DNA of 64,000 nt. Source: Catajapyx aquilonaris (taxonomy: Eukaryota). Shown here in pieces: positions 1 through 64,000 of the stretch. The stretch covers positions 1 through 64,000 of the forward strand of contig KZ538595.1 of NCBI GenBank assembly GCA_000934665.2, given 5' to 3'. Positions within the stretch are counted from its first letter, which is position 1, and each line of letters opens with the position of its first letter. Both the position numbers and the translations under genes were made by a program. Below the pieces are notes generated by a model. That model was not told the origin of the DNA and did no database searches. It saw only the letters and a list, made by a program, of their open reading frames with translations.

Positions 1-1025
1 TGGCCTCCATGGTGACCATGTTGACAGTCAAGTTGATAGTCAAGCGCAGCCGGCTTGTCTCAGGAGCTTCGTCCGGTAGATCTTTACTCTCTGGCTCTCG
101 TGAGTGGAGTGAGGGAGCTGTACATGTGAAAGTCTGCGCAATTGGTTGTGCATGACGACCCAATTGCATGACCGTATGTGGGTTTCCCACAGTGAATGGA
201 GATGCATTCAGGCTGCAATTCATTCAGAATCAATGGGCACGATAAGAAAATGCGGCTCAATTTTTTAAATTGACAGTTTGCCAGATGATGAGAAATATGG
301 AGAGCGATTATTTTTTTTATCAGCAATGGTGGAGCTTCTAGAATGTTATCCTTGTTGACTTTTCACATTAAAATTTGCCTGACATGTGGTACTTTATGAT
401 TGAGTTATAAAATGTGTAGGCTGCTTGATATACTTTTCATTTTAAATGCTTTTTGGTTGTGATGACCTGTTGACCTTGCTGCCTGATGGAAGCTTTCCAG
501 CGGCTATTTAAAGGTACAGTTCATACATGGAAAAAAAAAGGGAAGAAATGTATCACTAATCATTTGCTTTCCTTAATCTGAAGTAACAATCAGACAGATA
601 ATAACCCTTTTATCTACTGATTTGGTTACAAGAGTGTGCTTAGCTGGCTTTTATTGGTCGTAACATCTACCTGTAGCTAATAACCGGGGCTTTGCATCTG
701 TTTGTAGCGTGTAATTACAAATACATGTTTTGTATTTGCCTATTACTTTTTAGAGGCAGTTGCACCTTTCCAGTAGTTTCATGGTGTAGTGAAATCCAAC
801 CAGAGCTGCTCTCTGCAGCTATTTTTGCAGAAAATATGTTGCACATTTGTTGGTACTGAATCCTTGAATTTCTTTGCATTTTGGCAACATACGTACGTAA
901 GGTACTCGATGTCCTCTAAAAAGTAATTATTTGTGTATGGTGTTGAGATTGAAGGTGATGGAATATGTGGAAACCATGTCACGTTGGGTGCTGACACGTG
1001 CCTCGTTCCTTCCGTCTTTTTACAG

Positions 1026-3644
1026 TACGGTCGTCAGAGGATAGAAATAGCACAGAAAAAGAAGCATGGCGGCAAAGGGGACGAATCGCTTCAAAAGCAA
1101 AGGGAGGAGAAGAATGGCAAGGTGAATCCCACCAAGATGCAAAATGGGACTCCGCGGCACACCAACACCCTCATTAGTCGGGATGACCTTATTCTCTCGC
1201 CTGACCCTGACTTAAACTACAGAAATGAGGTAGAGTTCTAATGGTCACAAGTGAGAGTTTAAAAATGCTTTCTATTAATTCAGTGCACTGGAAAGAAATT
1301 TGACTTATTACTGAAGGGAAAGTTGTCCCGAGTCATGTTGAGTTTATATGCAAAAATTGCATGTTCTGTTACTGTATAGTCTGCATTACGGAATGTAGCA
1401 TGTGGAAATAGTATGACCTGTATTGCTTTGTTTGAAACACCACAGTAATATACAATTGGTTTAAAGGATGACGAACCTAAAGAGAAGCCAGCTGAGGAGA
1501 ACCCCAAGCGTGACTTCAAATTGGGAGATTGCTTGGACTACATCAAGTCAGGAGTGGAATCCATCATTGAAGATGAGGTGACAATGAGATTTGTGGCTGA
1601 GGAGCTCAAGGTAAGTCTCCAGTAAGTTGGAAATAGGATCATTGAAGGCGTAACATACAAAATATTAGGGTTAGTCTGCCAATACACGAAGGTGAACACT
1701 TGTATTGAAATTCCCCGGCGAGCAACAGTTTCATTGCTGCTGAAATTAATATTCGAATTTTGTTACTCCGTGAAACTTGAATTTCTGCCTCAAAGTGGAG
1801 TCATTGGTTATCACCATTCGGATTGACCTTGAAGTGCACTTGCTGGATGTGGTGGAATGCACAATATTGGTGGAAAGATTTTTGCTGTAATTACTTTATT
1901 TGCATCACAGAATTTGGCTATGGCCAGTGTAGGGTGGACATTTTGAGGACATTTCTTGTGCGACATAATTATGTTGCCACATCTGCATTTCTTTGATAGT
2001 AAGTCGATCGAGATTTTCCTTGTATGTTGCTGAACGGTGAGAGTATTTTCTGAACCTGTGTGGCGCTTGCGAGGTATGTTACACAATTCTCTCTCTCATT
2101 ATCTCCTTCCTCCATTTCAGTCCTGGAATCTGATGACCCGCACCAACCTGAACTACGAGTTTATCAGCTGGCGGCTGACCTTCATCTGGTTTTTTGGATT
2201 TGCCATGAGGCACTTTGTCCTGTTCCCCATAAGGCTCATCATATGTGTCTTTGGGGTTGGTCCTTTATCTGCCTTCAGATGCTATCGCCTTGCCAGCTTG
2301 ATAACCGAATAATATTGTTGCCTCACAGGTGTTTTGGCTGGCCTTCAGCATGTCCATTGTTGGCATGTTTCCAAATGGGAGGTTCAAGAAGTGGCTGTAC
2401 CAGAGAGCCAGCTTCATGTGCTTTGAGGTCCTGTCAAGCGCGCTCTCCGCCGTCATCACGTACCACGACCTGGAGAACAGGCCAAAGAGTGGCATCTGTG
2501 TTGCCAACCACACCTCACCAATTGACATTGTCATACTGGCCTGTGACAACTGCTATGCTCTGGTAAGTTTGATTTACTGCTGCGGGTGTGAAGGAACACA
2601 AGTTATTCCGGAATCATTTAATAGTGAAAGCTTGAACAGGCTTCAACATACATGTGGCTCGATGTCTGTTGAGTTGGCCAATTGCAATCAATGTGGATTT
2701 GTACTGACTGTTCTTAATTTCCCCCCTCCCGCAGATTGGTCAAAGACAAGGAGGCTTCATAAACGTATGCCAGCGAGGGCTCTCCAAAGCGTCTTCTCAC
2801 ATTTGGTTTGAGAGGTCCGAGATCAAGGACAGGGCAGCTGTCACCCGCAGGTCAGTCATTTCGTATGAAGGGAGCTGCCTTGTCTCCCACTGGGCTCTCA
2901 GTGTTGCTGTTTGTGATGGTCGCCTTTCAACAATGGTGTTTATTATTGACACAGGTTGAAGGAACACGTGGAGGGGAAAGACCAGTTTCCAATCCTGATA
3001 TTTCCGGAGGGGACCTGCATCAACAACACTTCCGTCATGCAATTCAAGAAAGGGAGCTTTGAGGTTGGAGGAGTGATATATCCAGTGGCCATCAAGGTAA
3101 GAGGAGAGCTTTGCTTTCAGGGAAAAACTTACTCATACTCGTCCCATCCCCAGTATGATGCTCGCTTTGCGGATGCCTTCTGGAACAGCAGCCAGGATTC
3201 GTTCATGCAGTATCTGTACAAGATGATGACCAGCTGGGCCTTGGTCTGCGACGTCTGGTATCTTCCACCAATGATCAAGAAAGAGGACGAGAATGCCGTC
3301 GACTTTGCAAACAGGGTCAAGGCTGAGATTGCCAGGCAGGGTGGGCTTGTAGACCTCATGTGGTGAGTATATTGTACCTGCATTTAAATATACAAATGTA
3401 GCAAGGTATAAGTGTCATTTAATCACTTATAAGTACATAGAAAACATTGGAAAATATGGTTTGTCATCAGTAGTTTTTCTCTTGACGTTGACTGTAATGC
3501 TATTGTGACATTGATTGAGTCTTCGGATTGATACGAACTATGCTTCCTTTCCTCAGGGACGGCCAGTTGAAGCGGATGAAGGCAAAGAAGGAGTGGAAGG
3601 AGAAGCAGCAAGAGGAGTTTAGTAAAAGACTGAAAGTCGAGTAG
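1026..3644 (+). CDS. GPAT4: Glycerol-3-phosphate acyltransferase 3/4 family (ER GPAT), multi-exon; first coding exon(s) probably upstream of the window
   Basis: Predicted exons ~1026-1229, 1467-1610, 2121-~2255, 2329-2562, 2735-2850, 2955-3096, 3154-3362, 3557-3644 with GT-AG introns. Motifs IIEDEVTMRFVAEELKSWNLMTRTN, NHTSPID (HxxxxD), IWFERSE, IFPEGTCINN and WDGQLKR match GPAT3/4. GPAT3 and GPAT4 cannot be separated. Confidence 0.92.
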
Positions 3645-5080
3645 GTGGAATGAGAGGATGAGCAATTGGGATTGGGCGAAAGGATTTGAGAATGAGTGGA
3701 ATTTTTTGAATGAGTGTTTCTGCCCTTAAGCATTTCTGTGATGGTTGTGTTCCCTCCCCTGTCTGGAAAAAAAAGAAGAAAACACCCATGCACCCTAGCT
3801 GCCTAAGTAGTTCGTGCCAACAAAACTGTGGTTTACTACCTCCTATTCTGTGTATATTTCTGTTTGTTTTGCTGATCTCCAGACCCGTTTTTGTGTCTGG
3901 TTTATGAAGAAGAAGAAAATAATAAGGGTTTAGTGCTGCCCAAGCTCCACAATAGAAATATCAGTATTACTATATGGTAATATCATTGTGATCTGTAAGT
4001 AAGGGCAAGTTTAGGCCCGTACGTTCTGCGACCTTTGTATCGAGGTGAAGCAGCAATTGGGATATTTGACCTCTTGGGAGTTGAACTGGTCTCAAACCCT
4101 GACATGTAGATGATAATGCAATATTTGACAAGACTGGGCATGAGTGAAATTAAGTTGACATTACATGATGGCGAGGTCAAATCATTGGCCACATATTGCT
4201 GTGTGTACGGTACATCACTCTTCATCAGTGGAGAGTGTCAAAAATGAATGTTGTTTCAATGATTCACATGTTGATACGTCAGAAGTGTACAAAAAAAAGG
4301 GTCATGTCATGTCAAAATGCATGACATTGTACTTGAGAATGTTAGAAAAATTGTTGGTATTATTGTTTTCAACAATGCCAGGTGCTGTGTCTAGAAACTT
4401 GTTTGAAAGGGTGGAAAATATGGTCAGTAGCATTGATATTTTTTGACATGATGGGGCTTGGGCATACCCAAATACCTCCAAAAATAAAGAGGAGGAGGGG
4501 GGCGGAGAGTAGAGTGGTACAACATTCCAAAAGTGTGGCCAACAAATCGCTGTGTACATATCGCTTTTTAGTCATCTTAAGAGAGAGAGAGTAATTACGA
4601 GAAAAATGAAATCGTCATGACAAGTACATCACACATCACATCACAGTATGGGCCAAAACGTAGCTTTAATTTTTCAAACTTGGGGTATTGCATCAGTTTG
4701 TACAAAAGGAAGTGTAAAAAAAAATTAATAATGATGCGGTGTTGCCAACCTGTGCAATTTTATTGTGGATCACCACCACCACCACCCCTTTCAGCACCAG
4801 GCGGAGATGGATTACATATTCCCAGTGCCATATTTCATGTGCAAAGAGCCTACTGCATTTATCCTGACGAAATATATCGTGCAGTCTATTAATGGCTCAT
4901 CACATGCAATGCAATCATGCGGTTGACTTTCACCCTTGTTATCGCAACCACTGATATACCTGTTCACGTGAAGATAAGGACACCTTTGTTCCTAAATAGA
5001 TTGACTTGCTCTTTCACTCTTCTGAGAACGTCTTGACCACCAGCTTGTAAACTGTGTGAGCGATCGAGTTCTGAGGTGCA

Positions 5081-7247
5081 ATGGCCACTGGTTACGTGAG
5101 GTGGGAGGAAGGCACGGGGGGTCCCGTCTCGTTCGACAGCCTCTTACTCATGGATGGAGTGGAACAAAGAGGACCTCCACCGTCCTCGTCTTCCGTTGGA
5201 CAGATGCAGGACAGGGGTTGGCAGTGGGACGCCTCTTCCCTGGAGGTCAGGGCAGACAGGATCCTGCGCTCCGGAGCTCTCTCTGATGCAACGGTCCTTG
5301 TCGGAAGGGATCCTGTCATGACATTCCGGGTAAGTTATTGCCTTGATTTTGTTGGTTTACGTAAAATTGTAATACATGCATTACTGCCGAAGTGTTCTCT
5401 TTGTTGTATTACGTGCACTCTTCCTGGATGGTTTTGCATCAACAACTCTGTCAACAGTAACACTGATGAGCTCATTTTTGTCACATGCCGGTATTCCAAC
5501 TGATGTTGTTGCCACATTTTGATCACCATGCAGGGATATTGCCAGGGGTTATAATAATGGGCAGAATGCTACCAAAGTCGCGTTCGCTTCCTCTGCAGGT
5601 CCACAAGCTGTTCTTGGCCATTTCCAGCTCGGTCCTGGAATCCCAGCTCTACAGCGAGTCCGGACCAGTCACCATTTCAATGGAGGACACCACTCCTCCA
5701 GTCTTCCTGAAGCTCCTGGGCTACATCTACAAGAACGAGGTCAAACTGGACTGTCCAGCAGACACCTGGAGCCTGTGGCTATTGGCTCAGAAGCTCAAGA
5801 TGAAGCATCTTGGGGACAAAACTAGGGAGGTATGCCACTCAGATTGTCTGCCGCCTCTTGTTTTTATGATCAGGTGATGAACGATCAGGAAGTCAACATT
5901 TCTTGGAGTTACTTGAGCTAATGTATATATCTATTTTTATGTCCTATAAAGGGGGGTAAAAATTTTGATGATTTATAAATCAGCTCAAGTACCGGTAACT
6001 CCAAGAAATGTTGACTCTCGGCCCGGGCCGAGAGAAATGAATTATTATTGTACATGAAACACGTGTGTTATTTCCGTATATGGTTATGCATATTGAATAT
6101 TTCTGCAGTATAAAGTGGAATGCATTGTTTTTTCAGTACATTATCAAAGGTGTGACACCTGATAATGCATTGCAGTCACTGAAGAAGGCTGCTCTCTACA
6201 GCGACACTGCCCTAGAACAACCCTGCTTCCGAGTGAGTCATTCATCATGTCCTCACTGATTGTTATTGTTGTTAATGGGTTATGCCAAGGTTATGCTCAC
6301 CATGGACGTTTACTGCTACAGCTGATTGAGAAATATGCTGACCGAGTGTTGAAAATGGACGAATTTGCTGACCTTCCTGAGAACTTGGCCCTGAAGATCA
6401 TATCCAGCCCGTACCTTCAAGCCACGGAAATTGTTGCGTTTGATGCTGCTGTTGCGTGGTAAGGAAATTGCAGTCTTTTAAAGTACTTGCAGAGTACTAC
6501 ATTTTACACTGGTTGTGCACCTCTCGTTTCAGGGCTAAAAGAGGCACATTCTCAGAAGAGACCATCCAACAAAGGTTCTCTATATTCAAGCCACACATCA
6601 GGTTAGATGCAATAACGTCTCAGGATTTCCAAGCGAAGGTGATGACCTCCGGGGTCCTGAGCGATCGAGAGCTCATTTTTCAAATGGGATCCATGATCAG
6701 TCGGATGAATAAACCTGGAAAAGGCGACTCGGGAGTGCTGGAGCAGCCCAGGAGCAGCAGGGTCCAGCACTATGTCTGTGACAGGTCATCTCAGATGAAA
6801 GGACCTTCAGAGCCGCAAGTGTGGTCGCATTACAACGCCCCTGTAGAGTTCAAGTTTGCAGTTGTACGCTGCCCCGAGTCCTGCTTATTTACCGGAATGC
6901 AGATAACCCAGGGCTACAATTACTACGACAGCAAACAGATGATGCTCCAGATTGATTGCGTTGTGGAGGAGAAGGAACCTGACGGAAGAACCCTGTATCT
7001 GTGTGCTGCCAATTCCCTGAAGCCTCCTTACAGCATCACATTTGATTCTCCCATCCAGATCAAGGCAGGGTCCGAGTACAGTGTTCAGGTTACGGTGCAT
7101 TACGTTGACCAAGATGCCAGGGTGAAATCGTTTGTCGCGCGCGCCTTTGAGCAGGTCACATGTGGAGATGTTCTTCAGATCAGCTTCACTCCCGTAACAA
7201 ACGCGAAATATCATCTTGTGCCGAGGCTCTTTTTCGAGTCACTTTAA
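5081..7247 (+). CDS. BTB-BACK protein with divergent PHR-like C-terminal domain (BTBD1/2/3/6-like), copy 1
   Basis: Five predicted exons: SDATVLVG..TFR|VHKLFLAISSSVL..VFLKLLGYIY (BTB); VTPDNAL..F..LP..L.ATEIVAFDAAVAW (BACK); last exon KPHIRL..YSITFDSPIQIKAGSEY..LVPRLFF (PHR-like). Confidence 0.85.
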
Positions 7248-7707
7248 TAATTAATAAGCACCACAATGTTATAATGTTATTGTGATGCAGACAGTATTGG
7301 GTGTTGATTTTTCAAGTGATCACGGATAATAACATTTAAGCTCTAAGCAGTATATACAGTATGTACCTCTCTCTTTATTCAATGCACACAATGAATGAAT
7401 GGCAGAATTAGTGATGTAAGAAGTAACTTGTACAAAGCAGCATCAATAAAGAAAGGGATTACTTTATTACTATTAATTATAGTGTGGCATGCATGCAACT
7501 TAATTGACCCTTGCTATAGTTTTGCAGTTAGGGTGTTTTACCTCGGGACGGCAGTGTACATTGAGTATGTTGCTAAACTCTGAGTACTGTGCTGTGCAAC
7601 AATGGTCCTCTGTTGGCCAATAAATCTGGAATCCCATAGAAACGCCAGGTATAATTAAACATTCCACTCCTTCCGCGAAAGAAGACTGATTCTTCGCTCT
7701 TGCAATC

Positions 7708-7748
7708 TGACCTCTATTGCCCATCGGTATATGCCCAATCTCGCTTGG
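7708..7748 (+). promoter_or_regulatory. Conserved upstream motif of orphan gene copy A
   Basis: TGACCTCTATTGCCCATCGGTATATGCCCAATCTCGCTTGG ~100 nt before the ATG; a close match lies upstream of copy B (21970-22009, minus strand). Confidence 0.55.
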
Positions 7749-7845
7749 GGCCACACAGATTCATTACACGTTCGAGGCCCACCTCGCACCATCAGAGTGG
7801 TTCCCTCGAGAGACAGCTAGCACACAGACATCAGCAGCATCAACG

Positions 7846-9191
7846 ATGATGGACGAGAGTAAGTCAGACAAAGACAAGTTCATGGAGAAGGCGATGGCGG
7901 CCTGCATCGTTGGATACTTGTCGTCTTATAACCCAAAGCCAGGCGCAGTCAGACGCCCTCTCACCATGGACCAGATGAGGGATGAAGTCCTCTCAGATAT
8001 GACCTTCATCTTCGAGTCAGTATAATACACACATAATCGTAGTAATTACAATTTCATTACATTGCATCACGGCTTAATTCCCATAAAGGGGTAGCCAGCG
8101 GTGACCAGGTTATGCCTATAATCATAGTAATAACATGAAATAATATATTGGATGCAGGTGCAACAAGACTATGCGCATGAAGAACCGCCTGACCAGATTG
8201 ATGGACAGCCCCAGGGTCCGCTTCAACCACAAGGAGTACCTGGCACGCCTCCAGAAGAGAATCAAGGAGAGCCTCGCCGCAATTGTAGATGACAGAGTGA
8301 TGGTCAGACAGGTACGTATATACACACATGTCACCTGAAGAAGTCCGTCAGTGATGATGCAGGTGACCAAGCAGCTGGGTCCACTTTCAGGATGACGAGC
8401 GATTCAATGAGCAGTTAATGATGCTGCGTGGGAAGGTCAAGGTGTCCCCAGAGTACAAGGATGCTCTCAACAAGCACCCAATTTTCCTGGCCAATAAGTT
8501 TATCGACAAGATGACCGTAGAACAGAAGGTGACCCAGATCCGCCACACTCTTCTCTCTCTCTCTCTACCTTGAATCATGTCCTTTCAGAGACTTCCTCCT
8601 GTGGTCCACGGTGCATACCTGATCAGCCCAAAGATAAGGAAAGAACACAAACCAAAGACCCTGGCTGCGGCCAGAAGATCCTTTCAGAATCTGATGGCAA
8701 AGGAGGAGGAGGAGAGACGGCGGGAGAAGGAGGGGCAGAAGCTGAATGCCATATTGCTGGCCGCTGAGAGGGCCAGCGCCTGGGAGAAGATGGTCCGGGA
8801 AGGCGGACAGTACTCGAAGGACCTCTGGTTCCAGGCGCCCATGGTCTCCAGATTGAAGAAAACCACTCAGGTACAGTATGATGCACCATGGGTCATCTTG
8901 GGCTCATTCTTATCATCTATTGCGGGTGTGTCATAGATGGAGCACATGTACCACCTGGGTGACTTGAGCATAGAGATGACCGAGTATAAGAAGGGCGCCA
9001 GGAAGTGGAAGAAGAAGGAGGAGGTGGTGGCGGTTGCCCCACCGGTGCCGCAGGAGGAGCCAGAAGAAGTACAGGCCAGCCAGCCGCCATATTCATCTCC
9101 GCCGGAGCCATCAACAGCATCAGAGTCGTCGGAGGATCCTTCTCAGTCCCCCCCACAGGAGCCATCACTCCAGGAAGAACCACCAGCGTGA
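7846..9191 (+). CDS. Uncharacterised (orphan) protein, copy A; Lys/Arg/Glu-rich with Pro/Glu/Ser tail
   Basis: Predicted exons 7846-8015, 8158-8311, 8391-8528, 8589-8870, 8937-9191 join in frame. The paralog at 20492-21879 has the same intron positions and conserved blocks (YLSSYNPKPG, HPIFLANKFID, RLPPVVHG, LWFQAP, MEHMYHL). No domain recognised. Confidence 0.8.
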
Positions 9192-9440
9192 TCACTTGCG
9201 CCACGAGCACCACAATCCGGCTGAAATATTATGAGTAAAATTGTACTGTGAATAACTGTATAAATGAAACACTTTGTATATCCTGCTGGTGTTCCAACGG
9301 CCTGTGTGGCACTGCATGGTCAGTCTATAGTTAAAGGAGGCCCTCCAGGCGCAGACGCCACACAAGAAAGGGGCAATGCAGCAACAATGCGAATTTAAAA
9401 CAATTAAAAGGCGTGCGGCGCTCTAAAGTTTGAATCCTAA

Positions 9441-9679
9441 AGGCCGCTTCACAAACTCGGCGTTGCGAAAGCGTGGCGTGTGGGCCTTACGCTCATCGCA
9501 CGCAGAAAGTCCACCCGATTGGACGCCAGCGCAACGCCCGCGCTCGGTCATCGCACGCAGCATTTGTGAATAGCCCTTCGCAAATTTTCCGCTCTCCGTA
9601 CGCCCCGCTCGCGCAAATCCGGGTTTGTAAAACGGGCATTTCGCCCCGCTTTCGCAACGCCGAGTTTGTGAAGCGGCCT
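9441..9679. mobile_element. 239-bp MITE, PIF/Harbinger (Tourist)-like
   Basis: Perfect 33-bp terminal inverted repeats AGGCCGCTTCACAAACTCGGCGTTGCGAAAGCG (9441-9473 and 9647-9679) flanked by TAA target duplications (9438-9440, 9680-9682). Confidence 0.85.
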
Positions 9680-9741
9680 TAAGCTGCTATTGGGAGACGG
9701 GGGGCAGCTGCTGTGCGATGTCTGGCCCTGGCGAATCCAAG

Positions 9742-12300
9742 ATGGCGTCCTCCGTGGTCCGGCTGAGAGGCGTGGTGTCCGTCCGTGGTGTCCGTCCGGG
9801 GCTCCTGGCCCTGTCCAGGAGATGGACGGCCAACCACGGGAGGTTCAGGGAGGCCAAGGAACCGGAGGAAATGCAAGCCACCTTCTCCAATGGGTACACG
9901 ATCCACTGGCTGGTCGTACCGTATTTAATTAATTTGAAATTTAATTGCAGGCGTTCAATGAGACTGAGCACCGGATGGCTGGCACGGTTTGCAGATGGAT
10001 CCGCGCTGGCCCAGCTGGGAGACACCACGGTGATGGCCACTGCGGTTGGGAAGACCCTCGCTGGGTCGCCTGGGTCGGGGGTGCCGCTGGTGGTGGACTA
10101 CAGGCAGGGGGCCTCCTCCGTCGGACGGATACCAGCCACCTTCAGGAGGAGGGAGACCGGGCCCTCCGAGAGGGAGGTGCTGGCTGGGAGGGCAGTCGAC
10201 AGGTGCGTCCGCCCGCTCTTTCCGACACTAGCGCAGGCCACCGACACGCAGGTGATCGCAAGCGTGCTGGCAGCGGACGACCTGCACGACCCTGTAGTGC
10301 TGGCCATCAACTCCGCCTCAGCCGCCCTTGCAATATCCGACATACCCTGGGACGGACCGGTAAGTCGGCCCTTTCGGTTTATGTCGCATCGAATGATAAG
10401 TCCGCTTTCAGGTCGGTGCGGTCCGCATCGCGCGGATATCCGGAGGCGAGCTGATAGTGTGTCCGACGCGACGGGAGCGCCAGGAGTCGACATTGGACAT
10501 GCTGGTGTGTGCGTGCGATCAAAACCTGATTCTGATGGTGGAAGCGGGCTGCCAGGATGTGCTGCAGCAGGACTTCATGCGTGCCCTCAAGGTTGGGGTG
10601 CAGGAGTGCCAGCATGTCGTCAGGGCTGTGCAGGGATTGCAGAGGAAGGTCAGCGTTTCATTCGCGTTGATTGTCACTGACGGAGCATTAACATCCGGAT
10701 TAATATTCTAGGTTGGGAAGGAAAAGAGGGACATTTCGCATGTTCAGCCGTCTGGCGGATCGGTGGCGGAAGCGGTTAAGACTCTGAGTGAGGCAAGGTT
10801 GAGAGAGATTTTTAAGGATGTGTCGCACGACAAGAAGTCCAGGGACGATGCGGTGGCTGCCTTGAGATCCTCGGTAATGGAGCAGCTGAAGGCGGAAGCA
10901 CCTGAAGGCTCAAAGGATGCAGCGGTGTCTGAAGCGTTTGGGGCTGTCTCCAGGGAAGTCTTCCGGAGCATGGTGCTTGAGACTGGTGGGGTCCGTTGCG
11001 ATGGGCGGACCCCAGGTGACCTGAGGCCAATCACATGCCAGGTGGGCATGTTCCCGCCTCTCCCAGGGTCCGCCGTTTTCCAGCGGGGACAAACGCAGGT
11101 GGTATGCAGCGTAGCGTTTGACTCTCCAGACTCGGCCGTGAGAGCTGACCCTGTAGGAGGGTCAAACGAGAAGAACTTCTTCCTGCACTACGAGTTCCCC
11201 CCATTTGCCACCAATGAAATGGGGAGGGTTGGAGGATGGGGAGGCAGGAGAGAGATTGGCCACGGAGCCCTGGCGGAGAAGGCGCTGGCCCCACTGGTGC
11301 CTTCCGACCTTCCCTTCACCACCAGGGTGTGGGCGCAGGTCATGGAGTCAAACGGATCGTCCTCGATGGCCACCGTGTGTGCAGCCTCCTTGGCTATGAT
11401 GGACGCGGGCCTTGCTTTGCCCAGTCCGGTAGGAGGAGTGGCCGTTGGGCTGGTGGCAAAATATGAGCTCACTCCGCACGGCCAGCTGGACACAAAGCAT
11501 ATGCAGGACTATCAACTGTTGGCAGACATACTGGTGAGTTTCCACTGTCGTTCCGCTAGCAGGTGACTAATGTGACTTTCCAGGGCATTGAAGACTACAT
11601 GGGCGACATGGACATGAAGCTGGCTGGCACCAAGAAGGGCATCACGGCCATGCAGCTGGACGTCAAAGTGCCAGGACTTCCTTTGAAAGTGATCATGGAG
11701 GGGATTCAGCTAGGGTCGGATGCCAAATCGAAAGTGCTGCAGGTCATGTCCACAACCATGGACCACCCGAGAGACAGTCACGAGAAATGGCCAGTGTCGG
11801 ACACTCTTCAGGTGTCGCCGCACCAAAGGGGAGCCCTGGTTGGATTCGGAGGATGCAACCTCCGCCGCTTAAAGGCTGCGACTGGGGTCCAGTTAGAGGC
11901 AAATGAAGACGGATCCTTTGCGGTCTTTGCCCCAAATTCGGCAGCCTGGGAGGAAGCCAAGGACCATGTTAAGCGCATCCTAGAGAAGCAGGCGAAGAGA
12001 ACACCGGAGCTTGAGTTTGGTGCCGTGTACTCCGCGCGCATTGTTGAACTGAAGGAGACTGGGTGCCTGGTCAGCCTCCACCCGGACATGCAGCCAGCAC
12101 TGCTGCACAACTCGCAGCTGGACCAGCGGCCAGTGCACCACCCTTCCGCTCTGGGTCTCGAGGTGGGACAGACCATCCTCGTCAAGTACTTTGGACGAGA
12201 CCCAGTGTCTGGAAGGGTGCGGATTTCCAGGAAGGTGCTGCAGGGAGGATCGGGTGGGCCTGTGAAGGATTTCCATCCCAACGAGTCGACTGGCCAATAA
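9742..12300 (+). CDS. PNPT1: Polyribonucleotide nucleotidyltransferase 1, mitochondrial (PNPase)
   Basis: Motifs LARFADGSA, PLVVDYRQ, DRCVRPLFP, RCDGR, GSAVFQRGQTQV, FFLHYEFPPFA, RREIGHGALAEKAL, ESNGSSSMA, DILGIEDYMGDMDMK, then KH and S1 (LLHNSQLD..KYFGRDP) domains. Four short introns. Arg-rich N-terminus fits a mitochondrial presequence. Alternative in-frame ATG at 9718. Confidence 0.96.
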
Positions 12301-12533
12301 ATTTTTGTACTTTGCAACAACATTCAGCTGTGAATAATTGCAGTGACTGATAAGCCCTTGTTGCATGGGCTACATGTAAAATAGTGATATTTTTTACATT
12401 TTCGCTTTATCAAATGAGATCGTCAGAAATAATGAATTCTTTTTGTAATAAATTGTCATGTTGTAATGCATTTCTAGGCATTTTTTTGAGGTTTATATGC
12501 AATTGAGGCAATGCGAACTAGTTACACTCTCAC

Positions 12534-14189
12534 TCACTTCGGAGGCAGAACAACAAGGGTCATGCCAACTTGGAGCATGTTCTGGCACGTTTCCAATGCC
12601 GACCTGATGGCTGCCATCCTGACAACCTTCAGGTCGATTAAAGTGTCCGCACCTAAATTAATCCACGGGGCTTCCCGGACGTCTCCTGAGACGACACCCA
12701 TTATGCCGTCCGGGATGACCTCTACCCACCCTTCAACTTGATCCCTCCTGACCAGTGAGCAGCAGCAGTGACGGTCACTTCTGTCCCTCCAGAGGTGATG
12801 GTAAGCGCTATCCAACAGCACGACACCACATCTTGATCCTGCGATGCATCTAGCAACATGCAACAAGCTGCCTGACAGCCAACCGCAGCTTTCCAGGATG
12901 TCGGATCTCCTCATGCCGCCTGCAGGATGCCCTAGCGTACCCTGAAACATCAAGATGAAGTCGCAGCTTACAAGCAACTGAAGTATTACGCCTCACCTTC
13001 TGCTGGATCCGCATAGCCATTGTGGCCTCAAAGCATCCTCCACCTGGCAAAACATGTGGATCGTGCAGCATGATGCGCAGAGAGTCGAGAACCTGCTGGC
13101 AAACCACCTGGAACATTGTCGCAATAATCGCAGATGCTGATTTTACGACTTCAATGAGACAATCACCTTCAATTCTTCAGCGCCTTCTGGAGTCCATGCT
13201 GTTACTCTGACTGTGATGATGTTTCCCTCCGAGTTGGCCAACAGCAAGAAGGTTCGGTCGTTCCTTCTGACCACACTCACTGATGACAACCTTCCACATC
13301 CGTCTGCTCCGGTTCCAGTCAGCCGTGCAAAATGTCCGGCTTGATCTGTCCCAAGTCGCTCCAGCACAACGATGCCTCTCCGTCGCATCTTGTCTCTAAA
13401 TCCTGGCGAAACCACTTTTTGACATGCGACCAGTTTTGTCTCCAGCGTGACCAGTTCAGCATCACCACTGTTGAGCCCACATGTAAAAAGCATTGTTGAT
13501 GTCTCGCCAAGTTCACACATTGCGCCCAACTCTTCCACTGCAGGTTCAGGGTACAATATGCCTTCAAACAGCTCAGATTTTCCATCGCCCGTGTGGGACA
13601 CGAGGATAACTTCTCCTTGAGTGTGCTGGTTGTCCGGAATTCGCTGCAGGAAGGCTTTCAGTAATGTAATTGCGACCAGGTGCTGGTCACAGTTCAGTCG
13701 CACAAGAGGCTTGGAGCGGATTATGGTCCGCACTACTGCTAACATGTGTGGCGCTTCCCAGTCGGTCCTGCCCGCATCCAATTCTATTTCGTGGAGTAGC
13801 TGACATGCCGCAGCCAGCGCATCTCTCTTCATCACTTGGTTGATGGACGACCGAAGCACATTCGCCAGCAGAGTCGTGGTCAGAGTCGCCACGTACAAAC
13901 CCCCGTCGCCGTACTCCCGTAGCTGTCCTTCAGCCGTAGCGCTCATCATCTCAACCAGCGGGTTGCCCACCTTGAAGTTGGGCGCGATCCGTTTGAAGGA
14001 AGACGTCACAATGTCGTCGGAAGGGAGGGAGATCAGCTTGAGCCCTGCGTTTGCGCCCAGGCAGGACTCCCACATGCGCTGGGCCATCTTCAACTGGTTC
14101 GCAAACTGGCTGCCATTCAACGGCTGAGTAACGACCCGCGTTCCTTGCTGCACGCCCAGGCGCAACGACACGCTCCTCTTACCAGCCAT
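12534..14189 (-). CDS. MKKS: McKusick-Kaufman/Bardet-Biedl syndrome chaperonin-like protein (BBS6)
   Basis: Predicted exons 14189-13167, 13107-12997, 12941-12534 (~513 aa). Motifs SCLGANAGLKL, YGDGGLY, IIRSKP, VACQKVV..IVVLERLG, VLPGGGCFE, HLW..CCCSL and C-terminal A.ETCQNML resemble MKKS rather than canonical CCT subunits (no GDGTT). Confidence 0.85.
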
Positions 14190-14280
14190 GCCTGCAACAA
14201 CTCGCATTCAAACCATAAAAAAGGGAACAATCAAAATAATCTTATTGATTCGCTGGCGTATGTACAACTACGGAGCTCTC

Positions 14281-14568
14281 TCATTCCCTCCGATGCGGTC
14301 GTCCGGTGATCTTCTCCTCAAGGAAGTACAGTCCCTGGAACAATTAAACGTGGGATTTAAACACAATGAATTGGTCGTCCCTGATCATACGTACCTGGAT
14401 GATTGGGATTTGCTTCTTCTGTCCCTCGGGCACGAACTCCTTGACGTCCTGCAGCTTGTACCACCCCCAGTGCATCGCGACCAGGGCTGGAACCATCACC
14501 AAGACGACCACGTTCCGCCTCCAGAACCTGCCCCATTTGCCCAGCTCAGGGGGGTCCTCACCAGGCAT
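14281..14568 (-). CDS. 75-aa single-TM microprotein resembling the MKKS uORF product uMKKS1
   Basis: Exon 14568-14395 (MPGEDPPELGKWGRFWRRNVVVLVMVPALVAMHWGWYKLQDVKEFVPEGQKKQIPIIQ), 60-nt GT-AG intron, exon 14334-14281 (GLYFLEEKITGRPHRRE*). Core resembles human uMKKS1 as recalled (LWRDYKVLVVMVPLVGLIHLGWYRI). Confidence 0.75.
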
Positions 14569-14800
14569 TTTTTGTCGGGGGCAACGAACGCGAATCGAAC
14601 ACTAATCGAGCAGTGAATCGAACGTCTCATGAGAAAGAAAGAAAAGAAAAAAAGCATGCAAATGAACACGTGACATGTTGTGAACGTTAATTGGAATTAA
14701 TCTGCACCTACAATTTTTTTTAATTAGTTAAATTAAGTGTTAAAATTGTGGTTAAAATTTGAGATATTTAAAATGTTCGAATTGAACGATTCCGATTGTT

Positions 14801-14840
14801 AGTGTCGATAGTATCATGTAAGTGTCGATAGTATCATGTA
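14801..14840. repeat. Perfect 20-bp tandem duplication in the divergent intergenic region between microprotein/MKKS and the FASTK gene
   Basis: AGTGTCGATAGTATCATGTA x2. Confidence 0.85.
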
Positions 14841-15107
14841 AGCGGGACTATTTGTTCGATAGTGTCGCCACGTGTTTTTGGCACAAGTTGACCTTTTTTT
14901 TCTGCAAATTTTAGCGACAAATTTGGCGACAAGGTGCGAACGGACAAGCTGACCGGATGAGGACAGGGCCTGGCCAGCTTTAAGAACTAGTTGCAGGTAA
15001 TTATGTTCACCACCGGTCAGCACGTACTGAGCTGCATTAATGCCAAAAATATTAGCAGTAATGTCCACAATATATATTACATATTGGGAATATTAATAAT
15101 TGCAGGG

Positions 15108-17553
15108 ATGCTAAGACATGTTACGTGTACATGCCTGCGACTGCGATCGTTGGGGCAGTCGTACACTAGGAAGACGGCGCAGCTGGTGTTGTCAAGCTGC
15201 CGTTTCCAGTGCGGCCTGGTTGGTCCCCGTGGTTCGGCGAAGGAGGCGGAGGACCAGGACGTGCTGTTGAATCAGCTGAAGTATGCGAACTCGCCGGAGC
15301 AGCTGATTGGAGTCGTGGACTCCCATCACCAGGTCATGAACCTGAGGCATCTGAAGGAGTGCCTCACGTCTCTGTACCACATCCAGAGGAAGGTCGGGGC
15401 CAAGTGGGAAGGAAAGCGGGAGTACAGAAGCACCGGGATTAAGGACATACCGGGGTTCAAAGAGATGTGCGCAATGCTGCAGAAGAAAGCCAGGCTGCTG
15501 GAGCCTAGCGACCTCCTTAATTCGCTCAAGGTAAACACCGCAATTTCCCAGTGTCTGTACTAGCCAAATTGCTGTGTACTCATGTTCTAGACGGTACTGC
15601 TGTGCGGCGTGGAAGCAAATTCATCGCTGGTTCAGACGTTGCTCCAGCTTATCCGCCACCATGTCAACCAGCTGACGGTCCAGGAAGTGGAGTACCTTCA
15701 CTTCTTGCTGAGCAGGATTGCGACGAGGGGAGGCCCCCTGAGGGAGGCTCTCCTGATGGCCCTTCCCGTGGTGTTTGAGGCACAGCTTGCGGCGCAGCTG
15801 CCAGACGCTTCCACCTCTTCTCTTCCCTCTCTGCTCACCTTTGCCTCCCAGACCTGCCCAAAGGTCGTGCCTCAGATTTTGGAGGAGGCTGGAAGCCGGG
15901 GGCTGGATATGGACCATGAGCAGGCTCTGAGCTGTCTCTGGAGCCTGATCACTCTCAAGGGTGATCACAACAAAGGTCAGTTGCTCTGGAGCCATCCCCA
16001 TTTCTGTGAATCTAATTTTTCATTTTTTTTGGCAGGTTCTGACAAACTGATTGGAATCTGCATGGAGAAAGTATGTTCGTCTATACACCTGCTGAGTGAT
16101 CAGCGGGCAGGGGCCCTTTTGAACGCATTGTCTCGCAGGATTTCATTTGGTGATTCCCCATTATACTACGAGCCTCTTTTCGAATCTGCGGGTGACGTGG
16201 CTGTGTCAAGTCGATGGGGTGTGGGACCTGCCTCACGAATGCTGAGGTATCTGACCAAAGCCGGGCATGTCCACGAGGCACTGACTGATTACCTCGCAAC
16301 AGCCATTCTGGAAAATGCAGAAAGTGAAAGCGAAGATAGTTTATCGTGGGGGCTGTGTTCTTTGGTTTCTGGCTGCGCCTTAGACCTGCACACACCGCCA
16401 CGGTGGGACGAAGTGAGGCAGTTAATTTTAAATCAGACATTTTGGAGGAAGGTAAGGAAAATTATGGCATTAATTGAATTAAAATTACTCATAAAATTAT
16501 GATTTCCAGGATTTTGCAGAACTACCACTGATCAGGTTTGCATTGGATTTGCTTACGCTTGACATTGTCGTCAAGGATTTGCTAGATGTTGTGCTATCAC
16601 CGGAATACCTCGGAAGAACGTTTGGTAGTGGTAAGCACACAGTATCGTCTTAATTTGGGTCACATTTAAAAAAAAAAAATGATGTAAAAGGCCTTTTATG
16701 TGTAGCTGAAGAGGTCACCTAATCTCATTGATAATAGCGTAATCTAGCCAAAATGCGATCAGGTTGATGAAGTCTTCTTTCATAAACTTTTTTTTTTTTT
16801 GGTGGCGTCCTCAATCCAGGCGTGAGGATGTTCCACTACTTCCAGCTGCTCCGCATCCACCAGACCCTGTCGAGCACTCACAAGGCTGGGTATGATGGTC
16901 CTCTCCTCCCGGACCCCTACTTGTCCACTGCGCTCAGGGTACACGGAGAGGAAGAAGGACAAGAGTTCCCTCTTGAGGGTGCTCTCCACGTTGGGCTTGG
17001 AGGTGGAAACTACGTCAAGTCTAGAGTTTTCACCAAAATGGGACACTTCCTGGGTAGGTTTTCGCAGAGCTGGGTGTCGTCTACATGTGTATGCACTTTT
17101 CAGACCTTCATTGTCGTTTCAGACCATCTGGTGGTAATGCGCAAGGGAGGCTACCCCATTGCAATCAACACTGACGCATCATCTTCTCCATCTCACGGGA
17201 AGGAGTACGTGGAGGACCTGCAGCTGCCAGGCGACAGTGTCACGTAAGTCCCTCTCAGGTTGTTGTGTTGAGTACTTGAACAATAATTCCTCACTTTCCC
17301 GTGCAGGTTGGCTGTCAAGCTGCTGAAGCCCAGTGGATATCCGTTGAATAGCAACAGTCCGAAAGGGATGCTACTCCTGGAGATGCGGGATCTAGAAGCC
17401 ATTGGTTTTGCACCTGTTCTAATATCACAGGCTGCTTGGGAGGCATTGTTGCACCACGAAAGAGTTCCCTATCTGATGGCCAAGCTAAGAGACAGGTGCA
17501 CGGAAGCAGAACAACAATCGCAGGGACAAGCAGGCTCGCTGCTCTATCCTTGA
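15108..17553 (+). CDS. FAST kinase domain-containing mitochondrial RNA-binding protein (FASTKD1-like)
   Basis: Arg-rich presequence-like N-terminus, helical leucine-rich middle, C-terminal RAP-like region (DHLVVMRKGGYP..KGMLLLEMRDLEAIGFAPVLISQAAWEAL..RVPYL). Multiple short introns and a likely 5'UTR intron ending 2 nt before the ATG. Confidence 0.7.
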
Positions 17554-18263
17554 TGCATTTCCATCGAAGACTCTGTTTTATAACAATCGTACTTGCGTCT
17601 ACATGATAGCCGAGTGCTGTGCGGATGGGCTCTTTGCAGAATTATTAAACAAGTGTTACCTACTATAATTGTCAATCATCTGCATGTCGCTTTTGCAGGG
17701 AGTTTGGACTGACTTATTCATTCCTGACCCAGTGGACTCTGTGGCAACCAGGAGAACGTGTTGCTAAATTCATGTCGGCACATGACCACGTGCGACTGCG
17801 ACATGGGAAAGACGAATGAATTCATAATTAATTAATTAATTAGTAACTAATTCGAACATCCCGCCTGTAGTTCGAGTAACCACCGCCAGGTGTCTCTCCC
17901 ATCAAAACAGGGTGCACTCTATAATATAAAATGGAACGACCACAGTGGAATGTAATTATCTTAATTATTTTAATAGTTCCTGTGTAATTGCGAGTAATTT
18001 TACAGATAATATTTTTGTTAAACATACAAAGTACACGCGGGATACATGTTACCCATGTGTCATGTCAGCTGTGGAATTCCAATGATAACAACGGGGAGGT
18101 CTGTATATGTAAATGTTAGCAATGCATGGGCCAGGCTGACTTAATTAGGATACCCCATTTAAATGTATTTTGCTAGTAACCAGCTAGGTGCGAGTGTTCT
18201 AATGCTGGAGTCATTTTCCAGTGAGTTCCTCGTGGCAAGAGCTGCTCGTGGTAGTTGTGAGAG

Positions 18264-20105
18264 ATGCCGACTCGTGCGGAGAAGCCGCCGTCCACCACAT
18301 CAGACATGTCATCCGCCGCAGAGGACGAGGGGGGACCAGCTGCAGCCAGGCACCTCTCCAGCCCTTCCTCGCCCTTCCAGGAGGCGTCCAGCTGGACAGA
18401 CGACCTCCCTGTCTGCCACCTCTCTGGTAACATCGTCACGTTGTAATTTCCTTTCCCCACTGCTTTTGATATGATAATCTTCTCCGTCCGTCCGTCCGGC
18501 AGGAGTGGGATTCTCGACTAATCAGGTGTACCGTGAAGATGGGGTGCGGAGGGAGGAGCACCCTTTCGAGGACCGCAGCTTTCACTTTCATGTCGATGGA
18601 GACTTTCTGTATGGCGTGTTGGACGGCGAAGGGGATGCAGGGGCAGCCGCCACCTTTGCGGCACAGAGGTTCCCTGCTGAATTACTTCTAGGTGAGCTGC
18701 TGGAGTGTGGACCAGTTGGCAGGGCAACCGTTGTGTGTTTGTTTTTTTAAAATAGGGCAGCTGTCAGGATCTGCGACGGAGGTGGCTGACCCACGTGAGG
18801 CGCTGCGCAGTGCTTTTGGCGCTGTGGAACGTGGCTTCTTCCAGTGGGTCGATGAGCGTTTGGCAGAACGTGTCCGGCTCCAGTGCGAGTTGCCTGAGGG
18901 CCTGACCTCCTACCAGGCCTACCAACGCTGTCCAGATCTTGCCAGGCGGTTGGCGGTGTTGGACGAACAGGTTGCTGCCTCGTCGTCTGCTGTGTTGGCT
19001 CTTGTGTCGGGCCTCAAGCTCTATGTGGCCAATGTTGGTGACTGCAGAGCTCTCCTCTGCCGGACAGATGTTGATGGCGTCTTAAGGTGCGTGAAGCTTA
19101 AATCAAGGGGAAAATAACCGGGTGTCTTGTGTAATAATATTCTACTGCACAGGTGGAAGGAATTGTAAACTTTTTTTTGGATTAAATCTAATGTTATTGT
19201 TCAGAGTGGTGCAGCTCTCTGTGGACCACATCTGGGACAACGAGGATGAGGTGCTGAGGTTATCCCAGCTGGGTGTTGACGTCAAGAAGAGTGGCGGCAT
19301 AGCAGGAGGAAGGACGAGATGCATTGGGAACTACATGGTCAAAGGAGGATATAAAGAAACTGAGGGAATCAAGGATGCCGCCTCTGAACCGGTTGTTGCA
19401 GAGCCAGAGATTCATGGCGGGATACCCATTGATGATTCTTGCAGGTAGGGCAACGGGTTTGGGCCACACGTTGAGTGATTTCTGACGTCCACATACATGT
19501 TGACAGGTTCCTCCTCTTGATGTCCAATGGACTTCCCCGTTCTCTGGAGGAAGCAGCTGTGACAGACAATGTGAACCGTGAGCTGGCCCACATGGTGGTG
19601 GAGCAGTTCCGCACACAGTCAACCTTGACAGGAGTAGCCCAGGCAGTGGTGGACAGGGTTGCAAGGATCCACCACGATGCGTTTATGACTGGCACTTCTC
19701 TCAGGTTGGTGGCTTGAAATGGTGAAATTCCTCGGGACACGGGAAAATGTGGATTTTGCTTCTTTCAGGTGCCAGCGCAGAGAAGACATGACGCTTCTGG
19801 TCAGGAACTTCAGCTACCCTTTGCCCAATGCTTCCCGCAACCTGAGGGCCACCTCTCCGCTCCCACCAGGAGCCATGATGCCACCTCCTCCCACACCCAC
19901 TTCCTCCTCGCACCCACTGCTCCCTCCTCCTTCCACCAACACCAGCACCGAGTCGTCGTCCGAGGCAATCCCGTTGGCTGCTCAGCTTCCGCTGGATGAA
20001 GATGGCCGGATTGAGCCTTACGTATCATTTGACGACTACTACAAAGCAGTCGATGAAGCTAGGAAGCAGGGGCAGCCCTTGTTGCCGTTGGATGATTTTG
20101 ACTGA
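18264..20105 (+). CDS. TAB1: TAK1-binding protein 1 (PP2C-like pseudophosphatase)
   Basis: SWTDDLPVCHLSG|VG, FLYGV..FAAQRFPAELLLGQL, LYVANVG..RALLC, QLSVDH, AEPEIHG, VAQAVVDRVARIH, EDMTLLVRNF, C-terminal EDGRIEPYVSF. Confidence 0.93.
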
Positions 20106-20491
20106 TGCCCTTAATGGTGAGAAATGACATACATGGCAGTGGCTTTCCTGTCAGTTTGGACCAAGGAGCAAAGTCAAAAGTGGTACCTAAACAGTCCGGG
20201 AAACCAATCCCTCCTACCCTCTTTGCATCACATGGTTGATTCATGGCCGATGTCTTTGGTTCAACCTACCACACGTCCAACCTGTCCCACTCTCCCTTTG
20301 CATGTCCGGAATCAAGTGACTGATAGACAAAATACATCACTGATCACAATGTGGACGTATCGCATGCAGCAATTGCCAAAATACATCCTGATGACTATTG
20401 CTTTACTTTGTGTAAGTTTTTCATTTGGTTCCTTCATACAATGAATTTCTCCAGGTGATTTAAGCTTGATTATTATCACCATGCTTGTGGC

Positions 20492-21644
20492 TCACTCCGA
20501 CGCTGGTTGATCCTTGTTACTGTCAGATTCTTTTGGGGGTTCTTCTGCAGGCGTGGGCTCAGGCGTGGGCTCAGGCGTGGGCTCAGGCGTGGGCTCAGGC
20601 GTGATGATGGTCACTTTTGTGTCCTGTGACGAAGGGGAAGCCTCAGGCAACGGCGTCACCTGCTGATTTTCTGGCTGTTTCGACACCGATATAGATGTGT
20701 TGGACATAGAGGCAGCTGGAGCCTCTTCCTTCTCCACAACAACCTTCTTCTTCACCTTTCTGGCCTTTGTGACCTCGGCCATCTGTAAGCTCAGCTCAGC
20801 CAGGTGGTACATATGCTCCATCTGTGAAAGTGACACACATAAATGAGCCCAACTGATGGCACTGCACACGAGCACCTCGTTATGCGCCTACTGTACCTGA
20901 GTGGCATTCTTCAGTTGGGTGACCAGAGGCGCCTGGAACCAGAGGTTCTTTGTGACGGCCCCTCCGCCTTGCTGGACCATCTTCTCCCAGTCCCTGGCCC
21001 TCTCCGCGGCGTACCACAGAGCCTTCAACCTTTGCTTCTCCTTCTCCATCCACTTCCGCTCCTCCTCCACGGCCATCAGCTTCTGGAAGGACCTTCTGGC
21101 CGCAGCCAGGCTCTTTGGTCTGTGATCTTTCTTTATCTTGGGGCTGATCAGGTACTCGCCGTGGACCACAGGCGGAAGTCTCTGAAAGAGTGACGGACAG
21201 AAAAGGTATAGAGAGAAGAGGAGGAGCCTTCGTGCGTGTGTGGTAACCTTCTGTTCCTCGGTCATCTCGTCTATGAACTTATTGGCCAGGAAGATGGGGT
21301 GATGGTTGAGAGCATCCTCGTACTCTGGGGTCACCTTGACCTGCCGACGGAGCATCATGAACTGATCGCGGAGTCGCTCGTCGTCCTGAAAGTGGACCCA
21401 GCTGCTTGGTCACCCATCACTGACGCACTTCAGGTAACACCCATCCGCACTATACGTACCCACCTGACCATCACTCTTTCGTGTTTCTTGGCGGAGAACT
21501 CCTCCCTGATCCTCTTTTGTAGGACTTCCAGGAAATGCTTGTCGTTGAAGCGGACCATTGTCTCCCCCATCGTCATGAACATCCTGTCCCTCATGTGCCT
21601 CGTCTTGTCGCACCTGCAATTTATGTCAAATATAACTTTATACA

Positions 21645-21711
<67 letters not shown>

Positions 21712-21879
21712 ATTAAGTGCGTCTCGCATGGGTTTATATACTGACTCGAAGGTGAAGATCAAATCTGAGAAGACCTCTCTCGTCAACTGGTCGATGGTGA
21801 GCGGGCGTCGGGCGGAGCCAGGTTTTGGGTTGTAGGACGACAAGTAGGATGGTGCGACCTTTACATTGTCCATCGCCAT
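20492..21879 (-). CDS. Uncharacterised (orphan) protein, copy B; PEPT repeats in tail
   Basis: Five-exon paralog of 7846-9191 with matching intron positions; intron 1 is 21745-21614. A 12-bp repeat near 20550-20602 encodes (PEPT)x4. Confidence 0.8.
21646..21710. repeat. (ATT)n microsatellite in intron 1 of orphan copy B
   Basis: About 21 uninterrupted ATT units. Confidence 0.95.
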
Positions 21880-21969
21880 TGTTGTTGCTGCTGTCTTGGG
21901 GGTGCGTGGTCTGCGTGCTTATTGGTGCTGTCTTCTCGGGAGGCGCCACACAGTGTGCTACTATATGGA

Positions 21970-22009
21970 CCAAGCGAGATTAGGCCTACCCAATGGGCAA
22001 TGGAGGTCA
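21970..22009 (-). promoter_or_regulatory. Conserved upstream motif of orphan gene copy B
   Basis: Minus strand TGACCTCCATTGCCCATTGGGTAGGCCTAATCTCGCTTGG ~90 nt before the ATG, matching 7708-7748. Confidence 0.55.
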
Positions 22010-22497
22010 CAGGTCGGGGTGCGGTGGAATGTCGCCGCCTTCTCTCGATGGGACAGGACTTGTTTACCACCCGGTTGCTGCGGATACCACAGGGTGCCAA
22101 TAATAATTGTTGGCTCTCAGGTATACACTGGGTTGCCCATGATGCTATTGCGAATAATTGGGCCACTGCTATATGCACAGCAGACTCCCGCTGATCTATA
22201 GTGTACTGTACGTGAATGCAAGTCGTATTCTGGAAATCAATTTTGGTACACCTGGTCTGTATGACACATGATCAAAGAGCAGGAGGAAAAAAAAAAACAA
22301 TGGGTTTCATATATAGGAATCAATCGACACCTGAAGCAATTAATCATGTTGCTTGCTCCTGTTTCCAGCAGTAGTGCTCCTTTCAGGCCGTCACTGCTGG
22401 GACCTAGTGGTATAATTGAATTATCGACATTTGAATAAGAGTAGTGTGCACTCCAGCAGTAATAACAGACGTATAGCTCATTCAGAGACACTGCATC

Positions 22498-24521
22498 ATG
22501 CTTCGTGGTTCCTCGAGACAGTTTCCTCACCTCAAGAGGGTCAGCGTGATTGCCCACATTTTGTGTATGTTCTGGTGCATCTCATCAGTGGAGTCGGCCA
22601 GGTTGGACAATTCGCATTTTCTGGCCGAACGTGCTCCGGATAAGGACATTCGATTGGTCTCCTCGTTCGTGCATGGTCTCATGAGTCAGGTGCACCCACG
22701 ATGCGTGCTGGGGATTGGAACTCATCGTCACCTTCATGCTAAACAGTGGACTCCTCTCCTGACCATAATGAACAGAGAGTACCTGGTGGCCGTCCAGGTC
22801 ACGGGAAGGTCACCAGGAGAAGACCCCCGACCAGAGGTGGAGATGGAGACATACTCAAAGGTCAAGTTGGGTCACTGCGTGGTTCACTTTCTGGTGGGGA
22901 CCAGCGAGGACCAGTTGGGACCAGTGTTGGTCCATCTGAGGAGGAGGGTCAAGGTGCAGCTGGACCAGGACCACTTCCTCATCTGGACAGTTGGTGGTGA
23001 GGATGACTGTGGCCTGATGGCCCGGTGGGCAAAGGGGATAAAGTTCAAGCTGGGTCTGAGGGTGGTCACCTCCTCCTCCTCCTCCAACAATGGTTCTGCT
23101 GCAGTCCAGCTGTCCACCGCCTGCTTCTTCTGCGACCATGGAAGCCCAAGGGTCATCCACCTGCCAGAGTTATACGACGGAAGAGACTCGTCGTACTTCC
23201 GTCGGAGGGACGTGTTTCCGGACATGACCCGTGACCTGGGAGGGAAGACGCTGCGGGTGTCTAATCTGCGCAGGATGGAATACGAGGAGGTGAACGCGAG
23301 GTACTTGTCCCATGGACCCAGAAGCATCGAGTGCGACCTCCTGATATTCCACTGGGTGGCCCAGAAGATGAACTTCACCTACACGATGGACCGGATGGAA
23401 CCGGAGGAGTGGCTGGAGGAGCGTCTCTGGAACGGTTCCTTCATCGGCACTGTGGACCACCTGCTGAGGGGCAAGTGCGACGTGGCCTTCCTCTCCCGAT
23501 ACTCCGAGGAGAGCCTTCCCTTCGTCGGGTTCTCCTCACCCATATTCTTCGCCTCCATGGGATTCCTGACTGGCAGGCCCCGGGAGGCCACCTCCCGCTG
23601 GGAAGCCACGGTCCGGCCGTACACCTGCAGCATGTGGGTCCTCCTCCTGCTCTCGCTCTTCGTCTCCTCTCTCGCGTTGGCTGCCCTGATTGCACTGGAC
23701 CATCGAGGAAGGTCATCATCCTTTACACCCAGCAGCAGACGACTGGTGGTGGATTCCCTCCGGTGCTGCGCCAGAGCCTTGGTTGAGCAGAGCTCCCCGG
23801 TCGCCTTCCTTGCCAATCGGCCCCCAGCAGGCTGTTCTTCTCCTTCTTGCTCTACTTCTCCATGGTGATGTGCTGCGGATACAGGGAGATGCTCATCTCC
23901 TTCCTGACCATCCCTGTCCAATCCGCCCTTCCCCGGTCCTTCCCGGACATAGCCCGTCTCCAGTACCAGCCGGGCATCCCTTACACGCACCGCATAATCC
24001 TCCAGGCCTTTGTCAACAAGGCGCGGATCCCCGTCTACACGGAGATATTCGACAGGATGGACGACTACAGAGACGAGCTGGAGTGCATGAGGGCCACTCT
24101 GCTGGAAGGGGACAGGGTGGCCTGCATCTCCTTCTCCCTGACCATGGAGGACTTGTCCAGCCTCTTCGTCACTAGTCGAGGGGAAGGCCTGCTGGTCATA
24201 GCCCCTGCCATGGAGTTGTTCTTCTTCTCCGGGTCCTCGTTCAGGAAGGACGGACTCATCAGGGACGCGTACTCGGCCGTGCTGGACGGACTGTCCGCTG
24301 GAGGACTCCTGGACTACTCCAGGAGGATCGGCACGGACCTCAACTTCAGGAAGGGACTTGCTGCTGCCAGGGACACTGCTCCGTACGCTCAAGACGAGTC
24401 GCATGTCCGACCTCTCTCGGCGGGGAACCTGGAGAGCTCTCTTCTTCTTCTGTGCATCGGATTCGTCCTGGCCATTCTCGCATTTCTCTCAGAATTAATC
24501 ACAGGACGCTGCACTCAATAG
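22498..24521 (+). pseudogene. Divergent ionotropic receptor copy 1, single frameshift (pseudogene or sequencing error)
   Basis: ORFs 22498-23868 and 23847-24521 join if one base is added near the C5 run at 23821-23825, restoring ..PSRLFFSFLLYFSMVMCCGYRE. Otherwise signal peptide, S1, M1-M3, S2 and M4 are intact. Confidence 0.75.
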
Positions 24522-24940
24522 TATATGGAGTCTGTCAACAACAACAAAAAAATGCAGTGTGGAATTATCCCACCAACGTTATAGGAATGCACCTTATTAG
24601 GTCAATATTTCACGCGCTATTTCCACGAATGTGAAGCAATAAATTGTGGCACGGGAATATTATTGCAGACAGCAAAAGTGGCCAAAGAGAAAAATTACGG
24701 ATTGTCCATACCATACACTTATGTGCGCCGAAGTCTAATTTGAGAGCAGAGTATACTTCCAGGCACATGTGCTGCTGGCAGAATTGATGGGTAATTACAC
24801 GAAGGCCTCCTCCTATGTACGTATTATTCATGGTGTGCTTCAAATAGCATATGGGTGCACCTCCAGTACGGGGGATTCATATCGGAATACCGCGAAGACA
24901 GTTTGCCTGCAGGTGCTTCAGATATTGTGCCGATAACAGC

Positions 24941-27004
24941 ATGATGGTGGACTTATCTCGCCTGCTGGAAACAAACCTGCTGTCGTGTTGGTGCCTCTGG
25001 TCGTCACTGACCCTCGTTTCTCCGTGTCTCCGCCGGGACAATGTGACTATCAGGGAGATATCTCTGCTGGAGAGAGACATTCACCTGGTGTCCTCCTTCG
25101 TGCACGGGTTGCTAAGTCACGGGGACCACCGTTGCGTGCTGGTGATTGCCAGCATCAGCGACAGCATCAGGCGATCACACTGGACTCCTCTCCTGACCAG
25201 AATGAACAGCGAGTACCTGATGACCGTACAGGTCACGGGAAGGTCACATGGGGAGGACCCCCAACCAGAGGTGGAGATGGAGACATACTCAAAGGTCAAG
25301 TTGGGTCACTGCGTGGTTCACTTTCTGGTGGGGACCAGCGAGGACAAGTTGGGACCAGTGTTGGTCCATCTGAGGAGGAGGGTCAAGGTGCAGCTGGACC
25401 AGGACCACTTCCTCATCTGGACAGTTGGAGGTGAGGATGACCGCGACCTGATGGCCCGGTGGGCAAAGGGGATAAAGTTCAAGCTGGGTCTGAGGGTGGT
25501 CACCTTCTCCTCCTCCTCCAACAATGGGTCTGCTGCGGTCCAGCTGTCCACCGTCTGCTTCTTCTGCGACCATGGAAGCCCGAGGGTCATCCGCCTGCCA
25601 GAGATATACGACGGAAGAGACTCGTCGTACTTCCGTCGGAGGGACCTCCAGCTGTTTCCGGACATGACCAGAGACCTGCAGAGTGCAACACTGAGGGTGG
25701 CGTACATAGCAGAAATGGATTACAAAGAGGCCCAGGCAGCCCACGACGTCGGTCGCAGGAACAGCAGAAGCGACCGGCTGATCATGTACTGGATATCCCG
25801 GAAGATGAACTTCACCTACGTGTCCGCCTTGATGGACCCGGCCGAACTCCTCGAGTCCCGTCGTCCAAACGGCACTTTCATCGGGACAGTGGACTACCTT
25901 CTGAAGGACAGGTGCGACATCGCTTTCGTGTCCCGCAGCTCCGAGGAGAGCCTTCCCTTCGTGGACTTCTCCCGTCCGATCTACTACCTGTCCCTGCGGT
26001 TCCTGACCGGGAGGCCAGACACGATGGCCTCCTGGGAGGCGGTGGTGAGGCCGTACTCCCTGGAGCTGTGGGCGCTCATCTTCCTGGCCATGCTCTTCTC
26101 CTCCTTTGCCCTGGCACTGCTCTTCAAGGCGACGTCGGCTGGTCTTCAGGTGCAAAGTCGCTTCCTGGACGAGTACGTTTCCGCCGTACGGTACGTGTCT
26201 CGAGCCATGTTGGAGCAGAATCCGGTGAAGGAGTTTCCGGAAGGGGATGCCCCCAGAGTGGTCTTCGTCGTCTGGCTGTACTTCTCCATGGTCATCTCGT
26301 GCGGCTACCAGGAGATGCTGTTCTCCTTCCTCAGCATCCCAGTCCTCCAGCCCATCCCTCGGTCCTTCTCCGACATACCCTCGTCCCCGTACACGTCCGG
26401 AATCCCGTTCGGACACGGCGTACCCCTGCAGTCCTTTGTGAACGACGCGGACATTCCTCTGTACAAGGACCTGTTCGCACGGAACGAGCAGTTCAGCACC
26501 GAGTTCGAGTGCATCAGCGCCTGTCTGGAGAGGAAGGTGGCCTGCATGACCTTCTCCATGGTGCTGGAGATCCAGATCGGAATGTTCGTCACCAGCTCTG
26601 GACAGAACCTGCTGGTCCTGGCCCCGGCAAGGGAGTTCCTCATGCTGGCAGTGTCCTCCTTCCAGAAGAATGGACTCATCCGGAAGTCCTACGACGACGC
26701 CGTCAGCGGCCTCATCGAAGGAGGGCTCGTCGAGTACTCGATCCAAATCTCGACCGACAATCGCTTTCAAGTCGGTCTGGAGCTGGCCAGGGAGAGGAAG
26801 GACTCTGGAGGAGATCAGGTGGTTTCTGCTGATGGCACTGGAGAGGTGGTCAAGCCTCTCCAATTGGCCAACCTCCAGAGCGCCTTCTTGCTGGCCAAGG
26901 TTGGGTGGACCCTGGCCATGGCCGCATTTCTAGCCGAATTACTGGCCAGGAGAATTATTGTCAGGAGACGGAGAGAAAAACAAACATGGAATTTCATGCT
27001 TTGA
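24941..27004 (+). CDS. Divergent ionotropic receptor copy 2, intronless
   Basis: S1 (KMNF..NGTFIGTVDYLL..CDIA..VDFSRP), M1 (RPYSLELW), M3 (WLYFSMVISCGYQEML.SFL..P), M4 (PLQLANLQSAFLL). ORF is open from 24851; start chosen near the hydrophobic leader. Confidence 0.85.
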   Translation: MMVDLSRLLETNLLSCWCLWSSLTLVSPCLRRDNVTIREISLLERDIHLVSSFVHGLLSHGDHRCVLVIASISDSIRRSHWTPLLTRMNSEYLMTVQVTGRSHGEDPQPEVEMETYSKVKLGHCVVHFLVGTSEDKLGPVLVHLRRRVKVQLDQDHFLIWTVGGEDDRDLMARWAKGIKFKLGLRVVTFSSSSNNGSAAVQLSTVCFFCDHGSPRVIRLPEIYDGRDSSYFRRRDLQLFPDMTRDLQSATLRVAYIAEMDYKEAQAAHDVGRRNSRSDRLIMYWISRKMNFTYVSALMDPAELLESRRPNGTFIGTVDYLLKDRCDIAFVSRSSEESLPFVDFSRPIYYLSLRFLTGRPDTMASWEAVVRPYSLELWALIFLAMLFSSFALALLFKATSAGLQVQSRFLDEYVSAVRYVSRAMLEQNPVKEFPEGDAPRVVFVVWLYFSMVISCGYQEMLFSFLSIPVLQPIPRSFSDIPSSPYTSGIPFGHGVPLQSFVNDADIPLYKDLFARNEQFSTEFECISACLERKVACMTFSMVLEIQIGMFVTSSGQNLLVLAPAREFLMLAVSSFQKNGLIRKSYDDAVSGLIEGGLVEYSIQISTDNRFQVGLELARERKDSGGDQVVSADGTGEVVKPLQLANLQSAFLLAKVGWTLAMAAFLAELLARRIIVRRRREKQTWNFML

Positions 27005-27850
27005 ACGATGTTATGTGGTAACATTATTTTGATGAATCCGACACGATTGTATGCTGTGCGAGACAATTTTGCACAGTACACAACCTGATTGTAGCAATAC
27101 ACAATTCTGCAATATTTTGTTGCCTTCTTTCGCCAATGTACAAAGTGTTCCAATAATATTGATCTGTGATTAACAGTTTCTTCTTTTTTTTTTTTGCACC
27201 AACGTGATTATTTAAAGTGTTTACTTCCTTGGGGACTATCGAGAAATTATATTGTCTGTAAGTAACTGAGGATACATCATTTGAGGAAAGTAAGCAAGCA
27301 GCCGGAAGGCAGCATAATTATGTCAAATACAGTGGAGAGAGTACAGTGTCAAGCAATGAGAGGCAGATGAGAGGTGAATGAAAGGTAAGTGAAATACTGA
27401 CGAAAGAAATAACTGATTATTATTCAGGTTACACTTCTTAAGACATTCCGTGTCAAAAATAATGCGTTGTGTAACCCCTGCGCACCTGCAATCATCCGTA
27501 ATTCCCTTCACATCGATAACAATATATTGCTAGTTTCAGTCTATAGAATTAGCTCAGTCGCCTTATAGTACTCTGTTGGCCTTGAGATATACTATATAGA
27601 GCTTCTCTTATTCATTTTTATATCCATAATGGGAGTGTGCACCACGAGGTTTGCGACATCCATACCGCTGGATGTGCAGTACTTATGCCAAGACGGGCAT
27701 ACAAGTATGTCGGGTCTGGTGACTGCTTTTGTCGCTTTGTGACACTCACTGTGGCCGTCGGTGCAGCAATGCCTGTTTCCTGATGACAGCGTGATGGCTT
27801 GACCAGGCCCCTCATTGTTGTAGGACGCGGATGAATAACGGTGCAGCAAC

Positions 27851-30028
27851 ATGATGTCCGCGTGTGACAGAAGCGACAGTGTGGACATCAGCCTGAAGGC
27901 ATCACGAACGCGCCGCTGCTACCTTTGGGTACTTGTTGCAGTCATGGCGACGACGTTGCCATCATCGTCTCAGGCCGTACCGTCTATTAGAAGGGATGAC
28001 ATCGACTTGGACACCCAGCACGTGGCTTTGGTCTCTTCCTTCGTGCATGGCCTCATGAGTCAGGTGCACCCACGATGCGTCCTGGTGATTGGGACCCACC
28101 GCTCCGATGGCCTAAACACTAAACGGTGGACTCCTCTCCTGACCAGCATGAACAGCGAGTACCTGATGGCCGTCCAGGTCACGGGAAGGTCGCAGGGTGA
28201 GGACCCCCGACCAGAGGTGGAGATGGAGACATACTCAAAGGTCAAGTTGGGTCACTGCGTGGTTCACTTTCTAGTGGGGACTTGCGAGGACCAGTTGGGA
28301 CCAGTGTTGGTCCATCTGAGGAGGAAGGTCAAGGTGCAGCTGGACCGGGACCGCTTCCTCTTCTGGACCATTGGAGGTGAGGACGAGCGTGACCTGATGG
28401 CCCGGTGGGCAAAGGGGATAAAGTTCAAGCTGGGTCTGAGGGTGGTCTCCTCCTCCAACAATGGATCTGACGAGGGAGGAGTGGTCCAGCTGTCCACGGC
28501 ATGCTTCTTCTGCAACCAGGGAAACCCAAGGGTCATCCACCTGCCAGAGTTATACGACGGAAGAGACTCGTCGTACTTCCGTCGGAGGGGCGTCCATCAT
28601 CATCAGTTGTTTCCGGACATGACGAAGGAGTTGAAGGGCAAGGAACTGCGGGTGGCCCACATATACAGAATGGACTTGGAGGAGACTCGATCGGAATACG
28701 AGCAGCACGGTCGCAGGGGGGTCAGAAGCGATCAGCTCATCATGTACTGGATATCCAGGAAGATGAACTTCAGCTACGTGCCCGACAACCTGGACCCGGC
28801 CGAAATGCTGGAGTCTCGTCGTCCGAACGGCACCTTCGTCGGGACAGTGGACCACCTTCTGAACGACAAGTGCGACATCGCCATAGTGTCCCGCAGTTCC
28901 GAGGAGAGCCTTCCCTTCGTGGACTTGTCCCGTCCATTCTACTTTGTGCCCATACGTTTCTTGACCCGGAGGCCTCCTTCCTCCAGGCCTACCTGGAACG
29001 CCATGATCCGGCCCTTCTCCCGCGCCCTGTGGATCCTCATCTGGATCTGCTGCCTCCTCGTGGCCATCCTCCTCAGCGCCTTCTCACATGCAGCAGACCA
29101 TCATGATGGGAGAATAAGGTGGTTTCGCCCCGATGTCCTGTTCAGGTCTGTGGAGTACTGCGCCAGAGCCCTGGTCGAGTAACACGCAGAGTACTGTCCA
29201 GTCGGCGGCGCCTGCCCCAGCCTCCTGCTGTCCATCTGGCTCTTCTTGGCCATGGTGGTGTGCTGCGGATACAGGGAGAGGCTGTTCTTGTACATGACCG
29301 TCCCCGTGCACCCACCCCTCCCTCAGGAGTTTGGAGACATCCCGTCTTCCCCGTACAGGTCGGCCATACCCTACGGTCACGGCCTAGTGCTGCAGCCTCT
29401 GGTGGACAGGGCAGGGATACCTCTGTACAGCCAGATCTTCGCCCAGAACGAGCAGTATTCGGACGAGTTCGAATGCATGAGTGCTTGTCTGGAGACGGAG
29501 GTGGCCTGCATCTCCTTCTCTCTCATTCTGGAGGTGGTTTCCAGCCTGTACGTGACGGTGGACGGGGAGGACCTGCTGGTCATAGCCCCTGCCAGGGAGT
29601 TCTTCTCCTACTTCGGGTCGGGGTTCAGGAAGGACGGGCTCATCATGGCCACCTACGATCGGGTGCTGGCCGGTCTGGTCCAGTCAGGGCTGGTCGACTA
29701 CACGCTGGAAACCACCAAGGAGCATTACCTCAAGGTGGGGATGGCCAGGGCCAGGGTCAGGGACGGAGGGTCATCCAAGGTCAACGAGCGAGTGGGACAA
29801 GGGAAGGAGCCCCTCAGTCTGACCCATCTCGAGAGCTCCTTTTTGATGCTGGTGCTCGGCTGGTCTGCTGGGATCATCCTGCACGCTCTCCTGCAATTGA
29901 AAGTGTCCATTATGAAGCGGAAAAAGAATGCCTCATCGTCTATAAATGAGAGGCTTTCACAGTTAGAAACCAAAAGCATCGCGTCATACGCAGGCGATGC
30001 CAATGTTCAATACAACTTTTTGAGGTGA
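27851..30028 (+). pseudogene. Divergent ionotropic receptor copy 3, one in-frame TAA at 29180-29182
   Basis: ORFs 27851-29182 and 29246-30028 are in the same frame. The TAA replaces the Gln of the ARA(L/M)(V/I)EQ motif seen in the five paralogs; no other lesion seen. Confidence 0.75.
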
Positions 30029-30720
30029 TCGAAGGCGTGAAACTTACTTCCGCAAAATGGCCAGTTTCAAAAATTACTCTGCTTTGGATTATTGATTAGG
30101 CAACAGTCGTTTTTTAATAATAATCTACGAATGACTGTGTCATCATTAGCTGGGATTCACAATTTCATGTGCTCTCTGTGTAGTCCCCATACATGCGTTG
30201 CATTGACATGACTGTACCTACATATTACAGTTCTCATAGGCAATAAATCGTACTTGTCAGAATTATCCCATCCATACATCTCGAACCGCAAAAATTATTA
30301 TCCCCCCCACGAACCAACCCAGCCAGTCATGAATAAGGCACAATCTCTGCGAATTGTATGATCGATGGCCGCTAACAACATGTGATTTTCCGCCCGAGTT
30401 ATTGGCTGTATATGATCACAAGCCTCATTTAATTAAGAATGAAGTAACTACTAGTCCACACAACACTTATCTTGGTAACATTATATACAGTTTGGTTTGC
30501 AAGGAAGACAGAATGTGGGAGGCCCTTCTCCCAATGTAAATGGCACGTCTAGCCATAGAACTCGTCCTCCTGCTGTGAAGGCCATGTGAATGTTCTACAG
30601 GACTTCTCTTCCTCTATCATCCAGAGACACATTAGTATACAGCTGGTAAGTGACAATGCAAATTTCACCCCTGGTTTTTTAAAGGGTTTCTTCTCCTTTT
30701 CAGAAGGTGTGTGCCACAGG

Positions 30721-32799
30721 ATGGTCAGTGGAATGGATTTGATCGTCTGGACGTCACTGCTTCTGTCATTGATGTCTTCCTCTTGCGCTAGGTTCGCAAG
30801 CATACGCACCCTGCAGGAAAAAGAGGTCAGTCTGGTCTCTTCGTTCGTGTACGGGCTGATGACCCACGTGCACCCCCGATGCGTGCTGGTGATTGGGACA
30901 CAACACGACGTCGATGCGACCCTTTGGACTCCTCTCCTGACCAGCATGAACAGAGAGTACCTGATGGCCGTCCAGGTGACGGGAAGGTCCCAAGGGGAGG
31001 ACCCCCAACCAGAGGTGGAGATGGAGACATACTCAAAGGTCAAGTTGGGTCACTGCGTGGTTCACTTTCTCGTGGGGAGCAGCGAGGACCAGTTGGGACC
31101 AGTGTTGGTCCATCTGAGGAGGAAGGTCAAGGTGCAGCTGGACCAGGACCACTTCCTCTTCTGGACAATTGGTGGTGAGAATGACCGTGGTCTGATGGCC
31201 CGGTGGGCGAAGGGGATAAAGTTCAAGCTGGGTCTGAGGGTGGTCACCTCCTCCTCCTCCTCCAACAATGGGTCTGCTGCAGTCCAGCTGTCCACCGCCT
31301 GCTTCTTCTGCGACCATGGAAGCCCAAGGGTCATCCACCTGCCAGAGTTATACGACGGAAGAGACTCGTCGTACTTCCGTCGGAGGGGAGTCCAGCTGTT
31401 TCCGGACATGACCAAAGACTTGCAGGGCATAAATCTTCGAATAGCGTTCATGTATCGGATTGACTACGAGGAGACCAAGGTTGAGTACGAGAATGGCGGT
31501 CGCCTAGGAGTCCGAGGTGATCGCCTGATCATGTACTGGATATCCAGGAAGATGAACTTCTCCTACGTGCACGACAACCTGGAGCCGCACGAACTGCTGG
31601 AGTCCCGTCGTCCAAACGGCACTTTCATCGGGACAGTGGACCACCTCCTGAACGACAAGTGCGACATCGCTTTCGTGTCCCGCAGCTACCAGGAGAGCCT
31701 TCCCTTCGTGGACTTCTCTTCCCCATTGTTCTTCGTGTCCATGCGATTTGTGACCAGCAGACCAGAACCAATTCCCACGTCCTGGACGGTCATAACCCGT
31801 CCGTACACACCCGGCATGTGGGGTCTGATCCTCCTCTGCCACCTTCTTTCTTCCCTGTTGCTGGCCGCCTTCTTCAGCGCCATTGACCACCGGACGAGGG
31901 TCATCGGGTTCGCGTCAGCCTGGGGCCACTGCGCCCGCGCACTGATCGAACAGGACGCCATGTACCCTACGTCGGCGGTCATAATGTCGCCCCGTTTCGT
32001 GTTCGCTGTCTGGCTGTACTTCGCCATGGTCATATGCTGCGGGTACAGGGAGATGCTGTTCATGTACCTGACCTTCAGTTCGCACGAGCCTCTTCCCCAG
32101 GAGTACGGGGACATCCCGTCGTCTCCGTACAAGGCAGCCGCTCCGTACACCCACACCGTCCTTCTCCAGTGGTTCGTGGAGCAGGCTGGCATCCCATTCT
32201 ACCTGGACATGTTCTCCAAACTGAAGCTGTTTTCCAGCGAGTACGAGTGCATGGAGGCCTGTCTGACCGGGAGGGTGGCCTGCCTCTCCTTCTCCTTGAC
32301 CCTGGAGGTCGAGAGCGGACTGTACGTGACCTCCGAGGGCGAGCCCCTGCTGGTGCTGGCCCCAGCAGCAGAGTTCGCCTCCTTCTACGCGTCCACCTTC
32401 AGGAAGGACGGGGTCATCAGGGGGACATTCGACCAAGTGGCCCAAGGATTGAAGCAGGGAGGCTTCTTCGACTACAGTCTCCACTCGGACAGGGAGAGGA
32501 ACTTCAGGTCTGGTCGAGCTGCGGCCCAATCCAGGGAAGAAAGTGCTGGAGGAGGAAAGGACCCCTACGACTCCATGTCCGCCAGCAGCACTAGCAATAA
32601 CCACAACAACAAGGCTCTCTCCATGTACAACTTGAAGAGCTCTTTCCTGCTGCTGGCGTCTGGATGCTGCCTTGCCATCTCAGTCTGGGCAGCGCAGTTC
32701 TTGCAGAGAGGACTGGAGACCAATAAGGCGGCCAGCAGAGTTGGCCCCAAGAGATTAGCGCTAATAGTGTACGACAGGAGTTACGGATTTTTAGAGTGA
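30721..32799 (+). CDS. Divergent ionotropic receptor copy 4, intronless
   Basis: Signal peptide MVSGMDLIVWTSLLLSLMSSSCA and the same IR motifs as paralogs (RPY..W, YFAMVICCGYREML, LSMYNLKSSFLLL). Confidence 0.85.
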   Translation: MVSGMDLIVWTSLLLSLMSSSCARFASIRTLQEKEVSLVSSFVYGLMTHVHPRCVLVIGTQHDVDATLWTPLLTSMNREYLMAVQVTGRSQGEDPQPEVEMETYSKVKLGHCVVHFLVGSSEDQLGPVLVHLRRKVKVQLDQDHFLFWTIGGENDRGLMARWAKGIKFKLGLRVVTSSSSSNNGSAAVQLSTACFFCDHGSPRVIHLPELYDGRDSSYFRRRGVQLFPDMTKDLQGINLRIAFMYRIDYEETKVEYENGGRLGVRGDRLIMYWISRKMNFSYVHDNLEPHELLESRRPNGTFIGTVDHLLNDKCDIAFVSRSYQESLPFVDFSSPLFFVSMRFVTSRPEPIPTSWTVITRPYTPGMWGLILLCHLLSSLLLAAFFSAIDHRTRVIGFASAWGHCARALIEQDAMYPTSAVIMSPRFVFAVWLYFAMVICCGYREMLFMYLTFSSHEPLPQEYGDIPSSPYKAAAPYTHTVLLQWFVEQAGIPFYLDMFSKLKLFSSEYECMEACLTGRVACLSFSLTLEVESGLYVTSEGEPLLVLAPAAEFASFYASTFRKDGVIRGTFDQVAQGLKQGGFFDYSLHSDRERNFRSGRAAAQSREESAGGGKDPYDSMSASSTSNNHNNKALSMYNLKSSFLLLASGCCLAISVWAAQFLQRGLETNKAASRVGPKRLALIVYDRSYGFLE

Positions 32800-34159
32800 A
32801 TATAGATACTATCTGCAGAGACACTGGGACAGGCAGCTCTTCTATGGACATTCATTTTTGGAAAAGAGGTTGCATGCAGGGATCAGATCCATAACAGTAG
32901 TCTGTTTTCGTTTTCAAGTACCAACGTATTTAAAAAAAATAAAATTTAAAAGCTAAATGCTGATTTCACATCTGCAAAGAGTGAAGTGCAATATACAGGA
33001 CAGACTGTCTATTTCTATTACATACTTTTAACTTTGGTTCAAGCATAACAATTAATTTTTAAATAGCAAGTCCATACGATATCTGATATTCTGCTTAATA
33101 AAAAAATCTAGTGCCGTACCTCCTATTTAAAAATTCAACCCAAATGTACGAATTTAATTTCAATAAATCGTGAAGGGTAGCTAATCGCAACGAAATTACT
33201 TCACATGCGATGTCAATTAAAAGATAAGCTATATTTGTACGCATCTGACAACTGCAAGCTCGACGAGAAAGCTATATTATTATTTGAGGATGCATTGAGC
33301 TACATACTGTATAGGCTAGAGCGCATGACATGAGCCGACAAGTAAAAACAATGTTTCCTGCGGAACAAGTATTATACAATGCGAATTCGAGCAATACGGA
33401 TTAATCATTCAACACATGGCCTAGTTACACGTGCAACTGGCATTTATTATTTTTGTATGAACCTATGGGGGAAGCCGGCATCAAATTCCATGCCGAAAGG
33501 CGATAAATAAGGACCAAATTGCCAATATTTGCGGAGCGACGAAGCCTCCTCTCCGTACTTACGGAGGAAGTTGCGTCACACGTGGACACGCCCGCAATAT
33601 GTTCACAGATGTCAGGAATAGCTCTTTATGCCAGTGACTCAGAGACAAATGAGGAGAGGTTAAGGTCACGTGGTTGCTGTCGATTTGGGACGGGATGCCG
33701 GGATGACCTTCGCGACTTCGTATTTCATTTGTCTCGCAGACGCGTGCAGGGCATGTAATTTGATTACAGTGTACCATGCTACAGCGTACACAGTCTTCGG
33801 TGCCACAGAAGCGATATCTGATAATTTTTGTCAGACACTCATATGACCACCAATATTCACCTGTCGTACAGGTAAGCACCATATGGATTTTCCTGCTTTA
33901 CAGTACAGCAGTGATACACATGACGTACAACTCGCGTTTCTAATTATTATGTTGCAATATATTGTGATGCATTGCTCAAATGTGTGCTCTTATTTTGCAG
34001 ATGACGGGGCAACCGCTTGGAAAGTTTATGGAAAGGAAAGGACTTTTGCGACGATTTCGATAATACAGCCGCAGTCAATGGCCAATCCATGACTTGGACA
34101 ACGGGAAGACTCCACAGGTTTTAAAGAGCTCAGTGAGGTCTTCACAAAAATTTTCGAGA

Positions 34160-36169
34160 ATGTTTACAAAAGCCACATTGCTTTTCATTTTGGGATTAGT
34201 ACTCTACTTTCCACTTGGTCACTCGAGACACTTGATGAGAGAAACCACGACCTTAGACAGAGAGGTCAGTCTGGTCTCTTCGTTTGTGCAGGGGGTTATG
34301 AGACATGTGCACTCCCGCTGCTTGCTCGTGATTGGAACCCCAGACGGTACTCTGCAGACACACTGGGCCTCTCTCTTGCACGAAATGAACAGAGAGTACC
34401 TGATGGCCATCCAGGTCACGGGAAGGTCACATGGTGAGGACCCCCTACCAGAGGTGGAGATGGAGACATACTCAAAGGTCAAGTTGGGTCAGTGTGCGGT
34501 TCACTTTCTGGTGGCGACTAGTGAGGACCAGTTGGGATCGGTGTTGGTCCATCTGAGAAGGAAGGTCAAGGTCCAGCTGGATCAGGACCACTTCCTCTTC
34601 TGGACAATTGGGGGCGGAGGGGATGACCACGTAGAGCAGCGGGATGTGCTGCTGACCCAGTGGACAAAGACGATTAAGTTCAAGCTAAGTCTGATCGTGC
34701 TGGCGGACGAGATTCACCTGTCCACAGCCTGCTTGTTCTGCGACCACGGAAGCCCAAAGGTCATCCACCTGGCCCAGTACGACGGGAGCGACCATCAGTA
34801 CTTCCGGAGGGGAATCCAGTTGAGTCCGGACACGAGCAGAGACTTGGGTGGTTCCGAGGTGAAGGTGGTGAACATGTACCCTTTGGAATACCAGAGGACA
34901 AAGGCGTTGCTCGACAGGTACGGTCGTCGCATCCAATTGACAGCAGGCGATCAGACCCTGATAAGCGACCAGCTGATAATGTACTGGATCGCCCAGAAGA
35001 TGAACTTTGTCTACTCGGTGGACCCCCTTTCCTTGGAGGAGCTGATGGAGGAGCGCCTTCCCAACGGCTCCTTCGTGGGCTCCGTCAACCACCTCCTGAA
35101 CCACCGATGCGACATCTCATTTCTGTCCCACCTATACGAGGAGAGCATCCCATTCGCGGATTTCGGCACCCCCATCTACTACTCCACGATGAGCTTCGTC
35201 ACCAGGAGACCCCTGCCCATCATGGCCTCCTGGGAAACCATAGTCCGACCATACAGCTACGCTCTCTGGGCGCTCATCTTCTCCAACCTCGTCTTCTCAT
35301 CACTGGTTCTCTCAGTCCTGTTCTCCCTTTCCGCAGCCAGCAAACCGAGCAGCAGGTTCCAGTCCGCGTTCGTGACTTCTCTGACGGCCTGTGCTCGGGC
35401 TATGATTGAACAGAACTCGAGACTCATTCCATCAGGAAGTGCCCCCCGACTCTTCTTCGCCTTCTGGCTCTACTTCGGTTTGGTCATATGCTGCGGGTAC
35501 AGGGAGATTCTCTTCACCTACCTGACCGTCCCAGCACACGAGGCAGTCCCCCGTTCCTTCTCGGACATCCTGTCCTTTCCGTACCAGCCTGGTATTCCTT
35601 ACGTCCACGGACTGATACTCCAGGGTTACGTGGACAAGGCAGGGCTGCCCCTGTTCAGCGAGGTATTCTCCAGGAACGAGCAGCACCGAGACGAGTTGGA
35701 GTGCATGATCGCATGTCTTCAGGAGAGCAAGACGGCCTGCATCACCTTCACCACCTTCCTGGAGATCGAGAACAGGCTGTTCGTCACTCCAGAAGGAGAT
35801 CCACTGCTGGAGGTGGCTCCTGCCAGGGACTTCTTCACCTACTACGCCTCCTCTCTCAACAAGTACTCCCCGATCACAAGCACCTTCAACCAGGTCATCG
35901 CCGGTCTCATGCAAGGAGGGTTCGTCGACTACGCCCTGCAGGTCATGTCAGACGCCTTCTTCGCCCAGGGTCTGAAAAATGCCGGGCATTTTTCGTCGAG
36001 GAAATGTGTTCCCCTAGCATGGGCCAACCTGCAGAGCTTGTTCTTGCTCATGTTCGTTGGGTGGTCTCTCAGCTCGGCCATTTTCGTCGCACAACTTGCA
36101 CACCAGTGGGTCAAAGGGTGTGGCAACGGTCAATTGCGCGGGTCTCGTCGTGCTGACCTGAAATGCTGA
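34160..36169 (+). CDS. Divergent ionotropic receptor copy 5, intronless
   Basis: Signal peptide MFTKATLLFILGLVLYFPLGHS; IR motifs NGSFVGSV..CDI, RPYSYALW, YFGLVICCGYREIL, PLAWANLQSLFLL. Confidence 0.85.
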   Translation: MFTKATLLFILGLVLYFPLGHSRHLMRETTTLDREVSLVSSFVQGVMRHVHSRCLLVIGTPDGTLQTHWASLLHEMNREYLMAIQVTGRSHGEDPLPEVEMETYSKVKLGQCAVHFLVATSEDQLGSVLVHLRRKVKVQLDQDHFLFWTIGGGGDDHVEQRDVLLTQWTKTIKFKLSLIVLADEIHLSTACLFCDHGSPKVIHLAQYDGSDHQYFRRGIQLSPDTSRDLGGSEVKVVNMYPLEYQRTKALLDRYGRRIQLTAGDQTLISDQLIMYWIAQKMNFVYSVDPLSLEELMEERLPNGSFVGSVNHLLNHRCDISFLSHLYEESIPFADFGTPIYYSTMSFVTRRPLPIMASWETIVRPYSYALWALIFSNLVFSSLVLSVLFSLSAASKPSSRFQSAFVTSLTACARAMIEQNSRLIPSGSAPRLFFAFWLYFGLVICCGYREILFTYLTVPAHEAVPRSFSDILSFPYQPGIPYVHGLILQGYVDKAGLPLFSEVFSRNEQHRDELECMIACLQESKTACITFTTFLEIENRLFVTPEGDPLLEVAPARDFFTYYASSLNKYSPITSTFNQVIAGLMQGGFVDYALQVMSDAFFAQGLKNAGHFSSRKCVPLAWANLQSLFLLMFVGWSLSSAIFVAQLAHQWVKGCGNGQLRGSRRADLKC

Positions 36170-37334
36170 TACAGGAACAGCCAACACAAGCTGAGATTTT
36201 CCATTGCAGGCATTTTATAATTTTGGACCAGGTGGCCCTTCCTCCACATAACAGTGCTCGTGCCCACGACGAAAATGTCCAGTTTAAGACAGAAATCCGA
36301 AAATGGACAACCCTCGCATGCATAATAATAAACGCTACGGATGTAACTACTTACATCATCAAAGACAATGCAAAAATAAAAATCATTACACAACAGACAT
36401 GCAGCTCAAATGTGACAGTTCAGCAGACACGCCTTTCTTCTAGGCGTGGACAGCAGCACCAACTGACAACCCAAATAATGAATTATGTGGGATGGGTTTC
36501 TTTCAATAAACGGGGCCATAATTTCCCGCATTGGGTTCGTCACGTCATATTATGTGACACTACTTCACATGATTACGACCATTTGTCGCGAGTGTATATA
36601 CAAATTCGGAATATTATTACATGCCACATGCGTCAACCAGACCGTTTCTGGTGTCAAATGGGCACACCCATACTTCCACAAAACACTAATAAATTCACCC
36701 TGCTTGAAGTCATGCCACTGTTTTATTTTGAAGAAATCTATTGCAGCTTTTTTGTTTGCCATTTTGGCACTGCCCATCATTTGTCACCTCCAAGCAATAA
36801 AATAGTGCACCTACTGGACTTGTGCAGAAACCAGCTCATGGTGAGACTCGAACATGACTGACACCCAGCCAGGAGCAGACTATTCATTATACTATCGGAT
36901 GTAATTGCCGGATAGGAAGGTAAACACTGACACTGGATAAGTAGCGATAATTACCTAATTAGTATTATCAGGGGTATATATATATATATATCAGAGGTTT
37001 TTGTCAAATCACTAATTGAGCCTGACAAATCTGTTATATTTTATCCAAATAGTGCTTATTATACTTAATAATAATTTTACGTACAGTATCATATATAATG
37101 TAATGAACTTGGTCTCTTCCAGGACCATCCAGTGCAATAATTGAGATCACAATTGCCACTCCAACCCAGGTCATGAACGACTCTTCACCTTCACTGCCTG
37201 TAATTCGACGCATCAGCACCAGCTATGACAACACTGCCTCGGCACAATTTTTTTTAAAGCGACCTGTTACTGCATCTTTGCAGTACTAATCGTGTAGCAA
37301 TAAGTGAGAGTGTCACTATAATTGCACGGGGATT

Positions 37335-39344
37335 ATGGAGTCACTCGTGGTTATTGGTTGGCTATGCTGGGCAATTATGCGAATCACCACGTGTCAGACG
37401 CAATTTTTCGATCAGGACAATCCAGGTCTGGAAGACCAAGTTCATCTGGTGTCTTCGTTCGTGTACGGGCTGATGAGACATGTGCACCCACGATGCGTGC
37501 TGGTGATTGGGGCACAACACGACGTCGATGCGACCCTTTGGACTCCTCTCCTGCACCGGATGAGCGAAGAGTACCTGATGGCCGTCCAGGTGACGGGAAG
37601 GTCCCAAGGGGAGGACCCCCAACCAGAGGTGGAGATGGAGACATACTCGAAGGTCGGGTTGGGTCACTGCGTGGTTCACTTTCTGGTGGGCACCAACGAG
37701 GACCAGTTGGGACCAGTGTTGGTCCATCTGAGAAGGAAGGTCAAGGTGCAGCTGGACCAGGACCGATTTCTCATCTGGACAGTTGGTGGTGATGACCATG
37801 GCCTGAAGGACGTGCTTCTGACCCGGCGGGCAAAGGGGATAAAGTTCAAGCTGGGTCTGAGGGTGGTCACCTCCTCCTCCAACAATGGTTCTGATGCAGT
37901 CCAGCTGTCCACCGCCTGCTTCTTCTGCGACCAGGGAAGCCCAAGGGTCATCCGCCTGCCAGAGTTATACGACGGAAGAGACTCGTCGTACTTCCGTCGG
38001 AGGGGAGTCCAGCTGTTTCCGGACATGACCCGAGACCTGGGAGGGAAGACGCTGCGAGTGACCAACTTGAGGCCAACGGAATACGACCAAGTCAAGTCCG
38101 AGTACGACAGCGACGGGCGGCGGGGGATGTGCACCTGCCTGATGATGCTGTACTTGATCGCCCAGAAGATGCGATTCCGGTTCACCTCCGACCTTCTGCC
38201 TCCCGAGGAACTTCTGGAGGAGCGCCTCCCCAACGGCACCTTCATCGGCAGTGTGGACCACCTTCTGAAGGGCAAAGGCGACTTGGCTCTCTTGTCCCGC
38301 AGCTCCGAGGAGAGCCTCCCCTTCGTGGAATTCAGCACTCAGATGTACCACCTGTCCCTGCGATTCGTGACCAGGCAGCCGGACGCCGTCCCCTCCTGGG
38401 AGGCCATCCTGCGACCCTACACCTACGGGATGTGGTCGCTCATCCTCCTCTGCCACCTGGTCTCCTCCGTGGTCCTGGCTGCGATGCTGTGGACCACCAC
38501 CAGACGACCTGGCCAGCACACCACACCCAGCAGCAGATCAGACGCCGTGGTGCTGTTGAGTCACACCTCCGGGCAGTGCGCCCGAAGCATGATCGAGCAG
38601 AACTCGAGCCTTCCCTCGGAAGACGCCCCCCGCCTCTTCTTCGCCTTCTGGCTGTACTACGCCATGGTCATTGCCTGCGGCTACAGGGAGATGCTCATCT
38701 CCTTCCTGACCATACCAGTGCTCCAGCCCCTCCCTCGGTCCTTCTCCGACATCCCGTCGCTTCACTACCGCACTGCCTTCCCGTACATCCACGCCTTGGT
38801 CATGCAAGCCCCAGTGCAGATAGCGGGCATCCCTCTGTACCTGCAGATACTGTCTGAGAAGGAGCTGTACAGGGACGAGCGTGACTGCTTGGCTGCCTGT
38901 CTGGAAGGCAGCAGGAAGGTGGCCTGCATCGGAATCGCCCCTGTCCTGGAAGAATCGTTGGGCCTTTACGTGACCAGAAAAGGAAGGCCACTGCTGGTGG
39001 TGGCACCCGCCAGAGAGTTCGCAACTGGACATGGGTCTGCATTCAGGAAAGACGATGCAGTGATTCGGGGGACATACAGTGGAGCGGTCAACGGGCTGCA
39101 CCAGGGAGGACTGGTTGAGTACGCCCTCAAGTGCGTCGGAGAAACTTACTTTCGGACCGGGCTGAGGAATGCCAAAGAGAGCCGCGGATGGTGGTCGGAG
39201 GATGACGAGGAAGCGACAAGTCCTCTGTCGGTGTCCAACTTGCAGAGCGCTTTCCTGCTCTTGGTGGTCGGGTGGGCCATTAGCACTGTGGCTTATCTGG
39301 TCGCCATTCTGGCTCAGAGGAGGAGGCACCCACATCTGGCATGA
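37335..39344 (+). CDS. Divergent ionotropic receptor copy 6, intronless
   Basis: 669-aa ORF with signal peptide and IR motifs (NGTFIGSVDHLLKGKGDLA, RPYTYGMW, YYAMVIACGYREML, PLSVSNLQSAFLLL). Confidence 0.85.
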   Translation: MESLVVIGWLCWAIMRITTCQTQFFDQDNPGLEDQVHLVSSFVYGLMRHVHPRCVLVIGAQHDVDATLWTPLLHRMSEEYLMAVQVTGRSQGEDPQPEVEMETYSKVGLGHCVVHFLVGTNEDQLGPVLVHLRRKVKVQLDQDRFLIWTVGGDDHGLKDVLLTRRAKGIKFKLGLRVVTSSSNNGSDAVQLSTACFFCDQGSPRVIRLPELYDGRDSSYFRRRGVQLFPDMTRDLGGKTLRVTNLRPTEYDQVKSEYDSDGRRGMCTCLMMLYLIAQKMRFRFTSDLLPPEELLEERLPNGTFIGSVDHLLKGKGDLALLSRSSEESLPFVEFSTQMYHLSLRFVTRQPDAVPSWEAILRPYTYGMWSLILLCHLVSSVVLAAMLWTTTRRPGQHTTPSSRSDAVVLLSHTSGQCARSMIEQNSSLPSEDAPRLFFAFWLYYAMVIACGYREMLISFLTIPVLQPLPRSFSDIPSLHYRTAFPYIHALVMQAPVQIAGIPLYLQILSEKELYRDERDCLAACLEGSRKVACIGIAPVLEESLGLYVTRKGRPLLVVAPAREFATGHGSAFRKDDAVIRGTYSGAVNGLHQGGLVEYALKCVGETYFRTGLRNAKESRGWWSEDDEEATSPLSVSNLQSAFLLLVVGWAISTVAYLVAILAQRRRHPHLA

Positions 39345-40028
39345 GTTGTTGTCGTTGGTTCATTGGGGTCACGCATTCTGACTGCAAAGAACCTTATCAC
39401 ATCAGCACTCGTATAGTAATCATGAGCATGCCATTGTCCTATTCACTTGCAGAGTTGCTGCACAGGTCAATTACACGTAGGCAGCGAACCAAATTCCCCC
39501 CCAGAATTTGGTTACCTTGTAACAAGCTGTCAGAACATTGCCTCTAACATTAGATTAATTTTGTTTCTTGAGCAGCTTGTTGCACCAGCTTAAATACTAG
39601 TTATTTAAAAAAAATATAGTACTGCACAGAAATTCCTGGCTTGATGGTTAATTATAAATGATTAGGATGAGAGAGCATTATTTTAAAAAAATGAAAACCC
39701 CAAAACCACCAAAATTGGTCTTGGTGTGTTTCACTTGTACGCAGGCGATAAACAGTAATACGGAGTATCATTTGTGATACCAATATCTCCATAAAAGTTG
39801 TAACAGGTTGTAACGCTGGGCTGAACATTATCTTTTCCAGCACATATTGTCAAACTACACCATGCAGTGCAATAAGGTGGCAGTATTTTCTCAGAATGGA
39901 ACTATTACGTCAAACACATTTCATTGCATTATGATTTGAATGTCTTCACCCTTGTTGCATTGCATTATAGCCTGGAAATAAACCAACTGTTATCCAAACA
40001 CTATGATGAGAGGTCCTTTCTTTTTAAA

Positions 40029-40760
40029 AATGCGCTCCCTCCTTTATTTGTGTTCCCCAGAGTACATTTCAAGGCGCACATGTTGAAAGGCGCTAGGTTC
40101 TGTAGGGTCTGCTAGCAAAAGTGGATGGATGACAGCAGAAATATTTGCTATCTTCCTTAAGCACTTCATATTGTAAAGTGCACCAAGGAGAATAGAGTGT
40201 TGCTCTTGATGGACAACCGCAAGACCCATATAAATCCATTGATGCCATTCAGCTTGCATATGACCATGGTGTTACACTCCTCACATTCCCACCTCTTTGT
40301 AGCCACATGATTGTTGCAGCCTCTTGAGCGTACTGTATACGTATCCTTTAAGCACTTTTACAACCATGCGTCTGGTTCATGGATGCTTGGCCACCCAGGT
40401 GCAGGGATCACCATTTATGACATTGCTGAGTTGGTGGGGACCTCATTTTCAAGAGCTTTCACCCAGTCTGTGAACATTCAGTCTGGTTTCCGCATTAGTG
40501 GTACATCACCATTTGACAGGAACATTTCTACTGACGAAGAATTTCTCTCGGCGTGTCCCACTGATCTGGAAGACCCCAATAACTCATGGGCCACACAACC
40601 CGACAAATCCCATGATTGTCCTAGCACCTCACAACAACCAGTTTTCCCAGAGTTTTCCAAGTTAGTGCCCGTCAAAATTTTTCTAAAAGCTCCTCCATGG
40701 AAAGGGTCTCGGGGTAGAAAAAAATGGCAAAACTGATATTTCGACAAACAGTCCTCCAAA
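40029..40760 (+). mobile_element. Decayed pogo/Tigger-type (DDE_1) transposase fragment
   Basis: Frameshifted segments NALPPLFVFPRVHFKAHMLKGA, SGWMTAEIFAIFLKHFI, VLLLMDNRKTHI, GVTLLTFPPLCSH, LQPLE..HPG..ITIYDI..NIQSGF..G..PF are characteristic of DDE_1 transposases. Confidence 0.8.
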
Positions 40761-41256
40761 TGAACAGCTGTGAGAGAATGTGAGGCAATGATAATAATAA
40801 ACTTCTTGTGTCCCAATCATTTCCAGACCACTGTGCCCCGGGTATCGGGGCACAGTGGTCCATTTGCATGGAGCAGCTTCTAGATTTTTTAAAGCCAAAG
40901 GGATGGCACTGTCTGTGAATATGCTAGTCACTTATATTACCAACGAGTACCTCCACCATGCCAGAAAATATAAGGGTGTGTAAGTATAACAAGAACTCTT
41001 ATAAAAATTCAAACCCTGTGCCCCGGTCACCCTTACTTACTTTTGAAATGTGTCCAAGGGATAACATCCAATCTCTATCATTGTCATCTTTATGACTTCT
41101 TTCGTGAAGTGGTTGGAAATGCTTCTCTGACGTGCACAGCCAGCAAGAGCTCATATTTTGTGGTCACTCCAAAATGCCAATATTACATTAATTTTCCATT
41201 TTAATTTCTAAGCACATTCACACCACCCTTTCAGCACTTCCAACCTCAGATAGCCC

Positions 41257-42376
41257 TCAGTCATCAAGCAGTTTGGTGTCCTTCCCCAACCTGAAATCAG
41301 CAGCCTGTGTAAGTACAGATGCCTTTGTGCATGCACCACCCGAGATGGACAGATGGCCTACCTAGATTCCGTCTGCCTCAGAGACTTCAACACAGGCATC
41401 TTGCGGACATTCTCACTAGTCAGCAGGTGCCACTTAATTCCCGTGGGTTTCGGTAGGCGAGACTGGACCTCAATTGTGGTTGTGGGGGTGACTATCAAGT
41501 CAACTGGTAAGTCGTGCTCTTCAAATATCTCTTCTGGCAGTTTACTGTATACCTGAAAAAAAGGCACACACTCGTGTACAGTAGACCTAGAGTTGGCTTG
41601 CAAACTGCGACAAAGTGTACCTGGCAATCATGGACGGTGGTAACAACTGGCGTGTCCTGGTTGATGGCTCCAATTGTCCTGAGAATGGCATACCCCAAGT
41701 CAGCAAATCCAGCTCCCTTTCCAACCCTGCGTCCGTGGACGTCCACTGCAACAGATCCGATGACGAGGAGGTCTATCTTGAGGCCAGATCCAAGTCCCCT
41801 GGGCACTCCGTACTTGGCCAGCCCTTCCCTGGTGGCACACACTCGCATCTGGGCCACGCTTCCAGGGGGAGGAAGAACCAGCTCGTTCAGGAGGCCACTG
41901 GAAATGCGTGGGGTTGTAACCAGAAGCTTCTTGCCCTCCTATACAGCAGTCCATGACAATAAAGGGCGCTCATGAAGGAATTGTTTCACGGGTTGGGTAC
42001 ACTCTCTCGCATTATACCTGCATGGTCCTGAACCTGACTTGCTGCTGCGGCTTGTCTGGAGCGACCTTGACCACCCTGGCAGTGCGGAAGGTGCGGGTGG
42101 CGGCCAGCCTGTCCCCTGCCGCCTCCGCCCCGACAAAGTTGGGTATCCTGTGGTGCACGGGTCGTGGGAACTGGGCCAGGTTGGTGCTCTCCAGGTAGTC
42201 CCACACCCCTCGCCTCACGCTCTCCTTCGTCCTCGCCGGCGACACTGCAGCTGCCCTTGCCCAAACGCACAATAATGAATGAATGGAATGAAACAAGTGG
42301 CCAGCCCTATATGCTGTCCAAATAAGAACCCAATAAGGCGAGAATAAGAAGGCTCACCCAGTGGAACGGTGTCCAT
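41257..42376 (-). CDS. MTHFSD: Methenyltetrahydrofolate synthase domain-containing protein
   Basis: VWDYLE..FPRPVHHRIPNFVGA, VKVAPDKPQ, IDLLVIGSVAV..GRRVGKGAGFADL, TPVVTTVHDCQ, EHDLPVDLIVTP. Five predicted exons ending RLGKDTKLLDD*. Confidence 0.9.
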
Positions 42377-44628
42377 GGCTCCAGACAGGGCCTGTCGAAG
42401 CAACACTCTTCCTTCCACTACATGTGCAATGGAGGCCAGGCCGATGGAGGGCGCATTCAGACGGCCGATTACTAAACAAACACCATGGTGACGTCACAAC
42501 AAGGGCGCGGCCATCCAAACGCACCCTCCCTGCAGAGGCGCCTTTTTACAAATCGCCTGGAAGACGATGCATGAAAATAAGTGCGGCATTTAATTACAAT
42601 TTACATTAACTTACCAGGAAAAACCTGGCAGGCCAAACTACTGAAACAATTATTAGGGCTACGGCAAGCTGCATCTGCATGTTAATAATGGTCTTAAATA
42701 TGGTTAAAACATGCACATTTATTAGGTGGCATTATATATTCACTGATGAAAATAATACGGAGATAGCATACTACAAGGTATATTTCCCAACGCTGTTCAG
42801 CATACAACGCTTCTCATAAAACATAACAACATAGTGCAGGTTTGATGTATAGAAAAATGTCACAACCCCCAATTTATTATCGGAATGGATGCAACCACTC
42901 TTGATGCAACTCTTTCCTGCATTTCACATGCCAATAGCACAAACTTCTTATGGCAATGGTGCGTTGGCCCACATTACAGATACACACACAGTGGAACCTG
43001 TCTACATTATCAGCACTTGCTGTTCTGTGACAATTATCTGTACTGAACAAGCAACCTCCTCACATACTAAAAAAACTGGATGAAACAAAATTTCCGAATT
43101 TTACAAAGCCTCCTAAACTTCAGGGTCAGTTATTACACAGAAGTGTGAAAGGTGCAATAATTAATTATCAAAATACACTTGCATGTTGGTTACAAGACAT
43201 AGTTGAACAGATACGTACATAAGGCGAGAGAGGAAAACACAATATAACAATGGTAGAGCACATTATTCTGAACAAAACGTCATCTGGATTTTCGTGCAGG
43301 AATTTAGCACGAGGTCCTTCAGCCCTCCAAAGATCAAGTGCAGTCATATTTCATGAGGTTCTTGAGCAGTGATTTGCCAAAACAGTGAAAATTGCACTTG
43401 TAGAGATGGGACGATTCATCTCTCCCTAGGTGGACTTTTGTAAGGTTGTAACTTGAACTGTACAGTTGTTGGACATTAATCGCGTTATTCTGCTAGCGAC
43501 ATTTTCCGAAGCGGCAGAAGAAGGAATCTTGCTCACACAGCTTGCACTATCCATTGCTTCGATTAGTTCTTCTGCCGCTTTGGAAAATGTCGCTGGCAGT
43601 TGCCTCGATATATATGACCAACACTGTACAAGCAGCATCACTTAGCTATCTAATTATCATTACTCTCTCTCAGAAACTGCACATGTGACTCAGTGTCAGC
43701 GGGTTAGTTTTAACTCTTCAAGAACCATGCCATCCAATCAGCAATTACAATTTTACAATTGCTGAGCAGTAAATTGCATGATCTAGGAAAGGAAATGAAG
43801 AGCTTGAACACACCCAGTTCGAAACAGACTATGAAGGACTGTGTAGTTTTCATATCAACATGATGCAGATTAGTCTGTCGAGAGAAACCACCCTAGCTCG
43901 ATTCCATCATGTGACAGGATTGCTCACAGCAATACAATGATCCACTCTTTTACATTTACATATAAGTTGGAAAGTTGCAAATAGCTGAGTTACATAAATT
44001 AATAGTAATCAACCACAGCATGGACCCTTCTGCTCTACATTCTAGCATAAATGGAGTACATACTCGTATCAAGGCACATTTTGCTTCAAACTAATGGGTC
44101 AAGTAATCATTGGGCATTGCAGTGGTACAAGTTCCTGCTCACAAAAATTACAATTATGAATTGTGCCCTCTATTTAAAAAGCTCAAGACCCTCAGGAATA
44201 TATGTTTTTAAAATTGAAACAGCATGCCAGCAAATTTCACCACACATATTTTGAATAGTGTCCTCTACACATAGCAACATATTAAAGCGACATCAAGCCC
44301 ATGATATCACCTCTTCAAGTATTATTTATTGACACCAAAGATTGATAAGAAACCACAAAGAAAAAAATGTGTTGTTGTCGTTGTTGTTTTGCAAAAATAA
44401 CATGAATTATGAACAAACCTCATCCATAGAATGAAAAATCATTATTATCAGCACCATCAAATTTAAGACCAACCCACTTTTTATGATGTCCCTTGCCCTT
44501 GCCCACTGTCTTAAAAAATAAGAGAAACTACTGTTGACACTTTCTCCAGTGCCGAATACGATTTCATAATATATTTTGAAAATCATGGTTGAACGCATGA
44601 AGACACCTCCAGATCAAAGCAAGGTTGT

Positions 44629-47600
44629 TCATGGCTTCAGTTTGATGACATACTCTGGGTAAAATGTATCATCATAAAACTTGACAAAAACCTTGGGGGT
44701 TTGAGGGTAGTCCACAGTTGTGTCATACTGGTGCCCAGTCAACTTGTTATCTGGAGGTTTCTTCATGTCCAGAGTGCCCTGAATTTTTTCCCCAATCAGA
44801 ACTTTGCACTGGAGAACTACTCTTGGGTTGTCCATACCTGGACAGCAACCCTCAGCATACTTGGGGCTTGCAGAAAAATACATTCCATACCCGTACATTG
44901 ACAGACCTGGTGTTAATTCACACAGGTTGTGAGAAACAACTGCAGGCAAATGCTGCAGAGATGCACCATGGTAAAGGGAAAGCTCATCCAATTTGAATAA
45001 ACGCCGCTTTCGCTCATACTGATGCAACGTTTCTTCGTTTTGGATGCGTGATATGGATTCGATGGGTTCATCTTCAAACTTGGATGCCACCTCTTTGTAC
45101 TCTGATGAGTTTGAATTGAGTGGTATCAACTGCAAACCTCCATCCGTATCTTTCCAGTGGCTGGGACGACGAACTTCTTGTTTTGGGCCACTTGTGCCCA
45201 CCTCAGTGCGCCGCACATCCCGAACCTGACGTGTAGCCATGTCAGTTTCCTTCAATTTAGTAAAATCAATAATGCTTCCAGATTCACCCCCTTCGTGGTG
45301 CATCATGCCTACAAGAAAAAAGAGAAACTTGCAAATATTATAAATGTGCATAAACAAAAGGGAAGGATGTGACCATGCCAGACGTAATAGAGATGATAAT
45401 ATGTCAGCTAAAATTGGCCATAGCAGGAAGTAAGTCATGCCCCTCCAGTGTATACCTCATCAGGTAAAATAATATTAAAGCTGGAAACATCAACCTTTAC
45501 ACAAAATAATCCCTCCCCAATTAAGGGTGCTGCTAATTACCAGTACAATTTAAAATACATGCCTGAAGGGTGTTTTACAAAATCCTTCTCAATCTTCTCA
45601 GAGTCGGTGAACTCGACCCAACGAGAACCATCTTTAAATTCCCACTGCACTCGAGTGGAAGGCAGAGGACGCCTCCTGACTGCAACACTCCCAAGCAGGT
45701 CACCAGAGGTCACCTGATCCATCATGTTGAGATAGACAACGCGATCAGGATAGTCCAGGTGCACTTGCCCGGCAGGATCCTTCTTGAATGCAGCTTCCAG
45801 TTTGCATCCATCACGCGGAGGATACATCTCCCACTCGTCATTGTTGGAGCTGGAGTGGTACCAGCGCCAGTTTGAGGGATGGGCTGAGGTCAAGCGACGC
45901 AGCTTCAGTTCGGGCTGGTCAGGTGACCTCAACACCATTTTCCCATAATCTGCTTCCCACTCAAAATTCTTAAGGAGGCTTTTCAGTGGGTCGATCTGCA
46001 TGCAGGAAAGTAATCAATTTTAGACAAACAGTATTTGATTTGATACAAATTGGGCTTTTTGTCTGTAAATCAGAGCGCTACAATAAACATAAATTCGTAT
46101 TACGTGAACTTACATTAGGAGTGGCATGGACCAATGGAGGCAGCTTCTGCATATTAACAGACACTTGCGTAAAGTGATGCTCCATGTGCGAGTCCTGATG
46201 ATCCTTTAGGTTGACCCAAAGTGACCCATCTTGGCTTGCTTGCCACAGGTAGGGTCGACTGCAGTGCACCATGGAACAGGATGCCTCTGGACAGACGCCC
46301 TCACTCTGAAAGCTGTGGCAGAGTACGGCCTGCTCTGATGGATACGGAGGGGGTAACTTGGAAAGATCCATTGCGTCATCCACAAGGGCCTCCAAAGGCA
46401 GCTCCATGCAGCTGAAGTGGGCAACGCCCTTCTTGCTCTCAACAAACACCAGCATCCAGGAGTGGTCATCACTACCAGATGACCGTGGGGTTTCTGTAGC
46501 TGAAATAAACACCATCAACATGTCAGTAGGGCAGGACGCACATGGAGAGCACAGTGCAGCCAAAAAGCAATGATAGTTTTCTTTGGTGCCGCAAAGAAAC
46601 ATGCATCTCATTCCCTGACTCCAGGGCCCTCTTCTCATTTAAATCAATTATGGACTGGCAAAGGTTATTGAAAATGCAGTAGGTCACCTGCTCGGATTGT
46701 ACTTATGATCCTGTCCGTACCAGAATTTTCATCCGGCCTGGCACGTTCCTTCCGGCCAGGCTTATTTTTCTTCTTTCTCTGGCGTTTTTCTTTCTTAGTG
46801 GTGCTCGTGGTGCTGGTCTCTGATTCTTCACTTTGGTCTGACGACCCGTCCCCATTTTTGCCAAGCTCCTCTGCAGCTGTGGATGCGGGTTGAGCCTCAG
46901 CAGTTGGCACAGAGCTCACAGGAGTAGTTGGAACCTGCAACTGACAGAAGTGACTCACAGGTCACTACTAAAAAGAAATACTGGCAGCTACTTACATTTA
47001 GTGCTATCATATATAGTAATACAACATAAAAAATAAGTAGTGTGTAATATGCTAACGATAATAATCAACTGACTGCTCAATTCATCTCTACCCACAGTTT
47101 GGAATGTTAATAAAACAATTACAAATTACTGGTACAACTGGCTAACCACAAAATTGTAAAACTGCCAAAAATGTGCAATTCTTATTAGCAGGTATTGCAT
47201 TAGCCCAACACCATAGATTTTAACCTGTAATCTGTGGTGCAGCTGTCTCTAAGGATTATTCTGACTTACATCAAATTCATTGTGACGCAGTTTGCACTCC
47301 CAGTCGCGGCACTTGCGCTCCTTCCATGCAGGGCACACCACCGTAGCAGTCCTGGCCGGTGCGTAATGGCGGTACAGGCACTTATCAAAAGGCTGAAATC
47401 ACACTGTCATTAGTGAGTTGCAAGAATCTGCACAGACTATCTCAAGTGAGTACGCTGTAACAATGACCTGAATGACTGAATGGATGCTCTCGCACACAAT
47501 ACGCTTTCTTTGCCCATGCTGCTGCATTATAACATTGCATGAGGTAAGGCACACTGTTTATAAATATCACAATTAAAACCAGAGGTCCATCATTTGAATC

Positions 47601-50600
47601 TGATTGTCAGTGCATATTATTTGCGTACCAATTTTACAGTTCTGCTACATCAATTTCACGACCTTCTAAAGTGCAGGATTCAAAACTGTCACTGCCTCAG
47701 AATCGCAAATCTTGACGTGCGAATCTGAATCAGTTGCCTGCATTCAATAAAGAACACGATTATTCAATTTACCGTAATTAACAAGTAAAAAGTGATGTGG
47801 CAATGTATGCTAAGGTTTATCAGCTTGTTTGTGAATCTCGATGATAGCAAGTCTGCTAACCTGCACAGAGCTGTGGCTTTAAAAGTGCGAATAGGTTTCA
47901 AGTATGTGAAAAAATACTTCTCCTGTAAGCAATATCTATCTACTGGTACAAAGTGCAAATGAAATTGGTATGCAGCTGCACAGTTGCATGGAGTAGTGCA
48001 TATGGAGTGGGGAATCCCCTTACACATATCACACCCTTTCACAGTGCAGTTATCAGCTTTCACCCTCTTTCATTCTCAAACCATTCCGCTCAATCAGAGG
48101 GTCTTCCATTATATAACAATCCATTTGTCACTTGGCTTTGCACCAATTTCAAATTCACAGGAGGGAACGTCAATTCAAAGTGTAATATTCTACTCTGAAA
48201 AGTGCGTGTGGAAGTTCTAATGTTGCGATACTGAATTGTGAATAAAATCTCATGAATGCACTGACCTTAAAGCACCTGCCAATCATAAACCACTTGCAGT
48301 CGCTAATGCTCTTCTTAAGTGTCACAGTTGTGCCGTCATCAGGGGCACCCTTATTGCTGGAGGCCTCTGCACCTCTGGGCCCTCCCTTATCGGCGTCTCT
48401 GCCTTCTCCTTGGTCCCCACCGGCACCTTCCCTCTTGGCTGGCCTGCTTCCCCTGGCGTCACCTTGCATCGCGTCTCTTTCTGCCAGCCTCTTTCCAAGC
48501 TCAATCAGCTGCCTGGCGGAGATGGTGTTGTCCTGCACTTCTTGAGACAATGGCCTTCCTTGCCGAGGCATGTTTCCACCTCTGCCACCCCTCTGAGGCC
48601 TTCCTTGCCCTTTCTTCCCCTTGTTAGTGGCAACCTCATCACTCTCTCCAGAGTCATCCTCACCACTGCTTTCCTGCTCCTTCTTTGCTGACTTGCGGGG
48701 CCCTTTCTTTGCTTGAAACCCGGTAGCAAATTTCTCATGCCTCACAGACTGTTCATATGATGGGGGATTTTCTGGGTGGGGTTGGGGGTTCATGGGATGT
48801 GGTTGTGGAGGATGCCCAGGGTGCGGGCCAGTTGGATAAGCCTGCTGGGGGTGGGGCTGCTGTGGGTAGGAGTAGGGTTGGCCAGGGGGGTAGTAAGGGG
48901 CAGCGTATTGGGGTGGTGGAGGAGGAGGAGCAGCAGGTGGGTAGTGCTGAGGAGGAGGTGCGTATCCATGATGTGGAGGATACGCCGAGTAAGGAGGAAG
49001 GGGGGAAGGCTGGTACGGGCCTTGATGGCTGCCGCGACCTGAGTCATCCCCGTGGTGGTGGTGGTGACTGAAAGATAAGCCACAGCGAATATTAAAATCA
49101 GCATCAGAACCCCCTCGCATTAGGTTGAAACTGAAGCTTAGTAAGACAACAGTTTAATGGCCAATCCATTTCCAAAACTCGGCCACCTCAATAGGCATGA
49201 ACACTGAATGAATACTGTTTCACATCCACGTATAAATTCATGCAATATGATGTAAATAAGCCTGCTTCAAGCTCAGACTTTGCACTGACGAGGCAGCTGG
49301 ATTCCAGCCCAGAGCACATCAGCAGTACTGACTAGAAGGATCTGAACCGTTAAAATACATGCAGATATTCTGATAACAAATGCATCATATGGGGAATGTC
49401 TTCATTTTTAAAATTAAAATCGGCACACCAGAGATTAATGAGTAGTTACAAATAAGTAAATTACGAGGATTTTTCTAAACTGACGCAGAAACTCCGACCA
49501 CTTGAATCGCGACAAAATCAACATTTTCAAAAATTTCTCTTGAACCCAATTTTGGTCCAAAAAATTTGGAAAATAAAAATTTGATGTCACCTCATACGTA
49601 GCTGCTCATGTTAAAATTTTGAAAAACATCTGAGATGTGAGAGCACATGGCACCAGGTGATCTGGCGTGGAATGACCCATGGCTGATATATGCAGAGCTT
49701 GCAGCATTAGCCAATGCGTGACATTGATAGGATTTGTCTGCTCTGTGCCAAACACTGACTAACTTCTCCTTCTTCGTGCATGCAGGGAAAAAGTAGCTGG
49801 CACCTTTGTGCTGGTGCTGTACAGTACGACTGACACTGCATAAGCGGGCAATCAGATTGAAAATTATGAGTCCCGCACGAGTGCTCAAATACATTCCTCT
49901 CCACAACTGTCCACAATAAACAGCATTCCAAACTGTGGTAAATTAATAATGTCACTTTTCTAATTTTCATTTGATGATTCCCCCTCGTATGTTGGCAACT
50001 TGAATAACCATCGTAGGCATAGGGGTGGGGGTCAACTGACCATCACAGCGCATTCTGGCATTGAAAAGGCATTTCCTTGGGAATTTTCCTTATTGCCAAT
50101 AAAATATTATGTAACCATATTATTTTTAAACTGATTTGAATCCCCGTTAGTAAAGTTGTAATTAGAAAATCACGAAGAAGAGGGAATTTTTCTGAACATT
50201 CGGCAACTATGCACAGGGCCAAAAGAAAGCTGGGATTTTGCTGGAGGGCTTCCTGCCAGTACCATTATCAGTTCTGGCATCGTCTATAATCCTGTCTGGT
50301 ATGCAGACTCTGTAGGTATGAAACCGTGAATAACAACAATGTCAACACAATAATGGACATTTCCAGGCATCCAAACCATCTTCTCTAAAAACTATATAAA
50401 ACCAGTGTAATACACAGTGACGGACTGAACAATAACATTGCGAATTATGTTATTCTTTAAATATAAAAAAATGATTATCCTGCAATGTAGATTTTGCAAG
50501 AAATGAAACGTGGAGTCAGCTGGGCATGGTCACCTCCACAGGGCATCACTTTGGACACTTACACTTTCACGTTCACATACCGCACCGATGTTCCTCCTCC

Positions 50601-50759
50601 TCTGGCGTTGCTGCTGGCCCCCCTTTTATTGGCTGCTCCTGGCTGATAGTGCTGCCCACCACCAGATGATGATGGAGGAGGCCTATTATTATTCTGCCCC
50701 TTATTATTATTATTTGCAGCTCCTCCTCTCTTATTGTTTGGGTCTGACTTGGCCGGCAT
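44629..50759 (-). CDS. CCCH zinc finger-WWE-PARP protein (PARP12/ZAP/TIPARP-like mono-ADP-ribosyltransferase)
   Basis: Phase-compatible exons from ATG 50759; 49067-48266 (His/Pro/Tyr-rich); 47392-47270 (CCCH fingers); further exons with LCHSF..C..C..H, WWE-like segments (WRWY..WEMY, WEF..WVEF) and catalytic LYHG..YGYGMYFS..VLQCKVLIG..YDTTVD..FVKF..YPEYVI. Confidence 0.85.
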
Positions 50760-51104
50760 TCTCACTAGTTACTTTTCCTGCTTATTATTATTTTGCTCTT
50801 CTTCTCGTGGCAGCCTGTACAGGAGAAGGAAGCGGCACTGTCAGCAACGTATAAAGTCACACTGTGAGTCATCAGGCAAAAGAGATAGTCCTTTATACTT
50901 GCGGAGAGAGTGTGTTGTTTGCCAAGTGATGCAGCAATCAGGCCACTGAGATAAGGAAGGCCCCCTCAAACGAGAGGAGGAAACGACCGCCCTTCTATAT
51001 AAACAAACCTGGTCAATCGTCTGCTGCCTCTTCTTCTTGACGAGCCTCTCTTTCTATCTGCTGCTCTTTTTTTTTTTTTTAAATCATGCAACGCACCTTG
51101 GTCG

Positions 51105-51170
51105 GAGCCTTCCCATTGGTCCTCCCGCGCATTGGGACCCAACATGGCCTCCCTCCCCTCTACGACACTC
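51105..51170. promoter_or_regulatory. ~65-bp module upstream of the PARP gene, shared with 60471-60536
   Basis: GAGCCTTCCCATTGGTCCTCCCGCGCATTGGGACCCAACA..CTACGACACTC; contains CCAAT boxes on the minus strand. Confidence 0.45.
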
Positions 51171-51613
51171 GCTCTGAGGGGATTCCCCGCTCCGAATGCC
51201 TCTCTCCGTTTGCACTCAAACTCGCCTGAAACTCATTTCCAGATTAGATTAGAGTTTAGAGCTCATCAGGCAACTTTTCATTTTCCTGATTATAATTATT
51301 ATTATTGTTGGGATTGCAGGTGCTGCCATCTGGACTGCCTGGATGAAATGCCAGCTACCGTATCCCCCGCGCAGATACGGTTGAGCAACAGGTGTATATG
51401 ATACACGTCCTCATCATTCCTCCTCACTCACCACGATCAAAAATCCGTCGCAGCGCACGTTCATGGACATTAGTCATGAAAGAAAGCGTCCCTTATTCTT
51501 ATGACCAGGCCGTCACTCCGGCAATCCTGCAAAAGGTGCCTCATGTCATTTGAACCATATCGCATATTATTATTCCTATACCTGCTTTATTGCTGTCTAA
51601 TTAAAATCATTAA

Positions 51614-51860
51614 CTAGGAAAACCCTCGCGTCGCTCACATTTTTCTATGGCGCAGGCCAAGAAAACCACTCGCTTCGCTCGCCTTTTTGTAGGCCTGCGG
51701 TGTAGGGCATGTTGTTAATGATGCGCTGAACGGGGGCCAATCGGAGAGGTGGTGGTAACAATGGACGGGGGCCAATAGGAAGAGGTGGCGGCAACTATGG
51801 GGGGGGGGCGGACCAATCAGAGGACTCATACACACAACGCAAGCATTTTAATATTGTAGG
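51614..51860 (-). mobile_element. Possible short non-autonomous Helitron-like (Lep1/HINE-like) element
   Basis: Minus strand begins CCTACAATATTAAAATGC and ends GC-rich GAGCGACGCGAGGGTTTTCCTAG followed by T; short internal imperfect repeats (GGGGCCAAT..GAGGTGG). Pattern recognition only. Confidence 0.4.
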
Positions 51861-52463
51861 TAAGGTTTAGAAGAAAAATTCCCCTTTATATTTATACACT
51901 CATCCTAATAAAGGTCCTCGGGAGAAGAATGTCTGTAGACACATTGAAGGTGTATATTTCTGGCTGTGTTTCCAAGTACATTACACTTAAATGTAATCTC
52001 ACAACTATTTTTACATGCTTGAATAATACCCTGTGTAACGACTGGTCAGTTCCAGTTGGGCCACCGCCACACCTGCAATTCAGCACAATTATTATATCTT
52101 CCTATTAACAACTTTGCATAATATCATCAGCATTCAAGTGAAACACAGTATATTCAAAAAAATTAGTTTGGAGATCAACCAGAGCAAAAAAAAACATTGA
52201 ATGCATCGTTTTATTAACAACACTTTTTTTACACTATAAAAATACTGCCATGAGAATATGCAGCATGAAACAGGTTGAAACAGCTCACGTGTTTATTAGG
52301 TTGGCAAGTGGCATTGGGATGGTAATTATGTTGGGTTACATGAAAATTTGGAGAGTAACAATAATGGATCCCACTGCGTGATATAGTGTGACTGAAAGCT
52401 AATAAGATATAGTGCTTCTGCTTGACACACATAAACTGGATGGCACACAAAGCCTCCACCATC

Positions 52464-55353
52464 TTACACTGAAAAGAAAAGGTTTGGAACCAGTTGATTG
52501 GTATGATCAGCGATATCAATAAATTCGATCTCAAGGTCTTCACATGTGAATTTCTCTAAGCAATGTGAAGATGTCGATATGAGTGATTTCTGGCCATTAT
52601 CCTGCATGGTGACCTGAATGTGGCATTCTGACCCTTCTTTTAATTTTAAGGGACTGTCAAATGTGATCTTGAATGGTGAGCGCAGTATGTTTCCAGGGCA
52701 AGGAAACACGGTGTCACCAGACTTCCTGTCTTGAACAATGCAGATTAGCTGAAATGATTTGATTTCAAACGGTCCGCATCCCCAGATGTCATATTCTCCG
52801 TAGTATTCAGTGACCTGAAAGCCTGTAAACAAGCAGCTTGAAGGGCACTTGACTACTCTGAACTTGAGCCCAAATGGTGAGTACTGAACCCTAGTCATCG
52901 CCATGTTAACGCTTCGACAGCAGGTGATCTGCCTCATAGGACCTCCTGGAACCCTCGCCGCTTCCTTTTCTTTGGTGGGGGAGATATTCATTCGTGCGAT
53001 CACACCACCCATCAGCTGGATCAGCTCTCTGTTACTCAGTACTCCCGACAGCATGACATTTTGGCTCAATTCTTCCGAAGTCAGACCCTCATATTTGATG
53101 TGTGGTTTGAAAAGGCCAAACCTCTGTTGCACAGTCTCATCATCCGACTTTCCACTGCCCTTGGCCCTACGGAAATGACCAGACCCATTCAGTTCTAAAT
53201 GCATGGACATACTCAAGTGACTGCACTGGCCACACTTACCACTTTGCTGCAGCATTGAAAATGGCAATATTTGAGGCTTTCAGGTGTGGGCTGGTTATGA
53301 TCTTCAGAGCCAAATCCTCAGACAGCTCAGAAAACTCATCCTTTTGCATCACATGCTCAGCATGCTGTCCAATCACCTTTGGAAAAAGCGACTGCTATAC
53401 AAAATGCAATATTGATTTTCTCACACTGCACATCAGGAGCTTCAATATCACTTTCGTGGCTATTGGGGAAGTAGCCATTTGAAATAATTTTGCACAATAT
53501 TACAATGTTATTCAAGTCCTCTGATTATATTGGCTATTGAGTGGTTCTTTCTTATTTTCAGGTAGGGATTACTGATTAATCAACAAATACTCAGCAGTCA
53601 GTGCACACCTTGGGGACCATGAAAAGTACAAAATAATACTTACTTGGAAGCACGGAAGCTGCAGCTCCTCATCACCGTAGAGAGCAGCCTTCATCAGACA
53701 GTCAAGGGCATTGTCAGGTGTTAACCCATTGACGAGGTACTGTAATTTTTAAACCACCAACTTAAATATTCACACATATAACTACTAACATAAAGGCCAT
53801 TTCACAAAAAAAATGTCGCGCGGCAAACGGCGCGACTTGCGGCAAATTTTTATTTACATTTATTGTTGCCAATTGTTGGCAACAATAAAATTTGCCGCAA
53901 GTCACGCCGTTTGCCGCGCGACATTTTTTTTGTGAAATGGCCTTAACAATGCTTAATGCATGTAGCAGTTATCACAAAAATGAATGCTTTCAGAAATTGA
54001 AACTTCTAGAGGCAATAACTGCAGTGTCAGTGCCATCCTACCACAAAAAAGGCACATCTGCACATTGCAAAAAAATGGCCATATTTTCTATCTAGTTGTC
54101 TGGCACGAGTGACCTTCTCCCAGTGCGCAGATGTGCCTTTATCCAATAGCACTGGACTCACACGGTAAAAGTCTCACCCTACCTCTCTCGTCTTGTCAGC
54201 CAGGTGTTTGATCTGAAGTTTCCGAGCCAGCTTCCACACATCCCAAGCTTCGGCCAGGGAGGACAACATCAGCTCGTCTTTGTAGATGTAGTCCAGAAGT
54301 TTCTGGAACACTCCAGGACTAGTGTATGGAATCTTCATGGTGATTGGTCCTGGTTCTTCACACACCTTAGCCTCCAGGACAGAACTGGACATGGCCAAAA
54401 TCAACTTGTGGGCCTGGTAAAAACGCATTATTTGTCACATGTTGACTAGGCTGATTTTACACTAATAACTTTAGCGACAAAAATTTTATCATTTCCATCT
54501 CATGGCCTGTTGTTCATTTGTAACAAGTAGTACAAGAGCGAGGAATTATTTTTAAAAAATTGCAACATGGTTCCGTTGTCATGAAAATGCTTCATCAGGT
54601 CAAAAGTAGCACTAATGAAATGGGACCCAGTTTAAAAATGGATTGGATTGATAGCACTTCTAGTGGTGCAAGAACAGCTTCGGTAGCCACGCTGCACCAG
54701 ACAAAATCCAGGTTGGACGCCCACTCTGTTTGCACACTTATGCTTAGATCCAAATAACTTTGTCCTGCATGTATAGTGAGAGACACAATAAATATTCTTT
54801 CAATCCTTATCAAACTTGTATTTGGTATAATCTTATCTGACAAGTGATTTTCCTGGTATGTGATTCACAATAAGATGGCTCTTGCATTATGTTGAAAACC
54901 CACAAGGTTATTTATATCACATTTAATTCATAATAGACTGAGCATATCCCAATGGTTCAAACTGGTCACCACATTTAAAATTACTGATGCTAATGGTCAA
55001 AAGTCTTCATGAGAAACTTTTCTTGTTCTAAGATGTTGTAGTGGGCCTTTCAGATTCGCAGTATCCTTTTCAGGCAAATGCGTAACAAAAATGCAATAAT
55101 AATTAGACGGCATGTGAGAGTCCTGCATGTAGCCTACCAGAAAGGTGACGAAGCCCTCTTGTCCTTGAACAATGATGGTGGCATCGCCCAGAGCCCCAGA
55201 TTTCAAGATGGAGGCAGCTCTCTCCTTCAGGGAAGTGGTGCTCTCCTGCCACCCTGCCGGATTACCACCTCCACTTGTCCAGTCCTGCTGTGCACTAGCA
55301 CCAGCCCCTTCAGACTGTGCGGCTGAACTCTCTCCTGCCATGGGGCGGGTCAT
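52464..55353 (-). CDS. BTB-BACK-PHR-like protein, copy 2
   Basis: Same five-exon layout as copy 1: GDATIIV..TFL|AHKLILAMSSSVL..YIYKDE|YLVNGLTPDNAL|..FSELSEDLALKII..W|..FDSPLKLKEGSE..LVPNLFF. Confidence 0.85.
53794..53943. mobile_element. 150-bp near-palindromic MITE, PIF/Harbinger-like, intronic in BTB copy 2
   Basis: TIRs of about 55 bp (AGGCCATTTCACAAAAAAAATGTCGCGCGGCAAACGGCG..) with one mismatch, a palindromic core and TAA duplications at 53791-53793 and 53944-53946. Confidence 0.85.
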
Positions 55354-56548
55354 CTTCTCAATTTACTCAAGTGCGCTGCAATACCTGCTTCATAAAAATA
55401 CTGTAGTCATGCAGATGCCCCGAGTCACCCCCAATGCTGCCAAACAAAGGAACAAACCACAACTGATGGCGCACGGGAAAATGTCTCTCAGATATCCTGA
55501 TAACATGCAGTGAGATAAGATAGTCGTTGGACTCTTTCATTTTTAAACAGTCACATGAGTTCCAGTCACTTTATTCTTAACTGAAACAGGTACAGCCTAC
55601 ATATTATAATAAAGAGAGAATGGTCAGTTCCATCAACAGTGCTTGGGCAGTACACAGGCCATTTTAGATGCTTCATCTCAATTTTTGCTTTCCATCCACA
55701 AACCATAAATTTTCTACGAGCAGTTGACTTACACGCAGCCGAACCCCAAACAGACGGGACTCGCCATTCTCAAAAAGAAGGATCATTTTCACTTGAAATT
55801 GGCTTGGCTCTTCCAAGAATGTGTACACACTCAGAAGAGCAAAATTGTATGAAGAAAATAATTTAAGCGTGTAAATGACGTGGACAAATGCAAAAGTGTC
55901 ACGTTATGAAAATGGGTTGCATTACTGGTACCTGTAGACGTGCTTAATTTCTTAACAAAGTACCTCCCTTTATAAGCAGGGTATAAAACTATTACAGTAT
56001 TGCTGCTCATGTGTAGATTACAAATCAGTTGTCAGATGACTTTCAAACACACGGCTATCACATGCGTTTCACTTCACCATCCAAGCTTCTAACATGGGGT
56101 GGTTGGATACAAGGGAATGTGCTGGAGAAAATGGGTGGGTTTTGCCCTCAATTACATCAATGTGGAAATATGGTACTTATATTATATTACAAAATGGCAC
56201 ATAAATGTTGAACACGTATTACAAACCTATACCCGTATATATATATCCAACAGTAAACGGAGTCCTCTGTCAAAAAGTGTACATGAAATTGCAAGACTTC
56301 ACCTTACACACTTTTACAGAGCTCATTAGAGTAACTACAGTATCTAGAAATTCTAATGGGCAAGATTCGACCATCAGATAGCAATTCACCTACGCCCAAC
56401 ATGCATCCAAGAGATTCCCCATTTTACTTGGTAGTATGCTTCTTCTTTTTCGAGCGACATGATCTAATGTGGCCTTTGCAACCATAAGAACAGGGCAGGA
56501 GGACATTGCTGTTGACACGACAGAAAAGAGTTCCAAGTACTTGGCACA

Positions 56549-59500
56549 TTATCGCACAAAGTACAAGTTTGGCACTAGTTGCTGGGAACTGGACATGTTG
56601 CTGAATTCAACTTCAAGGCCATTGAATGACACTTTCTCAATGCACTGTGGAAAGGTTGAAATAGTTGTTCTGTCCCCATAGATGCGCGTCAAGGTGACTT
56701 CAATGCAGTACTCAGATCCTGCCTTCACCCTGATTGGAGTGTCAAACATCACTTTGTATGGAGCATCCAGTTGATTGTCAGCGCAAGTGAACAAAACCCT
56801 CTGCCAGGACCCATGATCTTTTACTACACAACTAAGCGATACTCTACTGTTATGACGCCCGTAATAGGAATCCCACGAATCACAATAATCAGTGACTTGT
56901 ATTCCCGTGAAAGAGCAAAATGGAGGAGTCTCAACTTTGAAGTTGAAATTAAAGTTGTGAGAGGCCTCAATGTTTGTCTTCACCATGTTGAGAGAGCGGC
57001 AACAAGTCACTTCCCTCACTTTCCTCCTGGTTTCACTCTCAGTTTCCTTGGCAATCTGCATCTTGGCAATCATCCTGAGCAGATGTGTCGTCAGTTCTTC
57101 ATGGCTCACCAGCCTTGTGGGCATCACCACGTTGCTCAGTTCACTTGCTGTCATGGCATCATATTCGAGGTGCGGTTGAAAAGGGGAAAACACCTCCTGG
57201 ATGGAATCCTCTCTGGGTGCATTTCTCTTAGCCCTAAGAATAAGAGGACTTCACATGAAACGCAACTGATTCAATCAAGTGCAATTTGTACAGGAACTTA
57301 CCATTTGTAGGCGGCGCTAAATATGGTAACTTCCTTGGCCTCAAGTTGAGAAGTGGCAATTATCTTCAAGGCCACATCTTTAGGGAGGGCAGGAAATTCT
57401 TCATCCTGCAGCACATTCTCAGCATGCTTCTCAATCATCTGGTAAGAATATGACAATGTCAAACCCTTACTTAAAACTTCAACACAGACACTAGCAGTGG
57501 CTCGAGTGGGTCGCAGTGCCAGAAGGACGCAGTACGTATCCCAATCTGATACAACTTTCAGGACAGGAAGTTGAAGTTTCACAGCCGAAGCATTCTTCGC
57601 CACTTATTTCTGTCAATCATAGGGAGTTTTGCTATCTATTTTTCCCCATGGCTTGTGCCCAATGATCACTTCAGGCTGTGATGTTTTGTATCATGGGGTT
57701 GAAAATATGTCTTGCACCACAACACACATGTTTGTGCAAGGCAAAATTGAGTATCCCAGTCTCTATGAACTTTTTTACCTTGATGATATGCTACGGTATA
57801 TTATATGTTTTGGGTGCAAAAGTTGAGTTTTGAACACTGGTTAGGATACACCTACTGTCTCTTATTCCACCAACCTACTGGATTTATTGGCACACCATTG
57901 CACCCAACCAACCCGTGCCTCTCTCTGTCCAACAGCTGGTTTATTTTATCCTTGGGCCATGAACAGGAACAAAGTATTTTCCAGGAGTGACATGTTCGCT
58001 TGGACCCACGATTTGTCTCTGGCATGCAAGGTGGGTGGCAGAGAGAAAGTGCAAGGAAGGAGGAGAGATAGGAGGTGGTGGCGGAGAAAAGTATGTGATT
58101 CCTCATGTGCTGGGTGGTGGGAGGGGTAGGAATAATATCATAATACTGTTGTGTCATGTTTTCATACCAGGATATTCCATTGGAAGTGAATGCCATTTGA
58201 ACGTGGGAATCTACATGGAAGTGTGTGCCAGAATGGATGGGCTTATCATGGGTGGTCTTATGCAACAAGATTGGGCAGCTTGGGGCAGTGCAGTGGCATG
58301 TTGTGACTATTGGTGACCCACTGGCACCAGAGATCGGTAACACATTCCTTGCAACTTAAACTGTCTTGCAGCACTTAAAGGGTTTCTCTTTCACCTATGA
58401 GAAGCTAATTTTTAGGTAGCTTGCAAAAATAACATCTGAAAAGTCCTTGTAACAAACAGACTACAATGAAAAAATTGCTAACTAAAATATACACCATAAT
58501 TATTGGAACATAGGATTTGCTTTGTGTAGTGTATACAAGATTGCAACCTGATACCAGTCGGTGCATCACATGTGACTTACTTCAAGGCACTTCGCTTCCA
58601 GCTCATCGTCATTGTAGAACACCGCCTTCTCTAGTGACTCCAGCACATTTTCAGCTGAGATATTGGTGGTGATGTGCTGCAATGCACAAAAAAGAAAGTG
58701 TTAAATTGTACCTGAAGCACATTTCCCAATTTACTTGGTCAAGCTACATTGTCACGTGAACACACGTATACCTCTCTGGTCTTGTCAGCCAGGTGCTTCA
58801 TCTTGAACCTCTGAGCCAACTTCCACAAATCCCATGTGTCTGCCATGGAATCAAACTTGAGCTCCTCCTTGTAGATGTAGAGAAGCAAATTCCGGAAAAC
58901 CCTTGGACTGGTGTCCGGAATCTTCAGAGGTTGAGATGACTCTTTGTAAAGCATTCCTGCCAGAACAGAGCTGGACATGGCCAGGATGACCTTGTGAATC
59001 TGCAACAAATCATCCAAAACAGCCATGAGAAGCCATTTTAATGGGAGGATATGACGACAATTGGCATAGCTCTAAGTAAGTGGTAGAGGTGGTAGGGGAC
59101 TTCAGTTTTAACACTAGACAAGTCACCAATCTGCCTTCCCTATTTTATTGGCCGAAGTGTTGTCAAACTAGGAATCTGACAATGTGTAGAATTTATTGCA
59201 AAACCCAGTAAATCACATCAGAACAACTGATCACATGTGAAATGTCTGTCCACACTTGCATGCCATTGAGTTAGAAATCCCATATTGAGCCGTGCACATA
59301 CCTGAAATGTCTTTTCGTCTCCGTCTGTTCCTCTGACAATGACAGATGAGTCTTCAGGAACTTGGAAGGTGAGCAGTTGCGCAACCCTCTCCGTTATGCT
59401 GTTGGCTTCATTCCATTGGGTCTCACCTGGCAGGTCCAGTTCCAGGGTTGAGTCTACCTGTCGATCAGTGTCAGATGTCCCATTGCTGGCAGCACTCCCA

Positions 59501-59625
59501 TCACGCTGTTCTTCATGGTCACCACTTCCTCTGCCAGTCAACAAGCTGACTCCCATCAGTCCCATGTCACTCCATGGTTCCTCCTCACTTGATATTATTG
59601 ACACACTACTCATCTCATCATCCAT
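56549..59625 (-). CDS. BTB-BACK-PHR-like protein, copy 3
   Basis: Exons MDDEMSS..EKTFQ|IHKVILAMSSSVL..YIYKEE..TRE|HITTNISAENVL..|MIEKHAENVL..AYKW|..FDTPIRVKAGSEY..LVPNLYFVR. Confidence 0.85.
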
Positions 59626-60140
59626 GGTTCAACAGTGTCCCTTGTGCAATTACAGCAGACTGGCTCCTGTGTGGTGGGAAAAAAAGCAAGTCAGAGTCGC
59701 CCATTGCACACCCCCTACGTAGGATCAGTTGATGGAGTACCCTTATATTGTCAGTCTCTCTTGGCCATTGGGCGTCTGTCTCCTCTTCACCCTGTAGCCT
59801 ACTGTACAACTACATATACCATCAGCAGAGTGCCGGTCAGCGCAAAGTGTATTTAATTACCTGCGAGAATAATAAGCCAGGAATAATCTTTCTTCCGTAT
59901 GTAGAGCCGGGATATGTCCACAGCAGCAGCAGCAGCGAGATGAGTGGACGCGAGTTCCCTTATTGCCTCTAGACGAGGAGAATACTACTTGTTGCCGTAG
60001 TGTGAGACTACTACTTGTGCGATGCGGAGAGAAGTAATCAGTCAAAGTAATAATCGAACAGGCTACAACAGAATAAGGCCACACAAACAGACACGGGACA
60101 GAAACCTTCGGCAATATTCTGTGGCTTGAACAAAGAGAGA

Positions 60141-60422
60141 CCCTGGCCTGCCCTGGCCTGCCCTGGCCTGCCCTGGCCTGCCCTGGCCTGCCCTGGCCTG
60201 CCCTGGCCTGCCCTGGCCTGCCCTGGCCTGCCCTGGCCNNNNNNNNNNNNNNNNNNNNNNNNNNNNNNNNNNNNNNNNNNNNNNNNNNNNNNNNNNNNNN
60301 NNNNNNNNNNNNNGCCCTGGCCTGCCCTGGCCTGCCCTGGCCTGCCCTGGCCTGCCCTGGCCTGCCCTGGCCTGCCCTGGCCTGCCCTGGCCTGCCCTGG
60401 CCTGCCCTGGCCTGCCCTGGCC
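60141..60422. repeat. 10-bp minisatellite (CCCTGGCCTG)n spanning an assembly gap
   Basis: Perfect tandem units on both sides of an N run (~60239-60313); true length unknown. Confidence 0.95.
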
Positions 60423-60470
60423 TTCCCGCCAGCCTGCCTGCCCACCACGGAGCATGCGCACAGGCCGAAC

Positions 60471-60536
60471 GAGCCTTCCCATTGGTCCCCCTGCGCACTG
60501 GGACCCCAACACCCTTCCTCCCTAGCTACGCCACTC
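60471..60536. promoter_or_regulatory. ~65-bp module upstream of BTB copy 3, shared with 51105-51170
   Basis: GAGCCTTCCCATTGGTCCCCCTGCGCACTGGGACCCCAACA..CTACGCCACTC. Confidence 0.45.
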
Positions 60537-61526
60537 TTCCCCGTCCATAATGTCTCGGACCTTTTTGGGTTTTCCCTGCATGCACCAGGAATCTATTTAC
60601 TTCGCAAAAACCGGTAAGAACTTACTGAAAGTAGAGGGATTGGAGGCGCACCCTGGTTTTTGCGGCCGATTGCTGGCTGCCGGCTGCAAGTGCTGCCATC
60701 CCAGTCGAAAAACCGAGGGAACATTATTATACCGTATTCCCAGATACGGTTGCGCATCAGGCTGCATAATGTGGTGGACCGTCTTATTAACATCACATTG
60801 CCAATATTTTCGCATGATGGTGCAACATAAAGCTTTTGCAAATAGCAGAGTAACAGTGAAAGCCTTAAGCATGTCTACAAAAACTTTGTTTATTAAAATG
60901 ATACAAAAAAAAACACACACACAACACACCACAGCAATGCCATGAAATCTGGGTGTTGGAGAGTACTTGGCTGCAAAGCATTGTTGAAATTACATATCTG
61001 AATATGCAAGTAACAAACATTTTTTTCTCTAAACGAACCCTTAGCTTATTGAGGAATGGAAGTTACACACTTTTAATCCTCAGCGTAACATCTCAAGTTC
61101 CAACAGCGGAGCTAGTAAATCATTATGGCTTCGACTGTGTGACAAAATGAAAAGCAATTACATAATGCTGAACACCAGCTCCCTGAATAAATATCAAAAT
61201 CCTGCATGATTACTGGCCAAATTTCTCCAACCTTCCCTTTGAGGCATGGTAGAACAGCTCTAGATGATCATTAAGTATTGATATTGTCAGTTTCCACAAT
61301 CTAATTATCCAGATAATTAGCATTCGGGTCTTTTGCCGCTTTCACCTGATGTGTCACTGCATTTGCACTCCCTTCTACAAGACATGCCTAGGGACATTAG
61401 AAAAGTCCAGAGGGTCCAAAATGACTTGAAAACTACCCATGAGCCCCCCTCCCTTGGGAACCTCTCCCCTTTCCCATTTCAGTAAGGTAAAAATAAAAAT
61501 CAAATAATACCACCTGCATATGATAT

Positions 61527-62069
61527 CAGTGCTCTCCGCTTTATTGGTGCCCAGGTTTATCGGGTCCCCGCATTTTTGGACCAAATCGCCAGGACCGGAA
61601 TCAAATCAATGCCATCAATGTAATTTTCCCCCGCATAGCTGGTGATTTCCCCGGTTAGTCAGACCAGTTTGGTTGCTATAATGCTATTCTGTGGCTATTT
61701 TAAGACGATTTTTTAATGCAAGTAGGGCATGACTGTGACTGCACTCTACACCTGCACGGACTTTTGTCAACATGATGTCAAAGACAAGAACTCGACAAGT
61801 GTTAGCCTAGACAATTTTTACAATGGAGTGAGAACTAAAATTACTGTACAGCACAGTACTTTGCACTTTCATGACAGTTGCATGACACAGTCACTTATTT
61901 TAGCCATCGATTTTACCTACACCTGTTGTGCAATAATTTGTGAGGATTAAAGCTGGTACTGCTGCAGTGTACTTTTTTTTGTGTTTTTTCCCCTTGGTTA
62001 ATCAAACCCCCACTTTATTGGGCCAAAATGCCATGGCCCCGATGTGGTCCAAATAAGCGGGGAGCACTG
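61527..62069. mobile_element. ~540-bp non-autonomous Tc1/mariner-pogo (Tigger-like) element
   Basis: Imperfect 21-bp TIRs CAGTGCTCTCCGCTTTATTGG and CCAAATAAGCGGGGAGCACTG. TA follows the right end; the left TSD is not intact. Confidence 0.55.
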
Positions 62070-62402
62070 TACCCCATTGCGGTGAATCACTACTACCCAA
62101 TTATCATAGCATCTTCTATGTTGCAGATACAGCATAAGACAACTTCCATCATCTGGTACATTGCGTGGTACTGTACACCTAATGGGATCATATCCTAAAT
62201 TTAGATTGCATGGTTAATTTAATATAGAAATAACAGTGATGATAATGATGACAATGATGATCAGGCCAGTGTTAAGAATCAATATATTGCTTACAGACAC
62301 CCCAACTAGAATGTGTGTTGTGTGACCAACTTATTCCCTACATTATTTGATCATTTTTGAAGTTAATAAGGGAAAGAGTTTCAAGTATCAGTACTTAGCA
62401 CA

Positions 62403-63325
62403 TTACAACATAAAGTACAAGTTTGGCACTAGTTGCTGTTGGGGGCTGGATACGTGGCTGAATTCAACTTCAAGGCCTTTGCATGACACTTTCTCAATGC
62501 ACTGTGAAAAGGATGAAACAGTTACTGTTATTGGGCTTCTCACTCTTCTGTAATCAGGCATGATGGAGCTGTTCAAGGTAATTTCAATGCAGTACTCAGA
62601 ACCTGACTTCACTTTGATTGGAGTGTCAAACGTCACTATGTATGGAGCATCCAGTTCATCACCAGTGCATGAGAACAAATCCCTCTGTGAGGACACATCT
62701 TCTACTACACAATCAAGCAGCACTGAACTACTGCAATTCCCAGATTGCCGATCGTATACATTGTAATTATTGGCGACTTGTAATCCAATGAAAGAGCAAA
62801 AAGGAGGATTCTTTACTTTGAAGTTGAAATTAAAGTTGTGAGAGGCCTGAATGGTTATACTCCTCACACTGACTGTGAGAGATCGACAACATGTCAATAC
62901 CCTCCCTTTCCTCCTGGTTTCACCCTCTGTTTCCTTGGAAACCTGCATCTTGGCAATCATCCCGAGCAGATGTGTCGTCAGCTCTTCATGGCTCACCAGC
63001 CTTGTGGGCATCACCACGTTGCTCAGTTCACTCGCTGTCATGGCATCGTATCGGATGTGCGGTTGAAAAGGGGAAAACACCTCCTGGATGGAATCCTCTT
63101 TGGGTGCATTTCTCTTAGCCCTGAGGATGAGAAGGCATCATGTGAAATGGAACTGATTCAATAAAGTGCAACTTGCACAGTAACTTACCATTTGTAGGCA
63201 GCGCTAAATATGGTAACTTCCTTGGCCTCAAGATCAGGTTTGGCAATTATCTTCAAGGCCACATCTTTAGGGAGGGCAGGAAATTCTTCATCCTGCAGCA
63301 CATTCTCAGCATGCTTCTCAATCAT
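62403..63325 (-). CDS. BTB-BACK-PHR-like protein, copy 4 (last two exons; 5' part presumably beyond the window)
   Basis: MIEKHAENVLQDEEFPALPKDVALKIIAKPDLEAKEVTIFSAAYKW exon plus a final exon closely paralogous to copy 3, including similar intron sequence. Confidence 0.8.
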
Positions 63326-64000
63326 CTGGTAAGAATATGACTATGTCAAACCCTTAATTAAAACTTCAACACAGACACTAGCAGTGGGTCAGTGGTAGGA
63401 GGACTTGTCCCAATCTGATACAACTTTTCAGGCCAGGAAGCTGAAGTTTTACAGCTGCAGCATTGTCGGCAGCTTATTTCTGTCAATCCTTGGAGTTTTG
63501 TTATCTATTTTTCCCCATGGCATGGTTTGTGCCGAATGATCATTTCAGGATGTGATGTTTTATATTATCATGTGGGTTTGGCCATCTGCGCAGACTAAAG
63601 ACCACTGAGATATTGAAGGTTTGTCTGGCTTTATGGACTACCAGTGGTTTTCGAAGTGGGGTACATGAACACAATTTCGGGGGTACGCGAAAGATTTTGG
63701 GCAATAGCGTCCGCTTTCTATATTTTGTGAGAACCACGCTAATCTTTCAACAAGAATGAACCAACTTAATTTTGAGGAAAATACAAAAAAAGGTCCTACT
63801 CATTCCTTTTCTCATTTCTTTTTGCTATTAATACGACGTAGACGTATTATACGCGAGGCATTTTCTGACTGCTGCCATTTTCATTCAGCCCATGTGTTGA
63901 AACTCATGAAGCAACATGGCAGTGTTAACTTGAACAACTACTGCTTCTATCATTGAGCTTTGAAACGTTGTGAAGGCTTTTAAAATAAACTCTGGCTGCA

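Follow-up and report, generated by a model that had tools for sequence, protein, structure and literature searches.

A spliced microprotein gene probably orthologous to human uMKKS1 lies directly upstream of an MKKS-like chaperonin gene in the arthropod Catajapyx aquilonaris

The 5' UTR of human MKKS encodes a microprotein of 63 aa, uMKKS1 (UniProt Q9HB66), also called uMKKS or MKKS-uORF-MP, and MKKS3 in a 2026 paper. According to PMC11837024, the uORFs of human MKKS repress its translation, the 5' UTR carries alternative polyadenylation sites, and conservation of uMKKS1 extends across mammals. The occurrence of uMKKS1 and MKKS on a shared mRNA, the repression of the main ORF, and the mitochondrial location of the microprotein have all been demonstrated in human. 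The coding sequence of human uMKKS appears in Supplementary file 1 of PMC10908861. A 2025 preprint describes uMKKS1 as having no significant BLAST similarity to known proteins and considers a de novo origin possible. The uORFs of MIEF1 and SLC35A4 resemble the case that we propose here, in that their products are stable microproteins of mitochondrial membranes and the uORFs also dampen expression of the main ORF, although their sequences are unrelated to that of the microprotein described below. The literature consulted contained no report of invertebrate-vertebrate conservation of a uORF pair of this type. As for the chaperonin-like BBS proteins themselves, reviews disagree on whether BBS6, BBS10, and BBS12 are present outside the vertebrates.

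We analyzed a stretch of 64,000 nt from C. aquilonaris (assembly GCA_000934665.2, contig KZ538595.1, positions 1 to 64,000), which is referred to here as the window. The window harbors a spliced, expressed gene for a single-pass membrane microprotein. Its two-exon ORF on the minus strand encodes 75 aa, from the ATG at 14568 to the TGA at 14283-14281, and is located directly upstream of a chaperonin-like gene on the same strand, with 91 nt between its stop codon and the chaperonin ATG at 14189 (Table 1). This arrangement had been proposed in a sequence-only reading of the same DNA, and all of its coordinates were verified. The intron is seen in a spliced contig of the public run X1, which spans 14628-14394 and 14333-14251 with a mean word depth of 59.6 and in which the joint 14333->14394 is recorded on the plus strand as "skips 60, CT..AC (cut +1)". 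In total, the contigs of run X1 confirm four introns.

Table 1. Coordinates of the features at the microprotein-chaperonin locus
Feature	Positions	Strand	Basis
MKKS-like (BBS-type) chaperonin-like gene, 513 aa	12534..14189	-	Pfam, contig joints, relatives
Chaperonin exons	14189-13167, 13107-12997, 12941-12534 (stop included)	-	introns confirmed by contig joints
Spacer between the two ORFs, 91 nt	14190..14280	-	sequence; 3' UTR stretch 14280-14251 covered by microprotein contig
Microprotein exon 2, 17 codons and TGA (14283-14281)	14281..14334	-	translation
Phase-0 GT-AG intron, 60 nt, GTACGT...TTCCAG	14335..14394	-	spliced contig joint
Microprotein exon 1: start codon, 58 codons, single helix, family core	14395..14568	-	translation, HMMER matches
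Predicted transmembrane segment, codons 19-37	14458..14514	-	best 19-residue Kyte-Doolittle window
5' UTR of microprotein mRNA (minimum extent; repeat filter at 14629-14660)	14569..14628	-	run X1 contig up to 14628
Gap between microprotein mRNA and divergent plus-strand gene, at most 278 nt; candidate bidirectional promoter	14629..14906	.	contigs

The predicted fold of the microprotein is one helix comprising residues 9-39 (mean pLDDT, 83.4). Residues 19-37, which form the best 19-residue Kyte-Doolittle window (mean, 1.49), fall within the part of this helix with pLDDT values above 90. No Pfam family matches the microprotein, a word-index search with exon 1 returned zero candidates, and a search of the PDB with the profile of the microprotein family gave nothing significant, the top match being butyrophilin (E = 1.3). 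The possibility of a chance ORF was rejected on the basis of the spliced contig and the existence of a protein family.

The microprotein is a member of a widespread and conserved family. A full HMMER scan of 1.84 billion representatives identified 86 proteins that match exon 1 at E <= 1e-3 (best, 3.9e-11), and a profile search among 389 candidates identified 30 proteins at E <= 0.01, including proteins from seven named species. Those from Chrysoperla carnea, Teleopsis dalmanni, Musca vetustissima, and Rhagoletis zephyria are titled "uncharacterized protein LOC...", and those from Sarcophaga bullata, the springtail Orchesella cincta, and the snail Nucella lapillus are titled "hypothetical protein". 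The relatives are 26-58% identical to exon 1, with similarity along its full length, and the near-invariant columns of the family are P27, H33, W36, Q40, and P55 in exon 1 numbering. The motif P-x5-H-x2-W is present in 97 of 108 family sequences and likewise in the microprotein of the window. The family and the microprotein also share the helix, the position of the intron, and the pattern of the second exon. The phase-0 intron falls 22 residues after the W of the motif, and a signature of an intron is found in 52 of 96 relatives (V, corresponding to a read-through GT, in 42 and G, corresponding to a spliced form, in 10), which implies that the intron is at the same position. The microprotein of the window has the exon 2 pattern G-x-x-x-L-x-E-K in common with the spliced relatives P0009 and P0022. 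Many database entries of the family are read-throughs of the intron. The expectation that gene predictors would be likely to miss the microprotein holds in this respect, but not in its plain form, as the proteins of the seven named species have been annotated, if only as uncharacterized or hypothetical.

No vertebrate protein was returned by the HMMER scan or by the profile search, and no relative was found in the scanned metagenomes or prokaryote genome contigs. The long family matches (P0048, P0069, P0103, P0104, and P0108) contained no chaperonin sequence on inspection; conversely, when we looked for fused gene models among the three relatives of the chaperonin-like protein, none had microprotein sequence at its N terminus. 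The family is present in four dipteran species. Diptera are not known to have MKKS; if they lack it, the microprotein is independent of the linkage and can persist as a free-standing gene.

Homology of the microprotein to human uMKKS1 is strongly indicated by a comparison of the human protein with the profile of the invertebrate family. The human core string that the sequence-only reading had given agrees with the uMKKS coding sequence of PMC10908861. In an ungapped alignment, human uMKKS1 residues 1-36 correspond to profile positions 10-45 and are identical to the sequence of the window at 12 of 36 positions. The human sequence scores 47.9 bits, a value obtained by summing the emission log-odds by hand and not by a program. 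True family members score 55-117 on the same profile, and the maxima of three null sets of 20,000 trials each were 23.5 for random 63-mers, 28.5 for shuffled family members, and 31.7 for block-shuffled members. In the last set, in which the hydrophobic block and the content of P, H, G, and W were kept, none of the 20,000 trials reached 40. The similarity that had been asserted in the sequence-only reading is upheld, well above all of the null maxima. The bulk of the human score is due to W, M, P, H, G, W, and F, with aliphatic residues contributing less.

Both proteins are small and hydrophobic with a single helix, and each is encoded in front of an MKKS-type gene in the same orientation. Their common core consists of W-R, V-M-V-P, H-x-G-W-Y six residues further on, and an F nine residues past the W. 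Human uMKKS1 retains four of the five near-invariant positions, with P, H, and W exactly spaced and the second P shifted by one residue, whereas it has a K where the invertebrate family has the near-invariant Q40. It is also shorter (63 aa versus 75 aa), and the C-terminal halves can hardly be aligned. The ORF of the window is interrupted by the family-wide intron. Both may have a short transcript of their own: the polyadenylation sites reported for human in PMC11837024 have a possible counterpart here in the contig that stops 30 nt past the stop codon. As leads only, the Atlas placed a mainly chordate cluster (0.91) alongside arthropod clusters (0.92 and 0.91), and look-alikes at 0.84-0.86, which hint at a mitochondrial membrane location, were small inner-membrane proteins (COX6C, UQCC5, MITRAC7/Phoenixin, an NADH_oxidored cluster [70% of members], and ATP synthase J). 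The microprotein is probably the invertebrate orthologue of human uMKKS1.

The gene downstream is predicted to encode a chaperonin-like protein. The exon starting from the ATG at 14189 (348 aa) matches Pfam Cpn60_TCP1 (PF00118) at 2e-17 (63.5 bits; cut-off, 34.3). No PDB chain was matched by this exon at E <= 0.01, indicating that the protein is far from CCT and the thermosome, and a CCT subunit as the neighbor was rejected on this ground. Three database relatives of 528-590 aa were identified, one of which is titled "molecular chaperone MKKS-like" (E = 1.1e-7; 23% identity), and the CDS assembled by coordinates is colinear with all three (P0110, P0111, and P0112) at identities of 23-31%; these three made up the comparison set. 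The nearest Atlas cluster to the exon is titled "Bardet-Biedl syndrome 10 protein isoform X2" (0.90; 168 shared features). The canonical ATP-hydrolysis motif of chaperonins is G-D-G-T-T. In the alignment, the corresponding nucleotide motif is degenerate here (G-D-G-G-L-Y) and more so in P0110, P0111, and P0112. According to reviews, this motif is altered in MKKS and BBS12 and retained in BBS10. The protein shares with the MKKS/BBS6, BBS10, and BBS12 group the Cpn60_TCP1 fold family, an extreme divergence from CCT, and a degenerate nucleotide motif. Its 513 aa are closer to the length of MKKS (556 or 570 aa) than to that of BBS10 (723 aa), although it is shorter than the vertebrate proteins. 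We tentatively regard the gene as an MKKS-like, BBS-type chaperonin gene and a candidate MKKS orthologue, with BBS10 and BBS12 as alternatives.

The spacer between the two ORFs contains AATAAG (14246-14241) and a T-rich tract, as would be expected if the microprotein mRNA had a 3' end of its own. The contig of the microprotein stops at 14251, 30 nt past the microprotein stop codon and 62 nt before the chaperonin ATG, with no poly(A) tail seen. Two bases 5' of this ATG is an acceptor-like site, TTGTTGCAG/GC (AG at 14193-14192), which matches the four confirmed acceptors (TTCCAG/G, TTCCAG/G, TTTCAG/G, and TTGCAG/G). The chaperonin ATG itself has a strong context, with a G at both -3 and +4. Two elements that were absent from the sequence-only reading are also found in the spacer: a two-codon ORF (ATG 14216) and an ATG at 14207 that is in frame with the chaperonin ORF. 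Among the contigs of run X1, none joins both ORFs, and 14023-14250 and 12748-12899 are without contig cover. The mean word depths of the chaperonin contigs are 6.55 and 8.48, compared to 59.6 for the microprotein contig; depth is a poor measure, but at face value this difference would mean that the chaperonin ORF is missing from most transcripts of the microprotein gene. On the other side of the microprotein gene, a divergent plus-strand gene is represented by a contig that starts at 14907 and includes a GT..AG intron. Beyond the chaperonin gene, the end of a convergent PNPase gene is some 230 nt away from the stop codon of the chaperonin ORF.

The location of the microprotein gene 91 bases upstream of an MKKS-like gene suggests that the pairing of the two genes is very old, and an ancient uMKKS1-MKKS linkage is probable, the linkage having been seen in just two lineages, the window and, via the literature, human. 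The conserved microprotein-chaperonin unit that had been put forward for this locus is borne out in part, namely, in the microprotein family (86 matches, with human uMKKS1 scoring as given above) and in its same-strand adjacency to an MKKS-like gene. In the reading that we favor, a uMKKS1 orthologue lies head-to-tail with an MKKS-like gene, in an arrangement inherited from an ancestor that this animal shares with vertebrates, and the two would form one transcription unit; we consider the chances of this reading to be evenly balanced. The microprotein mRNA would initiate at a promoter common to the divergent plus-strand gene, and the majority of these transcripts would terminate shortly past the stop codon of the microprotein. 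With nearly no room for a promoter of its own, the chaperonin ORF would be expressed from the transcription unit of the microprotein, either because transcription continues across the spacer or because the donor of exon 1 (14395/14394) is spliced to the acceptor-like sequence at 14192/14191. The microprotein ORF would then be a long upstream ORF or, in the spliced form, one of 58 + 24 codons that overlaps the chaperonin ORF out of frame. Translation of the chaperonin would be held low in both cases, in parallel with what reviews credit to Akimoto et al. 2013 for human MKKS. Homology also makes a mitochondrial membrane the probable site of action of the microprotein. The wider proposition, that uMKKS1 and MKKS have formed a single expression unit since the arthropod-vertebrate ancestor, with a bilaterian-wide uMKKS1 ORF of the inner mitochondrial membrane gating a BBS chaperonin, is one that we advance as a possibility on the unlikely side.

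The same locus could also consist of two independent neighbors, in which synteny has been conserved but transcription of the chaperonin gene starts separately, within or close to the spacer or from inside the microprotein gene, so that no mature mRNA carries both ORFs and their translation is not coupled. We consider this unlikely, while giving it real weight. It would account for the end of the microprotein contig immediately before AATAAG and the T-rich tract and, weak as the measure is, for the ninefold difference in contig depth. The strong context of the chaperonin ATG and the compactness of the genome at this locus, with the divergent and convergent genes both close by, are also in line with independent genes. 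Moreover, initiation downstream of a 75-codon upstream ORF and two further ATGs should be scant, which makes a dedicated chaperonin mRNA plausible. Independence would, however, require a 3' end signal, a promoter, and a 5' UTR to be squeezed into 91 nt or to overlap the upstream gene, and the well-formed acceptor-like site two bases from the ATG hints at an upstream exon. The human ORFs, moreover, occur on shared transcripts. We regard as improbable an operon in which spliced-leader trans-splicing at 14192/14191 resolves a common transcript into two monocistronic mRNAs, so that the genes are cotranscribed but uORF-type coupling is absent. The spacing of a hexamer, a T-rich tract, and an acceptor, all within 91 nt, resembles that of nematode-type operon spacers, and trans-splicing occurs in some crustaceans and other invertebrates. 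On the other hand, neither a leader nor loose ends are seen in the contigs, which stop short of the 5' end of the chaperonin mRNA, Rfam gave zero matches within the window, leader RNAs included, and the 5' UTR of the microprotein mRNA itself is genomic over at least 60 nt.

There remains the reading in which no conserved unit exists at all, the likeness to uMKKS1 being a convergence of short hydrophobic peptides and/or the neighbor being another chaperonin-like gene (BBS10, BBS12, or a lineage-specific one). The failure of both protein searches to return a vertebrate sequence, the lack of a Pfam family for the peptide, and the BBS10 title of the nearest Atlas cluster agree with this, as does the statement on BLAST similarity in the 2025 preprint. 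Convergence of this kind is nevertheless difficult to reconcile with a human score, even though summed by hand, that exceeds the block-shuffle maximum and that is due mostly to residues other than aliphatic ones. In addition, two weak resemblances on adjacent genes, on the same strand and in the human order, should rarely arise by chance. We therefore consider this reading very improbable and retain that of a uMKKS1 orthologue paired with an MKKS-like gene.

If this reading is correct, uMKKS1 would be an old animal microprotein with relatives in arthropods and molluscs, and neither young nor a peptide of a de novo uORF. Its placement before an MKKS-type gene would be older than the protostome-vertebrate split, and it would be among the very few protein-coding uORFs that have been retained together with their main ORF across such a distance. 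This judgment of novelty was made on a limited literature search, and the taxonomic range of MKKS uORFs in PMC7530721 (Figure 2a and supplement) may already be wider. For the invertebrate family, which has neither a name nor a described function, the relationship would provide a first functional lead in the form of a role in the mitochondrial membrane, and the notion that translation of the microprotein limits the output of a BBS chaperonin would become testable in invertebrate models. Should the two genes in fact form a single unit, their linkage would provide independent evidence from synteny that the fast-evolving chaperonin-like genes of invertebrates are MKKS orthologues, and the state of the mitochondria would be linked to the assembly of the BBSome.

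Our results demonstrate that the small ORF immediately 5' of the chaperonin-like gene is itself a gene. Minus-strand translation gave a spliced ORF of 75 aa, and the coordinates proposed in the sequence-only reading were all correct, including the stop codon, the 91-nt distance and ATG 14189 (see the table). The ORF was corroborated by 86 protein relatives and by a 318-nt contig that spans 14628-14394 and 14333-14251, precisely omitting the predicted intron. This contig comes from X1, the sole public run with this stretch, whose kind is not on record and which is kept as contigs. Introns with GT..AG ends, read on the coding strand, are spliced out of its contigs, which therefore derive from RNA. 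A pyrimidine-rich low-complexity tract (14629-14660; T/C repeats, minus strand) lies just 5' of the microprotein 5' UTR; it was passed over as a repeat in contig placement, and 14628 is the minimum 5' extent of the mRNA. AlphaFold2, run with an alignment, predicted a single helix at residues 9-39 (mean pLDDT, 83.4), and residues 19-37 form the most hydrophobic 19-mer.

Features of the microprotein-chaperonin locus and its neighbors
Feature	Position	Strand	Details
Microprotein exon 1	starts ATG 14568	-	58 codons by translation
Microprotein intron	14394-14335	-	60 nt; GTACGT at 5' end, TTCCAG at 3' end
Microprotein exon 2	stop TGA 14283-14281	-	17 codons, then TGA
Spacer, microprotein stop to chaperonin ATG	14280-14190	-	91 bases
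Spacer elements, 5' to 3'	after AATAAG	-	T-rich tract; two-codon ORF ATG 14216; in-frame ATG 14207; TTGTTGCAG|GC
Chaperonin exon 1	from ATG 14189	-	348 codons; Pfam Cpn60_TCP1, 2e-17
Chaperonin introns	13166-13108, 12996-12942	-	joints in X1 contigs
Divergent gene	14907-16502	+	contig starts 14907; 109-nt GT-AG first intron
PNPase-type gene	9631-12300	+	two RNase_PH domains, PNPase domain, KH domain

Exon 1 was the query in a full HMMER scan against 1.84 billion protein representatives, which returned the 86 relatives at E<=1e-3, nearly all of them 53-111 aa long and three at E<=1e-10 (top, 3.9e-11). When the window protein was aligned with 84 of these (the two longest, P0048 and P0069, were omitted), columns P27, H33, W36, Q40 and P55 were near-invariant, and the motif P-x5-H-x2-W occurs in 97 of 108 family sequences. 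When a larger named database was searched with the profile, 30 of 389 candidates matched at E<=0.01. Those that are named, from Chrysoperla carnea, the flies Teleopsis, Musca, Sarcophaga and Rhagoletis, the springtail Orchesella cincta and the snail Nucella lapillus, are annotated only as "uncharacterized" or "hypothetical," and Pfam holds no family for the peptide. The intron of the window lies 22 residues past the W. At this position V comes next in 42 of 96 relatives (V-S in 18 of those), as in read-through of a GT donor, while in 10 of 96 it is G, followed by a pattern resembling exon 2. Both the placement of the intron and exon 2 are thus features of the family. Many database entries appear to be mispredicted, running on through the conserved intron and, after V, into unrelated tails, and their presence among the relatives (P0003-P0109) indicates that public annotation of the family is poor.

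The microprotein had been proposed to resemble human uMKKS1. Neither the 86 HMMER matches nor the 30 profile matches include a vertebrate protein. The human coding sequence was taken from Supplementary file 1 of PMC10908861 and translated by eye (63 aa); its core is the string given in the sequence-only reading. Without gaps, human residues 1-36 align on microprotein residues 10-45 with 12 of 36 identical (W, R, two V, M, V, P, H, G, W, Y and F). An HMM was built from the family alignment without any human sequence, and the emission log-odds for the human residues were summed by hand. Over profile positions 10-45, uMKKS1 scored 47.9 bits. Three null sets, each of 20,000 sequences, were given the same best-ungapped-segment score, which reached at most 23.5 for random 63-mers, 28.5 for shuffled family members and 31.7 for members shuffled separately within the N-flank, hydrophobic block and C-part (0 of 20,000 reached 40). 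True members scored 55-117. The human score comes mostly from W, M, P, H, G, W and F, not from aliphatic residues. Among protein clusters in the Atlas, the nearest look-alikes are a mainly chordate cluster (0.91, 170 shared features) and two arthropod clusters (0.92 and 0.91), which we treat as a lead only. The profile similarity bears out the proposed resemblance, and homology of the microprotein to human uMKKS1 is very likely, the decisive number being a hand sum.

The 5' UTR of human MKKS is translated into uMKKS1 (63 aa) and uMKKS2, which are recovered in fractions of mitochondrial membranes and act as repressors of MKKS translation; mRNA abundance is influenced by polyadenylation sites inside this 5' UTR (PMC11837024). 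Mitochondrial staining for uMKKS is also described in PMC10908861, the uMKKS1 ORF is a separate gene in the GENCODE annotation (PMC6886504), and a conserved MKKS uORF is listed in PMC7530721. Conservation of uMKKS1 is given as across mammals (PMC11837024), and a preprint describes it as lacking detectable relatives. The passages covered here make no mention of an invertebrate uMKKS1. Authors disagree on whether BBS chaperonins occur outside vertebrates, some accepting it and others denying it.

The downstream gene is a BBS-type chaperonin-like gene; joining its exons by coordinates gives a product of 513 aa. Its 348-aa first exon matched no PDB chain at E<=0.01, which places the protein far from every CCT subunit and from the thermosome. 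Only three relatives were found at E<=1e-3 in the named database, among 6,235 candidates of 191-609 aa, a range that would exclude BBS10-sized relatives: a cockroach hypothetical protein (561 aa; 1.2e-24), an unnamed protein (528 aa; 1.8e-11) and a "molecular chaperone MKKS-like" from the snail Babylonia areolata (590 aa; 1.1e-7). All four proteins are colinear, with 23-31% identity, and have in common a degenerate nucleotide motif, which reviews ascribe to MKKS and BBS12, not BBS10. In the Atlas, BBS10 is the name of the nearest cluster (0.90, 168 features), and archaeal thermosome fragments come next (0.89). "MKKS" is the best label, orthology being putative when judged apart from the linkage. 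The closest relatives of the two proteins point to an arthropod source for the window. ATG 14207 is in frame with this ORF six codons 5' of ATG 14189, and both are candidate starts.

How the pair is expressed can be read in several ways. X1 contigs leave 14023-14250 without cover, and none bridges the two ORFs. We give even chances to cotranscription with processing in cis. Read-through of the spacer would yield a true bicistronic mRNA, and alternative splicing from the exon-1 donor to a spacer acceptor would join the 58 codons to 24 out-of-frame codons crossing the chaperonin ATG. The four acceptors confirmed at this locus share the ending TT(C/T/G)CAG|G, and by its likeness to them TTGTTGCAG|GC, two bases 5' of ATG 14189, is a credible candidate acceptor. 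Its place in the spacer is also compatible with a trans-spliced operon, in which the primary transcript would be resolved at this acceptor; we regard that route as unlikely. Next in likelihood after cotranscription, at well below even chances, is an independent start site for the chaperonin gene, fitted tightly within either the spacer or the gene upstream. The spacer also holds a two-codon ORF (ATG GTT TGA) directly followed by ATG 14207 (14205-14216, minus strand). That there is no conserved unit at all seems very improbable.

At its 3' end the microprotein contig reaches 14251, which is 30 nt past the stop and five bases before AATAAG. The 3' ends of the chaperonin contig (12505) and the microprotein contig lie 29-30 nt past the stops, each right before AAT; this pattern could be an effect of assembly or mean that the 3' UTRs are very short. 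Contig depth was 59.6 for the microprotein and 6.55 and 8.48 for the chaperonin, values which the tool cautions against using to rank genes and which hint at an early end for most transcripts of the microprotein. On the plus strand, the divergent gene has two long ORFs without a Pfam match, and, given where its contig begins, any promoter region shared with the microprotein gene would span no more than 278 nt. The PNPase gene converges on the chaperonin gene, with stop codons about 230 nt apart.

Bicistronic expression and translational coupling are put forward here as hypotheses. Homology of the microprotein and its adjacency to a chaperonin gene are well supported, and an ancient uMKKS1-MKKS linkage is probably the correct as well as the simplest reading.

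Follow-up and report, generated by a model that had tools for sequence, protein, structure and literature searches.

A clade-specific half amino-terminal domain is repeatedly homogenized among divergent IR genes of Catajapyx aquilonaris

The window analyzed here, a 64,000-nt stretch of the Catajapyx aquilonaris genome (GCA_000934665.2, KZ538595.1:1-64000), contains six co-oriented single-exon frames on the + strand between positions 22477 and 39344. Open frames are present in copies 2 (24848 to 27004; 718 codons, start codon not fixed), 4 (30559 to 32799; 746 codons), 5 (34064 to 36169; 701 codons), and 6 (37308 to 39344; 678 codons). Copy 1 (22477 to 24521, given as stop-to-stop frames) carries a frameshift near 23805, upstream of M2/M3, while copy 3 (27839 to 30028) carries a single in-frame TAA at 29180–29182 followed by 281 open codons. 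Both lesions lie within unitigs that show no differences from the assembly in 4/4 runs of one sample (23182–23909 for copy 1 and 28742–30928 for copy 3). Neither lesion is mentioned in an earlier annotation of this DNA, made by a model without database searches and referred to below as the sequence-only reading.

Pfam Lig_chan matches were found in copies 2, 4, 5, and 6, with the cut-off exceeded in copy 2 only (9.4e-08), and no array gene had a Pfam match to ANF_receptor. A protein database search with copy 4 as the query returned nothing at E ≤ 0.001, and the protein searches as a whole yielded no relative of full length. The first Atlas matches of copy 4 (0.98) were arthropod IR clusters, and its structural model (pLDDT 82) resembles iGluRs, with the ligand-binding domain (LBD) aligning to 5ehs_B over 234 residues (Z 22.0, rmsd 2.8), as is characteristic of iGluR-type S1/S2 and channel. 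In place of a full amino-terminal domain (ATD), the genes have an N-terminal region of ~205 residues that corresponds to one ATD half. They are single-exon, tandem, and part of a lineage-specific expansion, which is large (150 scored matches of 454 candidates), and most genome matches lie in open frames of 600 to 770 codons. The same features, i.e., intronless tandem genes with a short N-terminal region of ~200 residues, the S1-M1-P-M2-S2-M3 order, duplication-driven expansion, and pseudogenes, are described for arthropod divergent (tuning) IRs (PMC2924276, PMC7882480, PMC5850775), which follow birth-and-death evolution (PMC5850775). The six genes are best explained as old tandem paralogues of divergent IRs.

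Each copy contains a block of ~490 nt running from WTPLL to FPDMT, located at 22747–23229 in copy 1, 25181–25669 in copy 2, 28127–28624 in copy 3 (where it carries short slippage indels), 30925–31413 in copy 4, 34364–34837 in copy 5, and 37539–38030 in copy 6, whose likeness to copy 4 continues ~90 nt upstream. This mapping agrees with the positions given by the sequence-only reading, which described the blocks as nearly identical. Copies 1 to 4 and 6 are indeed alike, but they differ by 5 to 14% (86.3 to 95.4% nucleotide identity). Copy 5, for which partial homogenization had been claimed, has partly escaped: it is 80.0 to 81.1% identical to any other copy and is best conserved around 34385–34610. 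A 45-mer is common to copies 1 to 5 without differences and includes the stretch that had been quoted as identical in them. Downstream of the block, nucleotide identity among the six copies was 57.7 to 63.9%. The spacers, also said to differ, have no mutual blastn match at E 0.01, and a DNA search of the genome with the block gave six matches, all inside the array.

To describe the homogenization at silent sites, dS and dN were calculated for each region. The dS of the block was 0.09 to 0.30 (0.33 to 0.40 in pairs with copy 5) compared to 0.51 to 1.22 in S1, 0.68 to 1.66 in M1-M3, and 0.77 to 1.43 in S2. The corresponding dN values were 0.03 to 0.13 in the block and 0.22 to 0.69 in S1, M1-M3, and S2. 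The dS trough has sharp edges, i.e., the silent-site homogenization is bounded. Among codons with one residue across the six copies, 65/86 were identical at the DNA level in the block versus 29/87 outside (p 3e-8), and silent-site run tests gave p ≤ 0.009 for 15/15 pairs. Equality of dS in the block and the LBD, as expected under ordinary purifying selection, clearly does not hold (0.09 to 0.30 versus 0.5 to 1.7 across S1, M1-M3, and S2), and the recurrent gene conversion proposed earlier is supported. No rise of GC3 was seen in the block (0.74 to 0.78 compared to 0.69 to 0.86 elsewhere); raised GC3 is reported for fugu tracts and is not an obligatory mark of conversion.

The assembly is fragmented (20,583 contigs), and a single consensus written into several genes would produce similar blocks; in the clade with ~99% identity considered below, a collapsed consensus could also mask small differences. 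We compared the array with unitigs from 4/4 runs of one sample, possibly the source of the assembly itself. Unitigs pass from six unique flanks into the block without differences and end at 22851, 25279, 28231, 30928, 34476, and 37542. Every end equals the start of the first 31-mer that a copy has in common with another copy, plus 29. Since read-derived unitigs reach the block from six different flanks, the repeat is real. No listed unitig covers the whole block, and within-block phasing and 5′-to-3′ pairing thus depend on the assembly. The block copies are 5 to 20% apart, and contigs of the largest clade break within the block, as real repeats cause them to do. Against this background, an assembly artifact is hardly credible as the origin of the pattern.

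Conserved silent sites could also reflect purifying selection at the nucleotide level, acting on a regulatory element, an RNA structure, or a small-RNA target, with no conversion involved. Five sister genes from other contigs were compared with the array. Outside the block, amino acid identity between the sisters and the six copies was 44 to 48%, compared to 42 to 54% among the copies themselves; in the block, the sisters were only 41 to 46% identical to the copies. Branch lengths for the block and the rest were estimated on one fixed topology. At codon positions 1+2, the block had a stem of 0.395 and a crown of 0.073, while the rest had a stem of 0.016 and a crown of 0.377, with total lengths of 0.47 and 0.39, respectively. 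At third positions, stem and crown were 0.746 and 0.126 for the block and 0.404 and 0.695 for the rest. The block copies thus coalesce recently at a normal total rate, which indicates concerted evolution and not a frozen sequence. The long stem and normal total length in both codon-position classes, the block sequence, which is different in every clade, and the absence of an RNA folding signal in the block (z-scores of 0.05 and 0.12) all argue against nucleotide constraint without conversion, an explanation that is already largely refuted and that we consider highly improbable. The block dN/dS is also no lower than that of other regions. Of the “constant module” suggested by the sequence-only reading, uniformity within the clade stands, but the stronger constraint that the term implies finds no counterpart in the identity to sisters, the stem length, or dN/dS. 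Fifteen informative two-against-three sites in the block support eight different pairings, to which short-read misphasing may contribute, and tract ends vary from pair to pair. Conversion through cDNA would be expected to favor 3′ ends (PMC2924276) and was not considered further for this reason.

The block is predicted to encode most of a half-ATD. In the copy 4 model, it corresponds to residues 66 to 229, and its 3′ edge coincides with the S1 border, the LBD starting from approximately residue 231. When the N-terminal domain of copy 4 was modeled alone (pLDDT 86), it most resembled the ATD of GluD1 and GluD2 in its second half (Z 12.0, rmsd 4.5, 179 aligned), followed by other venus-flytrap domains (Z 10 to 11). 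Pfam yielded no informative family for this lobe, with three weak single-member matches among 31 members. Through the match to the second half of the iGluR delta ATD, the predicted lobe can be likened to the half-ATD (R2 lobe) of IR75b and IR40a. According to a cryo-EM preprint (bioRxiv 10.64898/2026.09.30.755715), tuning IR75b retains the R2 lobe only; tuning ATDs, whose sequence is often poorly conserved, touch the co-receptor ATD and help set the choice of co-receptor; and tuning subunits have hardly any mutual contact. IR84a devoid of its N-terminal region is reported to lose cilia targeting, and two IR N-terminal regions are reported to show no mutual interaction (both PMC7882480). The earlier guess that the module is a co-receptor interface fits the predicted fold and the preprint. 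A search for ATD-bearing genes in the genome did not identify the co-receptor.

We next considered other IR clusters of the genome. A non-random sample of 130 frames of at least 560 codons, from loci found with four queries, formed 34 LBD clusters, of which 19 were multi-gene and 14 contained a pair with LBD pS ≥ 0.3 and were therefore testable. An island was defined as a region whose pS is at most 0.4 of that of other regions. Of the 14 testable clusters in this non-random sample, 8 had an island in the N-terminal lobe, 4 had one in the membrane region, and none had one in S1 or S2, though the LBD pS filter biases against detecting S1/S2 islands. Five of the 14, the C381 array among them, were island-free. 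In one pair just below the filter, divergence was low across the NTD, S1, and the membrane region but not in S2. Besides the largest clade considered below, a second homogenized group was found on 7 or more contigs, with 97 to 100% identity. The block sequence is clade-specific, and in the five clades mapped its edges lie within the same lobe. A protein search with the N-lobes of cluster representatives gave two weak matches. Homogenization is bounded, clade-specific, and recurrent, and it affects one domain that evolves at a normal long-term rate.

Such recurrence could be a mere effect of position. Promoter-proximal regions are hot spots of breaks, and tracts that start there would extend into whichever gene portion is the first to be alignable, irrespective of protein function. 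The block is always the 5′-most alignable 350 to 500 nt, and in some pairs the likeness also takes in the signal peptide and DNA upstream of the gene, as this explanation predicts. However, it does not account for the mid-gene membrane islands, including that of the C656/C2569 pair, which has a membrane island but no N-terminal one (pS 0.04 versus 0.76 in the NTD), or for the 3′ edge lying at or slightly before the domain border in five clades. We judge a position effect to be improbable.

Regions were also compared in the largest clade, that of the C1817-type block. A search with this block gave 120 candidates, 40 of which were scored as matches (92 to 100% identity), and the clade has at least 40 copies near 99% identity. 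To avoid selecting on the block, the LBD was used as a query, and the best 30 of 104 matches were taken. Seventeen of these 30, including the query, had the full 360-nt core at ≥98.6% identity; 9 were on contigs ending within the core, 3 on contigs ending short of it, and 1 was a broken copy with 87% identity over 97 nt. Among 28 intact members, pS was 0.029 in the core versus 0.67 to 0.68 in S1/S2. The pore region is more conserved as protein (pN 0.11) but mostly unhomogenized (pS 0.50). In four broken copies (L082, L087, L125, and L129), whose lesions are few or insertion-derived, 0 to 1 of 360 core sites differ.

Uniformity within a clade might itself be selected: the clade-specific N-lobe would be a docking code for the clade’s own co-receptor or accessory partner, with lobe and partner co-evolving. 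That 8 of the 14 clusters are affected in the same domain although their DNA is unrelated, with edges within one structural lobe in the five mapped clades, is consistent with this possibility, as are the influence of tuning ATDs on co-receptor choice (bioRxiv 10.64898/2026.09.30.755715) and the loss of cilia targeting upon IR84a N-terminal deletion (PMC7882480). Against it, in the 28 intact members the dN/dS of the core was 0.48, above the 0.17 to 0.18 of S1/S2; for the largest clade, values ranged from 0.48 to 0.57 within the block and from 0.17 to 0.34 region-wide in S1 and S2. Compared to 12 outside genes, the members had a pN of 0.45 in the core and 0.37 to 0.39 in the LBD, i.e., between clades the lobe turns over at least as fast as the LBD. 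In addition, co-receptors are said to accommodate varied tuning interfaces (bioRxiv 10.64898/2026.09.30.755715). Overall, selected uniformity appears unlikely. The sequence-only reading had also proposed that selection keeps the LBDs distinct. This is plausible, but region-wide dN/dS in S1/S2 of the largest clade was below 1 throughout, with no region-wide positive selection seen by this measure; a constant/variable arrangement is a fitting description of the pattern, and its status as a design is unsupported.

The reading that we favor, and hold to be probable, is that recurrent ectopic gene conversion persists in those parts of the genes for which a specificity of each copy's own is not required. 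In the array, the pattern shows the half-ATD stretch being overwritten repeatedly among the paralogues. Conversion would act broadly among young duplicates and would be retained only where the function is common to the copies. For the N-lobe, the IR literature suggests that this common job may be docking on a shared co-receptor or support of folding and trafficking; a pasted version of the half-ATD would therefore be free of cost. Tracts reaching S1/S2 would alter specificity and be lost, or could not form after divergence. Conversion requires a minimal segment of ~200 bp (PMC3924818), and a model of selection against conversion has been described (PMC3924837). The N-lobe, at 350 to 500 nt, may be the longest stretch devoid of copy-specific function; since it exceeds the minimal segment, conversion could persist there and, by maintaining the identity and length it needs, feed itself. 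The block would then be uniform inside a clade and drift fast between clades. The absence of S1/S2 islands (0/14) next to N-lobe islands in 8/14 clusters, the dS trough, and the long stem with a short crown speak for this reading. The conserved yet mostly unhomogenized pore region, the unraised GC3, and the 5/14 clusters without an island speak against it. The pore segment is short and enclosed by S1 and S2, and its length may account for its lack of homogenization.

Regional conversion in protocadherins is the closest precedent. Fugu protocadherin subclusters have their own converted regions near 99% each (PMC1852091), and regional conversion is also reported by Noonan et al. 2004, as summarized in PMC3966226. 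As in protocadherin variable exons, the IR paralogues are tandem and single-exon, one domain-sized region with a sharp border is homogenized, the converted sequence is specific to each subcluster or clade, and specificity-bearing domains are spared. The IR genes differ from protocadherins in that they encode chemosensory ion channels and are converted in their N-terminal part; in addition, GC3 shows none of the rise seen in fugu, partners are found also on separate contigs, and there is no shared constant exon. Red/green opsins and RHCE/RHD likewise keep divergence where function differs and are homogenized elsewhere (PMC3924837; PMC3966226). There, a small diverged peak stands within a converted pair, whereas in the IR genes described here a small converted island stands in genes near silent-site saturation, with 6 to at least 40 copies.

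Chemoreceptor families of arthropods are regarded as evolving by birth and death, and the part of tuning IRs held to diverge most is the N-terminal region, which has been called highly divergent. In this genome, it is the part repeatedly homogenized, by concerted evolution within each of several independent clades; structurally, it corresponds to the lobe that contacts the co-receptor in the new IR structures. In the open-access literature searched, conversion affecting the N-terminal region was not reported for IRs, and the relevant text of a mite paper raises possible conversion for gustatory receptors only (PMC5203786). The case is real and has good support. The process is a known one, the family and domain are ones for which no report was found, and interest is raised by the fact that the pattern recurs and by the newly available structure. 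It offers a natural map of interchangeable IR parts and opens a direct swap test of the role of the lobe. In practical terms, the blocks break short-read assemblies within IR genes, distort whole-gene trees, and make probes, RNAi, and guides cross-react.

In the largest clade, divergence of 5′ ends was almost uncorrelated with that of S1 (rho 0.09), compared to a rho of 0.70 between S1 and S2. Wholesale shuffling of S1 versus S2 had little support (one strongly supported conflict versus five shared splits); in AU tests, each of the two regions rejected the tree of the other (2000 replicates, flagged as too few). A bolder combination, which we regard as doubtful, would hold that the clade-own uniform half-ATD is a docking code kept by selected conversion and that the block additionally acts as a joint for recombination, re-pairing promoters and signal peptides with different LBDs and so reshuffling the pairing of neuron and specificity. 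Genes with 89 to 96% identical upstream DNA do have 3′ parts at least 25% apart, an appearance that assembly mis-joins would share.

Short identical patches lie in S1, one half of the ligand-binding domain (LBD), of array copies 2, 3, and 4 (window positions 25853–25894, 28739–28771, and 31528–31641). S1 dS between these copies is 0.51 to 0.68, which suggests tracts that are older or that leak.

In the IR pair L061:785-3082 and L170, homogenisation is confined to the membrane region (pS of 0.04, pN of 0.00), and divergence of the N-lobe is saturated; a pore island is also common to members of one sub-group of the largest clade. In the pair L048:7399-9411 and L172, the N-lobe, S1, and membrane region are alike (pS of 0.06 to 0.09) but S2 is not (pS of 0.50), and S2 may have been replaced.

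Within the largest clade, the locus pairs L075/L083, L072/L079, and L087/L088 share 89 to 96% identical upstream DNA and have dissimilar 3′ parts, a discordance that would result either from crossover within the block or from mis-joins in the assembly. Among 20 hand-picked LBD matches on the plus strand close to a contig start, 16 lie on contigs that begin inside the N-lobe core (G000 contigs C11144, C6450, C11030, and C6596 among them). The block breaks up the assembly, and gene counts are therefore unreliable.

Copy 3 carries a single lesion, a TAA at 29180–29182 in a column where the other copies encode Gln; 281 codons downstream stay open. The next base is C, and TAA followed by C is a leaky stop context, putatively so here. 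Copy 3 is reminiscent of Drosophila sechellia Ir75a, whose premature stop is reported to be read through (PMC7244557).

The array is flanked by polynucleotide phosphorylase-like exons (KH, S1; 9631–12300, plus strand), a TCP-1/cpn60-family frame (13143–14207, minus), and a PARP catalytic domain (44629–45456, minus). Another small gene family is represented by one plus-strand exon (6444–7247) and three related minus-strand exons (52464–53279, 56549–57250, and 62403–63137); a Pfam search with these four gave no convincing match, and two of them match at 82 to 90% in pieces. A tandem repeat of a 10-base unit (60141–60427) holds a 75-base N gap.
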